From: Ignavibacteriota bacterium
GTDB lineage: Bacteria; Bacteroidota; Ignavibacteria; UBA10030
Assembly (NCBI GenBank): GCA_963727825.1
Contig: CAVSHO010000011.1
Location: 151,854 to 215,853 of the forward strand
DNA length: 64,000 bases
Direction of reading: 5' to 3'
Part shown: positions 1 through 64,000 of the stretch, one piece after another
How positions within the stretch are numbered: position 1 is the stretch's first letter
How the letters are laid out: every line of letters begins with the position of its first letter
The notes under the pieces: model-generated
Told to the model about the DNA's origin: nothing
Seen by the model: only the letters and a program-made list of their open reading frames with translations
The model's database searches: none
Translations under genes and position numbers: made by a program

Positions 1-488
1 ATTTTCTTTTCTTCAAATTCTTTCCAAATCAAACCATCAAGAACGTATGAAAATGTGATTGAAAAGGCGTTTTGAGAACGACCAATTGAATTTAAATATG
101 AAACTATATCTTTTATATCTTTTTCAATAAGAGGTATTATTTTATCAGCTATCTGTTTTGATTGGATTCTCAACTGATTGGTTTGATTTTCATCAAGAAT
201 AGGAATGTTTGAATAATATTTATTATTTTCTTGCCGAATAAGATTATAAATCTTCAATAACTTTAATTGGCTGTCCGTATATGGTATATGAAGGCTGTCT
301 AAACCTTTTTTGCTTAATCCGTTAGAGAATAACATTGTCAATTGCAAATTATTATCACGTGATATTACCCATTGCGGGGTCTCCCTACCAGAACAATAAC
401 AGGTCATATCATAATTATTAGGATTTATTTGACCCATTAATTCTCCGCAATAGAGTATCATATTTAAAATTAGTAATTTGTGTTTCAT
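1..488 (-). CDS. hypothetical protein; C-terminal part lies beyond the left window edge (ORF absent from supplied track)
   Basis: Own reverse-complement translation: ATG at 486-488, then 162 sense codons with no stop down to position 1 (MKHKLLILNMILYCGELMGQINPNNYDMTCYC...). Hydrophobic N-terminus. No family recognised. Confidence 0.4.
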   Translation of the reverse strand, partial: MKHKLLILNMILYCGELMGQINPNNYDMTCYCSGRETPQWVISRDNNLQLTMLFSNGLSKKGLDSLHIPYTDSQLKLLKIYNLIRQENNKYYSNIPILDENQTNQLRIQSKQIADKIIPLIEKDIKDIVSYLNSIGRSQNAFSITFSYVLDGLIWKEFEEKK

Positions 489-720
489 TGTGTCTGTTTT
501 TTTAAAAATTACCACCAACGTCCTGGTGCTAAGCTGCGGCGCTGATAGCTTTCCAATTGAATGAATTTAGAAACAGAAATTAGTACAAATAAAATCATAT
601 GCTTCAATATAGCTCTCCGTTGGTATTGCGAGTGATTTTAAGTAGCGGTAGAAAGTTAGGTATTAGAGAAGAAAAACGCAAACTAAAGATATAAGAAAGG
701 TTGTAAGATATGAACCAGAG

Positions 721-1770
721 TTAGAACTGTATCTTATTTACAGAAGAAACGAGAGTGCTTGGCAACAAGTGGCTATACGTATTCGCTGTAAGATTGACAC
801 TGCTATGCCCCAGTATCTTTTGAATCTCAAATATAGAAACTCCGCTGGCACATAGTAATGAAGCAGCTGAGTGTCTCGTAGAGTGAAAATGTAAATCTTC
901 ATTCAGTTCTGCATCTCTCACACACTTCTTAAAGTATCTGCTCACGTAACTTGCCTCGTATTTATATGTGCCCTTGTTGAAAACATACTCTCCCATTTGT
1001 GCTCGTTTCTGTAATACAGATTTAACCAAGTCGTGCATCGGCACTATTCTATTTTTGCCAGTCTTTGTTTGAAAAAGTTCATCGTTTATAATTTGAATGA
1101 CCGATGCCTGGAAATCTATTTGATGCCATCTTAAATTCACAATTTCCGAAAGTCTTAGCCCAGTGAGACAAGCAACAAGATACAAGTGTTTTAAAGTATC
1201 ATTCTTTACGACAGCCAGCAACTTCTCAATATCTCCCTTTTTCATAAACGATATTCTCCGTTCGGCTTGTTTCACTTGTTGTGAATGTCTAAACGGATTC
1301 TTTAGCAGATATCCATTATTCACAGCGCATTGAAAAACTGACTTCATAGCCCGATAATACATATTGACAGTAGTTGCGCTTTTCTTTTTCTGCAGGCAGT
1401 GGTTTTTGAATCGTTCAACGTCTTCCAAAGTGTATTGACTCAACAACTTGTCACCAGTCGCGGCAAGAAAATATCTCTGCGCTGAATTGTGTATCTCAAC
1501 TGTTTTGAATCGTAACAGACTAGATTTGAGTGATAAATACAAGCCGTAAAAAGAAGAAAGCGTGTGCATCACTGACATTGGTTCAACTGTATCTACTTTT
1601 TCATTTCTTATAAATGAAAGTGCGTCATTTTTCTTTTTACAGTGAGTAGATTTCCATTGAATCTTGCCGGTAGAATTTTTAATACCATAATAGTAAATCT
1701 TATTTTCAGAGCGTCTATTAAAATAAACCTTTGACATTATGAACTCCTTTCGTGATTGAAAAGAGCCCAT
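721..1770 (-). CDS. tyrosine-type site-specific integrase (phage integrase family)
   Basis: C-terminal catalytic region HSTRHSAASLL...GHSSVNLTANTYSHL (R-H-R-Y type). N-terminal motif YYYG..STHCKKKNDALSF is shared with the integrase at 4757. The more likely start is MSKVYF at 1737. Confidence 0.85.
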   Translation of the reverse strand: MGSFQSRKEFIMSKVYFNRRSENKIYYYGIKNSTGKIQWKSTHCKKKNDALSFIRNEKVDTVEPMSVMHTLSSFYGLYLSLKSSLLRFKTVEIHNSAQRYFLAATGDKLLSQYTLEDVERFKNHCLQKKKSATTVNMYYRAMKSVFQCAVNNGYLLKNPFRHSQQVKQAERRISFMKKGDIEKLLAVVKNDTLKHLYLVACLTGLRLSEIVNLRWHQIDFQASVIQIINDELFQTKTGKNRIVPMHDLVKSVLQKRAQMGEYVFNKGTYKYEASYVSRYFKKCVRDAELNEDLHFHSTRHSAASLLCASGVSIFEIQKILGHSSVNLTANTYSHLLPSTLVSSVNKIQF

Positions 1771-1866
1771 ATACGGTGTATATAAACTGTATATCTTTTA
1801 CGAGAGATTCAGAAAATCAAACTTGAAATAGAAGTCTAAAACCATTATATTATCTTATAATTTAAC

Positions 1867-1941
1867 GGGGTCGTAGCTCAGCTTGGTTAGAGCGCCTGCC
1901 TGTCACGCAGGAGGTCGCGAGTTCGATCCTCGTCGGCCCCG
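1867..1941 (+). tRNA. tRNA-Asp (anticodon GTC)
   Basis: Hand-folded cloverleaf: acceptor GGGGTCG/CGGCCCC, D arm GCTC..GAGC, anticodon stem CCTGC/GCAGG with loop CTGTCAC, T arm GCGAG-TTCGATC-CTCGT, discriminator G. No CCA is encoded. Confidence 0.93.
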
Positions 1942-1943
1942 CA

Positions 1944-1981
1944 GAAATGGAAAACCCCTTTATGGGGTTTTTTCATTTCTG
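1944..1981. terminator. long near-perfect hairpin with flanking A/T runs directly after tRNA-Asp
   Basis: AGAAATGGAAAACCCC-TTTAT-GGGGTTTTTTCATTTCT; a symmetric stem with a T-run. Confidence 0.7.
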
Positions 1982-1998
1982 TACCAGACACGAGAATG

Positions 1999-2075
1999 TG
2001 TCTCGCCTGTCCCGCCGCTTTTGGGCGGGATCGGCCCCGCAATAAAAGCCTATCTTATGATGGGCTTTTATTTTT
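1999..2075 (+). repeat. tRNA-3'-end-like scar unit A (hairpin + ATCGGCCCCGCA) followed by its own terminator hairpin
   Basis: CGCCTG-TCCCGCC-GCTTTTG-GGCGGGA-TCGGCCCCGCA ends in the same 12 nt as tRNA-Asp. It is followed by AAAAGCC..GGCTTTT (2044-2070). Confidence 0.55.
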
Positions 2076-2080
2076 ACTAT

Positions 2081-2350
2081 ATGTCTCATTACACGTATAT
2101 CATCCAAAGTCAAACAACCGATACATTCTACATCGGCTCAACACATAATCCTTCCCTACGGCTTCAGCATCACAATAATGGATGGACAAAGTCTACCAAG
2201 TCCGGTATTCCTTGGAAATTAGTTTATCTCGAAGAACATCTCACAAAATCCGACGCTATGCATCGTGAATATGAAATCAAGCGAATGAAAAGCCGTGTTT
2301 ACATCGAGGGACTTATTCGGCACGCAGGAGGTCGTCCCGATGCAACGTAG
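2081..2350 (+). CDS. small GIY-YIG nuclease-family protein (89 aa)
   Basis: YTYIIQS..TFYIGSTHNPSLRLQHHNNG...PWKLVYLEEH...A..REYEIKRMKSR matches the short GIY-YIG (UPF0213-like) pattern. ATG at 2081. The track ORF from 1883 reads through the tRNA and is not credible. Confidence 0.75.
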   Translation: MSHYTYIIQSQTTDTFYIGSTHNPSLRLQHHNNGWTKSTKSGIPWKLVYLEEHLTKSDAMHREYEIKRMKSRVYIEGLIRHAGGRPDAT

Positions 2351-2414
2351 TTGTATCGGGAATCCTCGTCGGCTCCGCATAATAAAAAATCCCCAAATGG
2401 GGATTTTTTATTAT
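2321..2414 (+). repeat. copy of the 3' half of tRNA-Asp (from the anticodon loop) with the T arm replaced by a 27-nt hairpin, plus terminator
   Basis: 2321-2334 is identical to tRNA nt 1904-1917 (CACGCAGGAGGTCG). 2362-2379 matches 1926-1943 at 17 of 18 positions. Inserted hairpin TCCCGAT..ATCGGGA lies at 2335-2361. Terminator AATAAAAAATCCCC-AAAT-GGGGATTTTTTATT lies at 2381-2414. Confidence 0.8.
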
Positions 2415-2440
2415 GTAATAGCCATAAGTTTGTTCATCGC

Positions 2441-2512
2441 CTGTCCCGTTAATCGCCAGATTGACGGGATCGACCCCGTAAAAAACGAGGGTTTTTAACA
2501 CCCTCGTTTTGT
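2441..2512 (+). repeat. tRNA-3'-end-like scar unit C plus terminator hairpin
   Basis: CGCCTG-TCCCGTT..GACGGGA-TCGACCCCGTA is related to unit A. It is followed by AACGAGGGT-TTTTAAC-ACCCTCGTTTT. Confidence 0.5.
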
Positions 2513-2645
2513 TTTATATAAGACCGTCAGTCAATACTCATTTTTAAATGGAAACAATGCATCCTTGGAAATTTGTTGAATCCATGAGACAGGAGCAATC
2601 AGCAATGTTGAAAGTCCCTATCAAATTTGTACAATAATTCCGATC

Positions 2646-4215
2646 CTAATCCAACTCTAACATCACTACACATTTTGCCGGCAGGTTGACGTTGAGTATC
2701 CCTTTCTGTAAATGAGCTCCGGAAAAAGGCTTTATACTCACTTCTTCGGGCTTCCCAAAATCGTTATATGCATTCATTTTTTCAGCAGTAATGATTTCTC
2801 CGGAAACATTTTTCATTGAGGTGCCGAGTAATTCACAGCTTAGTTTCTTTTCTTTCACCGGATCTAAATTTGTTATGCTGATGTGTATCTTTCCGTTTTT
2901 ATCCTTAGACGCTGAAACACTTAACGATTGTATTTTATCGGTTCCGTTAGAGTATTCTTCACTTATTAATTTGATAGGAAGCATTGTTGCTTCCTGATGC
3001 ACTGAATACATTTTGAAGACATAATAGGTTGGAGTTAATACTATTTTGTCACCTTTCGTCAGGATTACAGACTGCAAGACATTTACCATTTGGGCAATGT
3101 TTGCCATCCTGACGCGGTCGCAATGGTTATTGAAAATATTCAGATAGAGCCCAGCCGTCACGGCATCGCGCAGCGTGTTTTGCTGATACAGAAAAGCCGG
3201 ATTGTCGCCCGGTTCTGTATCGAACCAGTTTCCCCATTCATCTGCAGTTAATGCAATTTTCTTTTCTGGGTCATAACGATCCATAATTGCAGAATGCTGA
3301 TTCAGGTTTTCATCAACGACCACAGTCTTTTGCATCGGTACTGAACCATTCACTCTCGTCAAAATTGACCGCTGACCCTTTCTTTGTCCAGTTATGGCAG
3401 ATCGTATAATAATGATAAGAATATCCCTGAATGAGATCGCTGTATTTTTTTGTGGCTTTCATAACGGTCTCTGTCCAATTGAGATCATCCGAAGTACCGC
3501 CTGATAGAATTTTGAATTTGCCCGGACAGAAAGTGGAAAATTGTTTAAAAATATTTGAATAAAACTCTGGGGTCATATTACCACCGCATCCCCAGGTCTC
3601 ATTTCCAATTCCCCAGAATTTCACTTTCCATGGCTCGCTTCGCCCATTGATACGGCGCAGGTTCGCCATCGGACTGTCGTTGTTAGAATTTACATATTCC
3701 ACCCAATCACGTGCTTCTTTTATCGTTCCACTACCAACATTGATGGAAAGGTACGGTTCGGCACCGAGTAATTCACAAAAATCTAAAAATTCATGTGTAC
3801 CAAAGCTATTATCTTCTACAACTCCACCCCAGGTAGTATTGACGAACTTCGGCCTTTTTTCGACTGGACCAATACCGTCCATCCAATGATATGTATCAGC
3901 AAAGCATCCTCCAGGCCAGCGAACAACAGGAACGTGGATGGCTTTCAGAGCATCCAGAACATCATTGCGAATACCGCGCGTATTGGGTATTGGTGAATTT
4001 TTACCTACCCAAATTCCGCCATAAATACATCGGCCTAAATGTTCTGTAAAATGTCCGTAAATATATTTGCTGATTGTTATTTTGCCAGAATCAGCATTTA
4101 CAATCAAAGTATTCGTCGATTGCTGTGCATTAACTTTCAATGTAATAATGAGGATGAGACAGCATAGAGTGATAATCTTTTTCATTATGTCTATATCTCC
4201 GTATTCAAAATTCAT
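2646..4215 (-). CDS. GH51 alpha-L-arabinofuranosidase, secreted; split into two overlapping ORFs by one frameshift (3313-3362) in this assembly
   Basis: N-terminal part: YGHFTEHLGRCIYGGIW, RWPGGCFADTYHWMDGIGP..RP, WGIGNETWGCGG (GH51 catalytic region). C-terminal part looks like the Alpha-L-AF C-terminal domain. Signal peptide MKKIITLCCLILIITLKVNAQ, with probable start at 4185 preceded by GGAG. Total length is 3n+1. Confidence 0.85.
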
Positions 4216-4374
4216 ATAGATAGTATGGATTTTATCCTAATTGTAAATATACATAACATATTAAAATCTTCCTATTAATTCTTAGACTTTTCTGAATTTG
4301 AAACGATAAAAATCAGTTTCTTGCTTCCGTTTTCATCGTTTCGTATATTAGTACATAATTAAGTAAATAATTTT

Positions 4375-4525
4375 GCACCCATAGTTCGAAAATTGCCTGC
4401 GAATGCATTTTATGAGCAGAAGCAATTTTCAGAATCTCCCGCTTTTCAGGATTCCGCTTTTGAAGCGGGATTCAAAAAGCGGAACCGCCGGTATTTGGCG
4501 GGACTTAATAATATTGTATTAGTTT
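4375..4525 (+). repeat. decayed unit 1: tRNA-Arg 5' end (GCACCCATAG) followed by two hairpins
   Basis: TTTGCACCCATAG recurs at 4372, 4523 and 4622. Hairpin GAAAATTGC(4388-4396)/GCAATTTTC(4422-4430), then GAATCTCCCGCTT..AAGCGGGATTC. Confidence 0.6.
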
Positions 4526-4624
4526 GCACCCATAGCTTCCAAATCGGCCTGCGAGTGCAACGAGCAGCAGCCGATTTGAGAATCCCGTTGAACGAAGTGA
4601 TAACGGGATCTTAATTTGATCTTT
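4526..4624 (+). repeat. decayed unit 2: tRNA-Arg 5' end (GCACCCATAGCT) followed by two hairpins homologous to unit 1
   Basis: Hairpins AAATCGGC(4541-4548)/GCCGATTT(4570-4577) and ATCCCGTT(4582-4589)/AACGGGAT(4602-4609). The loop motif CCTGCGA(A/G)TGCA is conserved with unit 1, while the stems differ in a compensatory way. Confidence 0.6.
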
Positions 4625-4679
4625 GCACCCATAGCTCAATTGGATAGAGCGGCAGCCTACGGAGCTGTAGGTTGGGGGT
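4625..4679 (+). repeat. attL-like truncated copy of tRNA-Arg(ACG), nt 1-55
   Basis: Exact 55-nt match to 10686-10740. The copy ends in the T arm and lacks TCGACTCCCTCTGGGTGCA. Confidence 0.85.
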
Positions 4680-4756
4680 AAAAAGCTTTCAAAACATTTC
4701 AATTTCTACATTTCCTTCCTTCGTGGGTACTAATTTGGTGACCTTCTGCCTCAGAA

Positions 4757-5839
4757 ATGGGGTTTCCAATGTTCCTCTCCAAACATTCCAACGGTACCTA
4801 TTATCTGTATTATTCCAACGAACAAGGCAAGAGAAAAAAGGTATCTACTCATTGCCAATATAAAACCGATGCGCTCCAGTTTCTGCAATCGTTCAAAAGT
4901 GATGAACACGAACGGAGACAAAAAGCAAAGCATAAACTACTTTCAGAACTCCAGAATGATTTTCTTCCTTATGCAGATGCTAACTTTAGCAAGGGAACGG
5001 TAGATATTTACAAAGCAGCACTAAAGAACTTTGTTTGCATTGTCGGTGATTTACCACTTTCATCATACACTCCTCAGCACTTCGATACTTACAAAACAGA
5101 GAGACAAAAACCTGTCAAGGTGGTAACGGTCAAAGATGGACATAAAGCAGAGACAGAGAAGATTGTAAAGCCAGTAACTGTAAACATCGAACTCCGGACG
5201 TTGAGGGCTTTCTTCAACACAGCTGTAAGGTGGAGACTACTCGAAAGCAATCCATTCAAAATTCAACTCGTAAAGATACCGGAGAATAAGCCAACATTCC
5301 TCACAAAGGAAGAATTTCAAAAGCTTCTTAATGTGATTGAAGAACATTGGTTGAAGGAAATCATTATCTTTGCAGTAAGCACCGGATTGCGTAGAGGCGA
5401 ATTAGTGAACCTAAAATGGAATTGTATAGACCTCAGCCGAAAGTTGCTGTATATCGAAAGCACTCCCACGTTTCGCACGAAGTCCGGTAAAATGAGAATA
5501 ATACCGTTGAACGATACAGCTCTCTACATATTGCAAGCAAAGCAAGGAAAAGATACTTCTGAATATGTTTTTTCGATGAACGGCAAGCAAATCTTTGCCG
5601 ATTGGATTACGCACTTGTTCAAGCGGTATGTGAGACTTGCGAACCTCAGCAATCAGGATATACATTTTCATTCACTCCGGCACTCGTTTGCTTCTTGGCT
5701 TGCTCAGGACGGTACTTCTGTTTATGTGATTAAAGACTTGCTCGGACATTCAGACGTAAAAACAACTCAGATATATAGCCATTTACAACCTGAGAGTTTA
5801 CATAAAGAAGTGAATAGGATTTCGATACTTATGAATTGA
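4757..5839 (+). CDS. tyrosine-type site-specific integrase
   Basis: HSLRHSFASWLAQDG...LLGHSDVKTTQIYSHL. N-terminal YYLYYS..STHCQYKTDALQF is paralogous to the integrase at 721-1770. Confidence 0.88.
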   Translation: MGFPMFLSKHSNGTYYLYYSNEQGKRKKVSTHCQYKTDALQFLQSFKSDEHERRQKAKHKLLSELQNDFLPYADANFSKGTVDIYKAALKNFVCIVGDLPLSSYTPQHFDTYKTERQKPVKVVTVKDGHKAETEKIVKPVTVNIELRTLRAFFNTAVRWRLLESNPFKIQLVKIPENKPTFLTKEEFQKLLNVIEEHWLKEIIIFAVSTGLRRGELVNLKWNCIDLSRKLLYIESTPTFRTKSGKMRIIPLNDTALYILQAKQGKDTSEYVFSMNGKQIFADWITHLFKRYVRLANLSNQDIHFHSLRHSFASWLAQDGTSVYVIKDLLGHSDVKTTQIYSHLQPESLHKEVNRISILMN

Positions 5840-5879
5840 ATGTGTTTTGAATAATAAATAAAAGAGCGTCGGTAGTGTC

Positions 5880-6029
5880 TTAATTTGGATGTGATGGAGG
5901 TGGAAAAATATCATCAATTAATGGTCTAAGCACATATCCAGCGGCAAGACCAACAATAAGTAATTGTCCACCCGATGGAAGAAAAAAGAATATAATAACG
6001 AGAATAATAAATATTACCATTTTTGCCAT
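5880..6029 (-). CDS. small hydrophobic protein (49 aa), hypothetical
   Basis: MAKMVIFIILVIIFFFLPSGGQLLIVGLAAGYV...; GGAG lies 8 nt upstream of the ATG at 6029. The longer track ORF (to 6164) has no support. Confidence 0.3.
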   Translation of the reverse strand: MAKMVIFIILVIIFFFLPSGGQLLIVGLAAGYVLRPLIDDIFPPPSHPN

Positions 6030-6298
6030 TTTAATTTCTCCATAGACACTATTATGCGGCTTTCTTATTTTATCGTTTGACAACCAGCAACTCAAACTGA
6101 CGCAGACCACATTGAAGGTACTGACTGCTGTTGGCAATGGCAATGAATAAATATCATCAATCATAACACAGATGGCTCAATACGACTAGGAACAATTCAA
6201 TTGTTTGTTGGGATTATTGGGATTTTTAAGAAAAACAACATCCATTAATACCATCAAGATGGTAGTATCAGATTAGGTACAATGCGAGTGTTTTATCT

Positions 6299-6910
6299 TT
6301 ACCCAAAATTATTTCTTAATATTTTAATAAAATATCCAAGAAAGTTACCAGATAGCTTTCTTTCTTTCCATTGACTAAGTCCTGCGTTAAATGCTTCTTT
6401 TATTTTACCTTCTTCATACTTATCAATTACGTTAGAGAAGAATTTTCTAAAAGCGAATTCATCAAATTCTACTGCTTCTATTTTTAATATTTCCACCATT
6501 TGATCGATAATAACATTATTTCCATTATTAACATTATTGTTTGTCACCGTTTTGTTCTCCGTCTGCTCTCCGTTCTGCTCTCCACCAATTTGATACCGTT
6601 TCCAATTTCGTATTGATATTATTGTGGTTACGTTATCAATTTTGGTATCCACCATTTGCCGTGTTTCGAGATACGTAAGAAATTTTCTCACTGTTTTGAA
6701 ATCCCATTTCCACCTATCCGCGAGAGATAATTGAGAATAGCATAATTCACCTGGCGTAATATGGATTTCATTACCGCGAATAATTACCATGTGCTCCCTA
6801 TGGCTTGCCAATAATAGTAAATCTATCCAGGCTTGCAATCGTGTAAAACGTTCGCTGAAATAAAGATCGTTCTCCATTATCTGGCGATGTAATTTTATAT
6901 ATCCTTGCAT
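6299..6910 (-). CDS. replication-initiator / helicase-loader-like protein (N-terminal winged-helix type), hypothetical
   Basis: N-terminus GYIKLHRQIMENDLY...WIDLLLLA...ITPGEL resembles phage/plasmid replisome-organiser N-termini. It sits immediately downstream of the DnaB-like gene. Assignment is from recall only. Confidence 0.4.
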   Translation of the reverse strand: MQGYIKLHRQIMENDLYFSERFTRLQAWIDLLLLASHREHMVIIRGNEIHITPGELCYSQLSLADRWKWDFKTVRKFLTYLETRQMVDTKIDNVTTIISIRNWKRYQIGGEQNGEQTENKTVTNNNVNNGNNVIIDQMVEILKIEAVEFDEFAFRKFFSNVIDKYEEGKIKEAFNAGLSQWKERKLSGNFLGYFIKILRNNFG

Positions 6911-6914
6911 AAAA

Positions 6915-8270
6915 TCAGACGAGGTATTGTTTAGGTGACCAAGATTTAGATTGATAATCTCGAATTTCGGTTTCTTTCAAAGTTAAGGTTTCTGGGTTAA
7001 ATAATAGACCAACTTTGTTATTTGTCAAATTCAAATTACGTCCCCATTCTACAAATAGCTCGATATAAGATGGTTCTTCTTCAATCGGCTTCCATAAAAA
7101 TATTCCGCAATCAGCATCATTAAAAAGTCTACCTGTGTCTCTGATGTCGGATGGAGAGGGTTTCCTATCAATCCTCATTCCTATTTGTTTACTTAAAACA
7201 GCCGCGATAAGAATTATTGGAATAGATAAATCAGTGGCTAGACCCTTCAACCTGCTAACAAAGGCATTAATCTCGTTTACTCTGTCCTTATTTGCGACCT
7301 CAATTAATTGCAAATAATCAATGATGAGTAATTTTATTTTTTTCTCATGAAACATCTTTTGTGCAATAATAAATACTTTCTCTGGATTTGCTGAACCATC
7401 CCGAATAATCAAATCTTTCCCTTTTGATGTTTCTTGGAACTGGAGTAAACGGGTCAGACGATCCATAGGGTTCTGACCACTATGTACTCCTGCATATCGT
7501 TTTGCAATGTCAACGGCACGCATTTCCATTGAAATAATTCCAACAGAATGTCCCTGAGTTGAGTTATAATATCCAATTTGGTTAGATAAAAAAGATTTGC
7601 CAATTTTGGCTTCAGCTGCAATACAATATAGACTACCCTGTTCAAAGCCATGAATGATTTTATCCAGCTTTGATATACCAGATGGAAGTCTTACAATTTC
7701 ACCTGTAATCTCTTTCTCTGTTTCGTTGATCGCTTCGATAGTAGCATCATCAAGGGTTATATATCCTTTCAGATCATGATCTTTCACGGCAAAGGAAATT
7801 AATTCTTGTGTTGCTAATTCAATTATAGTGCTAATTTCTTTCCCATCATTTATCTCTTTATTGATATGGAGAAGTAATGTCCTCAATTGTGTTTTTCGAG
7901 CTTCCTCTTGAAGAAAACGACAATTAGCTGATAAGCTATTATGAACACCTTCCTTTGTAATAAGTGTCGAGAGTTCAACGCTTCGTAGAACTAGATACTC
8001 CAGAACCTGTCGTTCATCAATAAATTCAGGATATATTTTTAAGTAGTGAGACAACATCAAACTATTCTGTTGTAAATAATTTTGTACTTCAATAAGATTA
8101 ACTTCTTTTTGTAGTTCTACTAAGGCTTTGCACACTCCAAAGAGAATAGCACAATCGTGTTGCAGAAAATCTGTTTCATTAATAACCGTATCAGCTTTAA
8201 GTACCGATGAGTTACCCTTGTAGAGTAACTCACCGATAATTTCTTCTTCAACTAGCTTTCTTGTGATCAT
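6915..8270 (-). CDS. DnaB-family replicative helicase (element-encoded)
   Basis: Walker A-like AAEAKIGKSFL, Walker B/DnaB motif LLIIDYLQLI, RDTGRLFNDAD; 451 aa. Confidence 0.75.
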   Translation of the reverse strand: MITRKLVEEEIIGELLYKGNSSVLKADTVINETDFLQHDCAILFGVCKALVELQKEVNLIEVQNYLQQNSLMLSHYLKIYPEFIDERQVLEYLVLRSVELSTLITKEGVHNSLSANCRFLQEEARKTQLRTLLLHINKEINDGKEISTIIELATQELISFAVKDHDLKGYITLDDATIEAINETEKEITGEIVRLPSGISKLDKIIHGFEQGSLYCIAAEAKIGKSFLSNQIGYYNSTQGHSVGIISMEMRAVDIAKRYAGVHSGQNPMDRLTRLLQFQETSKGKDLIIRDGSANPEKVFIIAQKMFHEKKIKLLIIDYLQLIEVANKDRVNEINAFVSRLKGLATDLSIPIILIAAVLSKQIGMRIDRKPSPSDIRDTGRLFNDADCGIFLWKPIEEEPSYIELFVEWGRNLNLTNNKVGLLFNPETLTLKETEIRDYQSKSWSPKQYLV

Positions 8271-8290
8271 ATATATCCTTGGAATTGTTA

Positions 8291-8714
8291 TCAGGTACTG
8301 AAAGAAATTTCTATAGTTGTACTTACAGTTGGAGATAAGGGTTTATTCGGTTGTTCTTCTGTAGATATTTCTATCCCAAATTCAGATATTGAAAGGAATA
8401 TCTGGCGTTCGAGATGGTTATCTTTGAAGTGAAGGAACTTCCCTTTTTCTAGTATATGTATTCTCGTTGTAACAAGCGGTTTAGAAAAGGGGATATGTAC
8501 TACAACAAACTTAAATGTACCTGTACTTCATCAAGTCATAATTAAAACCGTAACTACCTCCAAATTGCCGGTACTTATGCCGATCCGGATTGCGTTCACA
8601 GTAAAACGCAATACCCTGAATGCGTCCTAAAATCCGATGACTTTTATATTTTTTATCAGGTAGTAAAAGATGGACTGTTCCATTGGGAGCAATTCTAATA
8701 TTAGATGTAAACAT
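8291..8714 (-). CDS. hypothetical protein, probably ~139 aa; the 67-aa track ORF continues in another frame after a 1-nt indel at an A3/T3 run (8513-8515)
   Basis: The downstream frame (8294-8527) is open for 78 codons with no ATG/GTG/TTG. Removing one base of the run gives ...LMKYRYIKFVVVHIPFSKPL.... Length is 3n+1. Confidence 0.35.
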
Positions 8715-8878
8715 TGTATAACTCCTAAAAATAGAAAACCGCTGAAGGGAAATTATGATGAAAAACCCTCAACGGTCTCTTATTTCCAATATGTAAGTAT
8801 TTTAGTATCATAATTTATTTTGATACAAGATACTTCCACGAGGAAGACTTAACTATTTTATAAATAAATTTAAGTTTT

Positions 8879-9481
8879 TTAAGTTTGTTTCCTCTTCTTT
8901 TTATATCCTGTTAATGAGGCGTATTGTCTCAGTTTATGATACATAGGATTTTTATCTTTGAATTCCTCTTTAGAAGGCATATCTGAAGGGCATAATTCTA
9001 ATCCAATATTATGTAGAACTACAGCGGGGATTGTTTTTCCCTTAACGAGATGTCTTTTTTCACATGCAGTCTTGAATTTATCTATAAAGTCGTCTTGATC
9101 TATTATATCAGAATTAGTTTTATTTTTGTTTGCATCATTTGACGATGGAACGGTAAGAATGCCGGATAATGAAGGTTCGATAGAAGACTGTATTTGTATT
9201 TTCTCATCTTCCTTACGTCGAAGTTTTTCAAAAGCGTATTCTTTTGCCCTTACTTCCGATAATTTTTCTTCATGTTCAAGTAATTTCAATTTATGTATCA
9301 ACTGCATTTTTTTCTCTTCAAGCTTAGGTATTTCTGGATTTACAAATGGACTTTGGCGCTTCTTTTCGATTTCATCATCTATTGCTGAAATCTTAGCCAG
9401 AATTGATTTATTTTCATCATCGCCATCCATAATTAAATCTTTACGATTGAAAATTAAATCATTAAATTTAATCTTTTTCAT
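8879..9481 (-). CDS. hypothetical charged, possibly coiled-coil protein
   Basis: 200-aa ORF rich in K/E heptad-like stretches (EEKKMQLIHKLKLLEHEEKLSEVRAKEYAFEKLRRKEDEK). No family recognised. Confidence 0.45.
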   Translation of the reverse strand: MKKIKFNDLIFNRKDLIMDGDDENKSILAKISAIDDEIEKKRQSPFVNPEIPKLEEKKMQLIHKLKLLEHEEKLSEVRAKEYAFEKLRRKEDEKIQIQSSIEPSLSGILTVPSSNDANKNKTNSDIIDQDDFIDKFKTACEKRHLVKGKTIPAVVLHNIGLELCPSDMPSKEEFKDKNPMYHKLRQYASLTGYKKKRKQT

Positions 9482-9484
9482 AGA

Positions 9485-10072
9485 CTAAAAATCTTTCTTC
9501 AAGTATTCGTTGGCTATTCTCATATTTTGATAATTAATTTTAAGCCCATAATTCACGCCTCCTGGAAATACTTCCAGAAATATTGCACAAGTGTCTTTCC
9601 CTTTATTGACAAAGCACCATTGAGCCTCAGTTGTCTCTCGATCAATAATATTCAATTCTTGGCAACTATCGCTTTTGAAAAGTGCAACGTCTACTTCTGG
9701 TTTCCCATATTTCTTGGAAATTGCGCTCTTAATCGACCACAACTTCCGGATAAAATATTCGCATTTAATATCGTCAAGAAATACCATGCCAGCAAAAAAA
9801 CTTTTGTTATGAAAATAAATTGCAAATTGATTGACTTTTTCACTCGCAAACATGCCGCCATAAAAAACCATTATTTCCTTATTGCTTTTTACAGTATCAA
9901 AATGGACACCGTCCCGTTTAAGCATTTTCGATTTAACAGTTTCTGAGTTGTCGCCCCACCTCAAATCAAGAAATCCATTAAGCGTCTTTCCTTGATCTTG
10001 TGCTACTAGTTCTTGATTAGTTAAGAATTCCCCCAAAAATAATATTGAAATTAGAAAAATAATCTTGTTCAT
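9485..10072 (-). CDS. hypothetical secreted protein
   Basis: Signal peptide MNKIIFLISILFLGEFLTNQELVAQ. It is tightly packed with the upstream ORF (4-nt gap). Confidence 0.5.
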   Translation of the reverse strand: MNKIIFLISILFLGEFLTNQELVAQDQGKTLNGFLDLRWGDNSETVKSKMLKRDGVHFDTVKSNKEIMVFYGGMFASEKVNQFAIYFHNKSFFAGMVFLDDIKCEYFIRKLWSIKSAISKKYGKPEVDVALFKSDSCQELNIIDRETTEAQWCFVNKGKDTCAIFLEVFPGGVNYGLKINYQNMRIANEYLKKDF

Positions 10073-10685
10073 ATAAAGTTACCTCCTACAAAATGGTATT
10101 AAGCACAAGAATATTTATTGTGCAAATATACTAACTTCTTTAATAAAATTTTGAGAAAAATATTTGTCGACTATTATTTAGAGCTCTATACCCCCTAAAT
10201 GTCCCTCTACCCCCCGTCGTTATCTGAGTAATTTTCATTTTTGATATTTTAAATATACAGATATTCAAGATAGAGTATACTTTTGAAGCGATCATTAAGA
10301 GCATTAATTGTCTTCATATCCATCAACTAAAGCAATCATTGAATTATGGTTTATACCCTATACACGAAGTTGGATGAAAGAAAAAAATATTCTGACGGTG
10401 ACGAACTAAAAGGACAGGGATAAACCTCATATAAGCTCCACTTGCCTTCCGTTTCTTTGTTTTGTAAATTGACATTGACTTAAAGAAACATGCTTCCCAA
10501 GATAGTAAAAAGAAATTTACTCGAAAGAGTAGAACCTCAAGTGTTTGGGAATTGGAAGCTCCGTTTCGCTTGAGGTTTCTTATTCGTGGCATTGGTGACT
10601 ATTTTGGGCACTGACAGAGTGAAATAAAATCGAAACTTCACTCAACACGATAGAAGAAATTGTCGAAAAAAGATTGTTTTCTTTT

Positions 10686-10759
10686 GCACCCATAGCTCAA
10701 TTGGATAGAGCGGCAGCCTACGGAGCTGTAGGTTGGGGGTTCGACTCCCTCTGGGTGCA
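10686..10759 (+). tRNA. tRNA-Arg (anticodon ACG)
   Basis: Cloverleaf: GCACCCA/TGGGTGC acceptor, GCTC..GAGC D arm, GCAGC-CTACGGA-GCTGT anticodon arm, GGGGG-TTCGACT-CCCTC T arm, discriminator A. Confidence 0.93.
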
Positions 10760-10798
10760 CATAAAAAAGCTCTGAACTCACAGGGCTTTTTCTTTGTT

Positions 10799-12628
10799 TT
10801 ATTCTAGCACGATTCTCATCTGGCAAGATTCACAATCAAACTCCAGACGATATTTATTCCTTGTATCCTCCAAAAATAATGGTTCTGCATCGGAGATATT
10901 TTTACCTGTACAAAGACCATATTGGAAACGTAAACAGTGCTTCATCGTCATCACTGTCTTTCCCTTAGTTACATTTTGAAGCTCAAATGCATTTTCAATA
11001 TTTTCTACACCATGCCTACGATAGAATGCCTCCGCCTTCTTATTTGCAACATTTGCCATATAATCTAAATGCGCTTCCGGATACGGTTCATTGTTGGGTT
11101 GAATAAATGAAATTTTTCTGTTGTATAGTTTCAATCGTGATTCTTCCAATTGGCGTATTCCTTCACGCCGCATTTCATTAAGTATACTGATGGGAAGAAA
11201 ATATGGTTGATTCCAAACCACATTCATTTCTTCGCAAATAAAAATCGTATCACCTAATTTTGTAAGTTGGTGGTGAACAGTTTCCTCTGCCTGATTTTTG
11301 CTTTTTGCAGGTTTTTTTTCATAAGCTCGATCAATTTTTATTTTAACGCCATTTTCATCTTCAATGTAAACGGTAAAGCCATCATTTGATTCAATAAATT
11401 GCATTTTCACTGCAATTAAGCGCTTTGTTTTATCTGCTTGAAGTTCCTTTGCAAATACATAATCATAATTGCGATAAATCATTGTTCCAACTTCAAGCCC
11501 ATCGATTTCAGAAGGAAATATTTTCTTTCCTTCTATCTTATTTATATTTGTGCCCAACAAATCATTCTGCGCATTGAAAAAACAGATCCCATCTCCATTA
11601 TGCAGCGTTTCTTCCGTCTCCAGAATAAAGCAATTTCGTTCTATCTGTTTCACCTTTCCTAAATATGCACCGGTGGATTTCGGTGTGTATGGAGAAAGGA
11701 TATCTTTAGTCCGACGTTGAATGAAATGTTCAGTAAATCCGCGATTGAATGTTTTAAATAAATTTGGTTGAAATGTTATCATTGTTTTCCCGGTCGATGC
11801 CCGGGCAAGCGAACCATCCTTTTCTATTATCTCATCAATTCTTTGTCTGTAGAATGCCGTAACATTTTTAACATAGTTGATGTCTTTCAAGCGTCCTTCA
11901 ATCTTAAATGAAGACACGCCTGCATCAATCAAATCGCGAAGATATTCAGAAAGATTTAAATCCTTGAGTGAGAGCAGATATTTATTCTGTTCAATTATGT
12001 TTCCTGAATTATCTTTAAGCGTGTAAGGCAAACGACATGGCTGTGCACATTCGCCGCGGTTTGCGCTTCTCCCTTGCGTTGCCTGACTGAGATAGCATTG
12101 TCCGCTGAAACTGACGCACAATGCACCGTGGATGAAAAACTCTAAATCTATATTTGTATTCGACCTAATTTCGCGCAATTGTTTCAGCGATAATTCTCGC
12201 GCTAATATAACACGCTGGAATCCAACTTTCTCAAGAAATTGAATCTTCTTCAACGAATAATTGTGCGTTTGTGTGCTGGCAAACAACGGAAGCGGCGGCA
12301 AGTCAAGTTCCAATAATCCCATATCCTGAATGATTAGAGCATCTGCACCTGCCTCATATACAGATCGAGCAAGAGCAAGCGCCTCGTCTAATTCATCATC
12401 ATACAAAATCGTATTCAGCGTAATATAAACTTTTGACCAATAGCGATGTGCATAGTTCACAAGTTTAGCTATGTCATCTAACGAATTACCTGCAGCAGTG
12501 CGCGCACCAAACTTTGGTGCACCAATATATACTGCATCTGCGCCGTGATTAATTGCAGCTATGCCCGTTGCTAAATTTTTAGCCGGAGAGAGAAGTTCTA
12601 TACGACGGTTGCGTTCTTTATTATTCAT
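10799..12628 (-). CDS. U32-family peptidase-like protein (long form)
   Basis: N-terminus ELLSPAKNLATGIAAINHGADAVYIGAPKFGARTAAGN and the cysteine-containing region GECAQPCRLPY are typical of the U32 family. Confidence 0.85.
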   Translation of the reverse strand: MNNKERNRRIELLSPAKNLATGIAAINHGADAVYIGAPKFGARTAAGNSLDDIAKLVNYAHRYWSKVYITLNTILYDDELDEALALARSVYEAGADALIIQDMGLLELDLPPLPLFASTQTHNYSLKKIQFLEKVGFQRVILARELSLKQLREIRSNTNIDLEFFIHGALCVSFSGQCYLSQATQGRSANRGECAQPCRLPYTLKDNSGNIIEQNKYLLSLKDLNLSEYLRDLIDAGVSSFKIEGRLKDINYVKNVTAFYRQRIDEIIEKDGSLARASTGKTMITFQPNLFKTFNRGFTEHFIQRRTKDILSPYTPKSTGAYLGKVKQIERNCFILETEETLHNGDGICFFNAQNDLLGTNINKIEGKKIFPSEIDGLEVGTMIYRNYDYVFAKELQADKTKRLIAVKMQFIESNDGFTVYIEDENGVKIKIDRAYEKKPAKSKNQAEETVHHQLTKLGDTIFICEEMNVVWNQPYFLPISILNEMRREGIRQLEESRLKLYNRKISFIQPNNEPYPEAHLDYMANVANKKAEAFYRRHGVENIENAFELQNVTKGKTVMTMKHCLRFQYGLCTGKNISDAEPLFLEDTRNKYRLEFDCESCQMRIVLE

Positions 12629-12732
12629 TCAGCAATTTCCTATATAGTAAGGTAGATAAACTTCTCCTTCCCCTCAAATTGATAGCGCAGAAAAACTTCC
12701 GTATATTTCAAATAAAATAATAGGAGAATTTT

Positions 12733-13788
12733 TTGCAGAATCGCGATAATAAGGAATGGATTCCAACAAATCCTGACTATGATCCCAACAAACCAATGCA
12801 GGTCGGCGGACAAGCAGTTATTGAAGGTGTAATGATGCGCGCGCCTGGTTCAGTTGCCACGGCAGTGCGACGGGCAAATGGACAAATCGTAGTTCAACAT
12901 CAGGAATATAAATCGGTTACGGAAAAATATAAATGGCTGAATGTGCCAATCTTGCGTGGTGCAGTTGGGCTTATCGATATGATGTATCTCGGCATGAAAA
13001 CACTCAACTTTTCTGCCGAGATTGCAATGCTTGATGTTGAGACTGAAGAGACAAAGAAAAATGGTAAAACAGGTGAAAATAATTCTGAGAATAAAACTAA
13101 ACCTCAGTCAAAGTTAGCACTTGTAGCAACGCTTGTATTTGCACTCGCTCTTGGAATAGGTGTTTTCTTTATCGTCCCGTTATATCTTACAACCAAAGTA
13201 TTCGCAATTGAACAAACTGCAATGATGTTCAACCTCGTGGCTGGCGCTATTCGCATTACGATCTTGCTTCTTTATATGGCTGGTATTTCATTGATGAAAG
13301 ATATCCAGCAGCTTTTTCGTTATCACGGCGCGGAACATAAATCTGTATTCGCGTATGAATTGAAAGGCTCACTCGTCCCAGAGTCCGTGGTAAAATACAG
13401 TCGTTTTCATCCTCGGTGCGGCACAAGTTTTTTACTTATCGTTGCATTTGTCGCAATTCTTTCCTTCAGTCTTCTTGATGCATTCTTACTGATCTTTATT
13501 GGCAAGATCACATTGTCAATCCGTCTGTTGACGCATTTGCCTTTTATCCCCGTCGTTGGCGGTTTGGCATATGAAATTATTAGATTTTCTGCAAAGCATG
13601 GAACAACTTGGTGGGGTAAAACATTGATCGCGCCTGGACTTTGGCTTCAACATATTACAACGAAGGAGCCTACCGAGCCGCAAATAGAAGTTGCTTTGGT
13701 AGCACTCAAATGTGCTTTAGGTCAAGAAGATCCAAACAAATATATTCTACAACCCGGTCCCGCAGTGGTTTCTTCAACCAAAGCATAA
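12733..13788 (+). CDS. DUF1385-family membrane protein
   Basis: [13 protein letters not shown] and YHGAEHK motifs, several TM segments, and the position directly upstream of prfA, as commonly seen. TTG start in the track; the alternative ATG gives MQVGGQ. Confidence 0.8.
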
Positions 13789-13795
13789 TATTGTT

Positions 13796-14866
13796 ATGAT
13801 TGATAAGTTAGAAAAAATATTTCAGCGGTACGATGAAGTCAGCAAATTGATGAGCGATCCGGCAATTGTTGCTGATCAGCAAAAAAGTCGAGAATTAGGA
13901 AAAGAATTTCATTCTTTGGAAATGGTTGTAAAAGCTGGGATTCGTTATAAAAAGGTTTATCACGATTTCAACGGAAGCAAAGAGTTATTGGATTCTACAA
14001 GCGATCCAGAAATGAAATCGCTTGCACAGGAAGAATACGATCGGCTTAAGGTGGAATTAGCCCGGCTTGAAGAAGAAATGAAGATGTTGCTGATTCCTTC
14101 TGATCCGAACGATTCGAAAAATTTTATTATGGAAATTCGTGCAGGCACCGGTGGCGAGGAAGCTGCAATATTTGCTGCAGATTTGTATAGAATGTACACG
14201 CGCTATTCGGAAAGGAAAAGTTGGAAAGTCGAGATAATGGATTGGAATGAAACAGGCAAAGGCGGCTTTAAAGAAATTGTCTTTGCAGTATCTGGCGAAG
14301 GCGCATATGGAGAAATGAAATATGAAAGCGGTGTGCATCGGGTCCAGCGTGTGCCGGAAACAGAAGCACAAGGGCGTGTGCATACTTCAGCGGCATCCGT
14401 AGTTGTGCTGCCTGAAGTTGAAGATGTAGAAATAGACATCAACCCGGCTGATCTTCAAATTGACACATATCGCTCGGGCGGCAAAGGCGGGCAGAATGTA
14501 AATAAAGTTGAAACAGCAGTACGTATTACGCACAAACCAAGCGGAATTATTGTTGCCTGCCAACAAGAGCGCTCGCAATTTCAAAATCGTGAACGAGCGA
14601 TGAAAATGCTGCGCGCTAAATTATACGAGATGAAACTTGAAGAGCAAACAAAATCTACCGCGGCGCAGCGAAAGTCGATGGTGAAGAGCGGTGATAGAAG
14701 TGATAAAATCCGAACATATAATTTTCCGCAAAACCGGCTAACCGATCATCGCATCGGATATACAATTTATAGCTTGGACCGCGTGATTGATGGTGACTTA
14801 GATGCATTAATCGAGCAATTGCGGATAGCCGATCGCGCTGAAAAACTACAAAACGCAACGGCATAA
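13796..14866 (+). CDS. prfA: peptide chain release factor 1
   Basis: GGQ motif ([20 protein letters not shown]) and RF1-type [14 protein letters not shown] tripeptide region; 356 aa. Confidence 0.95.
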
Positions 14867-14872
14867 TTTTGC

Positions 14873-15343
14873 CTATCGTTTTTTTTGAAAAGTTCTCTTC
14901 TTTGCAAAAAACTCTTTTAGTAATGATTCGCTTTCCTTATCGCAAATTCCTCCTACAACATGAACGCTATGATTCAGCCGTGGATCTTCGACAATATTAT
15001 ACAATGTTCCGCAAGACCCGGCTTTTGGATCATACGAACTGAATACAAGTGTCGGAATGCGAGCAAGAACAATAGCGCCTGCACACATCGGGCAAGGTTC
15101 TAACGTCACATAAAGCGTGCAATTCTCTAATCTTCGCGAATGCATATAATTTGAAGCAGCAGTAATTGCAATCATTTCGGCGTGAGCAGTGGGATCTTGC
15201 AGTAGTTCTATCTGATTATATCCCCTGCCGATAATCTCCCCTTTATGCACAACGATTGCCCCCACCGGCACTTCATTTGCATCGAAGGCGCGCTGCGCTT
15301 CTTGAATCGCTGTTTTCATCCATTGCGCATGCGGCGTCATCAT
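14873..15343 (-). CDS. tadA: tRNA-specific adenosine deaminase
   Basis: CDA zinc motifs HAEMIAI and PCPMCAGAI; 156 aa. Confidence 0.9.
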
Positions 15344-15457
15344 AAATACTTTATAGTGCTATCGTGATTGCTTAGCTGATACGGTTTGTAGGAAATGTTC
15401 TAACTAACAGCGCTTCTTGACGCTATATCGCCAGCTTGTGAATCAATAGATTGCGCA

Positions 15458-15967
15458 TTATACGTGTTCAACTTTTGAGAAATCCGATAATGCTGCAATT
15501 ATCCGATTCACTTCTTCACCAATTGTATCAAGTTGGCGCATTATTTTCAGATTGCCTGCAGCAGCTTTATGTGCAGATCCGAGTGTGAGCACAATAATTG
15601 ATAGCGGGTTATTAATGTGATGCTGTATACCACGAGCTACTTCGTGCAGTGTTTTAAGCTGTGTTTGCTGAAGCTGCATTTCTCGTTCAGCAATGAGTCT
15701 TTGCTCTTCGCTTTCGTGCAGTTTTGTCCTGATTTCAATAACATTCACCAATGCTACAGCAAGAAGCCACAAAAATGGAAAGGCGTCAAAACTGTCAATT
15801 ATATTCTCAATAAATAATGAAGTATGGAAGGTAATGTACTTCACTCTGATAAAATAATGTATGATGCAAAATAATAGATAGCCGTAAATGAATAACCCAG
15901 AAAGAACCGCTGGGTATTTTATGCAAAAATTTTTCACCTTTTCATAAATCTTTTTGATGGGGTTCAT
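15458..15967 (-). CDS. membrane protein with a HisKA-like dimerisation/phosphoacceptor helix but no ATPase domain
   Basis: Two or three N-terminal TM segments, a coiled region, then an H-box-like EVARGIQHHINNPLSII. The ORF ends 114 nt before tadA, leaving no room for HATPase_c. Confidence 0.5.
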   Translation of the reverse strand: MNPIKKIYEKVKNFCIKYPAVLSGLFIYGYLLFCIIHYFIRVKYITFHTSLFIENIIDSFDAFPFLWLLAVALVNVIEIRTKLHESEEQRLIAEREMQLQQTQLKTLHEVARGIQHHINNPLSIIVLTLGSAHKAAAGNLKIMRQLDTIGEEVNRIIAALSDFSKVEHV

Positions 15968-16034
15968 CTGAAGTACTCCCCGAATATTGTTCGATGGATA
16001 TTGATAATTTCAACCAAACTAATTTAAGATATTG

Positions 16035-16108
16035 TGCACCCGGAGGGAGTCGAACCCCCAACCCTCAGATCCGAAGTCTGATGCTCTATCCAATTGAGCT
16101 ACGGGTGC
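16035..16108 (-). tRNA. tRNA-Arg (anticodon TCG)
   Basis: The reverse complement folds as GCACCCG/CGGGTGC acceptor, TCAGA-CTTCGGA-TCTGA anticodon arm, GGGGG-TTCGACT-CCCTC T arm. Confidence 0.92.
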
Positions 16109-16344
16109 ATTAGCACACAAGACAAAATCCATTATTTGTTATTAAGATTGAACCATGTGCATACCTTAATACAGATCCCGCCATAAAATGTTATGATTCT
16201 AAAAAATGCTGCTATTCGATATAAAACACATCGCAGATAATTTCCGAATTACATGTGCAAATCAATATTTCCTAGTGCGCTAATAATTTACAAAACAAAC
16301 CCACATCTTGCAACAATACAACTATTCTACATATTTCTGATAAT

Positions 16345-18177
16345 TTATAGGTTAAGAAGTTGGATAATGTCGAATCTCTTCATTCTGGAAAGTTCAACTT
16401 TGAGTTCCTTGCGTTTATCTTTGTCATAGAGAAAGAAAAAGAGCTGCTGAATTTTCTTTTCCTTTATCGAACGCGGTATATTTATTTTTTCCAAAGTGTA
16501 AGGATCGAACCCAGTATAGAACATCACTGAAGCAAGTGTCATGGGTGTTGGCGTAAAATCCTGAACCTGTTCTAGCTTGATATTCAGTTTTTGCATTTGG
16601 ACAGAAATATCGGCCATATCATCAAGCCCGCTCGCCGGTAGGCTCGAAATAAAATATGGGATCAATTGCTGGTTTAATCCATATTCCCGGCAAATTCCTA
16701 GGAATCGGTTATATAAATTAATGAATAAATCAAAGGAAGGTTTGCGCAAGAGTTTTAAAACTTTCTCCGAAGTATGTTCCGGGGCAACTTTTAATCTCCC
16801 AGAAACATGATGGAGAACAAGCTCCTTGAAATATTCGAGCGACGAAGGATTGATAGGCTTATTCTTTTTATCGAGAATAAGATCATACCTGATCCCGCTT
16901 CCAACCGTAATTTTTTTAATGCCTTTCACCTTCCTTGACTCTTTATACAATTCGATGAGAGGAGTGCAATCGGCATCTAAATTCTTGCATAGAATAGGGT
17001 ACAAACACGATGGTCGTTTGCATGCGGCACATTGTTTAGAGTTAATGCCACTCATCATGTACATATTTGCTGAAGGACCGCCTAAATCGGTAATGTGGCC
17101 TTTAAAAGATGGAGCAACGGCAATAGTTTTCAATTCTTTCAGTATAGAAGCCTGTGAGCGGCTTGAAATAAACTTTCCTTGATGAGCAGAAATTGTACAG
17201 AACGAACATCCTCCAAAACATCCTCGATGAATCGTGACAGAATCTTTGATCATTTCATACGCCGGGATCAGCTCTTTTCTATTATATCTTGGATGCGGCC
17301 GGCGAGTGAACGGCAGATTATAAATACTGTCGATTTCTGTTTGCGAGAGCACCGGAAACGGTGGATTGACTATGATGTATACATCCCCAATTTTTTCAGC
17401 AAGAGGCCGTTGTTCAATTTTATTTGATTCCTCTTCGATCATCACAAAATTGCGGGCAAATGCTTTCTTGCTTATCACACATTCTTCATAAGATGCAAGC
17501 GAAACTATTTTATCATTTCGTGTGAATGGAAATTCTTTTGTGCAAAAAGTCGTTTGGGGAATTTGTGTTATGCTTTCAATGTTTTCGCCGTTGCTTAATC
17601 TGCCAGCTATTGCGACAACAGCTTTTTCTGCCATTCCATAAGCAATCAAATCTGCGCTTGAATCGATTAATATGGAAGGCCTCAAAGAGTCGCTCCAATA
17701 ATCATAATGCGTAAGGCGGCGAAGCGAAGCTTCAATACCCCCAATAATTAAGGGAACATGAGGATAAAGCGATTTCAGTATTTTTGAATAGATTTGTACT
17801 GCATAATCGGGCCTCTGCCCTGCTTTATCTCCGGGAGTAAATGCATCGTTTGAACGGAGGCGTTTGTTTGCTGTGTAATGATTCACCATGGAATCCATAT
17901 TCCCCGATGTAACTCCGAAAAACAACCTGGGCACTCCCATTTTTTTAAAGTCCCTAAGATCATCGCGCCAATTAGGTTGCGGAACAATGGCGACTTTATA
18001 TCCTGCTTTTTCTAGTATTCGAGCAATAATCGCTGCACCAAATGCCGGATGGTCAACAAATGCATCTCCTGTAAATATAATAACGTCGGCTTGTTCCCAA
18101 CCGAGTTCTTGCATTTCTTTTAGAGAAGTGGGAAAGGTGTTCCCTTTTTTATTTACTTGAGTCCAATTACTTTTCAT
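16345..18177 (-). CDS. ygiQ: YgiQ-family radical SAM protein (UPF0313)
   Basis: CFGGCSFCTISAHQG cluster motif, a conserved N-terminal domain (DVIIFTGDAFVDHPAFG) and 610 aa length. Confidence 0.88.
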   Translation of the reverse strand: MKSNWTQVNKKGNTFPTSLKEMQELGWEQADVIIFTGDAFVDHPAFGAAIIARILEKAGYKVAIVPQPNWRDDLRDFKKMGVPRLFFGVTSGNMDSMVNHYTANKRLRSNDAFTPGDKAGQRPDYAVQIYSKILKSLYPHVPLIIGGIEASLRRLTHYDYWSDSLRPSILIDSSADLIAYGMAEKAVVAIAGRLSNGENIESITQIPQTTFCTKEFPFTRNDKIVSLASYEECVISKKAFARNFVMIEEESNKIEQRPLAEKIGDVYIIVNPPFPVLSQTEIDSIYNLPFTRRPHPRYNRKELIPAYEMIKDSVTIHRGCFGGCSFCTISAHQGKFISSRSQASILKELKTIAVAPSFKGHITDLGGPSANMYMMSGINSKQCAACKRPSCLYPILCKNLDADCTPLIELYKESRKVKGIKKITVGSGIRYDLILDKKNKPINPSSLEYFKELVLHHVSGRLKVAPEHTSEKVLKLLRKPSFDLFINLYNRFLGICREYGLNQQLIPYFISSLPASGLDDMADISVQMQKLNIKLEQVQDFTPTPMTLASVMFYTGFDPYTLEKINIPRSIKEKKIQQLFFFLYDKDKRKELKVELSRMKRFDIIQLLNL

Positions 18178-18433
18178 TTTTCTATTTATAGTCTCTGATT
18201 TTGCATTATTTAATAATGTACGTTATTAATTTTTTTCTTGCTTAGAATGGAGACATCTACTAAGAAAAATAAATATTATCTCAACGGCATAGTGTATCGT
18301 CGACCAAAGGGCAGTAATCAACAGTTGTCAGATTTTTTTTTAATTTAGGTGAAGAAGGATCGAAAGGAGGTTTTATGCTAAAGTAGGTTAGAGAAATCTT
18401 ATTAATCACAGCCATCTCACTGATATTTGAATG

Positions 18434-18838
18434 CTACCATTCCTTCAGGCTCAATGTCACCGTTCTTCCTAAACGTATACCTGATATTACGGTGCAAGAA
18501 ATATTCTGATCTGTTTCGATCACTTTGCCATGTCCGATAACTACATTCTTTGGAATTCCATCAGATAGGTCAACTATACCAAAACTTGTACCTTTCTCGC
18601 TTGACACTTGAATTAAAAGCTTCGTCTTCGCCGGCATCGGTTTGTTAATGGATGCCATGATCTTCCAATTGTTGGAATAGGTCGACAGGTTATAGTGTTG
18701 CTCTACCATTTTACTGTGAAAAGCGAGGAATCGATTGGAACCATTGTTCACCGAAATGAAACCTAAGAGCCTTATTTCATATGCACCGAGTGATGCTATT
18801 GACAGGAAGAATACAAGCACTAATAAACATTTTCGCAT
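18434..18838 (-). CDS. small secreted protein, paralog 1 of 3 (family unknown, possibly minor-pilin-like)
   Basis: Signal peptide MRKCLLVLVFFLSIASLGAYE. The mature ~113 aa are about 90% identical to the ORFs at 19390 and 20090. It ends GRTVTLSLKEW. Confidence 0.7.
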   Translation of the reverse strand: MRKCLLVLVFFLSIASLGAYEIRLLGFISVNNGSNRFLAFHSKMVEQHYNLSTYSNNWKIMASINKPMPAKTKLLIQVSSEKGTSFGIVDLSDGIPKNVVIGHGKVIETDQNISCTVISGIRLGRTVTLSLKEW

Positions 18839-18861
18839 TTTTTAAATCCCTCCATTCATCA

Positions 18862-19032
18862 CTATATGTATTCCTGATAACCATTAAGATTGCCTGTGAT
18901 GGAAATATCGGAAATCGGCTTCATTTCAAATGTGACCGATTGTGTAATGCTATTATTACTACTTTGTGAGCGTAGTTTAACAGATGTTGTGACTACTAGT
19001 AGGAAAAGGACTATGACACTAAGTATTTTCAC
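18862..19032 (-). CDS. possible 56-aa ORF with signal peptide (GTG start), below the track cutoff; pilin-N-terminus-like fragment
   Basis: Own translation: (V/M)KILSVIVLFLLVVTTSVKLRSQSSNNSITQSVTFEMKPISDISITGNLNGYQEYI*. Its signal-peptide DNA is homologous to the 5' end of paralog 2. Confidence 0.25.
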   Translation of the reverse strand: MKILSVIVLFLLVVTTSVKLRSQSSNNSITQSVTFEMKPISDISITGNLNGYQEYI

Positions 19033-19233
19033 CTGTATTGATTCTAAAATTTCTAACGAATAAACAGGGGAAATGGTTCCTGTACTTAAGAATGTATGGT
19101 CTTTATATGCTCATAGATAATTGAACTTTTATAATTGAATTGCATGTTATAATGATACATTGTTGTGTCATCGAGCTTTTGGGGGTAACGTTTATCCTAT
19201 AATTAATGGGATTCTTAATAAAAAAAATCACAC

Positions 19234-19248
19234 TGGCATATAGATTGA
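19234..19248 (+). promoter_or_regulatory. orphan sigma54-type promoter copy TGGCAT-ATAGA-TTGA
   Basis: Identical 15-mer to 45171-45185. The surrounding ~140 nt (19120-19290) are paralogous to 45061-45220, including a degenerate palindrome half-site at 19146-19158. Confidence 0.4.
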
Positions 19249-19389
19249 CTAATATTCCTTGTTCCTATTTAATCAGTTAATAGGAATTAAATCGACGTTG
19301 GATGCAGAACAAATCTATGGAGACGTGTACAGAGATACGTAGTTTATAGAAGTCTTATTTCCTACTGCCATTATGCTGATATTTGAGTG

Positions 19390-19851
19390 CTACCATTCCT
19401 TCAGGCTCAATGTCACTGTTCTTCCTAAACATGTACCTGATATAACGGTGCAAGAAATATTCTGATCTGTTTCGACCACTTTACCATTTCCGATAACTAC
19501 ATTCTTTGGAATTCCATCAGATAGGTCAACTATACCAAAACTTGTACCTTTCTCGCTTGACACTTGAATTAAAAGCTTCGTCTTCGCCGGCATCGGTTCG
19601 TCAATGGATGCAATGATCTTCCAATTATTGGAATAGGTTGACAGGTTATAGTGTCGCACTACCCTTTTACTATGAAAAGCAAAGAATCGATTGGAACCAT
19701 TATTCACTGAAATGAAACCTAAAGGCTTTATTTCAAAAGCACCGAGTGATGCAATGGTTATCATTATAGCCAATAGGAAAAGGACTATGGTAATAGGACT
19801 TTTCAACCTCCACCCTGTGTAATCTTTAACAAAAAGATTTTTTATAGTCAA
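19390..19851 (-). CDS. small secreted protein, paralog 2 of 3 (different N-terminus)
   Basis: The C-terminal ~110 aa are near-identical to paralogs 1 and 3. The N-terminal MTIKNLFVKDYTGWRLKSPITIVLFLLAIMITIASLGAFE derives from DNA similar to 18990-19030. Confidence 0.65.
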   Translation of the reverse strand: MTIKNLFVKDYTGWRLKSPITIVLFLLAIMITIASLGAFEIKPLGFISVNNGSNRFFAFHSKRVVRHYNLSTYSNNWKIIASIDEPMPAKTKLLIQVSSEKGTSFGIVDLSDGIPKNVVIGNGKVVETDQNISCTVISGTCLGRTVTLSLKEW

Positions 19852-19885
19852 GTACTTTTTTATTTAAATTCTATTAAAACATCCT

Positions 19886-20003
19886 CGCAATCCAGCCCGC
19901 CTGCTGCGGGCAGGCGTACGCGGGAGTCTAATGTTCTAGATACCTTCTGACTTTGCCGGGACGGGAATGACGCCACAAACGGCGGGGTATTAAACCCGAA
20001 AAA
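19886..20003. repeat. GC-rich MITE/REP-like intergenic element ending in GGCGGGGTATTAAACCCGAAAAA
   Basis: The 23-mer at 19981-20003 is identical to 26644-26666. It contains a GGGAATGAC motif and nested hairpins (CCCGCCTGCTGCGGGCAGGCG). Confidence 0.55.
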
Positions 20004-20089
20004 GAACAAATCTATTGAGGCGTGTAAAGAGATAAATCGTAGTTTAGAGAAGTCTTATATCCTGCTGCCACTATGCTGATATTTGAGTG

Positions 20090-20494
20090 TTACCATTCCT
20101 TTAAGTTTAATGTCACCGTTCTTCCTAAACGTGTACCAGATATAACGGTGCAAGAAATATTCTGATCTGTTTCGACCACATTGCCATTTCCGATAACTAC
20201 ATTCTTTGGAGTCCCATCCGACAGGTCAACTATGCCAAGACTTGTACCTTTCTTGCTTGACACTTGAATTAAAAGCTTTGTTTTCGCCGGCATTGGCTCA
20301 TCAATGGATGCTATGATCTTCCAATTATTGGAATAGGTCGACAGGTTATAGTGCCGCTCCACCATTTTACTATGAAAAGCGAGGAATCGATTGGAACCAT
20401 TATTCACCGATATGAAACCTAAGGGCTTCATTTCATAAGCGCCGATCGATGCAATTGACACGAAGAATACAAGTGCTAATAGACATTGTCGCAT
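20090..20494 (-). CDS. small secreted protein, paralog 3 of 3
   Basis: The start is taken at MRQCLLALVFFVSIASIGAYE by homology with paralog 1. The track ORF extends to 20548. Confidence 0.7.
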   Translation of the reverse strand: MRQCLLALVFFVSIASIGAYEMKPLGFISVNNGSNRFLAFHSKMVERHYNLSTYSNNWKIIASIDEPMPAKTKLLIQVSSKKGTSLGIVDLSDGTPKNVVIGNGNVVETDQNISCTVISGTRLGRTVTLNLKEW

Positions 20495-21126
20495 TTTTTT
20501 AAATCCTAACTGGTATTTTGTATTTATATTTGAATGCATGGTTTTCATTTACGAAGTGAATAGTTCACTTTGGATGCCATACAGACCAACCCTGACTTGT
20601 TTTTATGGGTTCTGTTAAACTATTGGAAACAAAGGAGTTAGGGCGTAGACAAAAAACAGCAGATTTTATCTTAGGTGTAAAAAATTGAATTTTCTACAAT
20701 GGTGATTCTGAGAATACAATTGATATCTATGAAAGAATCAGGATGGTAACAAAATAGGTAGATTGAGTGGAGTTTATTGCTGAACAAAATTGGAATTGTG
20801 GCAGAAGTCCATTGCGTTTTCTCTGGCACTCAAAACGTCAAAAAACTGCTATAACGGAGTTATAATGCCAAACGAAGATATGTAGTAGGAGAGTAAAAAG
20901 ATTTATTCCCTACTATGTTCAATATCCAGACACTTGTGTGGTCATTCCGGCGTTCCGAAGGAATCACTTTGTGAAAAGCCGGAATCCAGTAAATGAATAC
21001 CAGCATACGTTGGCATAACAAACATCTCACTGCTTATAGCAAGGATTATTTATTTGGTAATTGCAAAAACCGGTGGAATATTATCGGACGAAGAGAAAAC
21101 TACTCATGTGTTTCATCTTCTGTTTT

Positions 21127-24100
21127 TCATTTTTCCTCGAGGAGATTGTTCAATGCTTTTAAGCGAGATTCTACATTACGAGCATGGACATTATCAGGAT
21201 ACTGTTCATTGAGAGTCTGATAAGTGTTTCGGGCTTTTTCTCGCTCACCTGTCTGCTCGTACGATCTGCCCAACATATAGTACGCATCAGGTTTTTTATT
21301 TGACGAATTAATAGCAATAACTTTTTGGAAATGCTCTATCGCGTTATTATAATCACGGGTAGCATAATTGCATTCACCCATCCAATACTCACAATTACCG
21401 ACGAGAGATGTTTCAATTCCCATCTCAATTAGACTGTTAAATTTCACAAATGCCTCTTCGTACTTCTTCTCGCGGAACAGTGAAACTGCATCGGCATATT
21501 CTTCACGAAGCAAGGAATCACTATTTGCCTTCGATTCTGGCTGCGGCTCGGTCTCAGCTATTTCTTTATGAAGAGAAGTATCGATACCTTCATTCTGAGT
21601 TGGAATTGCTATCTGTTCCGTATATTCTTTGAGAATGGTGGAATCAGTTTTTTCTCTCTTCCCAGGCATAGAAATAATGAACTTTCTGACGGTATCTCTG
21701 GCTATGACTTTTGTCGTATCCATTTCTTGAACAGGTTTTGTAGTTTTTAACAGGCTTTCGCATACAATGACAAGGTCTTCAACTATATCCCCTTGCTTCG
21801 AGTGATGCACAGTAACAGGAAGCGGCCCGTTCTGCTGGATTGCTTGAAGAAATTTAAGTTGCTCGGGATCGACCGCAAGTGTGTAGCTCCCCGGCGCTAC
21901 AGCCATTGCGTAGAATCCCCCATCAGCAAATGTGCGAAGCGTATCGCCGAAATTTCCTTTGGTGGCACGCATAATTACTCGGCTTCCACTGAGTGGAGTA
22001 CGCATTCCATCCCTTTCTAAATAGACATTTCCAGAAATTGTCCCGGCGCGATAGAATGGGATTTCAATTCTCCTCATTTGATTCGGATCAACGACAAAAG
22101 AGAACTTATCGATTGTCGGCACTAAATTAGGATCGATCTGTTGTCTGTCGACCTCTAAATTGTAACGGAAGTAACTTTCCAGCTGCGTTACCCGGATAAT
22201 ACTGTCCCTACCAAGCTCGATCTTGCCCATTCCGTCTACTTTAATTCCGTTCGCGGGAATGAGCTCATCTCCGGCATCGTACTTACCGTTATAGTTGTTA
22301 TCGACAAACAATAATACATCAATGCCCCCTTTACCGATCTGTTCGCGATTTGATAGGAACGCCGTGCCGCGGTCAAGTGCCACTGAGCCATAAATTGATT
22401 GGCGGGAAGTACTGCTTTCATGTGAGAAGAAATCGAAGACCGAAGATGTTCGCGTAAAATTTAGGTCCATAATCAGGCCAGCCTCAAACGAAGTAGTGTG
22501 GATTGCAAAGTTGCGCTCATATCCCAGATTGAATTGGAAGATCTGCATAAATGTTTTAGAAAATTGGAGGCTCGCGTCCTGAAGGGTCCTGGCTTGCAAA
22601 TCGTATATTGCCTGGCCACGCAGGAGAAATGCCTGCAGGAAATTTGGAAGAAACGATGAGCGAGGCAGCGTGTACATAAGCGTTGTTGTGAAGAGACCGT
22701 TACCGGCTAAGTTCAATGGACTTACATCAGTGCCAACTGTTACTTCACTATAGCTCATCAGCAGCTGCATATTGGTAAACTGGGTTGAAAGATCGAATCG
22801 AGTTGACAAATGTTTTCCCGACACAGCATCCGTGTAGTCCTCGGAGATCCTGAATCCGGTGCCGGCAGAGATAAACGCGAGAGGCAAGGAGAGAGCCAGG
22901 CTTGCATTCTGCTGCGGCGATGTGCCGATAAGCGTATCATTCAATACATATTTTGCGTACGAGGCAAACACGCCGGCGTTGGAGGCAAATAAAGCATTCG
23001 CATTCAAGAGGTAATACGCATTCGGCGCTACATTGACATTGAAAATGTACTGGGAAAACAAGCGGGATGAAAATCCAAAATTATATATCGGTTTCTGGAG
23101 ACCGGTATTATCGCTGCGCTCGAGGCCGCCGTTGAGCGTTAGCCAGTTCGCAGCGCCATAGAGTAAATTTGCATTTCCATAATACGCATTATTCGTCGAT
23201 ACTGTATTATTATCCACTTTTCCTGCTTGTACATTGTAACTAAGAATCCCCTTTGGTACAAACGAGAATGGTATCTGAATTTGTTTCTCACTAACATTTA
23301 TATCACCATATTTGGAAAACGTTTTAACTGTAATTTTCTCTGTTCCGTACGTAAGCGGAAATTGAAATCGGTAGTAGCCCGCCGCGTTAGCTTTCTGAAA
23401 AGCAACCAGGCGGTCATTAAGGTACAATTCAACCTCGGACTGGGGATCGGTGAATCCATCAACGACATAATTATCAAACATTACACGAGGTTCGACGGGC
23501 TCATTTGATAAGGCAATGCCGTTGACTCTCGGAATAAAATTGCTGCCGGTCGTAATCTGACCTGCCGTGAACGAGCTAAAATAGTTATTCCCCCGTACAA
23601 CGTAACGCCAGTGGAGGTCGTCTACAGAAGCGGACTGCCCCGTTGTACCAATCAGGCTACCCTGAATATCCCCTCCAGCCACTTCACCCCCGCCAGTGAG
23701 CGTATAATTCGTTCCCTGTGACGAGAATTTGTCTAACGAAGTAGATATGTTGTAGTCTAGGACGGAGCCACCGAGGACTGAACGATCGAGAGCATAACGC
23801 AGCGGATATTTCACCGACGGGCCGAAGTCGCTTCCTACTTCCGAGCGTGCCAACGCTGCCTTCTTGCGAACGAGCGCAGGTAATTCCTTGGACGTCTCGC
23901 CGATAATCTGAAGACGGTTAATATTGACTGTGCTGCTGATACCAAAGATTTCTTCGAATTTTTCAGTAGATATGTAAATATCCATCTCCCCTTTGAACAT
24001 CTCTTCCAGCGTCAGTACATATACTTTATCTCCAAGGGAAATCTCATGCCTGACCGGATTGATTGTCATTGGTATTGCAGAGGAGATATATGTCCCTTTA

Positions 24101-24384
24101 ATGATATATTGTCCCTCGATGGTATAATACACTTCAAAGATATTAAACAATTCTATAATAGGAAGATAGATTTTGTCATTCTTAATTGCGACTGATATGT
24201 TATAGCTGCCCAATTCCTTGAGAGTGTACCCAAATATTACTTCATCATATTGGGAGGCTTGCTGCGATAGCGATTGGGATGGAACAAGAAAATAGAATAA
24301 AAAAAATATACTAAGCGTTAATAGCAGATTTCGCACAACGCCATTATGGTTTTTTGATGGGATGAACTCACATTCCAGCGACAC
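21127..24384 (-). CDS. large outer-membrane usher-like protein with CarboxypepD_reg-like and TPR (YbgF/CpoB-like) domains in its C-terminal part
   Basis: Signal peptide. An N-terminal region resembles usher N-domains, and the segment SEVELYLNDRLVAFQKANAAGYYRFQFPLTYGTEKITVKTFSKYGDINVSEKQIQIPF is usher-like. A long middle part is beta-strand rich and aromatic-terminated. GTISGNVYLERDG...GSYTLAVDP looks like CarboxypepD_reg. The C-terminus has TPRs (YWMGECNYATRDYNNAIEHFQKVI..AYYMLGRSYEQTGEREKARNTYQ). Confidence 0.45.
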   Translation of the reverse strand: MSLECEFIPSKNHNGVVRNLLLTLSIFFLFYFLVPSQSLSQQASQYDEVIFGYTLKELGSYNISVAIKNDKIYLPIIELFNIFEVYYTIEGQYIIKGTYISSAIPMTINPVRHEISLGDKVYVLTLEEMFKGEMDIYISTEKFEEIFGISSTVNINRLQIIGETSKELPALVRKKAALARSEVGSDFGPSVKYPLRYALDRSVLGGSVLDYNISTSLDKFSSQGTNYTLTGGGEVAGGDIQGSLIGTTGQSASVDDLHWRYVVRGNNYFSSFTAGQITTGSNFIPRVNGIALSNEPVEPRVMFDNYVVDGFTDPQSEVELYLNDRLVAFQKANAAGYYRFQFPLTYGTEKITVKTFSKYGDINVSEKQIQIPFSFVPKGILSYNVQAGKVDNNTVSTNNAYYGNANLLYGAANWLTLNGGLERSDNTGLQKPIYNFGFSSRLFSQYIFNVNVAPNAYYLLNANALFASNAGVFASYAKYVLNDTLIGTSPQQNASLALSLPLAFISAGTGFRISEDYTDAVSGKHLSTRFDLSTQFTNMQLLMSYSEVTVGTDVSPLNLAGNGLFTTTLMYTLPRSSFLPNFLQAFLLRGQAIYDLQARTLQDASLQFSKTFMQIFQFNLGYERNFAIHTTSFEAGLIMDLNFTRTSSVFDFFSHESSTSRQSIYGSVALDRGTAFLSNREQIGKGGIDVLLFVDNNYNGKYDAGDELIPANGIKVDGMGKIELGRDSIIRVTQLESYFRYNLEVDRQQIDPNLVPTIDKFSFVVDPNQMRRIEIPFYRAGTISGNVYLERDGMRTPLSGSRVIMRATKGNFGDTLRTFADGGFYAMAVAPGSYTLAVDPEQLKFLQAIQQNGPLPVTVHHSKQGDIVEDLVIVCESLLKTTKPVQEMDTTKVIARDTVRKFIISMPGKREKTDSTILKEYTEQIAIPTQNEGIDTSLHKEIAETEPQPESKANSDSLLREEYADAVSLFREKKYEEAFVKFNSLIEMGIETSLVGNCEYWMGECNYATRDYNNAIEHFQKVIAINSSNKKPDAYYMLGRSYEQTGEREKARNTYQTLNEQYPDNVHARNVESRLKALNNLLEEK

Positions 24385-24446
24385 TTTATTCCTAAAAAAA
24401 ACTTCCTCTTTGAGGGTGTTTTCATGTACCCTATAGCGTTGTTACC

Positions 24447-24526
24447 ATCCCGATTGTTTATAACAATCGGGATTTTTTAGATTTTTACTTAAAATCGATA
24501 AATAAGATTCCCGCTTACGCGGGAAT
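24447..24526. repeat. two REP-like hairpins between the chaperone-like and usher-like genes
   Basis: ATCCCGATTGTT-TAT-AACAATCGGGAT (24447-24473) and ATTCCCGC-TTAC-GCGGGAAT followed by GAC (24507-24526+). The same TCCCG..CGGGA family is seen at 2010, 2335, 4582, 20941 and other sites. Confidence 0.6.
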
Positions 24527-24641
24527 GACAATCTATCGGACAACCTTAAAAAGGAAAATGAATTGAAAATTTCTTTTTTTACAGATGAATCTGCTATATA
24601 ACAATAGTTACATGTACGTTCTGTTATGATGCCGCAATGGA

Positions 24642-25490
24642 TCATTGCAAATTCACGGCCACTTCTTTAGTCACAGGTTGGGCTTGCAACAAATCTTCCG
24701 TCGCAACATCCGACCGCTTGGTTTCAAATGTCAGAAGAAGTTTATACTTACCCTTTGCCACTTTTGAAAGGTCAAGGTCTATTTTGTTTTTCATGCGAAA
24801 ATAAATTGATGCTGTCGCCTCGGACAAAGCTACCTTTTCATTTGCAGCAGAAAACAATTCTGCCTTCATACTGCCGACGTAAGGCGCGTTGCCAGTACGC
24901 TCCACATCCGCAACAACAGTTAGCTTATTGTCCTTCAATGCTGTATTAACATCGTGTACGATCAGGCCGGTAGAGACATTCCCTTTCCTGTAGAAAACAG
25001 GAAATATCTGGTCAAACTTGAAATTGACTTGTGCCGTGATTGCATCGGTTACTTTTTTCCCGATGTCGGGCGTTTTCTGAGCCGACGTTACCTTAACTCT
25101 GGAAAAAAAGAAAGCATCCTTAACAGAACTCTTCGTGCGCACTTGCAACCTAACAGTTTGTTCTTGTTTAGCATTCAAAATAAAACTTCTTGGATAAGCA
25201 CGGACCATTGGATTTAGCGCGTACGTTTTTGCAGCAACCGTATCGTTGTAATTCATTACGGCATTGCCCATACTGTCAGCATCGGTATATCCAAATGCAA
25301 AGCTTATGCTCACTTCTTGAGGAGCTGCAGAATTGTTTGTGATATACATATTCCCGATCCCGCTCTTGGAATCAATAAAGAGAATCGAGGGCGCTACGGT
25401 TACCTGGGCAAAAAGCATTTCTGTCCCCAGGAATATTATGGGTATCAGGAAGACAAATAATCTGGAACTGCAACACGACAGGCGTTTCAT
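24642..25490 (-). CDS. PapD-like periplasmic pilus chaperone (putative)
   Basis: Signal peptide, then VTVAPSILFIDSKSGIGNMYITNNSAAPQEVSISF and PRSFILNAKQEQTVRLQVR, which match the two conserved strands of chaperone-usher chaperones. 282 aa. It lies directly downstream of the pilin gene. Confidence 0.5.
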   Translation of the reverse strand: MKRLSCCSSRLFVFLIPIIFLGTEMLFAQVTVAPSILFIDSKSGIGNMYITNNSAAPQEVSISFAFGYTDADSMGNAVMNYNDTVAAKTYALNPMVRAYPRSFILNAKQEQTVRLQVRTKSSVKDAFFFSRVKVTSAQKTPDIGKKVTDAITAQVNFKFDQIFPVFYRKGNVSTGLIVHDVNTALKDNKLTVVADVERTGNAPYVGSMKAELFSAANEKVALSEATASIYFRMKNKIDLDLSKVAKGKYKLLLTFETKRSDVATEDLLQAQPVTKEVAVNLQ

Positions 25491-25573
25491 TCTGATATTT
25501 TCCCCTTTCTTAAAGAATTTATAATCCTAGAGAGAACGTAAATGTCACTCATTCAGGAAATAAGCAACATAAT

Positions 25574-25602
25574 AACAAACAGAAAGCCCTGACGTAAGGG
25601 CT
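25574..25602 (-). terminator. hairpin plus T-rich tail after the major pilin gene (terminator/attenuator)
   Basis: On the minus strand: AGCCCT-TACGTC-AGGGCT then TTCTGTTTGTT, about 55 nt after the pilin stop and before the chaperone-like gene. Confidence 0.5.
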
Positions 25603-25656
25603 TCCTGTTTATAACATTCTAATAAAGCAATAACTAATGATAATTGCAACGATTTT

Positions 25657-26169
25657 CTATTTGTATTCGACTGAAAAAGTCGATGCGCCTGTGAATGCAC
25701 CCAGATCCGTACCTGTTGTCATGGTTCCTCCAACCCACAGAGAATAATTGTTACTACTCGGTACCACGTCAGCACCAGAACTCAATAAACTAGCGTTTGC
25801 TAGTGAACTAGGGTCACCATAAACAGTGAGTGCCAACGACAAGGTTTTTCCTCCTGGACCGTTGAGCGTAATAGGTGATTGCCAACTTACTAAAACATCT
25901 GTATTTGCTCCAGTGATTGTAACCGTGCCAGCGGCAGCTTGGGAACCTAAATATGCGTTATTGGTTGAAGTTTTGGGATCGAGAACAACCGACCTGCTTG
26001 CCGGAACGTTACCAAACGCTATGTCGGTTTTAGCAATCGATAAAGCTGATATAACAGTCGCATTAGCATTGACATTGGTACTAACATTAGTCTGTGCCTG
26101 CATATTGCCGGCGACTAAAATCACCAGAATTGCTACTAAAAGGGTGGATGTAAAAATATTGCGTAACAT
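25657..26169 (-). CDS. DUF4402/SCPU-like pilin (putative major subunit)
   Basis: Signal peptide LVAILVILVAGNMQAQ. ISALSIAKTDIAFGNV..., GTVTITGANTDVLVSW, YSLWVGGTM and the C-terminal GAFTGASTFSVEYK fit the DUF4402 / spore-coat-U pilin pattern. GGAGG lies 5 nt before the ATG at 26169. Confidence 0.6.
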   Translation of the reverse strand: MLRNIFTSTLLVAILVILVAGNMQAQTNVSTNVNANATVISALSIAKTDIAFGNVPASRSVVLDPKTSTNNAYLGSQAAAGTVTITGANTDVLVSWQSPITLNGPGGKTLSLALTVYGDPSSLANASLLSSGADVVPSSNNYSLWVGGTMTTGTDLGAFTGASTFSVEYK

Positions 26170-26251
26170 ATGTACCTCCATTAAATTATTTGTTTATTTA
26201 TTGTGTATTAATTTTGTTTATTGCTTCTATTAATTTCTTTCTTTACTTATC

Positions 26252-26266
26252 TCAATCTCCGTGCCA
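26252..26266 (-). promoter_or_regulatory. sigma54-type promoter TGGCAC-GGAGA-TTGA upstream of the pilin gene
   Basis: The reverse complement of TCAATCTCCGTGCCA has -24 GG and -12 spacing exactly as in the consensus TGGCAC-N5-TTGC, except A replaces C at the last position. The flanks are conserved with 44924-44938. Confidence 0.6.
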
Positions 26267-26338
26267 ACATAAATTCCCGCTTTTTTCAACGATTTTCAAG
26301 CATTTAAAAAACTATTATGTCCATAATGAGATTGCTGA

Positions 26339-26349
26339 CTCATATTGAG
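26339..26349. promoter_or_regulatory. palindrome CTCATATTGAG (proximal activator-site candidate); imperfect extra copy at 26321-26330
   Basis: It starts 78 nt from the -24 box, versus 77 nt for the equivalent site at the giant-gene promoter. Confidence 0.45.
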
Positions 26350-26412
26350 AATTTTGATATTTACTGTAAACACGCGATATTCTCAAAAAACCAATATTCT
26401 CAATATATTTCA

Positions 26413-26427
26413 GTATCATAATGATAC
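26413..26427. promoter_or_regulatory. perfect palindrome GTATCAT-A-ATGATAC (distal activator-site/UAS candidate)
   Basis: Identical 15-mer at 45084-45098. It starts 152 nt from the -24 box, versus 151 nt there. Confidence 0.55.
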
Positions 26428-26549
26428 ATAATTGTTATATACTTATTCTTATAATGGTATTTTACAATATTTTAAGGTTTTTAAAATACACATTTATTGA
26501 TCGATTAGCAAATGATGTTACAAACCATACTGTCTTTTCTTAGTGTCCG

Positions 26550-26666
26550 AAATATGGGGTAAGGATCACCGAAACAAGTGGCGCTGTACACCATGGCGCC
26601 AAAGGCGCTCATTCGGCATGACAATCTATAATACGACGCAAGCGGCGGGGTATTAAACCCGAAAAA
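26550..26666. repeat. GC-rich MITE/REP-like element, second copy
   Basis: It ends in the exact 23-mer GGCGGGGTATTAAACCCGAAAAA (26644-26666) and contains the hairpin GGCGCTGTACACCATGGCGCC and CATGACAATCTAT, as at 24527. Confidence 0.5.
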
Positions 26667-26808
26667 TAATGAAACCATTAACAAATATTGTTTTAGAAGA
26701 ATATACTATGGGACAGTTTCTTCGAAGTTCAGAGATTAAAAAGTCGAATTATCAAAAGGATTTTATAGCTATTTGTTGCTGGATTAATCTATAGAAGAAT
26801 GGGTCTTT

Positions 26809-27398
26809 TTACAAATACTCGAGAGTTATAATCGAGACAGGCAATTTACCATTATTACTTATTGTAGCTTTCTGATGATGGACTAAGAAAAATGTATACG
26901 CGACAAAAAGTGGGTCAATAGCTTTCATCGAGCGCTTTAAAAGATTATTATTTCTTAATCTAAATTGCACAAAATTTCCGTCTGTGATTATCGCCCGATT
27001 GAAATAAGTTGTCCCATCATTTAAATATCCGCAGTTAATTCGCATCGGATAGACACTCTGTTCATTCTTTTGAGACAATCCGGGCTTGTAAAACTCAGAA
27101 GAACAGTAATATTTTCATAAGCTGAGATAGAGAATCCAAAATCGAGGCTAACGATATCTTCATTACCAGGTTTTGCTGATGCCAATTCATTCAAATGTGT
27201 TATATCTTCTGCAAACAAAGTTCTCAAGTTATCATCCATCCTAGTAATATTTACAGATGGTAAAACATTTAGCTTGACCTTCATCAAAGGCGTTATTTGT
27301 GCCTGACTCTCTCCCGACAGCCCGACGATCAATGCCATTGCGACTACCGCAGTTCCGATTATGCGAGCATGGAAGCTATGCCATCTTTGATTCGTCAT
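26809..27398 (-). CDS. pilin-like secreted protein, split by one frameshift (27021-27078) in this assembly
   Basis: Two overlapping ORFs. Signal peptide IIGTAVVAMALIVGLSGESQAQ. The C-terminus ...GKLPVSIITLEYL resembles the neighbouring pilin C-termini. Probable start is MTNQRW at 27398. Confidence 0.45.
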
Positions 27399-27405
27399 AG
27401 CTATA

Positions 27406-28020
27406 TTATGGATATGTTGAGTAATTAACAGAGACACTTATTGTTCCAGTATAATATCCCGCATTCACATTGCCCACAGGCCCTAACTTTCCATACAGAA
27501 ATATATATGCCGTTGCAGAGGGAGCTGTATATCCACCGTGTGCAGGAGTTGGGGGCGGTGCAGGTACACCCGCAGTCCTTCGAAGCATCGGAAGTGTTAT
27601 TGCGGAAAATCCTGCAGGGACTTCAACAGCACTCGTCTTTGCCGTGGCCGCATCGCTACTTCCAAGATTTGAATAGGCGAAGTTACAGGTGAACGGTATC
27701 TGGCTGCTCGCTCCTGCAGTCATGTACATAGGAGCGGATATTGTTACCGTAATATCCCTCGTCGCATCACCTACAATTGTAATATACTGAGTTTCGTTGT
27801 CGGTCAATGTGATAGTGACTGTTGCACTGCTGTTGCTAACAATTTCCGGTTGCTTATCATTAAAGTTCAAAGTAGCACCATTACTTGCGACCAGAGAAAT
27901 GCCCACAGAAGTTGTATAGGCACCAAAATTTATTTTTTGTGCAACTCCAAAGCTGATCACAAACACACTCAATAGTATCAGCATTCCCCATCGTTTCAGT
28001 ATGTGTGTAAGCGAGATCAT
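27406..28020 (-). CDS. DUF4402/SCPU-like pilin subunit (204 aa)
   Basis: Signal peptide; LNFNDKQPEIV, TVTITL and C-terminal AGYYTGTISVSVNYSTYP (the G-x-Y-x-G-T-x-x-V-x-V-x-Y pilin tail). Confidence 0.5.
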   Translation of the reverse strand: MISLTHILKRWGMLILLSVFVISFGVAQKINFGAYTTSVGISLVASNGATLNFNDKQPEIVSNSSATVTITLTDNETQYITIVGDATRDITVTISAPMYMTAGASSQIPFTCNFAYSNLGSSDAATAKTSAVEVPAGFSAITLPMLRRTAGVPAPPPTPAHGGYTAPSATAYIFLYGKLGPVGNVNAGYYTGTISVSVNYSTYP

Positions 28021-28520
28021 AAAATGTACTCTACATCGATTTTCAGTTCCATTGTGTAATTACCGGGCATAATGTCTTCAAGGCCTGAAAGTTGTCCTCC
28101 CACCCACAGATAATACTCTCCCCTATCACTCAGCTTGACTTCATTCTGCGTGAGAAGGATCGATTCCTTCTGGATATTATAAGTATTTCCGCTGACATTG
28201 TAGGTGAAGAAAAGTTGCGATTGGCCGTTTTCGTGCCGCAGAATCGATTGTTTTTCATTTGTAATCCGCACGAGACTGTTCGGAGAGCCGACGATTTTTA
28301 TCATTCCAGAATGCAAGTCTCTTTGTGGGTCAATATTGAGATCTGTCGGCGAGAGATTGCCAACTTCAAATTCCAGGTCCTTCATCACAATCAGATCTAC
28401 ATTGCCAACAACATTTGCGGAGGCAGTGATCCTTGCCACAACCTGATCCGTATTTTGTGCTTCTGCAATGTACCCGATAAGCAAGCTGATCGCAAGTAAA
28501 TATGTCAAATATTTTATCAT
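28017..28520 (-). CDS. DUF4402/SCPU-like pilin subunit (167 aa)
   Basis: Signal peptide LLAISLLIGYIAEAQ; ITASANVVGNVDLIVMKDLEFEVGNL, YYLWVGGQL and C-terminal PGNYTMELKIDVEYIL. There is a 4-nt overlap with the giant gene stop. Confidence 0.55.
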   Translation of the reverse strand: MIKYLTYLLAISLLIGYIAEAQNTDQVVARITASANVVGNVDLIVMKDLEFEVGNLSPTDLNIDPQRDLHSGMIKIVGSPNSLVRITNEKQSILRHENGQSQLFFTYNVSGNTYNIQKESILLTQNEVKLSDRGEYYLWVGGQLSGLEDIMPGNYTMELKIDVEYIL

Positions 28521-31500
28521 TTAAGTACAACCATTTTTTTAGTTTGTGTTTTTTCTGCCGCGGTCATCCTGCAGAAATATACGCCGCTGGCAACATTTGA
28601 TGCATTCCACACCACGAGATGATTCCCGGCTGAGTATTCCTGATCAGTCACAGTGGCGACTTGCTGGCCCAGGATATTGAATACCCGGATCGTTACGCGC
28701 GTTTGTGCTGGAATTGAAAAAGTAATGTTCGTCGTCGGGTTAAACGGGTTCGGATAGTTCTGTGCCAGTTGAGGAGTAGTCGGAAAATATCCTGACAAAC
28801 TATTGTTTGCCGAGACAACCAGACGGAAACGGGACTCTGAAGCGCTGCTCTTCGCTAATTTGGCAGCGGGAACTGTCTGCACGACAGGCTGTGGTAATGC
28901 ATGTAATGATTGACGATTCGATGCAACACCAGATCCCTTTTGTAAAAGACTACTGCTCGACGATATCAAGTCGGCTGGTGTAGTGTACTGGAATGTCAGG
29001 TCGCCCGCTTCTATCATTGAGGCCGCTGTCCCGGAGACATCGTCCATAAGAAAGATGTTCCAGCCAACAGGAAGCTGTCCGTTCAAATTCCAACTAAGTG
29101 TAAATGAGCCGTTAAACGGTTGACCACCAACTGTCCCGCCAACGTACAACGGAAGTGTGAACGGTTGAACAAAACCTGTATCGGGTAAATTCTGGATTTG
29201 CATAGCGGGCTGGCCCGTTCCGGCAACAGAGTAAAGTATTAAATAATTATCAGAGAGCGGAACCAAACTGAACGCATCGTACGGATCGTATGTTATCTTT
29301 CCGCTGGGGCTGAACATCAAGTACGCTTGCGTTTGAAGCCCATTAGCTGAGAGCTCTAATTCGAGAACAGGCGCCGAATCATTGATACCCAAACTTTTCT
29401 TGTCGGATGTGTTTTTTGCAAGTGAGGCCGGCTTCGCGATGCTCGTGCTTTTCTTCCCGGCAGAATCCGGCGAGACAGATGCCAACGTGCCTTTACCTGC
29501 AGATTTCTTTCCGAGGAAGTTGCCCCCTGTCGCTTTCACTCTATTGTCGCATTTCAGTGAGGGACTGGCGGCGTTTGCTTTCACCCAGAATGCTTGAAAT
29601 GGTGTTATCAATCCACCTGTAATATTTCCCGTTGAGCCATTCCAATATTTGTAGTTGCTCGTGGCTGGATCCCAAATATAAATTGTTCCATCAATGTTCG
29701 TCTTTGTCCACCCTGACCCCGCATTCCAATTGATCGTGGAAGGAGTCGGGTTGCCGACCAGGTTCCAACCTCCATCGATAGAGTCGATATCTGTAAAAGT
29801 TTTGCTTTTTGATGTATCATTGGAACCTACCGGCGTCGCAGTGACGCCAAAATCGAATGCCGAGGTTAGCAGATTCTCCGTACCTGTGGCAGTCATCGTT
29901 AGCGGAAGGACATCGCTGTAATTGCTGGCTATATCAGGTCTGAGCGCACCATTAAATACATAGTACATGTATCCCCTTCCCAACTTAACGGCAACGGAAT
30001 CCATTCTCCACGCCTGCAACGATGTGCCCTGACTCGTTTCATCCCACCACAGCAGATTGGGTTGCAGAGAGGGATAACTCGATCCCGTAAAGCCCTGTGT
30101 GACGAAGGGTGCTGCAAACATTGAACTGACTGTTACGCTATCGGGAGCGGCGAGCATGCGCCATCCTTCGGTTCCGGTTATCGTGTACATCACCTGAAGT
30201 GTAGGTGCACTGCTGCTGAGGTTGATATAGTTCGATCCTTCATTGATAATTATTTTTCCTGCGGAAATAGAAGCGCCGGATTCGATTTTGAGATTTGAAC
30301 CGGAACCGATATATACATTGTTGGTCACACTAAAACTATTATTATTATCAAACGATCCACCATTGTCTACTATTAAACTCGTAATTGTTACACTGGTGTT
30401 TAAAGTGTCTGCAAAATTATTGCTGATATGTACCGTATCAATTGACATCGGCACCCTATAATTCCAGGTAGCAGCGTTACTCCAATCTCCGCTTGCAATT
30501 GAGGTAATTAGAAGAGGCATAATATTTATGCCACCTATTGTAAAGAAATGATTATCGAGGTTTACGAGTGTCGAAGTGGCAACCGTACCCGAAGTCTGTC
30601 CATTGTCAGTAACAACCTGACCGACAGCATTCCAAGGAATAAGCCATTCGACCACCCTTGTAAGAGCGCGTGTTGATGCCGAGCTGCTCATTCCTGTGTA
30701 TTGGTCCCAGCTTAAAACAACATTTGCGCTTCCACCTGATGGACCAATAATATTCCAATATTCATTATTCACAACTGATTGTAATGGAGATACCATCTGT
30801 GTAGTGTTATATCCAGCGGTTGTAGGATCCTTATCAAAAAATTGTGCCGTCCAAGTTTGTGTTCCTGAAGTAGAAGTGCTATTTACTGAAACATATCCAA
30901 TCCGGTTTCGGCTTGAGGAATTTGCATCTCCAACCGGAAATTGGAACGATGAGCCATTAATTATTTTCTTACTTAGCGGCCCGTTTACAAATGAATTATC
31001 GCTTCCACCAACAACAGCACTTGAACTTGTATTGGTAATAGTCAGGATATTGTTGGCAATGTTATTAAAATTAATGTTTCCCAATGTCAGCAGAAGCTGA
31101 TCGCTTATATCAACAGTTCCGGTATTAATAGTTAGTCCCGCAGCATTATTTATTTCGAGGTCATAGAATGTCTCTTTCATAGAATTACCAGACATCAAAA
31201 TACTTTGTGCTGCCGAACCGCTGAAATGCACAGCACCTGTTCCAGCAGTAAAGCCAGCAATACTCGTGTTTTGATCAATCCAGTTTCCAAGAACGAAAAG
31301 GTCTTTATTGTATAGAGTATTATCCAATCTGCTGCCATCAGAAATTGTTATGTTGCCATTTATCTTTGTATCAACGCTACTGATGTACTTTTTGCCGGTT
31401 CCTGAGAATATTACTTGTTGATAAGGTTTATTTATATTTCCCGGATTTAAAGGCATTGTGCCATCAGTGTTCCCATAAAACTCAACAGTACTTGGTAAGT

Positions 31501-34500
31501 TCGCAAGAAATAAATCGTACGATCCGCCTGGGAATATGAATATAGCACTGCCAGTAGGTGACATACGTATTTTTCCTGTACCTGATACCTGCCCGATATT
31601 ATTAGATACCGTATTCGTTGCATCGAGCACTCCTTCGATATCTACTGAAGATGCAAGCGCTCCATTAACGCTAATAGTTACAGTGTGGGGAGCATTTATA
31701 ACAACCGAGTGGCCATTTGGGACAAAGGAAGGAGACCAAACTGTTGCATCATTCCAATTTCCTGATTTTGTGCTATATAATATCGGTAATGAAATAAATT
31801 GATCTCCAATCGTATACGATCCATCTAAGAGCGAAGTGCTGCTAAAAGAAAATGTTGGAGAACTTATTGTTCCTGGTGTAACAGTTGTCCATGCGGCTGT
31901 AGAATTATCGCACCGTTCAATATTCGCAGGACTTCCAGTTACATCAGCGGGGATGTACGTGTACGAATGCGTTACATTATAAGTTGATGGCGAAAAGCCT
32001 GTTGTTACCACCTTCCAATAGTAATTCAAATAATTTGAATAGTTTGCAGGATTAATTGATGGGTGTAAATCATCTATTGGAATGACGTTTATGGTTGCTC
32101 CTGCCGCATTAGTATTGGCGGTAAAGTTATATGTGCAGGGAGTGTATTTTCCATTAGCACCTATAGGATAAGTAAACGATGAAGCGCCGTTCGGGAATAT
32201 CTTTGTAACTCCTATATCACCTAATACACCATTAAGAATAACATGGTTTGTTCCACTGGCACCTACAATTATAACGCTTTGCCCAAAAGTCAAAGAATAA
32301 TTATCGATGTATAAATTACCATTAGTAAACTTGAGCTGACCGTTAATCGTCGAATTGTCGGTCATATTAACGCCATGCCCGCTGTTGTTGATTTCAATGT
32401 TACCGAAAATTCCGCTTCCGCTGCCTGTCATCCCCTGGTTGGCTGTTCCCTTAAAAATCATTCCACCGCTTGTTGAAGAACTGTAGTGAGTAGCGTTGTT
32501 GTTAACATTATTCAATAAGGTTATTGTATTTCCATTGTCGTTCAACGTGCCGGAGCTTAATGTCAAATCACCGTTAATGGTGATATTGCTGCTGCTTAAT
32601 GATATGCTATGCCCGGCAGCAGTGGAGACATCCAAATTAGCGAAGTTAGTAATATTAGAAGGAGAAGTTGTGCCGGTTATGGTTTGGTCAGTGCTTCCTA
32701 CAAAACCGGTGGATTGCGTAAGCACCTGAGTTTGATAACCACCGACATTGAGTCCAACAGTAGATGTTGTATTGTTATTTATCAAATTCCCGCCGATAGT
32801 GACATTAAGTCCATTAGTATTATAATAACTTGATGTTCCACCGATAGTCAAACTTCCGACAAGAGTTAATGGATATATTTCCTGTATTGCCGATGATTTT
32901 GTCGTCGCTTCGAGTGTAAGGTTTCCTATAGAACATGAAGATTGGAAATAGAACAATGTACTAGCAGGTGTAACACCCGAATATCCAAACTGTATCGTGC
33001 CACCGGTGACATTTTCAATGTCGGGATCTAAATACAAATCATAAGGAGAGCTATTATTGATATCATTGGCAATTATGATCGTGCCATTGCTCACGGTAAA
33101 CTTGCTTCCGCCATTTAGTACTTCAAACACGGCTCTTGACGTACTAGCATTTTTACCACCTATGGTAACGGTCCCACCTGTTTGTGTATAATTCAATGAA
33201 CCAGAGGTGGTTCCTGTTCCGCGCCTTATTTGTGAATAGACATTGAGAGATCCGCCTGAGATAATAATTTCAGGAGTGCCTGCCGAAGCATAGACAGTAT
33301 TAAAAGCATTGGCAGATGCTGATGCTATAGCTGGGCCAATATTGACTGCTCCTGCAATTATTTCCAACCGGCCAACAAGAGATAAATCAGCTGCCGCAGC
33401 ACCAGTGGCTATATTAAATGTACCTCCATTCGCAGAAAGACATGCCGTGCTCGGTATTGAGAAACCGCCTACAGAAAGAGGCATTGTCACGTTTGAAGTT
33501 AATCTGAACGTCCCGTTCTGCAAATTAAGACCGCCACCGCCCATTTGAAAACCTGTAGGATCGACATTAACATTTAAGATAGAATCTTTTGATGTGCCTT
33601 TATTGACTGTTATGCCGTATAAGCGTGTTCGTGTCGGTGTAGAAGTACTGGTAAGAGATTTACTTAATGAACCTGTAAAAATAAGAGTACAATAATAATT
33701 ATCATTAGTCGGATAGTTCGAGTCTAAATCAAATGTTCCGTTATTAATTATGTTTCCATAAACTGTTAAAGTGTTTGCTACTGAATTACCACCATTTCTA
33801 ACTTGCAGCACTCCACCGGACGCAATGTTAATATCGTTATCGGCAATTACGTACTCGGCAAGATTGTTCTGGTATTGTAATATTCCGTACTGATTTATAT
33901 TGATATTACCTTTTACTTCTATAGTTGTTGAGCTTGCACCGGCGTTAATCTGCGTTATGCAATTTGATGTGCCGCCCCCGGATGAACATCCCGCTGTCAA
34001 ATTATTATAAATCGTCAAGTTTGAATTAGGCAAAATTATATTCGATGCATTATAAGGTGAAGTAATAAGATTATAGTACCCGGTAATATTCGCTGTACCT
34101 CCACCGGGCAAAGTATACGTTGTCGGTAATGTAAGTGTCCCTGCGGCAGCCTGATAATATTCCACCGTCCCACCGGAAGGTCCTAAGAAATTTCCCCAGT
34201 CGCCAGCAGGGAAATATGTTGAGCTGGCAATTCTCAATGTTCCACTACCCGTAGAAATTGAGCCGAAACTATGTCCATTTATAATTCCTAAATCGAGTGT
34301 TGAACCGGATTCAATAGTTAAGCTGCTTGAAGAAGCTGCTACTGGAGTTGTAACTGTGTAAGGACTGCAAATGATTACCAGAGTACCAGCGGTAGGTGTG
34401 CCACCACCACCAATGCCGCCTCTTGTTGTGGACCAAGTATTAGCATTATTCCAAGGACCACTCACAACACTATATAAAGTAGGGATGGCACCAAATGCTG

Positions 34501-37500
34501 TAGCAGGATCACCGGCTGTATATTCTCCGTCAGCAATACTTGTATTATAGGTGACCTGGTTTGTAGTGGTATTCACTCCACTTGTAGTTAATGAACTCCA
34601 GCTTGAACCATTATAAAGGGCAGGAACATAATTTCCTTCAGTGCCGGCTACAAAATAATTAGATGCGGCATAATCGTAATAATAAATATTGATAACCGAA
34701 CTGGCCGGAATACCTGTGAAGCCAGTACTGGTTGCCTTCCAGTAGCAAGTTAAAGCATTATTAGAACCTTGCGCTAACGGATGCCTTCCATTAACAGGGT
34801 GTGTTGTTACCGTTCCATAGGCAGTTGGCGCAGTAGTGAATTGTATCGAGTGCGGCATATAATAGTATGTTGCATTCGTATAAAAACCAAACGGAAAAAC
34901 AAAAGCCAATGTATTGGCATAAGTTTTACTTACCCCTCCGTCGGAAAGCAAGCCGCTGGTTTGAATCATCTTGTTATTGTTAAAAGTCGTACCAATATTT
35001 ACATCGGAATAAACCATAGAATTTGCGCCTAATGCAAGGCGATAGCTGCCAATATTAAGTATATTCCACACGCCTGTTGTTGTACCAGCCAATCTTAAAT
35101 TACCTGTAACAGCCATATTAGCTGTAGCAGTAACAGAACCGCCCGTTTTATTTAATGTCAGGTTATTGAAAATTCCTGCTCCGTTTCCACTCAGCGTTTG
35201 CGCTGCGGTACCAGTCAGAATTATAGCGCCTGTACTGACTCGGCTTATGTGTGTTCCGCTATTAATAATATTTCCGTATACAGTGACAGTTTCGCCGCTG
35301 TCATTCAGAACCGAGTTCTGATCTATAAAGAGCGCACCGTTCACAATCACATTATTATTAATAATTGAGGTAAGGGATGAGTTTGTAATAGTAAGATTGT
35401 TCAGTCCACCTGTAATGGTTCCTACATTATTGAAAGCTTGAGCGCCTGTACTGTTAAATGTTGTTGTCGAAGTCGTACTAGGCGTGTACGTGCCTCCTGA
35501 CGAAATAGTAAAATTATGTCCCACGTTCAGACTAATAGTACTTGTGTTCAAGTTTAATACAGAAAGGTTGCCAATGGTTAGATCATGCAAGACACTAAGG
35601 CTCGAACCTGGTGTATTCCATTGAACAGTTGTAGTCCCTGTTCCAGTCCGGTTTGATATATTCACATTATAAAATGGGACTGTTGAATTTGCCGTGTAGA
35701 CGGTAGCAGAGCTTGGTACGTTAATATTTATTGTTCCACCGGTAACATTATAATTTCCTGCTTGAGATTCAATATCCATAATTTGGAAATCTGTAGTACC
35801 ACCAGAAAAAGTATTATTCGTAAAATTGATTGTTCCCCCGCTCATAGTAAAGGAAGAATTTACATTACTAAGTCCAAACATCGGCCCTGCATGGTTTTCT
35901 CCCAGTAATTGGAAGTTCGCTGTTCCACCTGTTTGTATATAACTCATCTGATTAGTGCCACCTGTGGAAGTCCATACCTGACTAGCAACCAATGTGCCGG
36001 TTCCTTCGATCATAATTACAGGTGTTCCTAATGTTCCTAAAACCATACCGGCTGCATCGCCCATAGAAAACGAACCCCCACTTAGACGCAATGTGCCGTA
36101 CAATGTAGCCGCCTGATAGCCGGTTCCATTAACGCCTGATAAAGTGGTTGAAACAGTAGCGCCATTAACCCATAATTCAGCAGTAGGTATAATATTAAAG
36201 TCTTGTCCGCCTTCTGTTAGAGATGGGACGTTAATATTTGCATCGAGCTTCAGCGTACCATAATGAATAAAGAGCGCCTTATAATATGCTCCATATCCAA
36301 AGCCCTCTGGTTGACCATCAAACTGGTTATTACCCTGGTTATTGGGAGCGTAAAGAGCAAAATTACTCGTACTGGAAGAATTGACTTCTAATGTATAGGT
36401 CTTGTCTGTTCCTTTTTCTACGATAAGTCTGAAAAAGTCTGTTGTTCCATTACAAGTGACAGTATTGTTTGTTGCACCATGGAAGAAAACCTGAACATCG
36501 CCACAATTTGTTCCGCCCCAGGCCGTCGTTGTAAGTATATAGTATGCACTACTGTCCGGTGATGGCAACCCTGTAAAACGAATAGAACCATTATTCACCA
36601 AATTGCCGTATAGTGATAATGTGTGGACACCAGAATAAGTTACGGGAAGTGCCGGCACCGCAGTCGGATTAGGAATTCCGTGCGCAGTTGCAAAATTATT
36701 TACCCTGACATTGCATCCGGCATCGACAGTAAAATCTCCATAGACAGTCATGTTGATAAGGCTATCTGAAGGTGTCAAATTGCCAAAATAGAGTGTCTGG
36801 GTTCCCGACGAATAATTTTTTACACTCAAATTTCCATTAATAGTATATGTTATAGGGCCAGCGTTGTTGCTAAAGAAGTAAGAACTGATTGCACTCGTAG
36901 TATTATTTGAAATTATCAAATTGTTGTACGTAAAGGGAGACGGAGTAGCGGGGGGGATGCTGACACCATTAAGATTGTAGAACTCTATCGTTCCACCGCC
37001 GCTTGCAACAAAACTCGTATAAGTTCCACCGGGGAAAGTATTAGAACTAAGCTTTATTTTCCCTTGTCCTGATACCGTTCCAAAATTATGTCCGGTAGTG
37101 GACCCAATGTCAAGAATGCCCCCTGAATTAACTGTGAGTGTATTTACTTGTTTAGTATTCGCGCTGATAGAAATTGTTCGGCCATTGAGAATGGTAACGA
37201 TATCTGAATTTGCTGGAACACCGGAATTTATCAACGTTGTACCTGAAGGATCTGATGTCCAGGAAGATGCATTGTTCCAATCGCCCGATTGATACGAATA
37301 ATATGTATTCGAAGTTGACGGTGCAGAAGAGCCGGCGGTCCACTTTCCTGAAATCGATGCAGCCGATGCACCGGATGTGTCTGTTCCAAATGGATTAGCA
37401 GCAAGTGCTGTGTGTGTGCCAGGTGCTGATACCCAGGATGATCCGCCGTTATACCAGGTATCATATAGCGATCGTCCACCGGGCGCTTCGGCATTATTAT

Positions 37501-40500
37501 ATGTAAATCTTAATTTCGTGTTTATAGCTGAGTATCCAGCGCTGATCGTGAGTGTCCAATACTTGCTTAAAGTATTTGCGCCTTGATTCACAGTAGTTGC
37601 ACTGATTTGGAGATTTCCGGTACCGGTTGCGGTAAAACCACCGATGGTAAGATCCAAAGGATCATAATACCCGCCTGACCCGACAGGATAAACGATGCCA
37701 ATACCAGTACCGCCGGTTCCGCCTGCTTTTTGTAAATAACCGGTGCCACTGGTTTGAATCATGGCTGTGGTACTATATGATCCTGCAATGGCATTTGCGG
37801 CTTGATTGCTTAGAAGTAAATTATAGTTGCCGATGGTTAAAACGCCGGAAGTCAGAGTCAAGGTACTGGAAACTGTGAGCGTGCAAGCCAGAACAACAGA
37901 CATGCCGCTTGTCTGATTCAGTGTAAGATTGTTAAACGTCTGACTTGCTGCCGTTCCGTTAATGTTTTGCGAGCCAGTGCCATCGAAGACAACCGTTCCG
38001 GTTCCGTATGTAAACGTCCCACCGTTGTTCGTCCAGTCACCGGCGATATTGTGTGTAAATGCGCCACTTGTGAATGTTGTCCCCGATCCTATCACAACAT
38101 TTCCACCGATAGTCAAACCGACAACTCCCGTTGTTGTTGCAGTGCCGCTTAATGTCAGATTGCCACCGATCGCAGTGGTGCCGGTTTGTAGAGTCTTAGC
38201 ACCACTGTTACTGAGGGTGAGATTATAATAATTAGTATTAATAACTGTCTGTGTACCTGCATATCCGTAATTAACTGTATTTCCAGTTGCTGTGGCAATA
38301 AAATCCGCAGCTGGAATACCTGGAGTCCCTGTAAAATTAATATTTATGGTGCCAGTGGTTCCATTAGTTAAGGTGCCTGTGCCAGATTGAGCTAATGCCG
38401 TTGTGACGGTTAATGTTCCATTGTTCGTATATGTACCGCTCACCGTGACGCTCGGAATTGAAATGGGATTTGTTCCACCAATCGTTTTTGTGGCACCAGA
38501 GAATGTTTGCACACCCGTGCTGGCGGTGTATGTTCCGTTATTTGTGAGACTCCCCGCAATACCAACAACCGCTGCTCCATTTTCAGTTAATGTACCGTAT
38601 ATCGTAACATCGGAACTAAAGGTAAGTGCTTCTGCCACGCTTTCTGTAAAATTACCCCCACTATTAATAGTCACTGCGCCAGTAAATGTCTTTGTGCCGG
38701 TTGTAGAAGTTATTGAGAGTGTTCCGCTCATTCCTCCACCGACGGTGGTTGTACCGTTTACTGTCAAATTGAAACCTGCCACAGTAAATGTCGTTCCATC
38801 TCCAATAACAAGACTTCCGACGGTCAAACCAACGACTGTTGTCGCAGATGCAGTTCCACTCAACGTCAAAGCACCGCTAATCGTTATCGTACCGGTTTGC
38901 AATGTTTTCGCACTGGTGTTGCTTAATGTTAAATTGTAATAATTAGTATTAATAACTGTTTGTGTACCTGCATATCCGTAATTAACTGTATTTCCATTTG
39001 TTGTGGCAATAAAATCCGCAGCTGGAATACCTGGAGTCCCTGTAAAATTAATATTTATGGTGCCGGCGGCTCCGTTAGTTAATGTGCCTGTGCCAGATTG
39101 AGCTAATGCTGTTGTGACGGTTAAAGTTCCATTGTTCGTATATGTACCGCTCACCGTGACGCTCGGAATTGAAATGGTACTCGTTCCACCAATTGTTTTC
39201 AATGAACCAGAAAATGTATGCACACCCGTGTTTGCAGTGAACGTTCCGTTGTCTGTGAAATTACCGGCAACACTGACAGTCGCTGCCACGGATTCCGTTA
39301 GTGTGCCGCCGCTGTTTATGGTAATATCCGAACCAAATGTGACCGCGGCAACAGTACCACTCAATGTTATAGAACCGCCATTATTGATAGTTACAGCGCC
39401 TGTAAAGGTATATGTATGGTTCTGAGTAATAGATATTGGGCCGCTTACAGAAGCAGTGCCACCCACACTAAAATTGAAATTTCCAATCGTGAGCGTCGTG
39501 CCGGAGCCGACGTTAAGATTGCCGCCGACAGCCAAATTGGACGTAGTAGTTGTCGATACTGTACCACTCAGAGTCATATTCCCGTTGATCGCTGTCGTAT
39601 TGTTCTGCAGAACATCTGTTCCGCTTCCGCTTAATGTAAGATTATAATAAGTCGTAGAATTAATCGTTTGTGATGCACCACTGTAATTAACCGTTCCGGC
39701 TGTATTGGCAGTAAGAGTGGTAATTGTAGGTACGGTGTTATCGCTAATGTTAAGTGTACCAGTGTTGGTAAGAGCAGTAATTGTGCCCGAACTGACAAGG
39801 TTAGTTGTGCCAGAGTTGGTAATACCAGCAATAGTGCCAGTGCCATTGAGATTAAGCGTACCAGTGTTTGTAAAATTAGCAAGAGCTGTACTAATTGCAC
39901 CAGAACCACTGATAGCTGTTGTTCCTGCATTTGTAAGAGTGGTAACTGAGCAAGTTCCACCAATATTCAGTGTGCCTGTCGAACTATTGCTCATTGTACC
40001 TGTACCAGCTAACGCTGTGCCAACAGTCAATGTTGCATTGTTTGTGTACGTGCCGTTAACTGTGACGCTTGGGATGGAAATCGCATTTGTTCCGTTAATA
40101 GTCTTTGTCGTTCCGGAAAATGTATGCACACCTGTGCTGGCGGTGTATGTTCCGTTATTTGTGAAACTTCCTGCAATACCAACAACCGCAGTCGTATTCT
40201 CCGTTAATGCACCGCCGTTATTAATAATAACATCCGAACCAAATGAAAGCGTGGCAGCAGCACTCTCAGTGATAGCGCCGCCGTTATTGATTGTTACAGC
40301 GCCGATGAAGGTCTGAGTGTTTGTTGCAGCTGTAGATATCGCCAGCGTACCACCTGTTCCGCCACCTACAGTAGTTGTGCCCATTACAGTAAGTGCATAT
40401 GTAGCGTTAGATGTAAATGTCGTTCCATCTCCTATCGAAAGATTGCCGCCGATGGTAGTTGCAATACCTGTACTGGTATTCGTACTTCCACTTGTACTAA

Positions 40501-43500
40501 GGTTATTAAACGTTGTACTTGCCGAACCACCGATGACCTGAGTTGTTCCATTGAAAGTAACAGTGCCAGTAGCGGGTGTAAATGTGCCTCCATTGTTCGT
40601 CCAGCTACCGCTTACGATAAGAGTATTTGTCGTGCTGTTGGTAAGCGTTGCTCCAGAATTAATGACAATGGAACTTGCCGTCTGATTATTTGTATTTATT
40701 GTGATAGTGCCCGTGCTTTGAATTGTAATTTGAGTTGCTGAACTTGTAGGAGCCGCTGTTGCCAGATACCAATTAATGTTGTCATGTGAGCTCTGCCAAT
40801 TTGATGCGGTGCTCCAGTTTCCTGTGGCGATGGATCTGAAATAATCAGTTGCCGAAGAAGTGAATGCTGGTCCTACAACAAAGTCACTAAAACTATTTAG
40901 TCCTGATACTTGGGTTGTATAAGGTCCGGAACCTGCATTTATTACGGGAGTTGGAGATGTCCATACCGACGCAGTATATTTACCGACAATAAAACCAGTA
41001 TTATTACTACCTCCAATAATATCACCTGCATTATAAGTGAACGTCGGAGAATAAGTAGTAAAAACAATGCCAGAATTAGTTAAAGTCCAATACAAGCCAA
41101 CATCTTTTGAACCATCTACCGGTGAGCCGGTATTAGGTTCTTGTCCGGAAGTAACGTTGGCAGTGAGGTTTCCTCCAGTCGTGACCGATGCAAAATTAAC
41201 ACTAACAGGAGTATAGCTTGAGGATGTTCCCACATCAAAAGTATAATTATTAGCTCCTGTAGCAATTGCTCTTTGCAGGTTGCCTACTATCTGCCCGCTT
41301 GTCCGAGATACAGCGTTGGCTGCACTATTTGTGACAATAAGTGTGTAAGATCCCGTAGCAATATTCCCCGAGTTTAACTTGAGGTTATTACTTACCGTTG
41401 TTGCTGCCCCAAGTGTCCCTATTTGTGTTGACTTGTCTATCGTAAGGTTATAATATGTTGTACCATTTATTGTCTGCCCTCCGGTTGTGCTGTTGTAATC
41501 TGCCGTATTGCCTGTCGCAGTCGCCGTCAGTGTAGTCGATCCAACCGTTGCTGCACCTATATTAAGAATCGCATTTGCAGCTTGCACAAAAGTACCGGTA
41601 CCTGCCCATGTGGTGGTAATATTTAATCCCCCTGCAGCAGTAATGTTATTAGTGAGACCCGTTCCCGTGCTGCTGACAGTTATATTGGTAAAGGTGGTCG
41701 CGTTTCCATTTATGGATTGTGAAGCGCCTAAAAATGTATAAGTACCTGTACCTGAATTAAATGTTCCTGTATTGGTAAAATTGCCTGTACTAATTGTCAC
41801 CGGTTCATTCACCGTATTATTATTCCATGTTCCACCGTTTATATTTAAACTGCTTACTGTTATCAGAGGTGTTGCTTGAGCCGTGGTGATATTTACAACT
41901 CCTCCGGTATTTACAGTTACAGCACCCATTGACCTTGTTCCGGTAGCATTATTAAAAGTTAATGTGCCCGTTACAGAAGTGGTCCCTGTTACAGTTAAAC
42001 TTGTTGCAAAACTGCCAACGAACAATGTACCGCCGCTGACAACAATATTACCGCTTACTGAAGTAGTAGTGGTTGTATTGCTGAATACGACTCCGGACGC
42101 ATTGCTATTATTAAACTCAAGATTACCAAATGTATTAGTTGCGCCACCGATAGTTTGAGCATTTGAACTACTCATTAAAATTTTTCCTGCACCTGAATGA
42201 GTAGCGTTATTCATTACATTACCATTTACTGTAATTGCATATCCGCCATCGGCGAATGTTTCACCGGCTGTCGCTATGGTCAAATTACCTGCAACCGTAA
42301 TCGCACTTGTTACCGTCTTTGTTCCTGAGGCGCCCGTGATTGTTAAATGACCATAGGTCGAAGGACCTACACTTGTAACGCTACCTGCAACATTTTGTGC
42401 ATTGGTGATTGTGTTATAATTTACCGTTGAAGTTGGATTCAAAGTAATATGAGCAGTAGTAAAGTTTGTTGGGAACGAAGTTATTGTTGCGGTGCCTGCG
42501 CCGATCTGCAAGGTCGCTCCGGCGGCAACACTCAAAGTTCCTGTTGCGTTTCCAGTTATCTGGAAGCCGCCATCGGCAAGTGTGCCGTTATTAATAGTAA
42601 GGTTACCACTCACTGTGAAAGCTCCGCCCAAAGTAGCCGTATTTGAAGATTTATCAACTGTAAGATTGAAATAAGGATTGGTTGTAGGCACTTTTATTGT
42701 TTGAGCTGCCGTACCCGTGTAGGTAACCAAGTTTGCACTGGTGGCAGGAATTATAGTTCCGGTTATACTCGTATTTGCCAAAGAAAAACTACCACCGGAT
42801 GCATTAGTAATAGAACTAGCTCCTGCAATGGCTGATGTCCCTGTTGAATTCAATGTTCCATTATTAGTTAATGCAGCATTTATAGTAAATGTACCAGATA
42901 CATTTACCGTAGTACTGGCATTAATAGCTGTAGCGCCCCCAATAGTTAGTAATCCAAATGATAATGGATTACCCCCTAAAGTTTTAGTCGCACCATTCAG
43001 TGAAGTGGTTCCTGTGGAAGCAGAAAGATCGAAAGATGTTCCATTGTTGGTTATATTTCCACCGAAGTTAATAGCTGCTGCAACAGCAGTCGCATTAAAT
43101 GTACCACCACTGATTATAGTTACATCACCGGTAAAAGTTTTTGAACCGGTTGCATTGTTTATTGACAAGGTACCGGTTACAGAAGTAGTCCCCGTTACAG
43201 TTAAACTTGTTGCAAAACTGCCAACGAACAATGTACCGCCGCTGACAACAATATTACCGCTTACTGAAGTAGTAGTGGTTGTATTGCTGAATACAACTCC
43301 GGATGCATTGCTATTATTAAATTCAAGATTACCAAATGTATTAGTTGCGCCACCGATAGTTTGAGCATTTGAACTACTCATTAAAATTTTTCCTGCACCT
43401 GAATGAGTAGCGTTATTCATTACATTACCATTTACTGTAATTGCATATCCGCCATCGGCGAATGTTTCACCGGCTGTCGCTATAGTCAAATTACCTGCAA

Positions 43501-43741
43501 CCGTAATCGCCTGAAGCCGCTGTTTTTGTGCCTGAGCCCTTGAATGGTAAGATTTCCATAGGTCGATGGACCGGCACTTGTAACGTTTCCAGCAACATTT
43601 TGTCCATTGTGATCGTAGAATTATAATATTACCGTTGAAGTAGCGACTAAAGTAATATGAGCAGTAGTATAAAGTTTGTTGGGAACGAAGTTCTTGTTGC
43701 GGTGCCTGCGCCGATCTGCAAGGTAGCTCCGTTGGCAACAC
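28517..43741 (-). CDS. giant T/G/N-rich beta-helix-type surface adhesin with T9SS C-terminal sorting domain (main body, 5074 aa ORF; first ~75 aa are out-of-frame noise)
   Basis: Thousands of residues of G-x-T/N-x-T beta-strand repeats (e.g. [24 protein letters not shown]). Module-start motif SG(D/N/P)W(N/S)xxxxW recurs at least 5 times. The C-terminus [38 protein letters not shown]...GVYFCRMTA...KKMVVLK is a classic Por_Secre_tail-type CTD. Confidence 0.85.
   Translation of the reverse strand: [5074 protein letters not shown]
38226..38470. repeat. internal direct repeat, copy 1 (partner 38937-39181; period 711 nt = 237 aa)
   Basis: ATAATTAGTATTAATAACTGT.TGTGTACCTGCATATCCGTAATTAACTGTATTTCCA... 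recurs with only a few mismatches. The protein motif [40 protein letters not shown] is repeated. Confidence 0.75.
41970..42304. repeat. internal near-identical direct repeat, copy 1 (partner 43176-43510; period 1206 nt)
   Basis: Over 41991-42304 versus 43197-43510 I count about 4 mismatches in 314 nt. Identity drops abruptly to about 75% with indels beyond 42304/43510. Confidence 0.8.
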
Positions 43742-44547
43742 CCAAAGTTCCTGTTGCGTTTCCAGTTATCTGAGAATCCGCCATCGGCAAGTGTGCCGTT
43801 GAGCACCGATAAATTATTACTCACCGTTGTTGCCGCGCTTAATGTGACACCAGCGCTGTTGTTGATCGTAAGATTAAGTGGTGTAGTTGATGTTAATCCA
43901 TTTCCGGTTACTTGGGCTGCTGTACCATTGTAAATGTAATTTGCTCCTGCAGTATATGTTCTTGTAGTAGTCTGAATATTACCTGTAGCTCCTGCTGTTG
44001 AAATACCGGCTGTTGAACCAACTTGAAGTGTAGCGGTTGCTGCATTGATAAACACACCAGCGCCACTTATAATCCCGGCTGGTGGCATAACAAGTGTACC
44101 ATTGTTAGTAAAAGTATTTGCAGCATTTCCTTCCGTAACAGTTCCATTGACAGTCCCTGTAGCTGTCGCTGCGAGTGTAATATTCGGCCTAGTACCATTT
44201 GTGTTATTCAATGTGAAGGTCTTTGAAGCAGCTACACTGAATGTTGTGCTGATAGTAATAGTATTCCCATTTGCAGAAGCTGCAAAAGTACAGGTTCCGT
44301 TAATAGTCAGACTATTTAAAGTTATCGTTGGTACTGCTGTAATATTGCCCGTTTGATCGGCGGGAATAATTACATCATCACCCGTAGTTGGTACCGTGCC
44401 ACCCCAATTGGCCGCTGTAGTCCATGCACCGCCTGTTGTCGGACTCCAGGTTCTAGTTGCTGCCATTACCGTTGCGCCAATGAACACAACCATCACCAAC
44501 AGAACGTTCAGTGCATGCGATATATGATATTTCTTTTTCATTACCAA
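43621..44547 (-). CDS. N-terminal fragment (signal peptide plus first module) of the same giant adhesin, separated by a multi-indel zone
   Basis: [27 protein letters not shown] signal, then [32 protein letters not shown] (the same module-start motif). The last ~50 aa are frame-garbled relative to the homologous repeat at ~42450-42650. Confidence 0.75.
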   Translation of the reverse strand: [308 protein letters not shown]

Positions 44548-44923
44548 GAATTACAAATTATTATCTATGATAGATTCTTATTCCATTATTAATCTGCGAA
44601 AGCATTGGTTGCCATCGGTTGCACATGCAATTGCTGCTTGCTAGAAAGGTACGGTGTACACACTTCAATTCTCCCCCAGAAGTTTACATACAATGCCTTT
44701 TCCAGAAGTGTCATGCCCACCTTTATTCTCTTCATATGTAAAATACGCTTTATTAAGTTCTGTTTCCCTTACAAACTTTCCAGATTTCAATGAACTTATA
44801 TAAACTGCTTAACATTTTTTTTATAGTAAAAATCTATTCATTTGATAACCAAGAATGAAAGGGATAGTATAGTTTTTTAAAAAAATCATTACTTATTTAA
44901 CCTATTTATTCATATAAATTATG

Positions 44924-44938
44924 TCAATCTACGTGCCA
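44924..44938 (-). promoter_or_regulatory. sigma54-type promoter TGGCAC-GTAGA-TTGA facing the giant adhesin operon
   Basis: The reverse complement of TCAATCTACGTGCCA matches, and about 35 nt of flanking sequence is conserved with the pilin promoter at 26252. It would give a ~375-nt leader. Confidence 0.55.
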
Positions 44939-45009
44939 TCACAGATTCCCTTTTTTAAGGAATTTTCGAGTAATCAGTTCAGACTTGTGCACTATTTCGA
45001 GAATATTGA

Positions 45010-45020
45010 CTCATAATGAG
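45010..45020. promoter_or_regulatory. palindrome CTCAT-A-ATGAG (activator-site candidate)
   Basis: It shares the TCATAATGA core with 45084-45098. It lies 77 nt from the minus-strand -24 box and 151 nt from the plus-strand one. Confidence 0.45.
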
Positions 45021-45083
45021 AACACGAATATACTGCGTAAATTAACGATAAGAATCAAAATTGGACTTTTATTATACAATTGA

Positions 45084-45098
45084 GTATCATAATGATAC
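45084..45098. promoter_or_regulatory. perfect palindrome GTATCAT-A-ATGATAC (UAS candidate shared by divergent promoters)
   Basis: Identical to 26413-26427. It lies 151 nt from the minus-strand -24 box and 73 nt from the plus-strand one. Confidence 0.55.
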
Positions 45099-45170
45099 AT
45101 GGCTGTAGCGTTTAGTATTTTGATTTGGCATTTTCTACATAATTATTAGCAATTTTTATAAAAAATATGC

Positions 45171-45185
45171 TGGCATATAGATTGA
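45171..45185 (+). promoter_or_regulatory. sigma54-type promoter TGGCAT-ATAGA-TTGA upstream of the kinase/regulator genes
   Basis: Correct GG-N10-TG(A) geometry. It overlaps the first codons of the track ORF (45167), which argues that the real kinase start is downstream. Confidence 0.5.
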
Positions 45186-45235
45186 TTGATATTCATTGTC
45201 CTTATTTAACCTATCACAATAAATTGCCTTTGATT

Positions 45236-45979
45236 ATGAAATCATTGACAAGAGGTGTAAATAGTATGTACAGTGAGCCGGCTGTTTTTGGAACTCAAAA
45301 ATTGAAGAGCAAAATTGTCAAGCAGATTTCGCATGAATTTCGTACGCCTCTTACTTCCATAATTGGCTTCGCCGAGATGCTCGAGGAAGATATCCAGATC
45401 AACGAAAATCAGCGGATAGAATATGCAAGTTATATCCGGAACGAGGGGCTGCGGCTAACGAAACTTGTTGACGACCTTGTCGGACTTGATTCTCTTGAGC
45501 AAGGACAGGTTCACCTTCAATTGGAAGAATCTGAAATTCAGGAAACAGTACGGTATGCCGCAAAGTTTGTCGCGGAACAAGCACTTAATAAGTGCATCCA
45601 CCTTTCTATCGAGATGCCAGACGAACCTATCCTTCTAAACATTGACCGTGAAAGAATCGTTCACGCTTTATATCAATTACTCCATAATGCCGTTCGATTC
45701 ACAAAACCTTGTGGCCTTATAAATCTAAAAGTAGAAGCGGCCGACAAGTTTGCTATAATCTCCATCCATGATGATGGTCCTGGTATTCCGGAAAAAGATA
45801 TACCATTTCTATTTACAAGATTTGGAAAGCTATACCGTTCAGGCGAAGAAACGCATGGCAGCGGAGTTGGACTCGCAATCGTAAAACATATTATTGATCA
45901 GCATAACGGCGATATCGCTGTACAAAGCAAAGTCGGAGAAGGTTCAACCTTCACAATACAAATTCCGATTCTTTCGTAA
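45236..45979 (+). CDS. soluble histidine kinase without recognisable input domain
   Basis: The H-box ISHEFRTPLTSIIGFAEML begins about 30 aa from the proposed start. HATPase_c motifs LLHNAVRF, DDGPGIP and GSGVGLAIVKHII are present. No TM segments. Start chosen at MKSLTRG (45236), downstream of the promoter. Confidence 0.8.
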   Translation: MKSLTRGVNSMYSEPAVFGTQKLKSKIVKQISHEFRTPLTSIIGFAEMLEEDIQINENQRIEYASYIRNEGLRLTKLVDDLVGLDSLEQGQVHLQLEESEIQETVRYAAKFVAEQALNKCIHLSIEMPDEPILLNIDRERIVHALYQLLHNAVRFTKPCGLINLKVEAADKFAIISIHDDGPGIPEKDIPFLFTRFGKLYRSGEETHGSGVGLAIVKHIIDQHNGDIAVQSKVGEGSTFTIQIPILS

Positions 45980-46027
45980 TGATTCATTAGAAATCCTTTT
46001 TTTCCAAATAGAGGAATTAAATCTATA

Positions 46028-47407
46028 TTGAGCGCAGAACGAATCTATATTGTTGATGATGAAATAACAATTGCCAAGCTGCTTGAATTGTGGGTCGGGC
46101 ATCGATGGGGGTACTCTGTTGAGGTTTTCCATAATGGAAAAGATTTTTTAGATCGCATAGTAGAGCCTCCTGACCTTGTATTGTTGGACATTATGCTGCC
46201 AGATATAAGTGGTATTGATTTATTGAAAGAGTTCAAGCGACGCTATCCCGAGCTGCCTGTTATCATGCTTTCTGCGCAGGAAAGTATCGAGGTGGCGGTT
46301 AATACTCTTAAACTAGGAGCCGCCGACTATTTTAGTAAACCAATTGACATGCCGAAGCTGGAACTTGCAATAAAAAATTCTCTCAAACTTGCAGCATTAT
46401 CCCGTGAAGTTGAGAATTTGCATGAAAGCGTCGGAACACGTTTGCATTTCGACAATATAGTTTCACAGAGCGGGGAAATGCAAGATGTGTTTAAACTCGT
46501 GAACAAGGTAATGCACATCGATATTTGTGTTCTCATATTAGGCGAAAGTGGCACAGGCAAAGAGCTCGTAGCTCGTGCAATTCATTATAACAGCGACCGC
46601 CGAAGTGGTCCATTTGTAGTCGTGAATTGCGCTTCAATTCCTCACGACTTATTAGAAAGCGAACTCTTCGGGCATGAGAAGGGTTCATTTACCGGCGCAA
46701 TTCAGCGGCGAATTGGAAAATTTGAGCAGGCGAATGGAGGTACAATATTTTTAGATGAGATCGGCGAACTTGATCAAAGCCTGCAATCAAAAATACTCCG
46801 TGTTATCCAGGAAAAACAATTTGATCGAGTAGGAGGAAGTGAGACAATCACAACCGATGCACGACTTATTTTTGCTACACACCGCGATCTTTGGGAAGAA
46901 GTGAAACAGAAGAATTTCCGCGAAGATTTATACTTCCGTATTTCGACATTTCCGATTATGCTTCCTCCTCTCCGCCAGCGGAAATCGGATATTCTTTTGC
47001 TTGCAGACCATTTTATAAAAAAACTTGGGGAGGAACTCGGGAAGCCAAATATTCAATTTTCACGCAAAGCTCTCGACTTGCTCTACAACTATCCATGGCC
47101 AGGCAACGTGCGCGAATTAGAAAATGTAATTCAACGCGGTTTGGTCTTGACAGACGGACAGATATTTAGCGAGCGAGAATTACCGATCTTTATTCAGTCT
47201 TATGGTTCTGCTGAAACAGACATCAAACAAAATTCAATCTTCCAAGAGAGCCAGGATTCAATCATTTCATTCGAGAAAATTAAAGAAACCGCTATCCGAC
47301 AAGCTTTGAAAAATACAAACGGGAATATAGCAGAAGCTGCAAAGAAATTAAAAATCGGCCGTGCTACTCTTTATCGGCTCGTAGAAAAATACAAAATTCA
47401 AATTTGA
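46028..47407 (+). CDS. NtrC-family sigma54-dependent response regulator (REC-AAA+-Fis HTH)
   Basis: REC domain (IYIVDDE..LVLLDIMLPD..KP). AAA+ domain with GESGTGKELVARAIH, GSFTGA (the GAFTGA loop) and IFLDEIGEL. C-terminal HTH NGNIAEAAKKLKIGRATLYRLVEKY. TTG start. Confidence 0.92.
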   Translation: MSAERIYIVDDEITIAKLLELWVGHRWGYSVEVFHNGKDFLDRIVEPPDLVLLDIMLPDISGIDLLKEFKRRYPELPVIMLSAQESIEVAVNTLKLGAADYFSKPIDMPKLELAIKNSLKLAALSREVENLHESVGTRLHFDNIVSQSGEMQDVFKLVNKVMHIDICVLILGESGTGKELVARAIHYNSDRRSGPFVVVNCASIPHDLLESELFGHEKGSFTGAIQRRIGKFEQANGGTIFLDEIGELDQSLQSKILRVIQEKQFDRVGGSETITTDARLIFATHRDLWEEVKQKNFREDLYFRISTFPIMLPPLRQRKSDILLLADHFIKKLGEELGKPNIQFSRKALDLLYNYPWPGNVRELENVIQRGLVLTDGQIFSERELPIFIQSYGSAETDIKQNSIFQESQDSIISFEKIKETAIRQALKNTNGNIAEAAKKLKIGRATLYRLVEKYKIQI

Positions 47408-47722
47408 TAAATATCCTTTTAGCTGATCTTTAATTATCCTTACTCCCGCTTGCGTTCTAATTTATTGTTGTGAATTCCCTACCCGTCGCATGCTTACTGT
47501 TTTCACAAAGCGATTTCTATACAACTTATTAATTTCACTACAAGTTTTTAGGTATTAAATCGAAATGGAATAGATCCAATTTGTGTTATTTGCCAACTTT
47601 ATGAGAAATAGTGATTCTATTTATACGTTCAAAATAAAACCCCGACTATTTTTATCAGCCGAGGTTATTAAATGAAATTGTATAATCTTAATTAATCTGT
47701 ACTAACATAGGAATACAAAGAA

Positions 47723-49181
47723 TTACGCAATATATGTTGATGATGATGTATCACCACCGCGTCCCGTCCAGTTAGTATGAAAGAATTCTCCACGGGGTTT
47801 ATCAATGTGCTCATAAGTATGAGCACCGAAGTAATCGCGCTGGGCTTGCAATAGATTTGCAGGAAGCCGCTTTTGGCGATAGCCATCGTAAAATGCCAAC
47901 GAAGAACTCATAGATGGCATAGGAATTCCAATTTGAGCCGCTGTCGCAACAATCTTCCGCCAAGATTCCTGGCAGCTCGTCATTACCTTTTTGAAGTACG
48001 GATCGAGAAGAAGATTTGTGAGGTTTGGATTCTTGTCATAAGCATTTTTAATTTTTCCAAGGAATGTACTACGAATAATACATCCGCCGCGCCAAAGAAG
48101 GGCGATACCTCCATAATTAAGATCCCAATTATATTCCTTGGCAGCTTCCTTCATTAACATATATCCTTGCGCATATGAAGTTAGCTTAGAGGCATACATT
48201 GCCTTTCGGATATCTTCAATAAATTTCTTCTTATTGCCAATGATTTTATTCTTTTTAGGCCCTTTCAAAATCTTTGAAGCGATGATGCGTTCATCTTTAA
48301 TAGCAGAGAGACAACGCGCAAAGACAGCTTCTGAAACCATGGTCATGGGAATGCCAAGATCAAGAGCTGCAACACTTGTCCATTTGCCTGTTCCTTTTTG
48401 ACCAGCACTATCGAGAATAGAATCGACGACATATTTATTCTTTTCATCTTTATAGTTGAGAATGTCTCGAGTGATTTCGATAAGATAGGACTTCAATTCG
48501 CCCTCGTTCCACTCTTTAAAAACCTCATACATTTCTTTATTGCTCATGCCCAGACCATCTTTCATCATCTGATAACATTCACAAATAAGTTGCATATCAC
48601 CATACTCAATACCGTTGTGAACCATCTTTACAAAATGACCGGCTCCATCGTTTCCAACCCAATCGCAACAAGGTGTACCATCTTCAACTTTTGCAGCGAT
48701 CGCTTGAAAAATGGGCTTTACAGATGGCCAGGCCGCTGCCGAACCGCCAGGCATAATGGACGGGCCTTTTAACGCACCTTCTTCACCTCCGGAAACACCG
48801 GTGCCAATAAACAATAATCCCTTACTTTCTAAGTACTTTGTTCTTCTTATGGTATCGGGAAAATGTGAATTACCGCCGTCGATAATTATATCACCGGGCT
48901 CAAGGAAAGGAATTAACTTATCAATGAATTCATCGACTGCTTTGCCCGCTTTCACCATAAGCATTGCTTTGCGCGGACGTTTCAACGATGCTACAAATGC
49001 TTGTATTGAATGCGTACCAATGAATTTTTTTCCGGCGCCGCGTCCCTGAATAAATTTATCCACCTTCTCTATCGTACGATTAAACACTGAAACAGTGAAA
49101 CCACGGCTTTCGACGTTGAGCACGAGATTCTCACCCATTACCGCTAAACCGATTAATCCGAAATCCGCTTTTATGTTCCAT
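47723..49181 (-). CDS. gnd: 6-phosphogluconate dehydrogenase (decarboxylating); 5' end frameshifted at an A4 run in this assembly
   Basis: The body is strongly Gnd-like (GNSHFPDT, GTGVSGGEEGA, HNGIEYGDMQLI). The track ORF starts at MGENL, inside the Rossmann GLIGLAVMG motif. The upstream ATG at 49179-49181 gives MEHK, and deleting one A of AAAA (49169-49172) yields MEHKADFGLIGLAVMGENL. Confidence 0.9.
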
Positions 49182-49235
49182 TTTTGTTCGTCCTCTATTA
49201 TTTATGAAACTATTATTTCGATTTCCTCGAATTAA

Positions 49236-50504
49236 TTAAATCGATCTCCGATACGCCCACAGACCAAGTGCGGGATTTGAAATATAAAAAATCTTTTCTC
49301 CATCCGGCATCGTATTAAAACCGTCTTTCAATTTTTCCGGATTGTATTTTTTTATCATTTCATCAAGATCTGCATATTTGAAATTGACATTCTCAATTTC
49401 CTGCTTCGTTAGATGACCCGGACAATAAGTAATGGAGAACCGATCTTCAGAAGATCCATGAATCAAATGTGCAGCTGCACCGAGATTGTTTTTCAGATCA
49501 TCAGAAGTTCTAACGAGTTCTAATACTTTGGTGTGCCAACATAGCCATATTTACGAATGAGGACATCGATTTGCTTATCTTCTCCAAATTCTTTCAGTGC
49601 AGGAGCCACCACAATAAGCTCTCCGCGATCTGCTATGGCCATACGAGTTCGATAGATACTCTTGTTGCCAAGCCATGTGCTTTTAAATTCTGAAGGATCC
49701 AAAAAAACAATAACTTTCTTCAATGGCTCTTCGACCATTTGGAAATTCACCTTGAGCGATAACGCAGCTGCAAGATTGAAGCATTCTATATCATCTCCAA
49801 TATAGAGACCACGAACTTTCAACTGCCCATCTGCCCCAGCCGATACTACTGTCTGAATATAAATGATTGGCAGGTGCTTTGCAAAATGATCTGAGGCATA
49901 ATTATAGACACGCCGGACAGGATTGTCCGCACGTCCCATGATGCGCTCCATTCCATAAACAGCGCCGAGAAAATGACTTTTATTGATACCTTCTGGTCCA
50001 CCGGTTCCCACAAGAATATTTTTGTTGTAATTTGCCATACCGATAACTTCGTGAGGAACCACCTGGCCAAGCGATAATATCAGATCAAAATTCCCTTCTA
50101 CAAGAAGTTTATTAACCTGCGCCTTCCATGCGTAATCCAACTTGCCTTCAGATTGTTGATAAATAAAATCAGAAGGGACTTCACCCAATGTGACGACATC
50201 TTTCCGCCAATCGTGCACTCGAAAAAGATTCAAAGGAGTATTGCCGAACATCGTCTTAATATCTTTTTCGGTCATGGCAGTATGCGTACCAAGCGCTGGA
50301 AGAATATCGGTAAGTTTTTCTTTGTAATATTCCCAAGTGAGTCGTGTCAGTACGCCCGCATGCGAATGAAATCGAGTAAAATCAGGCGGAATGGCTAAAA
50401 CTTTTTTCTTCTCACCTAATTTTTCAAATGCTTCAACAAGACCTGTTTCTTAGATCTTCTTCATCGAGAACATCATTTTCAGAACCGCGCTTATAAAGGA
50501 GCAT
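49236..50504 (-). CDS. LarA-like (lactate racemase family, DUF2088 N-domain) protein, broken by two compensating 1-nt indels
   Basis: Three collinear ORF pieces: MLLYKRGSENDVLDEEDL / ETGLVEAFEKLGEKKKVLAIPPDFTRFHSH...GTHTAMTEKD...GQVVPHEVIGMANYNKNILVGTGG... / ...VLELVRTSDDLKNNLGAAAHLIHG.... The indels lie near 50448-50450 and at the T3 run 49527-49529. Total length is 1269 nt = 423 codons. Confidence 0.65.
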
Positions 50505-50596
50505 AAAGCAATATCCTTTTTACCATCTACTTATAAAACAGAGGAACGCCATTGTTAGTTCACCAATGACGTTTCTTCTCTATTCTCCAGTAATAA

Positions 50597-51676
50597 TTAA
50601 CGCTGAATTCGAGCCGATCCGCCTTTAGCAAATGCTTTCACTTGATCAAGAGTTACCATAGTTGTATCACCTGGAGTCGTCGTCAACATTGCTCCATGAG
50701 CCCAGCCAAGATTGACTGCTTCTTGCGGTTGTTCACCTGATAATAGACCATAGAAAAATCCAGCAGCATAACCATCGCCACCACCCACACGATCGAAAAC
50801 ATCCAATTCAGCAGTCGGAGATTGATAGGTTTTTCCATCAACCCATGCTACCGCTGCCCAGCTATGACGATTTGTGGAATGTACTTCACGTAAAGTAGTT
50901 GCGACTGCTTTCACATTAGGATGTTTCTTCACAACGAGGTCAATCATTTTAAAGAATGCAGTTGGGTCGAGGTTGGACTTTGATTCTACGTCTTGACCTT
51001 GAATGCCTAATCCCTTTTGCAGATCTTCTTCATTACCGACAAGCACATCAACATTTTCTACAATCTTTGCGATAACTTCAGCTGCTTTTTTTTCACCGCC
51101 CCAAATATTCCAGAGTTTAGCACGGAAATTCAGATCGAAACTCGTAACAGCGCCAGCTTTCTTAGCCGCCTTCATTCCCTCGATAATAACCTGGCCGGTG
51201 GATTCGGAAAGGGCAGCAAAAATTCCACCACTGTGGAACCAGCGTACGCCTCCAGTAAAAATTTCGTCCCAATTAAAATCACCTGGCTTCAGCAAAGAAC
51301 CGGCTTCGTTTGAGCGATTATAAAATACAACAGGCGGACGCACACTATGGCCTTGATCGCTGTACACGGTCGCCATATTGGGACCGTTCACACCATTATG
51401 TCTAAACTTTTTATAAAACGGTTTTACACCCATCGCACGCACACGCTCGTTGATTAGATCTCCTATTGGATAATCAACCATTGCCGACACGATAGCTGTT
51501 TTCATTCCAAAGCAATCAGATAAGTTTGCAGCAACATTGAACTCGCCGCCGCTGACATGAATTTTACATTCTGATGCTTTCCGGAAAGGAATAATGCCAG
51601 GATCCAACCGATGCACCAAAGCACCGAGAGAAACCAAATCTAACGCACCATCTTTCTTTACATTCAATCCACTCAT
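50597..51676 (-). CDS. kdgK: PfkB-family sugar kinase, 2-dehydro-3-deoxygluconokinase-like
   Basis: PfkB motifs (GGEFNVAANL; DRVGGGDGYAAGFFYGLL), the ~360-aa long KDG-kinase form, and a sugar-acid catabolism neighbourhood. Confidence 0.65.
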   Translation of the reverse strand: MSGLNVKKDGALDLVSLGALVHRLDPGIIPFRKASECKIHVSGGEFNVAANLSDCFGMKTAIVSAMVDYPIGDLINERVRAMGVKPFYKKFRHNGVNGPNMATVYSDQGHSVRPPVVFYNRSNEAGSLLKPGDFNWDEIFTGGVRWFHSGGIFAALSESTGQVIIEGMKAAKKAGAVTSFDLNFRAKLWNIWGGEKKAAEVIAKIVENVDVLVGNEEDLQKGLGIQGQDVESKSNLDPTAFFKMIDLVVKKHPNVKAVATTLREVHSTNRHSWAAVAWVDGKTYQSPTAELDVFDRVGGGDGYAAGFFYGLLSGEQPQEAVNLGWAHGAMLTTTPGDTTMVTLDQVKAFAKGGSARIQR

Positions 51677-51706
51677 TATTTGCTCCTTTATCTCTTATTC
51701 AAGTCT

Positions 51707-52540
51707 CTATACGCCTGCATACGCCGAGAAACCACCATCAATTGGCAGAATTATGCCGGTGACAAATTTCGATGCCGGCGACAAGAGCCACAACATTCCG
51801 CCTAACAAGTCATCAGGTACGCCAAAACGTCCCGCTGGCGTATGATCCAGGATTTTCTTGCCGCGTGCGGTCAATTCGCCTGTTGCTTTATCAGTTAATA
51901 AAAAACGATTTTGTTCTGTGAGAAAGAAACCTGGAGCGATAGCATTCACGCGGATATTCGGTGTATATTCCTGAGCAATATGGACAGCCAGCCATTGCGT
52001 AAAATTACTGATGGCAGCTTTTGCTGCAGAGTATGCAGGGATTCGCGTTAATGGACGGAAAGCATTCATGGAAGAAACATTTAAAATAATACCTTCCTCC
52101 TGTGCAACCATAGCTTTCCCAAAGACTTGGCTGGGAATAATTGCTCCAAGTAAATTGAGATTAGCAACAAACTGAATTGCTTCAGATGGAATATCAAAGA
52201 ATGACATCTCTGCACTGGTCGTTGCCTTTGGATTATTTCCACCAGCACCGTTGATCAGAATATCTACTTTTCCATATTCTGCAAATGTTTTATCGGCAGC
52301 TTCTTGCACCTTTACTTTATCAAGCACATCAATAAAAATCGCTTTATGCTTACCTATAGTACCGCTTAAAGACTTAAGCGTTTTTTCACCAAGCGACATC
52401 TCCCGATCGAGAATAACGACATTCGCATTGCATCCAGCAAGACAGCGTGCCATTTCGCTGCAGAGTACACCTCCGCCACCGGTGATTGCAACAGTCTTTC
52501 CTGTAAAATCATAAGCTTTTGTTAATTCCTGCGAATTCAT
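51707..52540 (-). CDS. SDR-family oxidoreductase (KduD/UxuB-like context)
   Basis: TGGGGVLC cofactor motif, NGAGGN, and catalytic YSAAKAA. Start chosen at MNSQEL (AAGGA 7 nt upstream); the track ORF runs to 52555. Confidence 0.8.
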   Translation of the reverse strand: MNSQELTKAYDFTGKTVAITGGGGVLCSEMARCLAGCNANVVILDREMSLGEKTLKSLSGTIGKHKAIFIDVLDKVKVQEAADKTFAEYGKVDILINGAGGNNPKATTSAEMSFFDIPSEAIQFVANLNLLGAIIPSQVFGKAMVAQEEGIILNVSSMNAFRPLTRIPAYSAAKAAISNFTQWLAVHIAQEYTPNIRVNAIAPGFFLTEQNRFLLTDKATGELTARGKKILDHTPAGRFGVPDDLLGGMLWLLSPASKFVTGIILPIDGGFSAYAGV

Positions 52541-52608
52541 TGTTATTCCTTTCAATTAAAATTTCATTTGGCTCTTTTTCAATAATCGAATCGCTATAAG
52601 TTTAAATA

Positions 52609-53964
52609 TCATAAATCAGTGATTGGTTTATGTCGTGGAACCAGTATTTTCATGAAACCCCATGCAGTCACATACGATAACGCACAAACAACGAACATAA
52701 TCATATATGCTGTCTGTGGTGTTCCAATATAAAAATCTGTTAATCTACCCGCTAATAATTGAATAACAACACCACCTATTCCACCTGCCATTGTACCAAT
52801 ACCAGTAATAGAAGCTACAGCTTTTTTAGGGAACATATCAGATACGGTTGTAAATAAATTAGCAGACCATGCTTGATGGGCAGCCGCACCTATGCAAATG
52901 ATTGCCACGGCTAAATACATTGCCATTCCGCCAAAATGTTCTACATTGCCAAAATACTGTGTCAATAAAACAATAAGTGGAAACAGGGCAATTATTATCA
53001 TAGTAGTCATTCGTGCCTTATAGATATGCATTCCTTTATTCATAAATATCATAGGAATACCGCCGCCGTATACGCTTCCAATAATTGAAATTCCATAGAC
53101 AATAAAAGTAGGCCACTTTACTTCTGCCGGAGTCATTCCAAACTGTTTGATCAGATAATCCGGCAGCCAAAACAAATAGAACCACCAAACACCATCGGTA
53201 AGAAATTTGCCGAAAAAGAAAGACCATGTCTGGCGATAACTGAATAGCCTTCCCCATGGAACATGGGTACTGTCTTCTACTAATTTATCTGTTCCCTCGT
53301 CCGATGAATGGATATATTCGTACTCAGGTTTTAATAACTTTTTATGTTTTGAAGGAATTTCGTATAGCCAAAACCAGAAAATTAGCCATAAAAGTCCTAT
53401 TGCACCTGTAACTATAAATGATATTTTCCAGCCAGCTTGATCGCCGTAAGTTACCATAATCCATGGTATTAACAATGCTGCAATCATAGCACCCATATTT
53501 GACCCGCTGTTAAAAATACCAAATGCAAGCGCTCGTTCTTTTTTGGGAAACCATTCAGCGACGGTTTTATTAGAAGCAGGGAAATTACCTGCCTCACCAA
53601 CCGCGAATATACTCCTAATAAATACATGCACTGCAATAGTGGCACCCGCAAAAGCATTAGCTATACCTGCGAACGACCAAACTATCAAGGACCAAGCTAA
53701 TCCAAGCTTTGTTCCTATTTTATCAATTAATCGACCTGCCCCAATCGTCATTCCGGCGTAAAAAGCCGTAAAGAATGCCGTAAGGTATGAAAAATCTGTA
53801 TTGGTCCATCCGAAACCACCCGACTCAACCGATTTACAATAGAACGGTTTTAAATAACTGATTACCTGACGATCCATATAATTGATAGTCGTTGCAAAAA
53901 ACAAAAGTGCACAGATCACCCACCGATAATTGCCAATTTTCATCTTCATATCATCTGTCATCAT
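52609..53964 (-). CDS. MFS transporter, hexuronate/ACS-family type
   Basis: About 12 TM segments. The N-terminal YRWVICALLFFATTINYMDRQVIS is typical of ExuT-like anion:cation symporters. Confidence 0.75.
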   Translation of the reverse strand: MMTDDMKMKIGNYRWVICALLFFATTINYMDRQVISYLKPFYCKSVESGGFGWTNTDFSYLTAFFTAFYAGMTIGAGRLIDKIGTKLGLAWSLIVWSFAGIANAFAGATIAVHVFIRSIFAVGEAGNFPASNKTVAEWFPKKERALAFGIFNSGSNMGAMIAALLIPWIMVTYGDQAGWKISFIVTGAIGLLWLIFWFWLYEIPSKHKKLLKPEYEYIHSSDEGTDKLVEDSTHVPWGRLFSYRQTWSFFFGKFLTDGVWWFYLFWLPDYLIKQFGMTPAEVKWPTFIVYGISIIGSVYGGGIPMIFMNKGMHIYKARMTTMIIIALFPLIVLLTQYFGNVEHFGGMAMYLAVAIICIGAAAHQAWSANLFTTVSDMFPKKAVASITGIGTMAGGIGGVVIQLLAGRLTDFYIGTPQTAYMIMFVVCALSYVTAWGFMKILVPRHKPITDL

Positions 53965-54251
53965 TTTGTCCTTTTTAAATTCATTTGATTTATTATGAAA
54001 GTAGCTGATTTGCTTATTTGAATGCTAAAAATTTTTAGTTCTTTTTTTTCTGTGTTTGTTAATATAGTATAGATTTCTTGATTTTTCCAGAATTCTAATA
54101 CTTTATATCCAAATATTTCCCTTCACTTTGTTTTCTATTAAACTAAAACATGATCCTTATTGCTCGGTTTGCATTTACTTTGCTTTTACTGTATTTTTCC
54201 AATGTTATGTAAATAATTATATTCAATCAGTATCATACATACAAACCATCA

Positions 54252-55604
54252 ATGACACGAACCTTTTTTCTTCTATCAATACTTTTCTATACAATATCTT
54301 TCAGTCAGTTTGGAGAAGATATGCATAGATCATCTCTAAGCTTTTTTAATCCAATTACCTTCGAAGCTGTTCCATATTGGAGTGAGGACACAACATCTAT
54401 CGAACTTGCAGTTTTTTACCGGATTAATCCAGATATATTCTTTTTTGCTAAAACATACGCTGGACAGAACGAGGCATATGAGGCAAAGGGTGAATTAGTA
54501 TTTGAAGTTTTTGATGAAAAAGATGTTGCCATTACACATAACTTTCGGCCTTTAAGGATCGAACGAAATTCGCTTCCAGCAGAAGGTGTTTCATTTTCAG
54601 AAGAATTACAAGGAACGCTTACATTTAAATTGAAAAAAGGATTGTATAAAATTTTTGTAGAGACAAAAGACAGCGAATCCGGTAAATTATTTATTAATCG
54701 CGATACGAAAATTGATGCTCGAGCTTTTTCTTCCGATTTAAACTCATCCCCTGCGATTTTTGTTGAGCCGATATCACTCGATACTTCTATAAACAATCGA
54801 CTAACTTTCTTTCCGATTAATCGTGGAGGCAATGTTATTATAGGTCAAGCTGGAGGGTGTCTGATTCAGGTTATATCACCGGACACGAAAACGGCTATCC
54901 ATCTCTCGTGGAAAGTGAACAGTAAAAACGAAAGTGATGAAAATATTCCGCAAGAATTACACGGTGAAAAATACATTCAGCAAAGCGGCATGCCTGTTAT
55001 AATGGAGAATTCAAATCGCAATTCAATTACCACAAAAAGGGATTCGGAACGCAGCCGATTAATCTTTATTCCTTTTGCAATTGAACGATTAGAGACAGGC
55101 AAATATCAAATGACCGTAAAGATAACACAAGGATCGTTAAAGTTGACAAAGGATTTCTTTTTCAACATTATCTGGCCATCGAAACCACATTCTCTCTCAG
55201 ACTTTAAGCTGGCTGTCGAGGCGGTACGCTACATTGCGACAGAAGGAGAAATTGATAGTATGACGGCTTTCAGTTCCAGTAAATCGATGAATGCTTTCAG
55301 AACATTCTGGTACAAGCACAATCCGGATACAACGCGTGCTTTTAATCCTGCTATGGCAGAGTATTATCGCAGAGTCGATGAAACGATCAAGCGATTTTCT
55401 TCGGCTAACGAAATGGATGGCTATAGAACAGATCGTGGACGAATTTATATTTTATTCGGTTCACCATCCATCGCAAATCGTTTGTTGAAACCTAATTCCG
55501 CGCCTACAGAAATTTGGACCTACGAAAAGCTTAAAAAAAGATTTACTTTTACAGACGAGAAGAAAACAGGAAACTATGTTTTAATTAAAATGGAGAAATA
55601 TTGA
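54252..55604 (+). CDS. GWxTD-domain protein
   Basis: The C-terminal MDGYRTDRGRIYILFGSPS...TEIWTYE matches the GWxTD motif (Y in place of W). N-terminal signal-like MTRTFFLLSILFYTISFSQ. Confidence 0.6.
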   Translation: MTRTFFLLSILFYTISFSQFGEDMHRSSLSFFNPITFEAVPYWSEDTTSIELAVFYRINPDIFFFAKTYAGQNEAYEAKGELVFEVFDEKDVAITHNFRPLRIERNSLPAEGVSFSEELQGTLTFKLKKGLYKIFVETKDSESGKLFINRDTKIDARAFSSDLNSSPAIFVEPISLDTSINNRLTFFPINRGGNVIIGQAGGCLIQVISPDTKTAIHLSWKVNSKNESDENIPQELHGEKYIQQSGMPVIMENSNRNSITTKRDSERSRLIFIPFAIERLETGKYQMTVKITQGSLKLTKDFFFNIIWPSKPHSLSDFKLAVEAVRYIATEGEIDSMTAFSSSKSMNAFRTFWYKHNPDTTRAFNPAMAEYYRRVDETIKRFSSANEMDGYRTDRGRIYILFGSPSIANRLLKPNSAPTEIWTYEKLKKRFTFTDEKKTGNYVLIKMEKY

Positions 55605-56605
55605 AACCGATTATAGCTATTACTATTGGCGACTTTAACGGTGTCGGTCCTGAACTCGCAATTAAATCAGCGGTAAATCAATCAGTATTAAAAAACTGTA
55701 CCCCTCTGCTTGTTGGTCCTCTAAGAGTATTTGAACACACTGCAAAGCAATATAAGTTAAAATTTAAATTTGAAAGAGCTACTCTTGCATCACTCCAACG
55801 GCCGTCATCAAATACTACTCCTATTGTTGATGTTGCCGATGGTATCGGTGCAGATATCCAATATGGAATTCCAACTAAAGCTTCCGGAAGATCTGCCGGA
55901 AGCGCCATTGAACGAGCGGTTGAATTGTGCTTGCAAAATAAAGTAGCTGCAATGGTAACTGCACCGGTATCAAAAGAAGCGCTTAATTCTGCTGGTTTCA
56001 ATTTTCCCGGTCAAACAGAAATGATTGCTCTGCTGACGAGTTCACAAAGTGTGGCAATGATGCTGATCTCTGATACAATGCGAGTTGGATTAGTTACAAT
56101 CCATACCGGATTAAAAAACGTCGCGGCGCAAATATCCAAAGAAAAGGTCATTGAGAAGATTTCTATTATCGATAAATCGCTGAAGAAAGACTTCCGTTTA
56201 AAGAAACCAAAACTCGCCATTCTTGCTCTCAATCCGCATGGCGGCGAGAATGGTTTAATTGGAACGGAAGAAAACGAAGTTATTATTCCTGCAATTGCAG
56301 AGTCTCAATCAGCAGGAATTCTTGCCACAGGTCCCTTCCCCGCCGATGCATTTTTTGGCAACAAATTGTATAAAAATTTTGATGTTATTGTGGCAATGTA
56401 CCACGACCAAGGTCTAATTCCGTTAAAGATGAATTCCTTTAGCAAAGGAGTTAACTTTTCAGCAGGACTTAAGATCATACGCACATCGCCTGACCATGGC
56501 ACTGCATATGATATTGCGGGAAAGAATAAAGCTAATATATCTAGTATGCTCGAAGCAATCAAAATAGCATTGACAATATCAAAGAATAGGCGGAAAAATG
56601 ATTGA
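55601..56605 (+). CDS. pdxA: 4-hydroxythreonine-4-phosphate dehydrogenase
   Basis: ITIGDFNGVGPEL, TAPVSKEALNSAGFNFPGQTE, MYHDQGLIPLK and IRTSPDHGTAYDIAGKNKA. TTG start overlapping the upstream stop. Confidence 0.9.
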   Translation: MKPIIAITIGDFNGVGPELAIKSAVNQSVLKNCTPLLVGPLRVFEHTAKQYKLKFKFERATLASLQRPSSNTTPIVDVADGIGADIQYGIPTKASGRSAGSAIERAVELCLQNKVAAMVTAPVSKEALNSAGFNFPGQTEMIALLTSSQSVAMMLISDTMRVGLVTIHTGLKNVAAQISKEKVIEKISIIDKSLKKDFRLKKPKLAILALNPHGGENGLIGTEENEVIIPAIAESQSAGILATGPFPADAFFGNKLYKNFDVIVAMYHDQGLIPLKMNSFSKGVNFSAGLKIIRTSPDHGTAYDIAGKNKANISSMLEAIKIALTISKNRRKND

Positions 56606-57269
56606 TATACAAAACGTTAGTGTTTCATTCGACAACCAGCGTGTACTTGACGGTATAAATTTTTCGATGAAACAGAGCGAGTTTGTCTACTTGGTCGGTC
56701 AAACAGGTATGGGCAAAAGTACTCTAATGCGTTTGATGTATTTTGATTTACTGCCATCTTCGGGCAAAGTAAGAGTTGCTAGTTATGATTCTGCTTCTAT
56801 TACAAGCCGACAGATACCTCGCATACGACGACGGCTTGGAATTGTATTCCAGGACTTTAAATTGCTGGAAGATCGCAATGTGTATGATAACGTTGCATTT
56901 GCATTATTTGTTACGAATGCACAACGCAGCGAAATCAAAAAGAAAGTATTGCATGTTCTTGCCGATGTTGGTATAAGTCATAAGCGTTATCAGATGCCGA
57001 ACGAATTATCCGGTGGCGAACAGCAACGCATAGTTATTGCGCGTGCTCTGGTAAACGAGCCGGTTGTTTTATTAGCAGATGAGCCTACTGGTAATCTTGA
57101 TCCGACATCTTCTGCAGAAATCATGGAACTTCTCACAAAAATCAATATGCGCGGCACCGCCATCCTGATGGCAACTCATAACTATGATCTCGTTAAAAAA
57201 TATCCTGCTAGAGTTGTTCAGCTAAAGGAAGGAAAACTTTTCGAAGTGGAAATGAAAAAAGTGAAATAG
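56598..57269 (+). CDS. ftsE: cell-division ABC ATPase FtsE-like
   Basis: Walker A GQTGMGKST, signature LSGGEQQR, Walker B LLADEPTGNLD. The 223-aa length and FtsE-like N-terminus fit. No adjacent ftsX. Confidence 0.7.
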   Translation: MIDIQNVSVSFDNQRVLDGINFSMKQSEFVYLVGQTGMGKSTLMRLMYFDLLPSSGKVRVASYDSASITSRQIPRIRRRLGIVFQDFKLLEDRNVYDNVAFALFVTNAQRSEIKKKVLHVLADVGISHKRYQMPNELSGGEQQRIVIARALVNEPVVLLADEPTGNLDPTSSAEIMELLTKINMRGTAILMATHNYDLVKKYPARVVQLKEGKLFEVEMKKVK

Positions 57270-57351
57270 AATTTAAAGCCTTTGCGAGATCACAAAGTTT
57301 AACTTAGTTATATTGCGAAAGTGCCATAGATATTTTACAAAAGTTTTTCGG

Positions 57352-57582
57352 CTATTTTACCTGTTCAACTCGCTTTACTTCTGGATGCTCGATCATTAAT
57401 GCGCGCTCGATACCCGCACGCAATGTCATTAACGACATTGGACAGCCCACGCATGATCCAAGTAATCGCACTTCAATAATACCGTTATCTTTGACCTGCA
57501 CTAATTGAACATCTCCGCCATCTATCGCGAGAAAAATACGAAGACGCGAAAGACTTACTTCAATTTCTTGTGATGTTAACAC
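57352..57582 (-). CDS. NifU-like (Nfu C-terminal domain) Fe-S assembly protein
   Basis: DGGDVQLVQVKDNGIIEVRLLGSCVGCPMSLMTL with a CxxC motif; 76 aa. Confidence 0.8.
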   Translation of the reverse strand: MLTSQEIEVSLSRLRIFLAIDGGDVQLVQVKDNGIIEVRLLGSCVGCPMSLMTLRAGIERALMIEHPEVKRVEQVK

Positions 57583-57586
57583 TTCA

Positions 57587-58126
57587 TTACCCTTTTAAGA
57601 ATAAATCAATTCTCTTTTTTTGTCGAAGATGATGTCGGTAGTGCATTACAATTAATTGATACCATTCCTTTGCTCCCAAATATCCAAACGCTGGATGCTT
57701 AGCTTTTCCGAAATGAACTGCATTATCAATTTCACCAGATAAATTTTGAAGTCGTTTTTGTAACAATCCCATTCCTGCCAAAATATTTTCTCTACTTTCT
57801 GGTTGTTTTGGAGTATAAGTTGGAGACGGCGGTACTTTGACACGAACCGGCGGAAATGAATTTATACAAAACATCAGTTTGCCGGGGAAACTCTTTTTTT
57901 CTTTCTGATTTGCGTTGTTTGAAAGGCATTGTTCAATTTGCTTTATTTGGTAGTTTAATGTTCCAAACACAAGATGCCCATATACCTGTCCTATAGACCA
58001 ACTCTCGGAGGAAGGTTTCTTGGAAAATTGTTCATCAGAATATTTTCCTAACTCTGATTCCCAAATACTAGATATTTGCAAATACTTATCAAATAAATCT
58101 TCCGTTGTCATTTTTCCAGTCAGCAT
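57587..58126 (-). CDS. DinB-family protein
   Basis: SWSIGQVYGHLV ... MHYRHHLRQ histidine pattern of the DinB_2-type four-helix bundle. Confidence 0.65.
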   Translation of the reverse strand: MLTGKMTTEDLFDKYLQISSIWESELGKYSDEQFSKKPSSESWSIGQVYGHLVFGTLNYQIKQIEQCLSNNANQKEKKSFPGKLMFCINSFPPVRVKVPPSPTYTPKQPESRENILAGMGLLQKRLQNLSGEIDNAVHFGKAKHPAFGYLGAKEWYQLIVMHYRHHLRQKKRIDLFLKG

Positions 58127-58150
58127 TATATATAGATAGATACTCTAACA

Positions 58151-59249
58151 TTAATTCTGATTTGGCATCAATATTTCTATCTTTGGCATTGATGGCGTTC
58201 CAAGATATTGAATACTTATCTGTGCCGCAAGCTGTCTTGCTATGCTTTGAATAATTTTTCCCTGTTGAGAGTCCAGTTCTCCATGAACGATTGGGTTACC
58301 CTTATCTCCTCCTATCCGCACCTTTATATCAATTGGAATTTCGCCAAGGAACGGAACATTAAGCTCTTCAGCTGTTCGCTTACCGCCTCCGCTGTCAAAT
58401 ATATTTTCGCGTTGGCCGCAGTGATTGCAAATGAAGTAACTCATATTCTCAATAATACCCAATACCGGAACATTAACCTTATTGAACATTACCAATCCCT
58501 TCTTTGCATCTGCAAGCGCCACATCCTGCGGTGTTGTAACAATAACTGCGCCTGTCAACGGAATTGTTTGTACAAGCGTTAGCTGAACATCGCCTGTACC
58601 CGGAGGCAAATCAAAAATTAGATAATCCAATTCGCCCCAATTTACATCCGACATAAATTGCTTTACTGCGCCGCTTGCCATAGGTCCTCGCCAAATAACG
58701 GCTTCCATCGGATCGACAAGGAAACCGATCGACATAATTTTTACACCATAACGTTCCAATGGTTGAAGTTTATTATCCAATACTTTCGGTCGATCATTGA
58801 TACCGAACATAAGCGGAATACTTGGTCCATAGACGTCGGCGTCGACAAGCCCGACCTTTGCACCATCCATAGCAAGTGCTACGGCAAGATTCACGGCAAC
58901 TGTCGATTTACCAACGCCGCCTTTTCCACTTGCCACAGCAATTGTATTCTTCACGCCGGGTAATATAGTAACTTTTTGTGCATGCGTATTTCGCTGGACA
59001 TTTGAAGTCATATTGATATCGATCTTTTCTACTTCTTCAATGGTACTGCGAATAGCTTTTTCACACTCTACAATGAATTGATCCCGAACCGGACATGCCG
59101 GTGTCGTTAGCTGCAGATCGAATTTCACATTGCTTCCGGTGATAATCAGATTCTTAACAAATCCAAGTTCCACAATATTACGGTGCAAATCAGGGTCTTT
59201 GACTTGTTTCAGTGATTCTAAGAATATTTTCTTCTGTCAGTTTCAGCAT
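58151..59249 (-). CDS. mrp: Mrp/NBP35 (ApbC) family Fe-S carrier ATPase; 5' end frameshifted at an A4 run in this assembly
   Basis: VASGKGGVGKSTVAVNLA and the CxxC motif FICNHCG. The track ORF starts at an internal TTG. The ATG at 59247-59249 (MLKLTEE) joins ..FLESLKQVKDPDLHRNIVELGFV if one A of the run at 59227-59230 is removed. Length is 3n+1. Confidence 0.88.
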
Positions 59250-59329
59250 ATTATTGATTTTTCTTTTTTATTGAATTTATAAGTTTGATGATTCAAATGA
59301 TAAAACGAATGATGTAGATATTCAGTTCC

Positions 59330-60748
59330 CTATCCTTTTATCACTCCAATTGGAATCATCTTTGCAACTTTGCGCGAGATACCTGCATTGTGTACGACAT
59401 CTACGACATCGCTTACATCTTTGTACGCCTCGGGCTTTTCTTCTGTCAAACCGCTCCTGGACGCGCTGCGTACGTGAATGCCTTTTTCTTTTAGCTGATG
59501 AATCAATTCCTCAGCGTTTGCATTTCGTTTCGCCGCATGCCGGCTCATTGCTCTGCCAGCACCGTGACAAGTCGAGCCAAAAGTCTCTGCCATTGCCCGC
59601 TCTGTGCCAACTAATACATACGAACAGGTGCCCATACTACCAGGAATCAGGACAGGTTGTCCAACATTAAAATAGTCTTTTGGAATTTCTGGCCTATGTT
59701 TTGGGAAAGCACGCGTGGCTCCTTTTCGATGCACCAATACTCGTCCTCCGACACTGTGAGTTTCTTCTTTTGCAATATTGTGGGCTACATCATAAACTAA
59801 CTTTAATTCACTATTCCCCAGAATATTCTTAAATGCCTGCCGAGTCCAATGACTCATCATCTGGCGATTGGCAAATGCAAAATTTGCGGCTGCTGCCATT
59901 GCCTTCAAATAACGTTGACCTTCTTGAGATTTAATTGGCACACAAGCAAGCTGACGATCTACTACTTTGATGCCGTACTTCGGCATCGCTTCCTGCATCT
60001 CTTCCAAATAATCTGTACAGACTTGATGACCAAGGCCGCGAGAGCCACTGTGAATCATAACTACAATTTGATTAAGCCACAAACCAAAAGTTCTCGCTGC
60101 TTCTTCGTCAAATATTTCTTTTACATACTGAACTTCGATAAAATGATTGCCAGAACCTAATGTACCAAGCTGATCTCGTCCCCGTTGTTTTGCGCGGCGG
60201 CTGACTTCTTTTAGATCAGCGGTGGCAATTGTGCCGCGTTCTTCGATGTGATCAATATCAGACATAGTACCATAACCATTCTCAACAGCCCAACTTGCAC
60301 CTTTTTCTAATACTTCATCAAGTTGCTCGAATGACAAATCAATAATTCCAGATTTGCCCGCTCCGCAAGGAATATCGTTGAATAACTGATTAAGCAACGT
60401 GTCAAGTTTCGGTTTTAATTCGTCCAGCAATATATTCGATGCAAGCAGCCGTACACCACAATTAATATCAAAACCAACGCCGCCCGCCGAGACGATCCCT
60501 TTTTCGATATCTGCCGCTGCTACTCCACCAATTGCAAAACCATAACCTTGATGTGCATCTGGCATTGCAAGCGACCGACCAACCAACCCAGGAAGTGTCG
60601 CCACATTGGCAATCTGAGTTAATGTCTGATCCTTTTCGATGGCAATAATGAGTTCATCATTAGCATAAATCAATCCCTCTACCTTCATACCCGCTTGAAA
60701 GGATTTCGGAATTACGTAGCGATAATCGTCTAATTTCTTGAGTGTCAT
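59330..60748 (-). CDS. rtcB: RNA-splicing ligase RtcB
   Basis: PDAHQGYGFAIGGV, GSGNHFIEVQ, HSGSRGLGHQV and TCHGAGR motifs; 472 aa. Confidence 0.93.
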   Translation of the reverse strand: MTLKKLDDYRYVIPKSFQAGMKVEGLIYANDELIIAIEKDQTLTQIANVATLPGLVGRSLAMPDAHQGYGFAIGGVAAADIEKGIVSAGGVGFDINCGVRLLASNILLDELKPKLDTLLNQLFNDIPCGAGKSGIIDLSFEQLDEVLEKGASWAVENGYGTMSDIDHIEERGTIATADLKEVSRRAKQRGRDQLGTLGSGNHFIEVQYVKEIFDEEAARTFGLWLNQIVVMIHSGSRGLGHQVCTDYLEEMQEAMPKYGIKVVDRQLACVPIKSQEGQRYLKAMAAAANFAFANRQMMSHWTRQAFKNILGNSELKLVYDVAHNIAKEETHSVGGRVLVHRKGATRAFPKHRPEIPKDYFNVGQPVLIPGSMGTCSYVLVGTERAMAETFGSTCHGAGRAMSRHAAKRNANAEELIHQLKEKGIHVRSASRSGLTEEKPEAYKDVSDVVDVVHNAGISRKVAKMIPIGVIKG

Positions 60749-60751
60749 CTC

Positions 60752-61171
60752 TTAGATGTCCACAAACACACGCGCTGTCCAATCTCCGCTATGTCCCTCA
60801 ATCTTGAGCTGATGATATGTGATAGCTTTAACGTCGAGGTTGAGGTTGTGCTTAGCAGCATTAAATGGTTCACCTAAAATTTTTGCTTTCAACAACGTAT
60901 CACTAAGCACCTCGAATTCTACTGCTGCAGTTAAAAACCTTTCAGCATCACATAGGAAGAGAACCTCTGTTAACCATCGAACAAGCAAGTTTTCGCGGTC
61001 GATTGCAGGAATGCTTATTGTTCGTTCTATAAGGGGTTCAATTATTGAAGTTCCCGCAATCACAAATATCAATCCGAGAGCAGCATTGCGATACATCTCC
61101 TCTCTCGTACTTCCATGAGCCTCAATGCCTAAATCGGATGGATGTTCAAGTATTTCGTATGCCGGTGTCAA
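60752..61171 (-). CDS. archease (RtcB activator family)
   Basis: YEILEHPSDLGIEAHGSTREEMYRNAALGL ... VKAITYHQLKI; 139 aa, immediately upstream of rtcB. Confidence 0.8.
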   Translation of the reverse strand: MTPAYEILEHPSDLGIEAHGSTREEMYRNAALGLIFVIAGTSIIEPLIERTISIPAIDRENLLVRWLTEVLFLCDAERFLTAAVEFEVLSDTLLKAKILGEPFNAAKHNLNLDVKAITYHQLKIEGHSGDWTARVFVDI

Positions 61172-61177
61172 TTCAAA

Positions 61178-62089
61178 CTACATTAAGGTTTTACCGCTTA
61201 ATTTTTTCAATGCCTCTAAGTAGAGTGCGGAGGTTTTTAAGATTATATCTATCGGTAATTTGGGTGCAGGCGGTTTTTTGTCGAAGTTAATAGAAAGAAG
61301 ATAATCACGCACGAATTGTTTATCATAACTTTCTTGTGCGCGGCCAGCCTGGTATTTGTCTTTCGGCCAAAAACGTGAAGAATCCGGCGTGAGCAATTCA
61401 TCAATAAGAATCAATTCGCCGTTTTCATTCAATCCATATTCCATCTTTGTATCGGCAATAATAATGCCCTTCTTCTCTGCTAACTCCGCTCCATGACAAT
61501 ATATTTTCAGAGAGACATCTCTGACTTTCTCAGCAAGTTCTCTACCAATAATGTTTGCCATCTGGTCAAACGAAATACTTTCGTCGTGTTTTCCGACTTC
61601 TTCCTTTGTCGTCGGTGTGAAAATTGGCTCTGGCAACTTGGATGATTCAACAAGTCCATCCGGTAATTGAACTCCACAGACACTTTTTCTTTTCTGATAT
61701 TCGTTCCATCCAGAACCAGAGAGATACCCGCGGACGATACATTCAACCGCCAATGGCTTCGTCTTCTTCACAAACATTGAACGATCTCCAAGAGACTCCC
61801 AATATGGCTTGCACGCGGAGGGAAAATCGTACACGATTGAAGAAATAAGATGATCGGGGATAATATCCTTCGTTTGTTCAAACCAGAAATCGGAGATTTG
61901 CGTTAACACTTTTCCTTTATACGGAATGCCTTCATTCATCACAACATCAAACGCTGAAAGTCGGTCGGTTGCGACGATAAGCAGTGCTTCACCGAAATCA
62001 TATATATCCCGCACTTTGCCGCGATTTATCAATTTCAAGGTGGGGAAATTTGTTTGCGTGACAACCGGTTCCATTATATTGCTTATCAT
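61178..62089 (-). CDS. purC: phosphoribosylaminoimidazole-succinocarboxamide synthase
   Basis: [25 protein letters not shown] and IADTKMEYG, in the long (~300 aa) form. Confidence 0.92.
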
Positions 62090-62697
62090 AATTCCTCATC
62101 GATGAATGAACAGTTAATTGTAAGTGATTTTTCCAATCTTTTCATATATTCACTGTGCGGAATCTCGCGCGCTCCAAATCTTTCCAAGTGTGGCGTCAGA
62201 TACTGGGTATCAAGCAATGAGAAGCCGCGTTCCATCATTCTTTTAACAAGATAAACGAGGGCAATCTTAGAAGCATCCCGTGTTCTGCTGAACATCGACT
62301 CGCCGAAAAACGCTCCGCGAATTGCAACGCCGTAGAGACCGCCGACTAGTTTGTCATCTCTCCATATTTCAACACTGTGCGCTAATCCAAGTTGATAAAG
62401 CTGCATATAACTTTGTATAATCGTTTCCGAGATCCATGTCTCCTCTCGCTCTGCACACGCACGCATCACTTCTTCAAACCGCGTATTAATACGAACTTCA
62501 AACTCTCCTTTCCTCAGTGTCAACTTGAGACTTCGCGGAATATGAAACTCATTCAAATCAAATATCGTGCGTGGATCTGGTGCGTACCAACTTATTTCAC
62601 CCGTTTTCGGATCCGCCATCGGGAAATATCCATTGCAGTATGCCGTACATAAAAATTGCGGATCGATAATTTTAATTTGTGACGAATGCGCCTGCAT
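62086..62697 (-). CDS. aat: leucyl/phenylalanyl-tRNA--protein transferase
   Basis: [28 protein letters not shown], and [16 protein letters not shown]. Confidence 0.9.
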
Positions 62698-62750
62698 TGT
62701 TTGTTGGCAATTCCGAATTAAATTATCATGATATCAGCAGCTTTCAAGTT

Positions 62751-63845
62751 TTATTCTCCAAATGAAGTCCCGACCATTTTGGCAGCATGAATATATTGCG
62801 AATCAAGCGGCACAGTTCGGAGTTTCAAAATTGCATCTTTAACAGACACAGCAACAACTTCGGTTCCACGTAAACTAACCATATATCCGAATTTACCTTG
62901 CTCTGCCAATTCAAGCGCCATTGCACCGAATCTTGTAGCGAGGATACGATCGTATGGAGTTGGACTGCCGCCGCGCAAAACATGTCCCAAAACAACGACG
63001 CGTGTTTCAAGTCCGGTTGCTTCTTCAATCTTTCGTCCAACCAGATCACCGATTCCGCCTAAACGTACCGGGTCTGTGCGCTTTTTATCCATTTCTTTTA
63101 CAACTACATCACCTTCGGCGGGTTTTGCGCCCTCTGCTACACAAATAATGCTGAACCTGTTCCCGCGTTTGCTACGAAGAAGGACATGTTCATACACTTT
63201 ATCCCACTTAAACGGAATTTCTGGAATTAAAATCGCATCTGCACCTCCGGCAATTCCAGCGCCAAGTGCAATCCATCCCGCATACCGTCCCATCACTTCT
63301 ACTACCATGACGCGATGATGCGACGAAGCAGTTGTGTGAAGGCGATCTATCGCTTCAGTTGCAACCGAGACAGCGGAATCATAACCAAATGTCACATCAG
63401 TTGCGGAAAGATCATTATCGATAGTTTTGGGAACACCTATTAAATTCAAGCCAAGTTCTGTGAAGCGATCTACAATGTGCATTGTTCCATCGCCGCCAAC
63501 TGCAATAAGCGCATCTAAATTCCAGTCGCGATAATTCTGAATTGCTTGAGACGAATAATCGAGAATATCAATACCTTGCGGTGTCTCTACTGGAAATTGG
63601 AATGGATTTCCTTTGTTAGAGGTACCAAGAATTGTTCCACCCATATTGACGATGCCTCCGACATCTTTCGGTGTTAATTCACGCATTCGCCCTTCCACAA
63701 GACCTTCAAAACCATCCAAAATTCCGATAATAGTTGAATTAAATTGTGTCATAGCTGGTTTTGCAATACTACGAATAACAGCATTCAAACCGGGGCAATC
63801 CCCGCCGCCAGTAAGAATTCCGATTCTTCTTAAATTGTTTTTCAC
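62751..63845 (-). CDS. pfkA: 6-phosphofructokinase
   Basis: IGILTGGGDCPGLNAVIR, GGDGT, PKTIDNDL and MGRYAGWIA. Confidence 0.9.
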   Translation of the reverse strand: MKNNLRRIGILTGGGDCPGLNAVIRSIAKPAMTQFNSTIIGILDGFEGLVEGRMRELTPKDVGGIVNMGGTILGTSNKGNPFQFPVETPQGIDILDYSSQAIQNYRDWNLDALIAVGGDGTMHIVDRFTELGLNLIGVPKTIDNDLSATDVTFGYDSAVSVATEAIDRLHTTASSHHRVMVVEVMGRYAGWIALGAGIAGGADAILIPEIPFKWDKVYEHVLLRSKRGNRFSIICVAEGAKPAEGDVVVKEMDKKRTDPVRLGGIGDLVGRKIEEATGLETRVVVLGHVLRGGSPTPYDRILATRFGAMALELAEQGKFGYMVSLRGTEVVAVSVKDAILKLRTVPLDSQYIHAAKMVGTSFGE

Positions 63846-64000
63846 TTTATTACCTTAATTGTGAACAATTCCTCTTCTTAAATATACAAAAAAGAGCACT
63901 GTATTTCCACCGGCTCTATCAAACGGAAAAAGCCCCTCCAGTTGCACCGAAGAGGCTTCGCCCGACACTGTTAAATTAACATTAAGCTTCTATTTTCTTC

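What the first reader, a model, noticed from the sequence alone, without database searches (positions are those of the whole stretch)
21127..28520. Archaic (sigma/Csu-like) chaperone-usher-type pilus locus built from DUF4402/SCPU-like subunits in a T9SS-bearing FCB-type genome
Four, and probably five, small secreted proteins end in the pilin-type tail G-x-(Y/F)-x-G-x-x-x-(V/I)-x-V-x-Y: GAFTGASTFSVEYK, AGYYTGTISVSVNY, PGNYTMELKIDVEY, and PVSIITLEYL in the frameshifted one. They also carry the N-terminal ..L.FG.. strand typical of DUF4402 / spore-coat-U pilins. The locus also includes a 282-aa protein with PapD-like chaperone strands and a 1085-aa usher-like outer-membrane protein. Archaic chaperone-usher systems are characterised mainly in Proteobacteria (the Acinetobacter Csu pili). 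A DUF4402-based version in this lineage, physically and regulatorily coupled to a T9SS cargo, is to my knowledge uncharacterised.
Basis: partly seen in the sequence, partly recalled or inferred. Interest (0 to 1): 0.72.

Follow-up and report, generated by a model that had tools for sequence, protein, structure and literature searches.

The report
Chaperone-usher pilus coupled to T9SS adhesin
A seven-gene cassette conserved across Bacteroidota-type bacteria joins a very divergent chaperone-usher fibre-assembly machine to a giant adhesin exported by a different route (type IX secretion), and I found no paper that describes this pairing.

Summary
On the minus strand lie four small secreted proteins (g1-g4; g3 is split by a 1-nt indel), a 282-aa protein and a 1085-aa outer-membrane protein. 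The 1085-aa family is a true but very distant usher homologue (hhalign 97.4% to E. coli ushers, 96.4% to Csu-type ushers). The 282-aa protein folds as a two-domain PapD-like chaperone. g4, g1 and g2 are DUF4402 proteins remotely homologous to SCPU (Csu-type) pilins.

It is not a member of the archaic (sigma) clade. The usher and chaperone lie outside both the sigma and classical groups. The invariant cysteine pair of archaic pilins is absent. There is no CsuE-like tip adhesin.

The main finding is the coupling. In 30 of 30 genome loci found through the chaperone, and 53 of 68 metagenome loci found through the cargo, the order is T9SS cargo, g1, g2, g3, g4, chaperone, usher. The cargo always carries a conserved ~540-aa module of unknown fold before its T9SS sorting domain.

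Best reading: a new chaperone-usher variant whose fibre works together with a type IX-secreted adhesin. How the two join is inferred, not shown. Culturable Algoriphagus relatives make it testable.

The parts
44924..44938 (-). sigma54-like -24/-12 motif (TGGCACGTAGATTGA), 383 nt upstream of the cargo start codon; possible operon promoter
   Evidence: Pattern TGGCAY-N5-TTGM occurs 4 times in the window against 0.45 expected. Position relative to ATG 44541 is. Function is inferred.
28517..44541 (-). Giant T9SS cargo (about 5340 aa if the frame breaks at 43560-43773 are repaired): signal peptide, long variable repeat region, conserved C-terminal module, T9SS sorting domain
   Evidence: ORF 28517-43741. 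True N-terminus MKKKYHISHALNVLLVMVVFIGATVMAA lies at 44541 in another frame. Por_Secre_tail PF18962 scores E 2e-13, 50.8 bits against a cut-off of 27.
28760..30376 (-). Conserved ~540-aa cargo module of unknown fold. It is the only part of the cargo, apart from the sorting domain, shared by all orthologous loci.
   Evidence: 61% identity to the Kryptonia cargo and 35% to the Cognataquiflexum cargo, while the N-terminal parts differ. About 80 invariant columns in 28 sequences. No Pfam or PDB match. 1323 relatives at E<=1e-10, always near the C-terminus of 500-3700-aa proteins.
28520..28759 (-). T9SS C-terminal sorting domain (type A CTD)
   Evidence: PF18962 matches in 28 of 28 orthologues. Weak match to the solved CTD 8glj_D.
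28017..28520 (-). g1, DUF4402-type minor pilin-like protein (167 aa). Its start overlaps the cargo stop by 4 nt.
   Evidence: DUF4402 E 3.3e-5, 25.0 bits against a cut-off of 25.2. The g1 family versus the g4 family gives hhalign 99.2%, E 6e-20. The same 4-nt overlap is present in L001.
27406..28020 (-). g2, DUF4402-type pilin-like protein (204 aa) with a Pro-rich loop and a 4-residue tail after the C-terminal motif. Likely the cargo-specific adaptor.
   Evidence: DUF4402 E 1.3e-3. g2 versus g4 gives hhalign 96.9%, E 1.4e-10. Orphan cargo+g2 pairs occur in L056, L059, L060 and L015.
26809..27398 (-). g3, fourth small secreted protein, split by a 1-nt indel at 27080-27084. It has a pilin-type tail, but homology to the other three is not significant.
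   Evidence: The intact 192-aa orthologue in L001 spans both ORFs. hhalign to g1/g2/g4 gives only 13-27%. g3 was not detected in some loci, for example L018 and L043.
26252..26266 (-). sigma54-like -24/-12 motif (TGGCACGGAGATTGA), about 70-85 nt upstream of g4, inside a 627-nt intergenic gap
   Evidence: The same motif sits 80-88 nt upstream of the g4 ORF start in the nearest relatives L011, L013, L049 and L052, but not in Algoriphagus-type loci.
25657..26181 (-). g4, DUF4402 pilin, probable major fibre subunit (174 aa)
   Evidence: 6 of the 11 other homologues carry PF14352, and 32 of 34 orthologues hit DUF4402. hhalign to SCPU pilins 94.9%, E 4e-8, full length. Foldseek top hits are CU pilins but weak. 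It has its own long upstream region, a hairpin behind it, and is duplicated in L011/L049.
25575..25612 (-). 16-bp stem-loop directly after g4; possible partial terminator that sets the excess of major subunit
   Evidence: Function is inferred by analogy with pilus operons.
24642..25490 (-). PapD-like periplasmic chaperone (282 aa)
   Evidence: AF2 model pLDDT 85.6 with two beta-sandwich domains. Most of the 50 best Foldseek PDB hits are CU chaperones, E 1e-8 to 2e-6. hhalign to 11 classical and sigma chaperones: 92.5%, E 4.8e-7, 226 columns. P100 is invariant at a D-strand kink.
21127..24384 (-). Usher-like outer-membrane protein (1085 aa) with a C-terminal periplasmic YbgF/CpoB-type TPR domain (aa ~955-1085, nt 21127-21522)
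   Evidence: hhalign to E. coli ushers: 97.4%, E 1.4e-11, 529 columns covering FimD 181-797. hhalign to sigma ushers: 96.4%, E 1.2e-9. Pfam Usher is sub-threshold here (E 9e-4), and 10 of 40 homologues hit it. TPR: TIGR02795 E 6e-23, 6g5s CpoB E 4e-10.
45167..47407 (+). Histidine kinase and sigma54-dependent NtrC-type response regulator, divergent from the cargo operon; candidate regulators
   Evidence: NCBIfam matches. The link to the sigma54-like motifs is inferred.

Best explanation
This is a deeply divergent chaperone-usher (CU) system that forms one functional unit with a type IX-secreted giant adhesin.

Shown or strongly supported:
- The 1085-aa protein is a usher homologue (barrel, plug and first C-terminal domain) with an added periplasmic TPR domain.
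- The 282-aa protein is a PapD-like two-domain chaperone.
- g4, g1 and g2 are DUF4402 proteins homologous to SCPU pilins, and they carry the C-terminal Gly...Tyr strand motif of pilins.
- The gene order cargo-g1-g2-g3-g4-chaperone-usher is conserved from Ignavibacteria/Kryptonia-type MAGs to Cyclobacteriaceae and Saprospiraceae.

Inferred:
- The Sec-exported pilins are capped in the periplasm by the chaperone's G1 strand and polymerised at the usher by donor-strand exchange.
- g4 is the major subunit. It has its own sigma54-type promoter, a hairpin behind it, and is duplicated in relatives.
- g1-g3 are low-copy tip or adaptor subunits. They are packed tightly behind the cargo gene, with 4-nt start/stop overlaps at cargo/g1 and g1/g2.
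- The adhesin crosses the outer membrane separately through the T9SS, directed by its sorting domain.
- The adhesin is then held on the fibre through its conserved ~540-aa module, most likely via g2. This would take the place of the missing CsuE/FimH-type tip adhesin.
For: Usher:
- hhalign 97.4%, E 1.4e-11 over 529 columns to E. coli ushers.
- hhalign 96.4%, E 1.2e-9 to Csu-type ushers.
- 10 of 40 homologues hit Pfam Usher.

Chaperone:
- AF2 model pLDDT 85.6. Foldseek hits are dominated by EcpB, CfaA, SafB, Caf1M, CsuC, FimC and PapD.
- hhalign 92.5%, E 4.8e-7 over both domains.
- Invariant P100 splits strand 96-99/102-105. This matches the one proline invariant across CU chaperones (PMC4654587).
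- The disordered 139-158 loop precedes a G1-like strand, VNFKFDQIFPVFYR.
- JGI names several relatives 'P pilus assembly chaperone PapD', and NCBI names one 'fimbrial biogenesis chaperone'.

Pilins:
- 32 of 34 g4 orthologues hit DUF4402.
- g4 versus SCPU: 94.9%, E 4e-8, full length.
- g1 and g2 are homologous to g4.
- The tail motif is found only in these genes in the window.
- The best structural matches of the g4 model are CU pilins.

Coupling:
- 30 of 30 genome loci with enough upstream DNA have the cargo module directly upstream.
- Of 68 metagenome loci found through the cargo module, 47 have g1 directly downstream, 3 have g2 directly downstream, and 3 have pilus genes nearby.
- The 4-nt cargo/g1 overlap is conserved.
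- The cargo N-terminal parts vary from 723 to more than 5000 aa, while the C-terminal module is conserved.
- Orphan cargo+g2 pairs exist.

Precedent: Mfa5, a T9SS-targeted tip protein of type V fimbriae (PMC7835359).
Against: - No direct evidence of a fibre, of donor-strand exchange, or of any contact between cargo and pilins.
- The pilin model is poor (pLDDT 66.6). Its Foldseek hits are weak (E 8e-3 and worse, TM 0.3-0.5). The incomplete-Ig / donor-strand test is therefore open.
- g3 is not significantly similar to the other pilins.
- The cargo module shows no similarity to pilins or to any known fold family.
- 15 of 68 cargo-side loci have no pilus gene in the available flank.
- Single-family chaperone comparisons are not significant on their own (52% and 9.7%).
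- In this window g3 and the cargo are frame-broken.
- No T9SS machinery gene lies in the window.
Confidence: 0.6

Rival explanations
1. It is an ordinary archaic (sigma, Csu-type) chaperone-usher pilus that merely sits next to a T9SS adhesin gene. The two are co-regulated adhesins with independent assembly and no physical link.
For: The pilins are closest to SCPU pilins rather than to classical pilins. Archaic systems are known outside Proteobacteria (PMC4654587). Adhesin genes often cluster.
Against: The usher and chaperone are outgroups to both sigma and classical families (45, 77, 83). The Cys pair is absent. There is no CsuE-like adhesin. The adjacency holds in 30 of 30 and 53 of 68 loci across classes. 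The start/stop overlap is conserved, and a cargo module dedicated to this context is conserved.
Confidence: 0.15
2. The CU-like genes do not build a long fibre. Instead they form a short outer-membrane anchor or attachment complex for the T9SS cargo. g1-g4 act as single-copy adaptors and the usher-like barrel, tied to the cell wall by its TPR/SPOR/OmpA module, acts as the anchor. This would be functionally analogous to PorP/SprF-type or PorE-type T9SS accessory proteins.
For: There are four distinct, individually conserved subunit families, each as a single gene. The usher family carries wall-associated C-terminal modules (TPR, SPOR, OmpA) unknown in classical ushers. The cargo module is dedicated to this context.
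Against: g4 has the hallmarks of a major polymerising subunit: its own promoter region, a hairpin behind it, duplication in relatives, and a conserved N-terminal Ala/Val/Leu strand. Usher, chaperone and SCPU-like pilins normally make polymers.
Confidence: 0.15
3. The system assembles a surface coat or sheath rather than pili, as proposed for the spore coat protein U chaperone-usher-like systems of Myxococcus xanthus (own knowledge, not checked here).
For: DUF4402 is remotely related to spore-coat-U domains. Nothing in the sequence fixes the shape of the polymer.
Against: The host lineages (Algoriphagus, Ignavibacteria-type) are not known spore formers (own knowledge). The obligate link to a giant repeat adhesin points to adhesion.
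Confidence: 0.05
4. In this particular genome the locus is a decaying, non-functional remnant, because g3 and the cargo are frameshifted.
For: A 1-nt indel in g3 and several frame changes in the first cargo repeat.
Against: An unrelated housekeeping-type gene (LarA-like, 49520-50275) is frame-broken too, and the g3 break lies in a CCCGG run. That fits assembly indel errors. All other locus genes are intact and conserved. Orthologous loci are intact.
Confidence: 0.1

Closest known systems
Archaic (sigma) chaperone-usher pili: Csu of Acinetobacter baumannii, CupE of Pseudomonas aeruginosa
   Same: Small pilins with an N-terminal strand, an 'LxFG' strand and a C-terminal G-x-Y...Y/F strand. DUF4402 versus SCPU gives hhalign 94.9%. 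Several distinct pilin genes sit with one chaperone and one usher. The chaperone has the invariant D-strand proline. At low alignment confidence, an invariant Arg (R131) falls on the CsuC Arg89 position (PMC4654587).
   Different: No Pfam SCPU hit in 34 orthologues. No invariant Cys pair. The usher and chaperone are far outside the sigma family (against 82, 83). There is no CsuE-type two-domain adhesin after the usher. The usher carries a C-terminal TPR, SPOR or OmpA module. A T9SS cargo gene heads the operon. The host phylum has not been reported for sigma systems (PMC4654587 lists Proteobacteria, Cyanobacteria and Deinococcus-Thermus).
Classical chaperone-usher pili (type 1 / P pili; FimC-FimD, PapD-PapC)
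   Same: Usher homology is as strong as to the sigma family (97.4%, E 1.4e-11). The chaperone fold matches FimC, PapD and Caf1M. A stem-loop follows the putative major subunit gene.
   Different: The pilins are not detectably related to classical pilins (9%). The chaperone A1 strand, VTVAPSILFID, has no arginine where PapD's Arg8 lies (Arg8/Lys112 from own knowledge). The adhesin is not a usher substrate by sequence.
Mfa5 of Porphyromonas gingivalis type V (Mfa1) fimbriae
   Same: An adhesin-like fimbrial tip protein that carries a T9SS sorting domain while the rest of the fimbria uses another export route (PMC7835359). This is the only precedent I found for a T9SS cargo joining a pilus.
   Different: Type V pilins are lipoprotein precursors polymerised after proteolysis, without a chaperone or usher. 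Here the subunits have SPase I-type 'AQ' sites, no lipobox cysteine, and a usher and chaperone are present.
Myxococcus xanthus Mcu spore-coat-U chaperone-usher-like systems (own knowledge)
   Same: A CU-like system with SCPU-type subunits in a non-enteric lineage.
   Different: No sporulation context, different subunit family, and coupling to a T9SS cargo.

Membership tests
Chaperone-usher pathway (superfamily level) | Outer-membrane usher homologous to PF00577 (barrel with plug, C-terminal domains) | tested here: met
   hhalign of 40 family members against 6 E. coli ushers: 97.4%, E 1.4e-11, 529 columns, FimD 181-797. Against 5 sigma ushers: 96.4%. Pfam Usher is below cut-off in the window protein (18.7 against 27.1 bits), and 10 of 40 relatives hit it. 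No structure model was made.
Chaperone-usher pathway (superfamily level) | Periplasmic two-domain PapD-like chaperone | tested here: met
   AF2 pLDDT 85.6. Foldseek PDB hits are dominated by CU chaperones, E 1e-8 to 2e-6, TM 0.35-0.59. hhalign to 11 CU chaperones: 92.5%, E 4.8e-7, both domains. The single protein has no Pfam PapD hit. 9 of 31 relatives hit PapD_N weakly.
Chaperone-usher pathway (superfamily level) | Invariant proline kinking strand D1 of the chaperone (PMC4654587) | tested here: met
   P100 is invariant in 31 sequences. It lies between strands 96-99 and 102-105 of the model. It aligns with the TPP/SPP proline of FimC and CsuC.
Chaperone-usher pathway (superfamily level) | Pilins with an incomplete Ig fold (no G strand) plus an N-terminal donor strand | tested here: inconclusive
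   The g4 model reaches only pLDDT 66.6. Residues 25-53 (N-terminal extension) are below 50. Foldseek hits are CU pilins but at E 8e-3 to 0.2. A conserved N-terminal A-S-A-x-V-L-x-x-L-T-I strand is present.
Chaperone-usher pathway (superfamily level) | Conserved C-terminal pilin strand (Gly about 14 from the end, Tyr near the end) | tested here: met
   g1, g2 and g4 carry it. It is found nowhere else in 270 ORFs, against 0.02 expected. It is conserved in the family alignments.
Chaperone-usher pathway (superfamily level) | Polymerisation by donor-strand exchange at the usher | not testable with these tools
   Needs co-folding or experiment.
Archaic (sigma) clade, Csu/CupE type | Subunits belong to Pfam SCPU (PF05229) | tested here: not met
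   0 of 34 g4 orthologues hit SCPU at E<=1, while 32 of 34 hit DUF4402. Only remote profile-profile homology to SCPU is seen (94.9%).
Archaic (sigma) clade, Csu/CupE type | Invariant cysteine pair in the pilin domain (Cys16-Cys62 of CsuA/B; PMC4654587) | tested here: not met
   Both Cys are invariant in 11 sigma pilins. Most mature g1-g4 sequences have no Cys: 32/33, 27/35, 19/25 and 34/40.
Archaic (sigma) clade, Csu/CupE type | Usher and chaperone group with sigma ushers and chaperones | tested here: not met
   Usher: E 1.2e-9 to sigma and 1.4e-11 to classical, while sigma to classical is 1.8e-40. Chaperone: 9.7% to sigma and 52% to classical, while sigma to classical is 97.4%. No phylogeny was made, and the reference alignments are small (5-6 sequences).
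Archaic (sigma) clade, Csu/CupE type | F1-strand arginine that anchors the subunit carboxylate (CsuC Arg89) | tested here: inconclusive
   Invariant R131 is placed on the CsuC 'YR' arginine, but in an alignment of only 9.7% probability.
Archaic (sigma) clade, Csu/CupE type | Two-domain tip adhesin with an SCPU pilin domain encoded after the usher | tested here: not met
   All five sigma operons fetched have one. Here the genes after the usher are three unrelated paralogues, and in relatives unrelated genes.
Pfam DUF4402 (PF14352) | Score at or above the gathering cut-off (25.2 bits) | tested here: inconclusive
   Window g1 scores 25.0 bits, g2 19.8, and g4 and g3 have no hit. 32 of 34 g4 orthologues match (best E 1.7e-14). 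6 of the 11 other g4 homologues carry the precomputed domain.
T9SS cargo (type A sorting domain) | C-terminal Por_Secre_tail domain (PF18962) and N-terminal signal peptide | tested here: met
   50.8 bits against a cut-off of 27, and 28 of 28 orthologues match. A signal-peptide-like N-terminus lies at 44541.
T9SS cargo (type A sorting domain) | T9SS machinery present in the same genome | not testable with these tools
   No T9SS component was seen among the window genes scanned. The rest of the genome is not available.
Type V (FimA/Mfa) pili of Bacteroidota | Lipoprotein pilin precursors (lipobox Cys), no usher or chaperone | tested here: not met
   The signal peptides end in 'AQ' with no cysteine. 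A usher and a chaperone are present.

The most novel reading that the evidence does not exclude
Two outer-membrane export systems build one appendage. The chaperone-usher machine extrudes a DUF4402 stalk. The giant adhesin arrives separately through the T9SS and is joined to the stalk on the cell surface. The conserved ~540-aa pre-CTD module would serve as the docking site for a dedicated pilin, with g2 the best candidate. The join might use strand complementation outside the cell. This would be a new class of hybrid surface organelle and a new way of anchoring T9SS cargo.
Probability: 0.35. Interest if true: 0.85.

Novelty: new variant of a known kind. Interest (0 to 1): 0.72.

Why it matters
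- Chaperone-usher pili are textbook organelles of Proteobacteria. Bacteroidota are thought to rely on type V pili and on T9SS-anchored adhesins.
- This cassette shows a third arrangement. It is a very deep-branching usher/chaperone/pilin set in Bacteroidota-type lineages that is almost never found without a T9SS adhesin carrying a dedicated module.
- If the two systems cooperate physically, that would reveal a new way of anchoring T9SS cargo. It would also show how giant adhesins are held away from the cell.
- It would extend the known range of the donor-strand assembly principle.
- It would give functions to DUF4402 and to a module found in more than a thousand large proteins (1323 relatives at E<=1e-10).
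- The system occurs in culturable strains (Algoriphagus spp., Cognataquiflexum, Aquiflexum, Mariniradius saccharolyticus AK6), so it can be tested directly.

Tried and rejected
- Sequence searches of the 282-aa protein and of its family profile against PDB found nothing relevant.
- The usher family profile against PDB sequences found no usher. Homology appeared only with profile-profile comparison.
- The g4 profile against PDB sequences found nothing. The g4 profile against the single CsuA/B sequence aligned only the C-terminal strand, at 0.2%.
- I suspected a pilin-like domain in the cargo module, because 'LYVGGTV...FNGSFTLSWNL' resembles the pilin tail. hhalign to g1-g4 gave below 1%, so I rejected this.
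- The cargo module has no Pfam or PDB match apart from the sorting domain.
- The three tandem paralogues downstream of the usher are not part of the system. They have no homologue in any related locus and no similarity to the pilins.
- Rfam found only tRNAs. Nothing was found in the 627-nt gap before g4.
- The generic sigma70 scan was no better than shuffles (38 against 31).
- Literature searches for DUF4402, archaic CU plus Bacteroidetes, CU plus T9SS plus Bacteroidota, and usher/PapD plus Bacteroidota found no description of this system.
The usher, the cargo module and all complexes remain unmodelled.

Full report
**1. What is there**

On the minus strand the window carries the following, in transcription order:
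- a giant ORF (28517-43741), whose real start is ATG 44541 in another frame;
- g1 (28017-28520, 167 aa);
- g2 (27406-28020, 204 aa);
- g3 (26809-27398, split into 138-aa and 89-aa ORFs);
- a 627-nt gap;
- g4 (25657-26181, 174 aa);
- a 282-aa ORF (24642-25490);
- a 1085-aa ORF (21127-24384).

Further points:
- A relaxed form of the tail motif occurs in the last 25 residues of only three of the 270 ORFs of the window. All three are in this locus, against 0.02 expected.
- Each small protein, the chaperone and the usher begins with a hydrophobic leader. In g1-g4 and the chaperone the leader ends in 'AQ'.
- There are four pilin-like genes, not five.

**2. The frameshift**

- The Kryptonia orthologue of g3 is one intact 192-aa protein that covers both window ORFs.
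- The break is a single-base indel in a CCCGG run at 27080-27084.
- The 5' part of the cargo gene changes frame several times between 43560 and 43773.
- An unrelated LarA-like gene at 49520-50275 is also broken.
- I therefore read these breaks as assembly indel errors rather than gene decay. Only the reads can settle this.

**3. The usher**

- Alone, the 1085-aa protein gives only a sub-threshold Pfam Usher hit (E 9e-4). It also has a CarboxypepD_reg-like stretch and a clear C-terminal YbgF/CpoB-type TPR domain.
- Its family of 94 relatives extends to Algoriphagus, Fodinibius and Balneola. Members carry TPR, SPOR, OmpA or nothing at the C-terminus.
- A profile of 40 members did not find ushers in PDB by HMM search.
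- Profile-profile comparison did find them. Against six E. coli ushers fetched from K-12 it gives 97.4%, E 1.4e-11, 529 columns, spanning FimD 181-797. By my recollection of the FimD domain limits, that is barrel, plug and first C-terminal domain.
- Against five sigma-type ushers, including CsuD, it gives 96.4%, E 1.2e-9.
- As calibration, sigma against classical ushers gives 100%, E 1.8e-40.
- The protein is therefore a genuine usher homologue, but it lies outside both known groups.

**4. The chaperone**

- Sequence searches alone fail. 9 of 31 relatives touch PapD_N weakly.
- An AF2 model built on 31 sequences (pLDDT 85.6) has two beta-sandwich domains.
- Most of the 50 best Foldseek matches in PDB are chaperone-usher chaperones: EcpB, CfaA, SafB, Caf1M, CsuC, FimC, YadV, DraB and PapD. 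E-values run from 1e-8 to 2e-6, and TM-scores are modest at 0.35-0.59. The Gram-positive WxLIP ranks first.
- P100 is invariant and sits between two short strands of the model. This matches the one proline that is invariant in the whole CU chaperone superfamily and kinks strand D1 (PMC4654587).
- Residues 139-158 are low-confidence. They precede a strand with alternating hydrophobic residues that ends in FYR, like an F1-G1 loop and a G1 donor strand.
- Profile-profile scores against classical or sigma chaperones separately are weak (52% and 9.7%).
- Against both sets combined the score is 92.5%, E 4.8e-7, over 226 columns and both domains.
- Sigma against classical chaperones gives 97.4%, so this chaperone is again an outgroup.
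- JGI and NCBI pipelines already label some relatives as PapD-like or as 'fimbrial biogenesis chaperone'.

**5. The pilins**

- g4 has only 11 other homologues in the word-indexed search, 6 of them with PF14352.
- Among 34 orthologues collected from related loci, 32 hit DUF4402 and none hits SCPU.
- g1 and g2 are homologous to g4 (99.2% and 96.9%). g3 is only weakly similar.
- I verified the CsuA/B sequence against PDB 7zl4. I used it to fetch five sigma operons from plasmids and aligned 11 SCPU pilins.
- DUF4402 against SCPU gives 94.9%, E 4e-8 over the full length. 'IAFG' pairs with 'LDFG', and the G-x-Y-x-G/D-T tail pairs with its counterpart.
- DUF4402 against classical pilins gives 9%. 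SCPU against classical gives 96.5%.
- The pilins are therefore nearest to the archaic type. They lack the Cys pair that is invariant in archaic pilins.
- The g4 model is poor (pLDDT 66.6; N-terminal residues 25-53 below 50).
- Its best structural matches are nearly all CU pilins (Caf1, CfaB, PapA, CsuA/B, FimA), but at E 8e-3 to 0.2.
- The decisive donor-strand test is thus open.

**6. The coupling to the T9SS cargo**

- The cargo ends in a Por_Secre_tail domain.
- Its last ~620 residues are 61% identical to the 723-aa cargo of a Kryptonia MAG and 35% identical to the 1246-aa cargo of Cognataquiflexum. The N-terminal parts are unrelated in length.
- Searching genomes with the chaperone gave 38 loci. 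They come from Algoriphagus, Cognataquiflexum, Aquiflexum, Mariniradius, Saprospiraceae, Ignavibacteria-type MAGs and peat 'Bacteroidota' MAGs.
- All 30 loci with enough upstream DNA show the order cargo module, g1, g2, (g3), g4, chaperone, usher.
- Searching metagenomes from the other side, with the cargo module, gave 80 loci. Of the 68 with at least 0.7 kb downstream:
  - 47 have g1 directly downstream;
  - 3 have g2 directly downstream;
  - 3 have pilus genes nearby;
  - 15 have none.
- Some loci hold tandem cargo paralogues, and some hold orphan cargo+g2 pairs.
- The cargo stop and the g1 start overlap by 4 nt here and in the Kryptonia locus.
- The module has about 80 invariant positions in 28 sequences and no Pfam or PDB relative.
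- It has 1323 relatives at E<=1e-10 among 1.84 billion representatives. They always lie near the C-terminus of proteins of 500-3700 aa.
- It is not detectably pilin-like.

**7. Regulation and stoichiometry (inferred)**

- A sigma54-type motif (TGGCACGGAGATTGA) lies about 70-85 nt upstream of g4. It is conserved 80-88 nt upstream of the g4 ORF start in the nearest relatives.
- A second copy lies 383 nt upstream of the cargo ATG.
- A histidine kinase and a sigma54-dependent NtrC-type regulator are encoded divergently at 45167-47407.
- A 16-bp hairpin follows g4, and a shorter one follows the chaperone gene.
- g4 is duplicated in the closest relatives.
- Together this fits g4 as the abundant major subunit. 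g1-g3 would then be low-copy subunits made together with the cargo.

**8. Mechanism proposed**

Shown:
- homology of the usher, chaperone and pilins to CU components;
- a T9SS sorting domain on the cargo;
- conserved synteny.

Inferred:
- Periplasmic capping of the pilins by the chaperone.
- Donor-strand exchange at the usher, giving a g4 fibre with g1-g3 at its tip or as adaptors.
- Separate export of the adhesin by the T9SS.
- Attachment of the adhesin to the fibre through its conserved module, most likely via g2. This would replace the missing CsuE/FimH-type adhesin.
- The TPR, SPOR or OmpA module of the usher may tie the platform to the cell wall.

Mfa5 of P. gingivalis, a T9SS-targeted tip protein of type V fimbriae, is the closest precedent for such cooperation (PMC7835359).

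**9. Comparison with the known, and novelty**

- The system works like a chaperone-usher pathway. It meets the superfamily-level tests that could be run.
- It fails four of the five defining tests of the archaic (sigma) clade and is inconclusive on the fifth:
  - SCPU membership: failed;
  - Cys pair: failed;
  - clustering of usher and chaperone with the sigma family: failed;
  - CsuE-type adhesin: failed;
  - the CsuC Arg89 position: inconclusive.
- Published distributions of archaic systems list Proteobacteria, Cyanobacteria and Deinococcus-Thermus (PMC4654587; PMC9452303).
- No paper in the library mentions DUF4402 or this combination.
- I rate it a new variant of a known kind. The new elements are the obligate T9SS cargo with a dedicated module and the modular usher C-terminus.

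**10. Limits**

- No fibre, interface or expression data exist.
- The reference alignments used for calibration are small (5-12 sequences).
- The pilin model is weak.
- The usher, the cargo module and all complexes were not modelled.
- Taxonomic labels of some MAG contigs (Limnohabitans, Reyranella, Planctomycetota) are probably binning errors.

Noticed in passing
window 18434-18838, 19390-19851, 20090-20548 (minus strand): Three tandem paralogues of a 134-153-aa secreted protein lie just downstream of the usher. The repeat unit is 300 nt at 89-94% identity. They have no homologue in about 118 related loci, no Pfam or NCBIfam match, and no similarity to the pilins.
   Followed up: partly
window 26252-26266 (-), 44924-44938 (-), 19234 (+), 45171 (+): Four sigma54-like -24/-12 motifs (TGGCAY-N5-TTGA) against 0.45 expected. 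One lies upstream of g4 (conserved in the nearest relatives) and one upstream of the cargo. The two plus-strand copies share the sequence TGGCATATAGATTGA. One of those sits at the annotated start of the histidine kinase gene, the other between the tandem paralogues.
   Followed up: partly
window 45167-45979 and 46028-47407 (+): A histidine kinase and a sigma54-dependent NtrC/AtoC-type response regulator are divergent from the cargo operon. They are candidate regulators of the locus.
   Followed up: no
window 27080-27084; 43560-43773; 49138-50600: Frame breaks in three unrelated genes: g3, the first cargo repeat, and a LarA-like nickel-dependent epimerase. They suggest indel errors typical of a long-read assembly rather than pseudogenes.
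   Followed up: partly
window 21127-21522, and homologues P0138, P0141, P0154, P0174, P0201, P0202, P0209: The usher-like family swaps its C-terminal periplasmic module: a YbgF/CpoB-type TPR here, SPOR or OmpA domains in other members, and none in the ~880-aa Algoriphagus forms. Classical ushers have no such wall-associated module.
   Followed up: partly
L056, L059, L060, L015; L099, L110, L114, L118, L123: Some genomes carry orphan 'cargo + g2' gene pairs without the rest of the cassette. Others carry two or three cargo paralogues in tandem ahead of one pilus gene set. This hints that g2 is the cargo-specific partner.
   Followed up: partly
window g1-g4 and chaperone N-termini; family alignments: The secreted proteins g1-g4 and the chaperone have signal peptides ending in 'AQ' (the usher's ends in 'SQQ'), so the mature N-termini would start with Gln. 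In Bacteroidota such Gln residues are often cyclised to pyroglutamate (own knowledge). That would block the N-terminus of the putative donor strands.
   Followed up: no
L011 6538-8141; L049 4653-6256: The closest relatives (peat MAGs) have two tandem g4 copies, each with its own sigma54-like motif. The window has one g4.
   Followed up: no
window 25575-25612 and 24507-24526 (-): Stem-loops lie directly after g4 (16 bp) and after the chaperone gene (8 bp). They may be attenuators that set subunit ratios.
   Followed up: no
window 4625-4680 (+): A 56-nt tRNA-like match scores just above the Rfam gathering score (32 bits). It may be a truncated tRNA.
   Followed up: no

Follow-up and report, generated by a model that had tools for sequence, protein, structure and literature searches.

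A divergent usher from an Ignavibacteriota bacterium ends in a YbgF/CpoB-like TPR domain, a candidate periplasmic tether in a variable C-terminal slot

Introduction

Ushers are textbook self-contained outer-membrane assembly pores. In FimD and PapC (PF00577), the ushers of E. coli type 1 and P pili, the N- and C-termini are both periplasmic and there is no tail, and CTD2 of classical ushers binds chaperone–subunit complexes. The archaic (sigma) pili Csu (Acinetobacter baumannii) and CupE (Pseudomonas aeruginosa) are encoded by operons in which genes for several small subunits precede those for a chaperone and an usher, and our literature search did not find a tailed usher described in Csu or CupE. 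Bacteroidota are best known for type V pili, and a literature search on chaperone–usher systems in Bacteroidota returned nothing relevant.

Two further groups of envelope proteins offer points of comparison. The T2SS secretin, via GspB/OutB, and the T9SS, via PorE (TPR plus OmpA_C), follow the logic of an outer-membrane machine joined to the cell wall by a periplasmic module; OutB, for example, anchors the outer-membrane secretin to peptidoglycan (PMC9239104). CpoB/YbgF (E. coli; Xanthomonas, 2xev) is a free periplasmic protein, and the CpoB TPR domain binds TolA and PBP1B (PMC7391070, PMC4458516). Our literature searches with SPOR, LysM, OmpA-like and peptidoglycan-binding terms found no usher described with a cell-wall-binding or Tol-Pal-like module. 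Here, we analyse such a candidate, encoded in a window (the whole stretch of DNA analysed) of 64,000 nucleotides from an Ignavibacteriota bacterium.

Results

The usher gene is an uninterrupted open reading frame (ORF) on the minus strand, running from 24336 or 24384 to 21127, and the coordinates given by an earlier sequence-only reading of this DNA (21127-24384) were correct. An identical database protein (P0002) has 1069 aa and starts at the GTG at 24336, 16 codons downstream of the start of the longest ORF; it opens with MRNLLL..., a signal peptide. All residue numbers for the usher domains are those of the 1069-aa version, and all structural support for the usher and its tail comes from predicted structures. 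The AlphaFold2 (AF2) model of the usher protein has a pLDDT of 83.5, with the signal peptide region modelled as a helix (residues 2-16) followed by a low-confidence stretch. The gene and its predicted core domains are as follows.

21127-24384, minus strand: longest ORF, from GTG at 24384 to the stop at 21127, 1085 aa
21127-24336, minus strand: usher-like gene, 1069 aa from GTG 24336, stop codon 21127-21129
24265-24336, minus strand: signal peptide, about residues 1-24, MRNLLLTLSIFFLFYFLVPSQSLS (from the sequence; cleavage site putative)
23893-24246, minus strand: periplasmic N-terminal domain, residues 31-148 (AF2 model; full-length Foldseek alignments)
22372-23775, minus strand: 24-strand beta-barrel, residues 188-655 (DSSP strand list of the model; Foldseek)
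23263-23490, minus strand: plug domain, residues ~283-358, six strands, between barrel strands 6 and 7 (AF2 model)
22048-22332, minus strand: first C-terminal beta-sandwich, at the CTD1 position, residues 669-763 (AF2 model)
21754-22044, minus strand: second C-terminal beta-sandwich, at the CTD2 position, residues 765-861 (AF2 model; sub-threshold PF13620)

The modelled architecture is therefore that of an usher: an N-terminal domain, a 24-strand barrel (strands 1-6 at residues 188-277 and 7-24 at 365-655 by DSSP), a plug inserted between its sixth and seventh strands, and a pair of C-terminal beta-sandwiches. This predicted full usher architecture is covered by a conserved family core of ~860 aa. 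The best 18 Foldseek matches in the PDB were all FimD or PapC (E 1e-30 to 4e-14); among them were the translocation pores of PapC and FimD (2vqi, 3ohn and 3fip), with E 4e-17 to 4e-14, and the alignments to full-length FimD/PapC spanned 750-938 columns. Assignment of the barrel to the TonB-dependent or BamA families was rejected, since porin and LptD matches were no better than E 1e-6 and ranked well below those to ushers. Thus, the proposal that this protein is an usher was borne out by the barrel fold and topology, and the suggested structure prediction did return both the 24-strand barrel and the plug.

At the sequence level the relationship is faint. Identity to FimD/PapC is ~10-14%, and the Pfam Usher profile (PF00577) scored 18.7 bits against a cut-off of 27.1, i.e. 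below the gathering score. The relatives scored 25.5-26.8 bits in the same register as our usher, on or just after the plug, and Pfam did not detect PapC_N or PapC_C in the usher protein. When alignments of the usher, the chaperone and the subunits were used as profiles against PDB sequences, no usher, chaperone or pilin was recovered; the link between this family and the known usher and chaperone systems is therefore drawn from predicted folds and sub-threshold Pfam matches. On the evidence of the model, the gene encodes a very divergent outer-membrane usher of a chaperone–usher-type pilus system.

The boundaries of the core differ from those first proposed. The barrel had been taken to extend to residue ~740; in the model it ends at ~655, and the two sandwiches follow (669-763 and 765-861). 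Similarly, a CarboxypepD_reg-like domain had been counted as part of a C-terminal extension. This domain (PF13620; 24.0 bits against a threshold of 32.3, and 17.6-28.1 bits in relatives) is highly conserved in all family members, including those without a tail, and sits at the usher CTD2 position; it is therefore the second core sandwich and not part of the extension. Of the contrast drawn with canonical ushers, the TPR tail stands, whereas the claimed difference in the two C-terminal domains does not, because our usher also has two sandwiches after its barrel. Both sandwiches do resemble SdrD_B/CarboxypepD_reg-type folds, unlike those of FimD/PapC. The one at the CTD1 position bears a DNNxNGxYD motif, in which D679, N681 and G684 vary little or not at all, and the relatives give weak SdrD_B-like matches there. 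SdrD B, TIE and pilin sandwich proteins were also among the Foldseek matches of the whole model.

The neighbouring genes follow the order DUF4402-like subunits, PapD-fold chaperone, usher:

24642-25490, minus strand: gene for a PapD-fold periplasmic chaperone of 282 aa, immediately upstream of the usher (AF2 pLDDT 90.1; Foldseek)
25657-28520, minus strand: four DUF4402-like putative pilus subunit genes, at 25657-26181, 27021-27437, 27406-28020 and 28017-28520 (weak DUF4402 Pfam matches)

Foldseek matched the chaperone to SafB, EcpB, Caf1M, FimC and CsuC (E 2e-8 to 2e-7). This arrangement is conserved: the chaperone gene lies directly upstream in 69 of the 70 related loci with enough upstream flank, and, of the 53 loci whose flank spans 4.2 kb or more, 52 have at least three DUF4402-like homologues upstream in the same orientation. 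Our system thus shares with FimD/PapC the predicted domain order and topology of the usher and an adjacent PapD-fold chaperone gene, and differs in its DUF4402-like subunits. A subunit profile found no match among PDB sequences, and a literature search on DUF4402 found nothing. CsuC is a structural match of the chaperone, and the PDB-sequence profile searches gave no sequence-level link of the subunits or chaperone to the solved Csu proteins. Unlike Csu and CupE, systems of this type in Bacteroidota adjoin a giant T9SS-sorted protein. The system is found in Bacteroidota/Ignavibacteria-like bacteria.

Beyond the core, the protein continues into a linker and a TPR domain:

21532-21753, minus strand: disordered linker, 74 aa, residues 862-935 (pLDDT <50 at 866-936; composition)
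21130-21531, minus strand: YbgF/CpoB-type TPR domain, residues 936-1069 (profiles, model, Foldseek)

The linker had been described as acidic and ~100 aa long; it is 74 aa, rich in T/E/K/I and nearly neutral, with a net charge of only -2, and it is poorly conserved within the clade. The TPR domain is modelled with pLDDT >90 as seven helices, i.e. three repeats and a capping helix, where three or four repeats had been counted from sequence. Its likeness to YbgF/CpoB is well supported. TIGR02795 matched with 81.6 bits over profile positions 4-119 of 119, below its curated cut-off of 90.1, and NF008068 with 53.9 bits against a cut-off of 383, over profile positions 141-263 only. Among known proteins, the domain matched CpoB (6g5s, E 4e-10) and YbgF (2xev, E 5.6e-9), and superposed on Xanthomonas YbgF (2xev) with a TM score of 0.87-0.89, an rmsd of 1.6-1.7 Å and 28% identity. 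Near-full coverage of TIGR02795 and the 2xev superposition thus agree with the original assignment. CpoB/YbgF shares the three repeats and the capping helix; in CpoB an N-terminal trimeric coiled coil is present, whereas our TPR domain is preceded by the disordered linker and tethered to an outer-membrane pore, and its gene has no tol or pal gene near it within the 64-kb window. Since the number of barrel strands is even, the tail is placed in the periplasm. T9SS PorE also gave a weak match to the usher protein. Among relatives whose cores are 65-76% identical, the TPR domains are only 24-36% identical and evolve much faster, which fits a changing partner or a relaxed role.

We considered that the fusion might be an error of assembly or annotation, or an appendage in decay, with the TPR domain really a separate YbgF-like gene. 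The reading frame is indeed broken in two relatives, within CTD2 in L001 and within the first TPR in L007, and a 216-aa ORF consisting only of the tail occurs on another contig. However, both breaks lie away from the domain boundary, and the remaining short matches examined are contig-end fragments. When stand-alone proteins related to the TPR tail were sought, only four short ones turned up. Three were examined: two are pieces of ushers cut off at contig ends, and the third lies on L081, a phage-like contig (sample ERZ25039480) with a putative usher fragment. In the window the ORF is continuous, the TPR domain is confidently modelled, and the tail lies within one ORF in more than 15 independently assembled relatives from different sources. 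Furthermore, in a 5.3-kb high-depth peat contig from a ~93.5%-identical strain, the frame stays open from the core to the stop, across both the linker and the TPR domain. An artefact is scarcely credible on these data and the reading is effectively refuted; the TPR domain is a true fusion, as had been claimed, and not a separate gene separated by a frameshift.

The family comprises 590 clusters at 50% identity and occurs in 242 species-representative genomes. Tails were typed in 134 family representatives at 50% identity: 55 (41%) have none, 51 have SPOR, 14 a short TPR, 5 LysM and 3 OmpA, with single cases of OmpA plus YbgF-like TPR, short TPR plus OmpA and YbgF-like TPR, and 3 others. The one plain YbgF-like TPR representative is our usher's own cluster. 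SPOR is the commonest tail (51 of the 79 tailed representatives), and Pfam confirmed SPOR, LysM and OmpA in sampled tails. Tail state changes at least 40 times on the core tree. In our usher's own clade, relatives at 71-72% core identity bear SPOR in place of the TPR domain, and one relative at 82% identity has a TPR followed by a SPOR-like domain. Among cultivable members of the family, Cecembia lonarensis LW9 (L071) has a SPOR tail, Balneola/Fodinibius species also have tailed ushers, and those of Algoriphagus species are tail-less. The C-terminal slot is a variable, modular adaptor position. As 41% of the family members work without a tail, the tail is accessory. The idea that a downstream gene gives tail-less ushers a wall-binding module in trans was rejected, as none was found within 8 kb.

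Discussion

Our preferred explanation, to which we give a probability of about 0.6, is that the tail serves as an exchangeable tether in the periplasm, which would connect the usher with the cell wall or with envelope machinery; this function is our inference. The sequence-only reading had suggested tethering among several options, and it is now the favoured one: in relatives the same slot holds SPOR, LysM or OmpA peptidoglycan-binding domains, and one tail type, the short TPR, tracks a set of putative partner genes (below). With such a tail, the pore that assembles the pilus would be tethered to, or positioned with respect to, the cell wall and the envelope-spanning machinery, which would brace the pilus base or fix its location; the tail would have no role in subunit chaperoning. 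TPR domains are generic protein-binding modules, and in our usher the tether would act by protein–protein binding through the TPR domain. By analogy with CpoB, its partner would most plausibly be a Tol-Pal or peptidoglycan-synthesis-associated protein, while likeness to YbgF is no proof of TolA or PBP binding. Against this reading stand the lack of any tol, pal, mot or exb gene in the 64-kb window, the fast divergence of the TPR domain and the many family members that do without a tail. Small proteins encoded downstream were rejected as a conserved TPR partner, being present only in the window and in L001. Compared with the T2SS and T9SS anchors, which are a separate protein or belong to another pore family, the module here is fused to the usher C-terminus and, across the family, is exchanged among at least five module types.

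The tail could instead be an assembly co-factor that captures or hands over chaperone–subunit complexes or unfolded subunits, or that partly substitutes for the chaperone. TPR domains do bind peptides and extended chains, the tail adjoins CTD2, and weak NCBIfam matches to the type III secretion TPR chaperones LcrH/SycD (E 8e-10) were obtained, far below cut-off. Yet the system has its own PapD-fold chaperone, encoded by the gene immediately upstream here and in 69 of 70 loci, which argues that the TPR domain is not a substitute for one; this point, and the 41% of representatives that lack a tail, leave the earlier suggestion of a tail that stands in for a chaperone or recruits one without support. 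In most tailed relatives, moreover, the slot is filled by SPOR, LysM or OmpA wall binders, and a 74-aa disordered linker fits reach away from the pore better than work at the pore. We regard a co-factor role as improbable.

A reading closer to the tether is that the tail serves mainly as an address label, which places the usher at the septum or new pole and so gives polar pili, with no mechanical bracing. SPOR domains target the septum. YbgF-like TPR domains (via Tol-Pal) and SPOR (via denuded septal glycans) would both direct the usher to division sites, SPOR is the commonest tail, and the close relative noted above combines TPR with a SPOR-like domain. CpoB and Tol are at the septum late in division (PMC4458516). 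On the other hand, LysM and OmpA tails are wall binders without a known septal preference. This reading overlaps the tether, and sequence alone cannot separate the two; as the principal function of the tail, we consider addressing rather unlikely.

In the third alternative, the tail would link the usher with a motor in the inner membrane that is driven by protons and belongs to the MotA/TolQ/ExbB type, in our case with TolA-TolQR through the YbgF-like TPR domain, so that pilus assembly, gating or movement would be energised or regulated. Of 81 loci, five have short-TPR tails, and precisely these five also encode FliG-like, stand-alone TPR paralogue and MotA/MotB-like proteins: FliG-domain, TPR paralogue, MotA/ExbB-family and MotB-like genes follow all five short-TPR ushers and none of the ushers at the other 76 loci. 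In addition, the CpoB TPR domain binds TolA, itself driven by TolQR (PMC7391070). Against this, the gene association belongs to a different TPR type, no such genes lie near our usher (no tol, pal, mot or exb gene is present within the 64-kb window) and most tails are plain wall binders. Chaperone–usher assembly, moreover, is held to proceed at the outer membrane without any supply of energy. Motor coupling of our usher is thus distinctly unlikely. So, in our judgement, is its family-wide form, in which the slot would be an adaptor between the outer-membrane pilus pore and MotA/TolQ/ExbB-type motors, with the short TPR serving FliG-like/MotAB-like partners and the YbgF-like TPR serving TolA-TolQR. 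If motor coupling did hold, usher assembly in this branch would have a mechanical or energetic link with the inner membrane.

With the periplasmic tether as the preferred reading, these results describe a large, previously unrecognised usher family in Bacteroidota, too divergent for Pfam to call, of which ~60% of members end in an interchangeable periplasmic module, i.e. SPOR, LysM, OmpA or TPR. They raise the testable idea that the cell wall anchors or positions pilus bases, for which the family offers a natural set of domain swaps, and they bear on how Bacteroidota build chaperone–usher-type fibres.

A chaperone-usher usher with a YbgF-like tail

Window 21127-24384 is a single minus-strand ORF of 1085 codons with a GTG start; plus-strand translation of this interval contains many stops. 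An identical database protein, P0002, has 1069 residues and begins at a GTG 16 codons downstream of the long form, where its N-terminus (MRNLLLTLSIFFLFYFLVPSQSLSQQ) is a typical signal peptide. Usher residues are numbered on this 1069-residue form (the long form is +16). At the C-terminal end, Pfam gave strong TPR matches (TPR_6, E 2.6e-13). The CarboxypepD_reg match was sub-threshold (24.0 bits versus 32.3) and the Usher match weak (18.7 bits versus 27.1, over a 54-residue stretch). In NCBIfam, the tail aligned with positions 4-119 of 119 of the tol_pal_ybgF profile (81.6 bits, cut-off 90.1), and its match to CpoB was confined to the C-terminal half of CpoB. Among PDB sequences, the tail matched CpoB (6g5s) at E 4e-10 and the YbgF of Xanthomonas (2xev) at E 5.6e-9.

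An AlphaFold2 model was built on 83 family members (mean pLDDT 83.5), and the layout was read from its strand list. All folds described here, for usher and chaperone, are predictions.

Layout of the usher in the AlphaFold2 model
Residues 31-148: N-terminal domain
Residues 188-277: six long barrel strands
Residues 283-358: six-strand plug domain
Residues 365-655: eighteen further barrel strands
Residues 669-763: first beta-sandwich (CTD1)
Residues 765-861: second beta-sandwich (CTD2)
Residues 866-936: segment with pLDDT below 50
Residues 936-1068: seven helices, pLDDT above 90

The 24-strand barrel, the plug after strand 6 and the two C-terminal sandwiches together make up the PapC and FimD architecture. 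The first 18 Foldseek matches in the PDB were FimD and PapC only (E 1e-30 to 4e-14), with alignments to full-length ushers of 750-938 columns, and porins and LptD appeared only from ~E 1e-6. The TPR end superposed on YbgF 2xev with a target-normalised TM of 0.87-0.89 and an rmsd of 1.6-1.7 Å. Based on this layout and these matches, the barrel is predicted to be that of an usher and the tail to be YbgF-like, as the sequence-only reading had proposed for both. That reading had also placed the CarboxypepD_reg-like domain in the extension. Instead, this domain is the second C-terminal sandwich, and it belongs to the core, at the usher CTD2 position, because it holds many invariant residues of the family and is also found in tail-less relatives. 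What genuinely extends the core is the linker together with the TPR. The linker had been described as ~100 aa, acidic and E/T/K-rich; the composition held (it is T/E/K/I-rich), but it comprises 74 residues, 13 acidic and 11 basic.

The core-TPR fusion is intact in relatives

The TPR could have been a separate gene, joined to the usher by a frameshift. However, core and TPR occur in one protein among relatives from NCBI, ENA, JGI and Logan assemblies. A 5.3-kb contig from a peat run (depth 267, ~93.5% identical) spans 21111-22800 with no indels, running from CTD1 through CTD2, linker and TPR past the stop. In two MAGs, the usher genes of the closest relatives have frame breaks, in CTD2 (L001:2834-2837) and in the first TPR (L007:10814-10837), neither at the domain boundary; they represent either sequencing errors or pseudogenes. 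We conclude that the fusion is real.

A 1.8-kb copy of window 19722-21841 is present on another contig (L081:5970-7767; ENA ERZ25039480 contig_38237, 66.2 kb), comprising the usher 3′ end and a single small gene downstream of it. Of the usher, the copy includes the final CTD2 strand, the linker and most of the TPR (99.84% identity, 631 bp); the other 1173 bp are 96.7% identical, and the copy has a 317-bp deletion at a 6-bp overlap. Its neighbours are phage-like (ThyX with an endonuclease insert, DNA ligase, tRNA nucleotidyltransferase and PHROG 'moron' membrane proteins). The copy may have arisen by segmental duplication or through capture of host DNA by a phage or mobile element, or the contig may be chimeric.

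The usher lies in a conserved operon

Surroundings of the usher, read on its own strand from upstream to downstream
Window 28517-43741, minus: 5074-aa protein ending in a T9SS sorting domain, directly upstream of the pilus genes
Between the 5074-aa and 282-aa genes, minus: four small genes, of which two matched DUF4402 weakly
Directly upstream of the usher, minus: 282-aa gene, no Pfam match
Window 18434-20548, minus, immediately following the usher: three near-identical genes in tandem, encoding secreted proteins of 134-153 aa
Downstream of these three, minus: radical SAM gene

The 282-aa protein model (pLDDT 90.1) matched the PapD-like chaperones SafB, EcpB, Caf1M, FimC, YadV, CfaA and CsuC (E 2e-8 to 2e-7). 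Species-representative genomes yielded 242 relatives in total, and we compared 80 of the loci, from Bacteroidales, Prolixibacteraceae, Lentimicrobiaceae, Saprospiraceae, Cytophagales (such as Algoriphagus, Cecembia and Belliella) and Balneola. Where the flank was 1 kb or longer, 69 of 70 loci had a chaperone homologue immediately upstream in the same orientation; where it was 4.2 kb or longer, 52/53 had at least three DUF4402-like genes upstream. Therefore, the usher is part of a conserved subunits-chaperone-usher operon. The secreted-protein gene occurs as one copy in the closest relative (L001) and another on the phage-like contig; none was found in other relatives, and no phage record matched. 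No tol, pal, mot or exb genes are present within the 64-kb window.

Elsewhere in the window, a 308-aa ORF (43621-44547, minus) overlaps the start of the gene for the 5074-aa protein. At 6299-10072 (minus), a DnaB_C-type helicase-like gene (6915-8270) is flanked by three ORFs without a Pfam match, possibly as part of a small element that is mobile or replicative.

Tails are exchanged on a conserved core

A HMMER search over 1.84 billion cluster representatives found 590 proteins at E 1e-30 or better, nearly all aligning solely to query residues ~20-875. Tails were classified in the best 150 of these, with 134 complete-core representatives counted, by in-house HMMs seeded on Pfam-verified stretches.

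C-terminal tails among 134 representatives
No tail (under 60 aa): 55
SPOR repeats (one to six): 51
Short two-TPR module: 14
LysM: 5
OmpA: 3
Short TPR + OmpA: 1
OmpA + YbgF-like TPR (P0194): 1
YbgF-like TPR alone (the window usher's cluster): 1
Other tails: 3

Pfam agreed on sampled tails (SPOR up to 64.5 bits; OmpA 87 bits; LysM 24.9 and 26.6 bits versus a cut-off of 20.9). The YbgF-like tail is rare (2/134 representative clusters). Both the dedicated chaperone gene and the large number of tail-less members contradict the proposal that the TPR replaces a chaperone.

On a quick FastTree core tree, tail state required at least 40 changes (possible minimum 8, shuffled mean 62.7) and presence or absence at least 25. 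Thus, tails are inherited over short distances, yet are often gained, lost and exchanged. Within the window usher's clade, SPOR takes the place of TPR in P0019 and P0022 (overall identity 71-72%), and P0005 (82% overall) has a SPOR-like domain (19.5 bits, just below cut-off) after its TPR. In several members, the YbgF-like module is present as a tandem pair. Compared with the window TPR (residues 936-1069), the clade's YbgF-like tails (P0011-P0021) form two groups, 58-87% and 24-36% identical, whereas core identity differs little (71-86% and 65-76%, respectively), which suggests tail replacement or very fast tail evolution.

Six family representatives (P0191, P0202, P0222, P0233, P0239 and P0240) have N-terminal extensions of 171-683 aa, made up of ~100-aa repeats that share a conserved W...Y.W..RA.N..GW pattern and are possibly Ig/FN3-like. 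The usher would thus be variable at its N-terminal end as well.

One TPR tail type is tied to a motor-like gene cluster

A four-gene set 3′ of the usher was present in 5/81 loci, exactly those with short-TPR tails (L065, L072, L073, L078 and L079). It encodes a FliG-domain protein, a stand-alone short-TPR paralogue, a MotA/ExbB-family protein and a MotB-like protein with an OmpA domain, sometimes plus SPOR. This exact coincidence shows a link to specific partner machinery for one or more types of TPR tail. The boldest reading, that the tail couples the usher to a proton-driven inner-membrane motor, is based on this association together with the CpoB-TolA precedent; we consider it improbable. 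For the YbgF-like tail, we found no conserved neighbour, the downstream genes varying among L001, L004, L007 and L003.

A proposed connecting role for the tail

Our literature search returned no description of DUF4402 systems, nor of ushers with wall-binding or TPR tails. The window protein is a kind of chaperone-usher usher with a tail previously undescribed for ushers in the literature searched.

The tail may instead have a localisation role, a close variant of the connecting role; division sites are marked by SPOR as well as by Tol-Pal. For the window usher, the most specific candidate partner would be Tol-Pal or a peptidoglycan synthase, because the CpoB TPR binds TolA domain II and PBP1B (PMC7391070, PMC4458516). 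This partner is a guess, since the usher TPR domain lacks the coiled coil of CpoB, does not reach the family cut-off and is fast-evolving. Fully extended, the 74-residue linker could measure roughly 25 nm (our estimate, about 0.36 nm per residue), which is ample for reaching the wall layer. The usher thus has, on its periplasmic face, a single site at the end of a flexible linker that can hold either of two TPR types or any of three peptidoglycan-binding folds unrelated to one another. On this basis, we propose that the slot serves to connect the usher pore to the wall or to envelope proteins; in the window usher, the TPR would do so by binding proteins.

Follow-up and report, generated by a model that had tools for sequence, protein, structure and literature searches.

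The window, that is, the whole stretch of 64,000 nucleotides analysed here, carries the genes of a chaperone-usher-like pilus and a giant adhesin operon on the minus strand, and a two-component system on the plus strand. The major pilin gene (25657–26169, minus strand) encodes a 170-aa protein of the DUF4402 family, whose homologues carry PF14352. Comparison with orthologues makes the ATG at 26169 (MLRN..., with GGAGGT in front) the most likely start, and not the ATG at 26181 assumed in the preliminary description of this DNA. The 5' leader of about 71 nt (26170–26240) is A-rich and unstructured, folding at only -0.8 kcal/mol. The structure model of the pilin (pLDDT 64) gave Caf1, CfaB, FimA and CsuA/B as best fold matches, all weak (E = 0.01–0.1); residues 25–53, which follow an N-terminal signal peptide-like helix, are disordered in this low-confidence model. 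A chaperone gene (24642–25490, minus strand, 282 aa) was recognised from its structure model and Foldseek: the model (pLDDT 85) matched EcpB, Caf1M, SafB, CfaA, CsuC, FimC and PapD (E = 1e-8 to 1e-6, probability 1.00) and has the predicted two-domain fold of PapD-like chaperones. At the sequence level neither the pilin nor the chaperone showed homology to solved structures, and fold comparison alone gave matches. Between the two genes lies a terminator-like hairpin of 16 pairs (25575–25612, minus strand), with an equivalent behind the pilin genes in loci L003 and L002. This hairpin likely acts as an attenuator fixing the proportion of pilin to assembly proteins, and would leave pilin in excess over chaperone and usher.

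The next gene on the minus strand (21127–24384) encodes a usher-like protein of 1085 aa. Its match to PF00577 is weak (18.7 bits over 54 residues, under the gathering score of 27.1), and it also contains a CarboxypepD_reg domain and a C-terminal TPR domain. NCBIfam offered no name for the pilus proteins. Downstream of the usher-like gene, a small secreted protein family is represented by three paralogues in tandem (18434–20548, minus strand); in other genomes this family is found directly behind the promoter module described below. The adhesin operon (26809–44541, minus strand) consists of the giant adhesin gene followed by three minor pilin genes with DUF4402 hits. The giant adhesin gene itself (28517–44541, minus strand, about 5,300 codons) starts at 44541 and is syntenic with its counterpart in L004. 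Its product has a hydrophobic, signal peptide-like N-terminus, the gene contains frame breaks, and the C-terminus carries a Por_Secre_tail domain (PF18962, 52.8 bits, E = 4.9e-14, cut-off 27) that marks the protein as type IX cargo. A conserved long 5' leader was discarded as a general feature of the adhesin gene, being common to L004 only and not to L026 or L019.

On the plus strand, a histidine kinase of about 247 aa (45236–45979) possesses dimerisation and catalytic domains only, with no recognisable sensor domain and no membrane domain. It is followed by an NtrC-family sigma-54 activator of 459 aa (46028–47407, plus strand) with the full domain set of that family: a receiver domain (PF00072, 2.8e-26), an AAA+ domain (PF00158, 4e-70), PF25601, and the HTH_8 domain (PF02954, 1.6e-8). 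Its loop ...EKGSFTGA... contains GSFTGA, one residue (A to S) off GAFTGA. The best NCBIfam scores of the regulator were to AtoC, NtrC and a PEP-CTERM regulator, all under the cut-offs. RpoN was not among the 20 ORFs of the window that were scanned against Pfam; its presence in the genome is implied by the sigma-54-contacting activator, through established co-distribution only.

The region upstream of the pilin gene (26252–26427) holds a sigma-54 type -24/-12 promoter, TGGCACGGAGATTGA (26252–26266, minus strand), detected both by motif search and with a matrix of the promoter family, and transcription is predicted to start near 26240, given that sigma-54 promoters fire about 12 nt beyond the -12 element. 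Upstream of it, on the same strand, follow an A-tract spacer conserved across copies, GAAAATCGTTGAAAAAAGCGGGAATTT (26271–26299), a proximal activator site 2, CTCATTATGGA (26320–26330), centred about 61 bp upstream of the GG of the -24 element, and a proximal activator site 1, TTCTCAATATGAGTC (26337–26351), centred 80 bp upstream. The most distant element is a perfect 15-bp palindrome, GTATCATAATGATAC (26413–26427), found by motif search and by its conservation; it begins 161 bp upstream of the first base of TGGCAC and is centred about 156 bp from the -24 GG. The A-tracts of the spacer begin 10–11 bp apart, and from this phasing the spacer is likely an intrinsic bend or the site of an architectural protein. 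In the sigma-54 consensus TGGCACG-N4-TTGCW the GG and GC doublets stand exactly 10 bp apart (PMC2725144). Both TGGCACGGAGATTGA and the corresponding adhesin promoter, TGGCACGTAGATTGA, keep this spacing and have a perfect -24 half, with the -12 doublet reading GA and not the canonical GC. Enhancers of sigma-54 promoters are marked by dyad-symmetric sites about 80–200 bp upstream that are conserved along with promoter and activator gene; in this family three sites keep their distances in 46 copies and are linked to the regulator genes.

The same arrangement precedes the giant adhesin operon. Its sigma-54 type promoter TGGCACGTAGATTGA (44924–44938, minus strand), found by motif search, is conserved in L004, L026, L031 and L054. 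The proximal sites 2 and 1, TCTCGAAATAG and TTCTCATTATGAGTC, lie at 44992–45022 on the minus strand according to motif search and alignment, site 1 being centred 79 bp from the -24 GG. The palindrome GTATCATAATGATAC, located here by motif search, recurs at 45084–45098. It is common to two divergent promoters, as its centre is 155 bp from the -24 GG of the adhesin promoter and 82 bp from that of a third sigma-54 type promoter, TGGCATATAGATTGA (45171–45185, plus strand), which faces the kinase-regulator operon and is served by the palindrome only. Transcription of the adhesin and kinase-regulator operons is predicted to start near 44912 and 45197, respectively. All three promoters thus have one site centred 79–82 bp from the -24 GG, roughly at -105; this position is occupied by the palindrome at the kinase promoter and by proximal site 1 at the pilin and adhesin promoters.

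The kinase-side promoter overlaps with the start annotated for the kinase ORF. Its TGGCA-N6-TTG bases are kept at about 20 orthologous loci, where the preceding ATG is not, which argues that TGGCATATAGATTGA is the sigma-54 promoter of the kinase-regulator operon; a start of the kinase ORF at 45167, with TGGCATATAGATTGA as coding sequence, was rejected on the same ground, and 45236 is the most likely start. The -12 element alternates between TTGA and canonical TTGC among these loci, and in GC-rich relatives the promoter reads TTGGCACGTnGnTTGA. Self-control of the two-component system through 45171–45185 is supported by these data, and the feedback is presumed to be positive.

The preliminary description had proposed that the pilin and adhesin promoters share one module of promoter and upstream sites with spacing conserved to 1 nt, and motif search recovered each of its elements at both loci. 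These comprise CTCATATTGAG at 26339–26349 and its counterpart CTCATAATGAG at 45010–45020 as well as the half-conserved extra copy CCATAATGAG at 26321–26330. The distances of 78 and 152 nt at the pilin promoter versus 77 and 151 nt at the adhesin promoter hold when counted from the 3' end of TGGCAC. This 1-nt offset arises in the interval that separates the second proximal site from the -24 box, and it recurs in L004 (161 versus 160). The block of about 35 conserved nucleotides just upstream of the -24 box is likewise real in the alignment. A formal alignment of the two upstream regions, proposed in the same description, gave a local score of 53 versus 13.8 ± 2.0 in 500 dinucleotide shuffles (z = 19.7), with conservation in discrete blocks and diverged sequence between them. 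Apart from itself, the pilin upstream region has no better match anywhere in the window than the adhesin upstream region, and the exact palindrome GTATCATAATGATAC occurs only twice in the 64 kb, at 26413–26427 and 45084–45098. Chance resemblance of the two upstream regions is excluded.

A position weight matrix was made from 46 promoters of the family and picked only four sites in the window (26249–26269, 44921–44941, 45168–45188 and 19231–19251), below which the score falls from 18 to 10 bits; the pilin promoter was the top match with 34 bits. The core TCAWWWTGA alone was not enriched in the window (8 hits versus 4.4 ± 2.1 expected) and was dropped as a genome-wide marker. The fourth matrix site belongs to a third, incomplete and decayed version of the divergent intergenic region (19130–19290, plus strand), with ATGTTATAATGATAC at 19144–19158 and TGGCATATAGATTGA at 19234–19248. 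This copy duplicates the kinase-facing half only and has no proximal sites, no minus-strand promoter and no ORF downstream. A complete third module at about 19.1–19.3 kb driving a downstream paralogue was considered and dismissed: with only a palindrome-like site and the kinase-side promoter remaining, the copy is a relic.

Loci in related genomes carry the same module. L004 (Ignavibacteriales), whose pilin is 50% identical, shows full synteny, with the module preceding the adhesin gene (160 bp) as well as the pilin gene (161 bp) and with the kinase-side promoter. The module is also present at L003 and L002, where the pilins are only about 30% identical, and at L008 and L009 (64–69%). Tandem pilin genes each have a separate copy; the second copy in L002 has lost the promoter-bearing stretch, and in L001, L010 and L011 the pilin homologue lies directly behind another gene, without a promoter of its own. 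The preliminary description had named relatives with the genes and without the motifs as the case that would speak against the module; the outcome favours it, since in L002, L003, L004, L008 and L009 (30–69% protein identity) every pilin homologue with an upstream intergenic region of its own carries it. Across nine copies from five genomes the invariant blocks are the palindrome, the two proximal sites, the A-tract spacer and the -24/-12 box.

Metagenome contigs were scanned with the pattern palindrome-N(135–155)-TGGCAY-N5-TTG, which yielded 50 instances on 49 contigs. About 42 of these belong to the family described here and eight are unrelated sigma-54 promoters with the same palindrome, some of them with two or three tandem copies, which fits a generic activator-type site. 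Together with the genomes, and after removal of duplicates, 46 distinct copies were obtained. All contain the palindrome GTATCATWATGATAC, the proximal sites TTCTCAnTATGAGTCA and TCTCAnTATGG, the A-tract spacer and TGGCACG-N4-TTGA. Most copies were found by a pattern requiring the exact palindrome and the -24/-12 core, so that the conservation of these two elements in the pattern-found set is partly built in, and only loci found through proteins are unbiased in this respect. The consensus of the 46 copies reads tGTATCATtATGATAC-(about 60 nt)-aTTCTCa.taTGaGtCa..a.TcTca.taTg..aCa in its 5' part, and in its 3' part continues with a spacer containing gaAAatc..aAAAA..ggaattt and then TGGCACg.aGaTTGA, a box that is invariant in these copies. 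The palindrome lies 157–165 bp from the -24 box in the 46 copies, and 159–165 bp in 44 of them.

The copies fall into two classes. Those of class B are pilin promoters behind minor pilin genes, while those of class A (about 20) adjoin kinase and regulator orthologues in divergent orientation, the regulators being 73–95% identical over the aligned N-terminal stretches. The gene downstream of class A copies varies, being a giant adhesin, a DUF4402 pilin with its chaperone, a member of the small secreted family or another secreted protein. As an independent check, loci were fetched through the regulator protein alone, and all three found in this way repeat the layout, with sigma-54-like -24/-12 elements on both sides. 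L065 (79% regulator identity) and L066 (75%, from a GC-richer genome) have the exact palindrome, with sigma-54 promoters at 165 and 162 bp on one side and at 73–74 bp on the other, whereas L067 (66%) has a degenerate distal site and recognisable proximal sites. In all three loci the module faces an operon encoding small pilin-like proteins, a chaperone-sized and an usher-sized protein. The palindrome is absent from more distant relatives, namely the Candidatus Kryptonia loci L062 and L063, and L064, where the module is reduced to a sigma-54-like box.

Comparing the window with ten other loci, we found the module to be 75–85% and the leader 70–93% identical, while the pilin coding DNA is 54–79% and the pilin proteins are 28–68% identical. 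The module is therefore more conserved than the pilin genes, which points to stronger purifying selection on the regulatory DNA than on the surface-exposed subunit.

Taken together, we consider it highly probable that the major pilin gene is transcribed from an activator-dependent sigma-54 promoter at 26252–26427, driven through the neighbouring kinase and regulator. A sigma-54 promoter requires an activator, and the genes of such activators are usually found beside their target promoters, with PilR-pilA as a precedent (PMC2725144). From the motifs, their order, spacing, conservation and gene linkage we infer which protein binds the sites, as well as the dependence on rpoN, the bending of the DNA and the direction of the feedback. 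Sigma-54 RNA polymerase would wait as a closed complex on TGGCACG-N4-TTGA. The small kinase (45236–45979) would phosphorylate the response regulator (46028–47407), whose dimers would bind the three related inverted repeats with the core TCAnTATGA, about 61, 80 and 156 bp upstream of the -24 GG, and assemble into an AAA+ ring. With the DNA bent by the phased A-tract spacer, the ring would reach the promoter by looping and open it. The corresponding elements at 44924–45098 would drive the operon of the type IX-secreted adhesin in the same way, and the distal palindrome of that promoter would also serve 45171–45185, facing the kinase-regulator operon, and thereby create positive feedback. The shared regulon proposed in the preliminary description, made up of the pilin operon, the adhesin operon and the two-component system itself, is thus supported by conservation, by linkage to the regulator and by the promoter at 45171–45185, as far as sequence comparison can tell.

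One alternative concerns the range of sites that the regulator binds. The promoter might be of the sigma-54 type with the neighbouring regulator binding, for example, the distal palindrome only or the proximal pair only, and the remaining sites serving some other protein, be it another activator, a repressor or an architectural factor. The half-sites indeed differ outside the core TCAnTATGA (distal GTATCAT versus proximal TTCTCAn), the kinase-side promoter uses the palindrome alone, and the same palindrome stands at unrelated sigma-54 promoters. Nevertheless, hybrid sites exist: proximal site 2 of L012, L014 and L015 includes the distal half-site and has the sequence TTCTC(G/A)ATATGATAC, and L067 has a proximal-type sequence at the distal position; each of the three promoters places one site 79–82 bp from its -24 GG, and the neighbourhood contains no second conserved regulator gene, judged from the synteny with L004 and from L065–L067. 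We therefore regard such partial binding as rather improbable, and a single binder for all three sites is favoured, though not proven. Since the palindrome also occurs at unrelated sigma-54 promoters (L013, L018, L045), the site alone does not identify this regulator. The palindromes could be bound by a regulator encoded elsewhere, and the adjacency of kinase and regulator could be incidental: other NtrC-family activators are surely present in the genome, L066 contains a further one at a distance of about 3 kb, and binding by the neighbouring regulator is deduced from sequence. Against this stands the divergent layout in about 20 pattern-found and three of three regulator-found contigs, which span 66–97% regulator identity and different downstream target genes, and the same site also feeds a separate sigma-54 promoter of the kinase-regulator operon. 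We hold this alternative to be very unlikely.

There is hardly any chance, in our view, that the similarity between the two loci goes back only to non-coding DNA having recently been duplicated or converted, without regulatory constraint, or that it reflects a structured RNA leader. Promoter cassettes do duplicate along with pilin genes, as in the tandem pilins of L003, L008 and L032, and the window itself contains the decayed copy at 19130–19290. That copy, however, exemplifies what becomes of an unconstrained duplicate, whereas the pilin and adhesin copies are conserved in discrete blocks only, with diverged sequence between, and these blocks are retained in 46 copies, with the identity of the coding DNA falling as low as 54%. 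A structured RNA or riboswitch was discarded, as no Rfam family matched in the region and the pilin leader is unstructured. An activator-dependent sigma-54 promoter under the neighbouring two-component system remains the reading we prefer.

In function, the nearest known systems are NtrB-NtrC with glnAp2 and PilS-PilR with the sigma-54-dependent pilA of Pseudomonas, Myxococcus and Geobacter. In the latter, too, an NtrC-family regulator is encoded beside its target, and the major pilin gene is activated from a -24/-12 promoter through upstream sites (PMC2725144). The present system differs from PilS-PilR in that the target is not a type IV pilin, but a DUF4402 subunit with a PapD-fold chaperone and a usher-like protein, that the kinase has no membrane or sensor domain, and that the regulon includes a type IX-secreted giant adhesin. 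Furthermore, one enhancer site is common to two divergent sigma-54 promoters, and the regulator is no orthologue of PilR. With NtrB-NtrC and glnAp2 the system has in common several dyad-symmetric activator sites 80–160 bp upstream, activation by DNA looping, as proposed here, and positive self-control of the regulator operon (glnALG there, presumed here). NtrC recognises a 17-bp site, TGCACCA-N3-TGGTGCA. By contrast, the site described here is the 15-bp GTATCATWATGATAC, the -12 element has GA, and surface structures take the place of nitrogen assimilation genes as targets.

Archaic (sigma-type) chaperone-usher pili such as Csu of Acinetobacter are thin pili of Ig-like subunits with a periplasmic chaperone and an outer-membrane usher (PMC9452303). 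Their subunits belong to the SCPU family, those of the present locus to DUF4402; at its C-terminus the usher-like protein of the present locus has a TPR domain (SPOR at L065–L067), and the hosts are Ignavibacteria-like members of Bacteroidota. Csu pili, too, are under the control of a two-component system, BfmRS, as is proposed for the present pilus. BfmR is of the OmpR type and acts with sigma-70, while the regulator here is of the NtrC type and would act with sigma-54. A full-text literature search returned no paper mentioning DUF4402 or the palindrome, and judging by the titles and the opening lines of the abstracts no comparable system of sigma-54 and chaperone-usher pilin was among the papers found.

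The locus represents a real surface-adhesion regulon that recurs in dozens of uncultured Ignavibacteria-like bacteria, with an ordinary mechanism in which regulator binding and rpoN dependence are presumed. As the mechanism follows classical sigma-54 enhancer logic, its value lies in annotation and experimental design and not in a new principle. The analysis provides a precise, testable regulatory map of a surface-adhesion locus in uncultured Ignavibacteria-like bacteria of peat and wetlands, comprising three promoters, their activator sites and a candidate regulator. It ties a chaperone-usher-like pilus and type IX-secreted adhesins to one switch, and the 175-bp signature finds members of the regulon in metagenomes. 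As a tentative and more far-reaching possibility, which we would not yet call probable, the module may be the control unit of an as yet undescribed organelle for adhesion in Ignavibacteria-like Bacteroidota. A DUF4402 chaperone-usher-like pilus and a type IX giant adhesin would then be co-expressed, both switched on by the sensor-less kinase and its sigma-54 activator, with the shared enhancer providing positive feedback. If this is true, that feedback could give all-or-none expression, and a strongly conserved promoter cassette copied in front of fast-diverging, often tandem pilin genes would allow lineages to swap or add pilin variants without rewiring their control.

Downstream of the usher-like gene with the C-terminal TPR domain lie three tandem paralogues (18434-20548, minus strand) of a small secreted protein family, which share 89-94% identity over 300 nt and gave no match in Pfam. 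Genes of this family are the first behind the promoter module in seven other contigs (L017, L021, L030, L038, L050, L051, and L055); judged from this arrangement, the small secreted proteins are therefore predicted core members of the regulon.

In the same stretch (19130-19290, plus strand), part of the intergenic region that separates the divergent kinase and adhesin genes recurs as a decayed copy, in which TGGCATATAGATTGA is the same sequence as the kinase promoter. This relic lacks an open reading frame of its own and points into one of the paralogues (19390-19851) in antisense orientation; it is present in L061, another assembly of this species, and absent from the fully syntenic Ignavibacteriales genome L004. 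A 47-nt GC-rich repeat (…CGGCGGGGTATTAAACCCGAAAAA…) is present in two copies (19970-20016 and 26633-26679), both set in AT-rich intergenic DNA. As the repeat is missing at the orthologous position in L004, it resembles a small insertion.

Several reading-frame shifts occur close to the 5′ end of the giant adhesin gene (43620-43800, minus strand), and a minor pilin gene is broken at 27021-27078 (minus strand) into two overlapping open reading frames of 138 and 89 aa. The counterpart of this split gene is a single intact gene of 209-210 aa in L004 and in L003, a locus found via the pilin protein. The frame breaks at both places probably reflect indel errors in the assembly; alternatively, the genes would be pseudogenes.

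About 370 nt of 5′ leader (44542-44912, minus strand) precede the adhesin gene; this leader is 81% identical to that in L004 and has no counterpart in the other adhesin-type loci compared (L026 and L019). It contains the palindrome TTGCATGTGCAA and, in repeated copies, ACTTCTGG; neither a match in Rfam nor a conserved small open reading frame was found in the leader. The histidine kinase (45236-45979, plus strand, about 247 aa) contains the phospho-acceptor and ATPase domains but lacks both a membrane segment and a sensor domain, and orthologues match it in size (254-271 aa as called).

Tandem pilin genes in other loci (L003 4723-6567, L008, and L032) show weak mutual similarity, and each stands behind a near-identical full promoter module. 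Module and pilin gene thus appear to have been duplicated together as one cassette, with divergence of the pilin afterwards. In a sister version of the system, represented by three loci found via the regulator protein (L065-L067), the usher-sized protein carries a SPOR domain in place of the TPR domain; judged from its loci, this version is predicted to share both the module and the controlling kinase-regulator pair.

The identical 15-bp palindrome was also observed, at similar distance, upstream of unrelated sigma-54 promoters (L013, L022, L042, L018, and L045); one of these promoters, for example, precedes an Hsp20-like gene, another a gene for a lipoprotein, where the site is doubled in tandem, and in front of a further gene the site is present three times. 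Its recurrence before unrelated promoters suggests that the palindrome may be a widespread recognition motif of activators with a Fis-type helix-turn-helix.

Follow-up and report, generated by a model that had tools for sequence, protein, structure and literature searches.

Region 44924-45185 of the 64-kb stretch of DNA analysed here (the window) can be read, with a probability of about 0.8, as a bidirectional enhancer-dependent control region, in which two divergent sigma-54-type promoters share a set of putative enhancer sites. One promoter, P(-), faces an operon headed by a gene for a giant secreted protein, and the other, P(+), faces the genes of a histidine kinase and an NtrC-type activator. 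This single activator probably switches on its own genes together with those of the neighbouring surface-fibre/giant-adhesin cluster, from a region that is conserved in Ignavibacteria. All four sequences on which a preliminary description of this DNA was built, two promoters and two palindromes, were found in place. Both palindromes are real, and they belong to a group of at least three activator-type sites, accompanied by a further conserved block. The elements of the region and the adjoining regulatory genes are the following.

44924-44938, minus strand: P(-), sigma-54-type promoter of the giant-protein operon, TGGCAC-GTAGA-TTGA (TGGCACGTAGATTGA), with the -24 GG at 44936-44937 and the -12 A at 44924
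44990-45002: site 0, a third, weaker activator-type site, degenerate here (CACTATTTCGAGA), centred about 58 nt from the P(-) -24 T
45009-45021: site 1, putative enhancer (ACTCATAATGAGA), with its palindromic core at 45010-45020 (CTCATAATGAG)
45063-45072: conserved block between sites 1 and 2 (GGACTTTTAT), conservation 0.92 in 19 loci
45084-45098: site 2, putative enhancer, a perfect palindrome (GTATCATAATGATAC)
45171-45185, plus strand: P(+), sigma-54-type promoter of the kinase-regulator operon, TGGCAT-ATAGA-TTGA (TGGCATATAGATTGA)
45266-45979, plus strand: histidine kinase, 237 aa, HisKA and HATPase_c only (Pfam), with the RBS AAGAGGTG at 45250-45257
46028-47407, plus strand: NtrC-type enhancer-binding protein, 459 aa, with receiver, sigma-54 interaction AAA+ domain carrying GSFTGA, and Fis-type HTH_8

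A sigma-54 promoter is defined by GG at -24/-25 and TG(C) at -12/-13, with exactly ten bases from the GG to the GC, in the context TGGCAC-N5-TTGC. The TGGCAY element, the GG-to-TG spacing and the TTG are found in every instance, in the window as well as in the orthologous loci, and the P(+) motif CTGGCATATAGATTG is nearly invariant among relatives. When the motif TGGCAYN5TTGA was counted against shuffled controls, four copies were found in the 64-kb window compared to 0.38 expected, and none of 100 shuffles contained four. All four copies are intergenic. A relaxed search for sigma-54-like sequences returned 30 matches in the window, only five of which are intergenic, and four of these five are the same copies. 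The version of the motif ending in TTGC has no copy within the window.

Transcription is predicted to start at about 44912 from P(-) and at about 45197 from P(+), the latter being 69 nt 5′ of the kinase ATG. In relatives, P(-) lies 60–90 nt 5′ of the RBS and start codon of a signal-peptide gene, which fits the predicted start position. The roughly 365 nt that separate P(-) from the giant gene in the window are due to an insertion of about 290 nt. L001 and L102, two loci from peat and fen samples, lack the insertion, which could contain other promoters. The two leaders share a 14-mer that is exact only in this window and has therefore been kept out of the mechanism described below. An Rfam search of the leaders and intergenic regions returned no RNA family. 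Sigma-70-type promoters or terminators within 44500-45300 were considered as the main explanation and rejected, since sigma-70-like matches there are at chance level (6 found versus 5.1 expected). One such match, TTGACT-17-TATACT, overlaps site 1 and is not conserved.

The kinase has no sensor domain, as about 13 residues precede HisKA. The activator combines the parts that define NtrC-type enhancer-binding proteins, namely a receiver (Response_reg, 92 bits), an AAA+ domain with an intact GAFTGA-type loop (Sigma54_activat, 235 bits) and a Fis-type HTH (HTH_8, 34.5 bits). Its loop reads GSFTGA, as had been reported earlier, its Walker A motif is GESGTGKE, and its phospho-acceptor lies in the context LLDIMLPD. 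Among 13 orthologues, the recognition helix of the HTH hardly varies. The protein scores below every NCBIfam equivalog cut-off (AtoC 446 versus 714, NtrC 413 versus 559 and ZraR 392 versus 760 bits), and among proteins of solved structure it is closest to members of the NtrC family from Aquifex (1ny5, 4l4u), LuxO and ZraR. As far as sequence can tell, the activator works like the ZraSR, AtoSC and NtrBC systems yet is orthologous to none of them. The rpoN gene was not found in the 64-kb window (Pfam on 30 ORFs) or in any Ignavibacteriota locus in a tblastn search of 162 loci with an E. coli RpoN query, in which the sole match was the gammaproteobacterial L035. That the genome has rpoN is inferred only because the activator is intact and because sigma-54 and its activators occur together almost universally in diderm bacteria (PMC3162934). 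A search of the literature on sigma-54 or rpoN in Ignavibacteria found no paper.

The sites are placed in mirror symmetry between the two promoters. Measured from the outer T of each -24 box to the palindrome centre, site 1 lies 77 nt from P(-) and 156 nt from P(+), while site 2 lies 80 nt from P(+) and 153 nt from P(-). The mirrored geometry claimed earlier thus holds, as the two sides (77/153 for P(-), 80/156 for P(+)) differ by no more than about 3 nt, and it is conserved in relatives, although the distances first given, 77/151 and 73/151, had been taken from different ends of the -24 boxes. Relative to the predicted starts, site 1 is centred at about -103 for P(-) and site 2 at about -106 for P(+). 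With all three sites counted, the positions are about -85, -103 and -179 for P(-), whereas for P(+) they are -106, -182 and -200. Inverted repeats that lie about 80–200 nt upstream and are conserved alongside the regulator were taken as putative enhancers, and three sites have these properties in 17–18 of 19 loci. Their generalised form is TMTCATAATGAKA. Site 0 reads TATCATATTGAGA in L005, L083 and L084. The conserved block GGACTTTTAT may be the target of a bending protein or else a fourth half-site in degenerate form, placed 21 nt from the site 2 centre.

Palindromes and promoters also occur together beyond this pair. All three exact copies of TCATAATGA in the window, and four of the five distinct matches to TMTCATNWTGAKA, are within 160 nt upstream of a TGGCAYN5TTGA promoter. 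In 318 kb of Ignavibacteriota DNA, a sample biased towards this locus, a palindrome is found 70–90 or 145–165 nt upstream of 41 of the 53 promoter matches, compared to 0.03 expected.

Conservation was assessed with 19 orthologous loci, no two of them identical, taken from genomes and metagenomes of Ignavibacteriota. Every one of the nine genome-derived loci with upstream DNA has the promoter pair, and addition of the metagenome loci brings the set to 19 unique regions. In the alignment, islands of conservation coincide exactly with both promoters and the palindromes. Majority-base conservation is 0.91–0.95 in the motifs (P(-) 0.92, P(+) 0.95, sites 1 and 2 both 0.91) versus 0.55–0.63 in the spacers, and it is 0.79 in site 0. 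The distance between the promoters is 231–242 nt in 18 of the 19 loci. Site 1 occurs with 0–3 mismatches 74–80 nt from P(-) in 18 loci, and is degenerate in L011 (5 mismatches); site 2 reads TATCATAATGATA or TACCATAATGATA 79–84 nt from P(+) in 17 of 19. An unbiased k-mer count returns exactly the promoter and palindrome motifs, with the k-mer ATAAAAGTC common to five of nine regions. The orthologous activators are 68–94% identical, and between these orthologues the spacers have diverged while motifs and spacing are unchanged, which argues for selection and not recent copying.

The base at -12 behaves differently at the two promoters. It is A at P(-) in 19 of 19 unique orthologous regions, and also at the internal structural promoters, whereas at P(+) it is A in nine loci, C in nine and T in one. 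L083 and L084 are identical in both promoters and in all three site 13-mers apart from the -12 base of the kinase promoter. In E. coli ChIP-seq tables, -12 is C in 125 of 135 sigma-54-bound sites and is among the five most constrained positions, and A in six of 135, including the confirmed hydN promoter (PMC4591121). The E. coli sites CTGGCATGATTTGTGAA (hydN), GTGGCATGAATATTGAT and TTGGCACGGCAATTGAT (PMC4591121) resemble the structural promoters here in that A replaces C at -12, but what is a rare exception in E. coli is the rule at every structural promoter here. Given that sigma-54 occupies such sites in E. coli cells, this non-canonical base is tolerated. An earlier suggestion that TTGA is a lineage-specific variant did not hold as worded, since A is fixed only at the structural-gene promoters and is found at -12 not only in E. 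coli but also in a site preceding a Desulfobacteraceae homologue. The idea that sigma-54 specificity has moved to -12 A throughout the lineage was likewise rejected because TTGC serves nine of the 19 kinase promoters.

Taken together, the footprint across the 19 loci strongly supports divergent sigma-54-type promoters that share the putative enhancers of an NtrC-type activator. The core of the preliminary description, in which an autoregulated pair co-activates the adhesin operon through shared sites, is upheld at the level of sequence by this footprint, by TTGC at nine kinase promoters, by the near-invariant recognition helix and by the recovery of the motifs from k-mers.

Two further promoter copies occur in the window.

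26252-26266, minus strand: P26252, second structural promoter, TGGCAC-GGAGA-TTGA, 71 nt upstream of a 174-aa gene
26319-26427: P26252 enhancer region, three sites with the same geometry as at P(-)
19119-19318, plus strand: orphan promoter copy region, with TGGCATATAGATTGA at 19234-19248 and half of site 2 at 19144-19158

The P26252 region aligns to the P(-) region over about 200 nt without large gaps. Transcription from P26252 would be expected to start at about 26240. Measured from its -24 T, its sites are GTCCATAATGAGA (centre 26325, 59 nt), at the position equivalent to site 0, ACTCATATTGAGA (26344, 78 nt) and GTATCATAATGATAC (26420, 154 nt). The orphan region matches 45059-45209 over 19119-19272 (71%) and the kinase/regulator junction 46012-46048 over 19282-19318. 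Its promoter is directed, in antisense orientation, into the gene at 19390-19851 from that gene's 3′ end, and the copy is also present in the 95%-identical relative L081. All four TGGCAY-N5-TTGA sites first reported are therefore present, but the one at 19234 is, by these alignments, a relic of a deleted second kinase-regulator module. One MAG contains two paralogous modules (L008, L009).

The genes downstream of P(-) and P26252 are as follows.

28517-44547, minus strand: giant secreted protein gene, about 5,380 aa, with signal peptide, G8 domain and type IX secretion C-terminal sorting domain
27021-28520, minus strand: three small secreted proteins (167, 204 and 138 aa) of the P(-) operon, with frames that overlap one another and the end of the giant gene
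25657-26181: 174-aa gene, downstream of P26252
24642-25490: chaperone gene, after the 174-aa gene
21127-24384: usher-like gene, 1085 aa, after the chaperone gene

The giant gene is the first of the P(-) operon, with a leader of about 365 nt. Its reading frame has a break near 43620-43790. Records for the equivalent proteins in L161 and L162 list a Por_Secre_tail domain. Two of the three small secreted proteins give DUF4402 matches, which are weak in the window and strong in L004 (E 1e-25). Sequence comparison of the chaperone with Pfam and PDB gave no match. Its AlphaFold2 model (pLDDT 82, pTM 0.69) has as top Foldseek PDB matches CfaA, EcpB, SafB, CsuC, Caf1M, FimC and PapD (E about 1e-8 to 1e-6, probability 1.0), with the Enterococcus WxL-interacting protein WxLIP interleaved at ranks 1, 3 and 10. 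Source names of its homologues include "P pilus assembly chaperone PapD" and "fimbrial biogenesis chaperone", and the model predicts a periplasmic PapD-like chaperone with two Ig-like domains. In the 1085-aa usher-like protein, the similarity to Usher is weak and confined to 54 residues (E 9e-4), and TPR repeats are present as well. A sequence-level search with components of the surface cluster found no solved-structure relative and no described function, and a literature search on DUF4402 found nothing useful. The putative targets comprise a giant protein secreted by the type IX route and a fimbrial cluster of chaperone-usher-like type (DUF4402 proteins, PapD-fold chaperone and usher-like protein). 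The adhesin operon named earlier as the target is accurate for the window, where P(-) faces the giant gene, whereas in most relatives P(-) faces the fimbria-like cluster instead. The same surface cluster is also found in cultured Bacteroidota. The idea that the giant adhesin entered the cluster as a clade-specific insertion was rejected, since Cognataquiflexum and a Kryptonia genome show this gene order too, likewise headed by a large type IX-secreted protein. P(-)/P(+)-type promoters were searched for in the Cognataquiflexum and Kryptonia genomes and not found.

In the mechanism proposed, sigma-54 RNA polymerase would wait in a closed complex at both divergent -24/-12 promoters, with P(-) driving the giant type IX-secreted protein and fimbria-like genes and P(+) driving the sensor-less kinase and the activator. 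Once phosphorylated, the activator would occupy TMTCAT-A-ATGAKA-type palindromes as dimers. Site 1, aided by the weak site 0, would serve P(-) from about 103 nt upstream, and site 2 would serve P(+) from about 106 nt, while each of sites 1 and 2 would double as a distal site (about -180) for the opposite promoter. From there, the activator would assemble as an AAA+ ring, reach the polymerase by looping and use ATP for promoter opening. The outcome would be positive autoregulation of the kinase-regulator pair and co-activation of the surface-structure genes, with P26252 and its same three-site enhancer as the second structural promoter of the regulon.

It is also conceivable that the promoters are truly sigma-54-dependent while the palindromes are operators of another protein, such as a repressor or nucleoid protein encoded elsewhere, and that the activator binds, for example, the GGACTTTTAT block or acts from solution. 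The extra conserved block at 45063-45072 is consistent with this, and sites 1 and 2 retain distinct sequences across loci (CTCAT versus ATCAT), which could mean two proteins. However, no regulators other than the kinase and activator are retained beside the sites in all loci, the positions of the sites (about -85 to -180) are typical of enhancers, and the three-site array recurs at the second structural promoter with no other regulator nearby. Moreover, the near-invariance of the recognition helix parallels that of the palindromes, and we regard binding by another protein as quite unlikely. More improbable still is that the conserved 15-mers are not sigma-54 promoters at all, but sites of another factor, or that TTGA belongs to a sigma-70-type -35 element with TGGCA as an upstream activator half-site. 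This reading could draw on the A that replaces the -12 C at all structural promoters and on TTGACA, a perfect -35 hexamer, in the window, L001, L003 and L005. Against it, the CA of TTGACA is not conserved, no conserved -10 element lies 17 nt downstream, and sigma-70-like matches in the region do not exceed chance. The spacing from GG to TG is exactly of the sigma-54 type throughout, TTGC occurs at nine of 19 kinase promoters, and the adjoining gene encodes a dedicated sigma-54 activator.

Recent segment duplication could by itself have produced the repeated motifs at 19234, 26252, 44924 and 45171, without any regulatory function. Duplication has certainly left traces here, in the alignment of the P26252 and P(-) regions, in the relic at 19234 and in the paired modules of L008 and L009. 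It is nevertheless extremely unlikely to be the whole explanation, given the signature of selection in the orthologues. The preferred reading, a control region with divergent sigma-54-type promoters and shared enhancers, is an ordinary though solid case of a well-known regulatory design, and it changes no concept.

Its closest known analogue is the zraP-zraSR region of E. coli and Salmonella, in which ZraR (HydG) controls the divergent sigma-54 promoters of zraP and zraSR from shared intergenic sites (PMC4987338). In vivo, sigma-54 occupies both of these promoters (PMC4591121 Table 1). The two designs are closely parallel, each with an NtrC-type activator and divergent sigma-54 promoters that serve the activator's own kinase-regulator operon and an envelope-related target. 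They differ in that the promoter motif centres are 154 bp apart in zra and 247 bp apart here, and that both zra promoters have the canonical -12 GC, unlike the TTGA here. In addition, ZraS is a membrane sensor kinase whereas the kinase here is sensor-less, the zra target is a periplasmic chaperone and not fimbria-like/adhesin genes, and the activator here falls short of the ZraR cut-off.

At glnAp2, which is controlled by NtrB-NtrC, palindromic dimer sites lie about 100–140 nt upstream of a sigma-54 promoter, and several of them cooperate in the active oligomer. NtrC binds TGCACC-N5-GGTGCA, activates the operon that encodes NtrC itself and functions in nitrogen control, and its promoters are not back to back. 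The likeness to the region here lies in the upstream palindromes, the multiple sites and the activation of the regulator's own operon, while the site sequence and the promoter arrangement differ and the activator here is below the NtrC cut-off. In Pseudomonas and Myxococcus, the NtrC-type pair PilS-PilR, in which PilS is a membrane sensor, and sigma-54 drive the type IV pilin gene. This is likewise an NtrC-type two-component pair that works with sigma-54 on a surface-filament subunit gene, but for a type IV pilus and not for chaperone-usher-like machinery (PapD-fold chaperone and DUF4402 proteins).

The -12 A of the structural promoters is informative because the kinase promoter in the same genomes drifts among A, C and T. 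Non-consensus -12 elements in E. coli have been linked to activator-bypass (leaky) transcription (PMC4551910), and such an element would weaken the repressive fork-junction lock of sigma-54. The invariant A could then be a selected design and not drift. Together with the sensor-less kinase and positive autoregulation, it could turn the module into a bistable ON/OFF switch that primes itself. Another possibility is that sigma-54 in this clade reads an extended -12 element, GATTGM. We consider these proposals unlikely. If a bistable switch were present, it would mean phase-variable expression of the fimbria-like fibre and the type IX-secreted giant adhesin. The A, C and T variants form a natural series for the study of -12 tuning of sigma-54 promoters. 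The module also offers a testable regulon model, with a regulator, a probable motif, three promoters and targets, in a phylum for which no sigma-54 literature was found. It ties putative sigma-54 control to a surface-structure cluster, in agreement with the view that sigma-54, which is generally linked to pili or flagella, governs the bacterial exterior (PMC3162934).

The control region separates a kinase-regulator operon on the plus strand from a giant-protein operon on the minus strand. The elements and genes concerned are the following.

44924-44938, minus strand: P(-), a sigma-54-type promoter element, TGGCACGTAGATTGA, directed toward the giant-protein operon
45010-45020: palindrome CTCATAATGAG, the core of site 1
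45084-45098: palindrome GTATCATAATGATAC, site 2
45171-45185, plus strand: P(+), promoter element TGGCATATAGATTGA, directed toward the kinase-regulator operon
45266-45979, plus strand: histidine kinase, 237 aa, with HisKA and HATPase_c domains only
46028-47407, plus strand: activator, 459 aa, with receiver, sigma-54 interaction AAA+ (235 bits) and Fis-type HTH domains
Minus side: gene of a giant secreted protein, about 5,380 codons, with a type IX secretion C-terminal domain
Downstream of P26252 (26252-26266, minus strand), a second structural-gene promoter: genes for 174-aa, 282-aa and 1085-aa proteins

The two promoters and two palindromes had been placed at exactly these coordinates in the preliminary description, which also proposed a mirrored geometry. 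The mirror symmetry holds to within about 3 nt, but the distances quoted for it mixed reference points between the two sides. With the outer T of each -24 box as common reference, the palindrome centres lie 77 and 153 nt from P(-) and 80 and 156 nt from P(+), and the motif centres of the two promoters are 247 bp apart.

In the 64-kb window there are four copies of the pattern TGGCAYN5TTGA compared to 0.38 expected, and none of 100 shuffled controls reached that number; the canonical TTGC form of the pattern has no occurrence in the window. A relaxed scan for sigma-54-like elements (GG and TG obligatory, at most 2 mismatches) gave 30 matches, 5 of them intergenic, in a window that is 14% intergenic, and four of these five are the TGGCAYN5TTGA sites. 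Upstream of promoters of this type, within 160 nt, lie all three exact copies of TCATAATGA in the window. The 13-mer TMTCATNWTGAKA has five distinct matches, and four of them are placed in the same way.

The 237-aa kinase is without a sensor domain. The two orthologous loci that have diverged most encode, between P(+) and the activator gene (L010 6894-7317, L011 7636-8001), nothing but a protein of 96-138 aa that corresponds to the HisKA (phospho-acceptor) portion of the kinase; the gap is too short for its ATPase domain. The activator contains a Walker A motif, the context of the phospho-acceptor aspartate and the GSFTGA loop that had been read in it earlier. It scores below all curated equivalog cut-offs (AtoC, NtrC, ZraR) and is therefore a generic member of the NtrC family, with Aquifex NtrC-family proteins, LuxO and ZraR as its best solved relatives.

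Activator orthologues were found in 12 Ignavibacteriota loci (68-95% identity; scan of one genome per species), and the divergent promoter pair is present in all nine of those loci that include upstream DNA. A metagenome scan enlarged the set to 19 non-identical intergenic regions. In their alignment, the fraction of sequences with the majority base is 0.92 at P(-), 0.91 at site 1, 0.91 at site 2 and 0.95 at P(+), compared to 0.55-0.63 in the three spacers, a textbook phylogenetic footprint. Spacing is also tightly kept across orthologous loci: the distance from P(-) to site 1 stays within 74-80 nt and that from P(+) to site 2 within 79-84 nt, and in 18 of 19 loci 231-242 nt separate the -24 boxes. 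Moreover, an unbiased count of shared 7- to 9-mers recovered exactly the promoter and palindrome words. Co-occurrence of promoter and palindrome, which had been put forward as a check, was observed: 318 kb of Ignavibacteriota DNA contain 53 promoter matches (3.3 expected), 41 of them with a palindrome at the expected distance (0.03 expected), figures that measure conservation and not genome-wide frequency because this sample is enriched for the locus.

Both palindromes described earlier are present, but they are not the only sites. A third and weaker one, site 0, is centred 58-61 nt from the -24 box of P(-); it is degenerate in the window, reads TATCATATTGAGA in the comparison loci L005, L083 and L084, and has the equivalent GTCCATAATGAGA at P26252. 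In addition, a block between the palindromes that the first reading missed (GGACTTTTAT, 45063-45072) is conserved like them (0.92 across 19 loci). The P26252 and P(-) regions can be aligned with no large gaps over about 200 nt, and the centres of the P26252 sites are 59, 78 and 154 nt upstream.

All four promoter sites of the preliminary description exist, but the copy at 19234 is a relic, the scar of a deleted module. It is an orphan kinase promoter with half of site 2 (19119-19318), directed antisense into the neighbouring gene at 19390-19851. Positions 19119-19272 match 45059-45209, and the 37 nt at 19282-19318 match the kinase-regulator junction at 46012-46048, which shows that a second kinase-regulator module was deleted there. 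The same relic is found in a 95%-identical relative (L081, promoter at 16303). Two paralogous modules, each with its divergent promoters and both intact, lie on separate contigs of MAG MFD05942.bin.2.234 (L008, L009), which indicates that the module duplicates within genomes.

In the mechanism that we propose, sigma-54 holoenzyme would form closed complexes at P(-), P(+) and P26252, and phosphorylated activator dimers would bind the TMTCAT-A-ATGAKA palindromes. For each promoter, the proximal site would be located at about -103 to -106, and the site of the other promoter would be shared at about -180. The AAA+ ring of the activator would then open the promoters via looping, so that the regulator would amplify its own operon and turn on the surface-structure genes. 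We give this mechanism a probability of about 0.8; its sequence anatomy, conservation and protein domains are observed, and sigma-54 use, activator binding, start sites and feedback are its predicted parts.

It is unlikely that the palindromes serve a different protein; the recognition helix of the activator HTH is nearly invariant in 13 orthologues, matching the near-invariant sites. Less probable still is that the 15-mers are something other than sigma-54 promoters, since sigma-70-like matches occur at chance level and there is no conserved -10 element. That the motifs resemble each other through mere paralogy is the least credible reading, and it is contradicted by the phylogenetic footprint.

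Across loci, the -12 base is fixed at one promoter of the proposed sigma-54 switch and variable at the other. It is A at P(-) in 19 of 19 loci, and also at internal structural promoters (window 26252, L004 6092, L005 5832, L008 6072, L009 5973). The kinase promoter has A in nine loci, C in nine and T in one, and in L083 and L084 both promoters and the three site 13-mers are identical except for this base. The polymerase of this Ignavibacteriota clade therefore evidently accepts canonical TTGC, and TTGA, which had been suggested to be a lineage-specific variant, is a trait of one promoter class with no lineage-wide change. By our count from the E. coli ChIP-seq tables of Bonocora et al. (PMC4591121), 135 sigma-54-bound sites have C (125), A (6) or T (4) at -12, and those with A include the experimentally confirmed hydN promoter. 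In another phylum, Desulfobacteraceae carry the sigma-54-like TGGCACGATAATTGA, also with -12 A, 96 nt upstream of a 44% identical activator homologue (L104 3888-3902; also L013, L014, L105). This means that -12 A is rare yet known, and its fixation at structural promoters is the unusual point. Work cited in PMC4551910 links a non-consensus -12 to weaker closed-complex repression and activator-bypass transcription, which suggests a possible tuning role for -12 A at these promoters.

A giant gene, proposed earlier as an adhesin target, does lie behind P(-) in the window, but what follows P(-) in most relatives, 60-90 nt downstream, is the gene of a small signal-peptide protein. The frame of the giant gene is broken near 43620-43790, leaving a 308-aa N-terminal ORF (43621-44547) and a 5074-aa ORF (28517-43741). 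A third short ORF (43647-43790) bears the expected repeat sequence, indicating two frame shifts inside a repeat, from either pseudogene formation, slippage or assembly error. Next come three small genes that overlap, and the products of two of them match DUF4402 weakly; in L004, both genes behind sigma-54-type promoters encode clear DUF4402 proteins (E 1e-25).

Of the proteins encoded behind P26252, the one of 1085 aa contains TPR repeats and matches Usher weakly. The 282-aa protein matched nothing in Pfam or PDB at the sequence level; AlphaFold2 (38-sequence alignment) gives it a confident two-domain beta-sandwich (pLDDT 82). Enterococcus WxLIP, a WxL-interacting protein, ranks first among its PDB matches, and the top matches are mostly periplasmic fimbrial chaperones (CfaA, EcpB, SafB, CsuC, Caf1M, FimC, PapD; E about 1e-8, probability 1.0). 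JGI and NCBI name its homologues "PapD" or "fimbrial biogenesis chaperone".

The same gene order is found in the window (21127-44547), Cognataquiflexum aquatile GCA_003316845.1 (L161 3918-13730) and a Kryptonia genome (L162 5302-14729), and thus in Ignavibacteriota, Bacteroidota and Kryptonia. It begins with a large protein that bears a type IX secretion tail and continues with three small proteins and a further small one at the place of DUF4402, where Pfam annotates DUF4402 for L161 alone. A PapD-fold chaperone and an usher-like protein (about 900-1180 aa, with TPR repeats annotated for the window and L162) complete it. The Cognataquiflexum and Kryptonia clusters have no kinase-regulator pair and no sigma-54-like promoters at equivalent positions, which indicates that the FCB group carries the structural cluster widely; the module for sigma-54 control is specific to this Ignavibacteriales clade. 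The cluster looks like an undescribed surface-fibre system with type IX cargo and chaperone-usher-like parts.

In the window, a leader of about 365 nt separates P(-) from the giant gene. It contains an insertion of about 290 nt (44603-44891), with no other copy in the loci compared; the close relatives L001 and L102 have about 35 nt there instead. A small ORF (44589-44735) begins within the insertion, extends 14 nt past its lower edge and has a good ribosome-binding site, AAAGGTGGG, ahead of an internal ATG. The leader may hold further promoters. The exact 14-mer CTTATTTAACCTAT occurs at 44892-44905 and 45201-45214, about +5 to +20 of both predicted transcripts, and its shared DNA orientation makes the predicted leader RNAs complementary over 14 nt; the pair is exact only in the window and partial in L001, with no wider conservation.

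Elsewhere in the window, a repeat of about 35 nt with a short GC hairpin (ACGCAAGCGGCGGGGTATTAAACCCGAAAAA) occupies two intergenic regions of the fimbria-like cluster (26633-26669 and 19970-20006). Rfam gave no match for 26633-26669, and 19970-20006 was covered by the whole-window gathering-threshold scan only. Positions 721-5839 are likely an integration hot spot with a disrupted gene: tyrosine-integrase genes (721-1770, 4757-5839) each adjoin a tRNA or tRNA fragment (1867-1941, 4625-4680), and an arabinofuranosidase gene between them is split into overlapping ORFs (2646-3362, 3313-4215).

The closest analogue of the control region is zraP-zraSR, in which ZraR drives divergent sigma-54 promoters of its own operon and of an envelope protein (PMC4987338). 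Sigma-54 binds both of these promoters in vivo, and their motif centres are separated by 154 bp (PMC4591121) compared to 247 bp in the window. The window differs in its sensor-less kinase, its fixed structural -12 A, its three-site enhancer and its target genes. Pili and other surface structures are, as a general theme, under sigma-54 control (PMC3162934), and a literature search found no paper on sigma-54 in Ignavibacteria. The proposed switch would come as no surprise to a specialist, but for an unstudied phylum it offers a regulon prediction that is useful and well supported.
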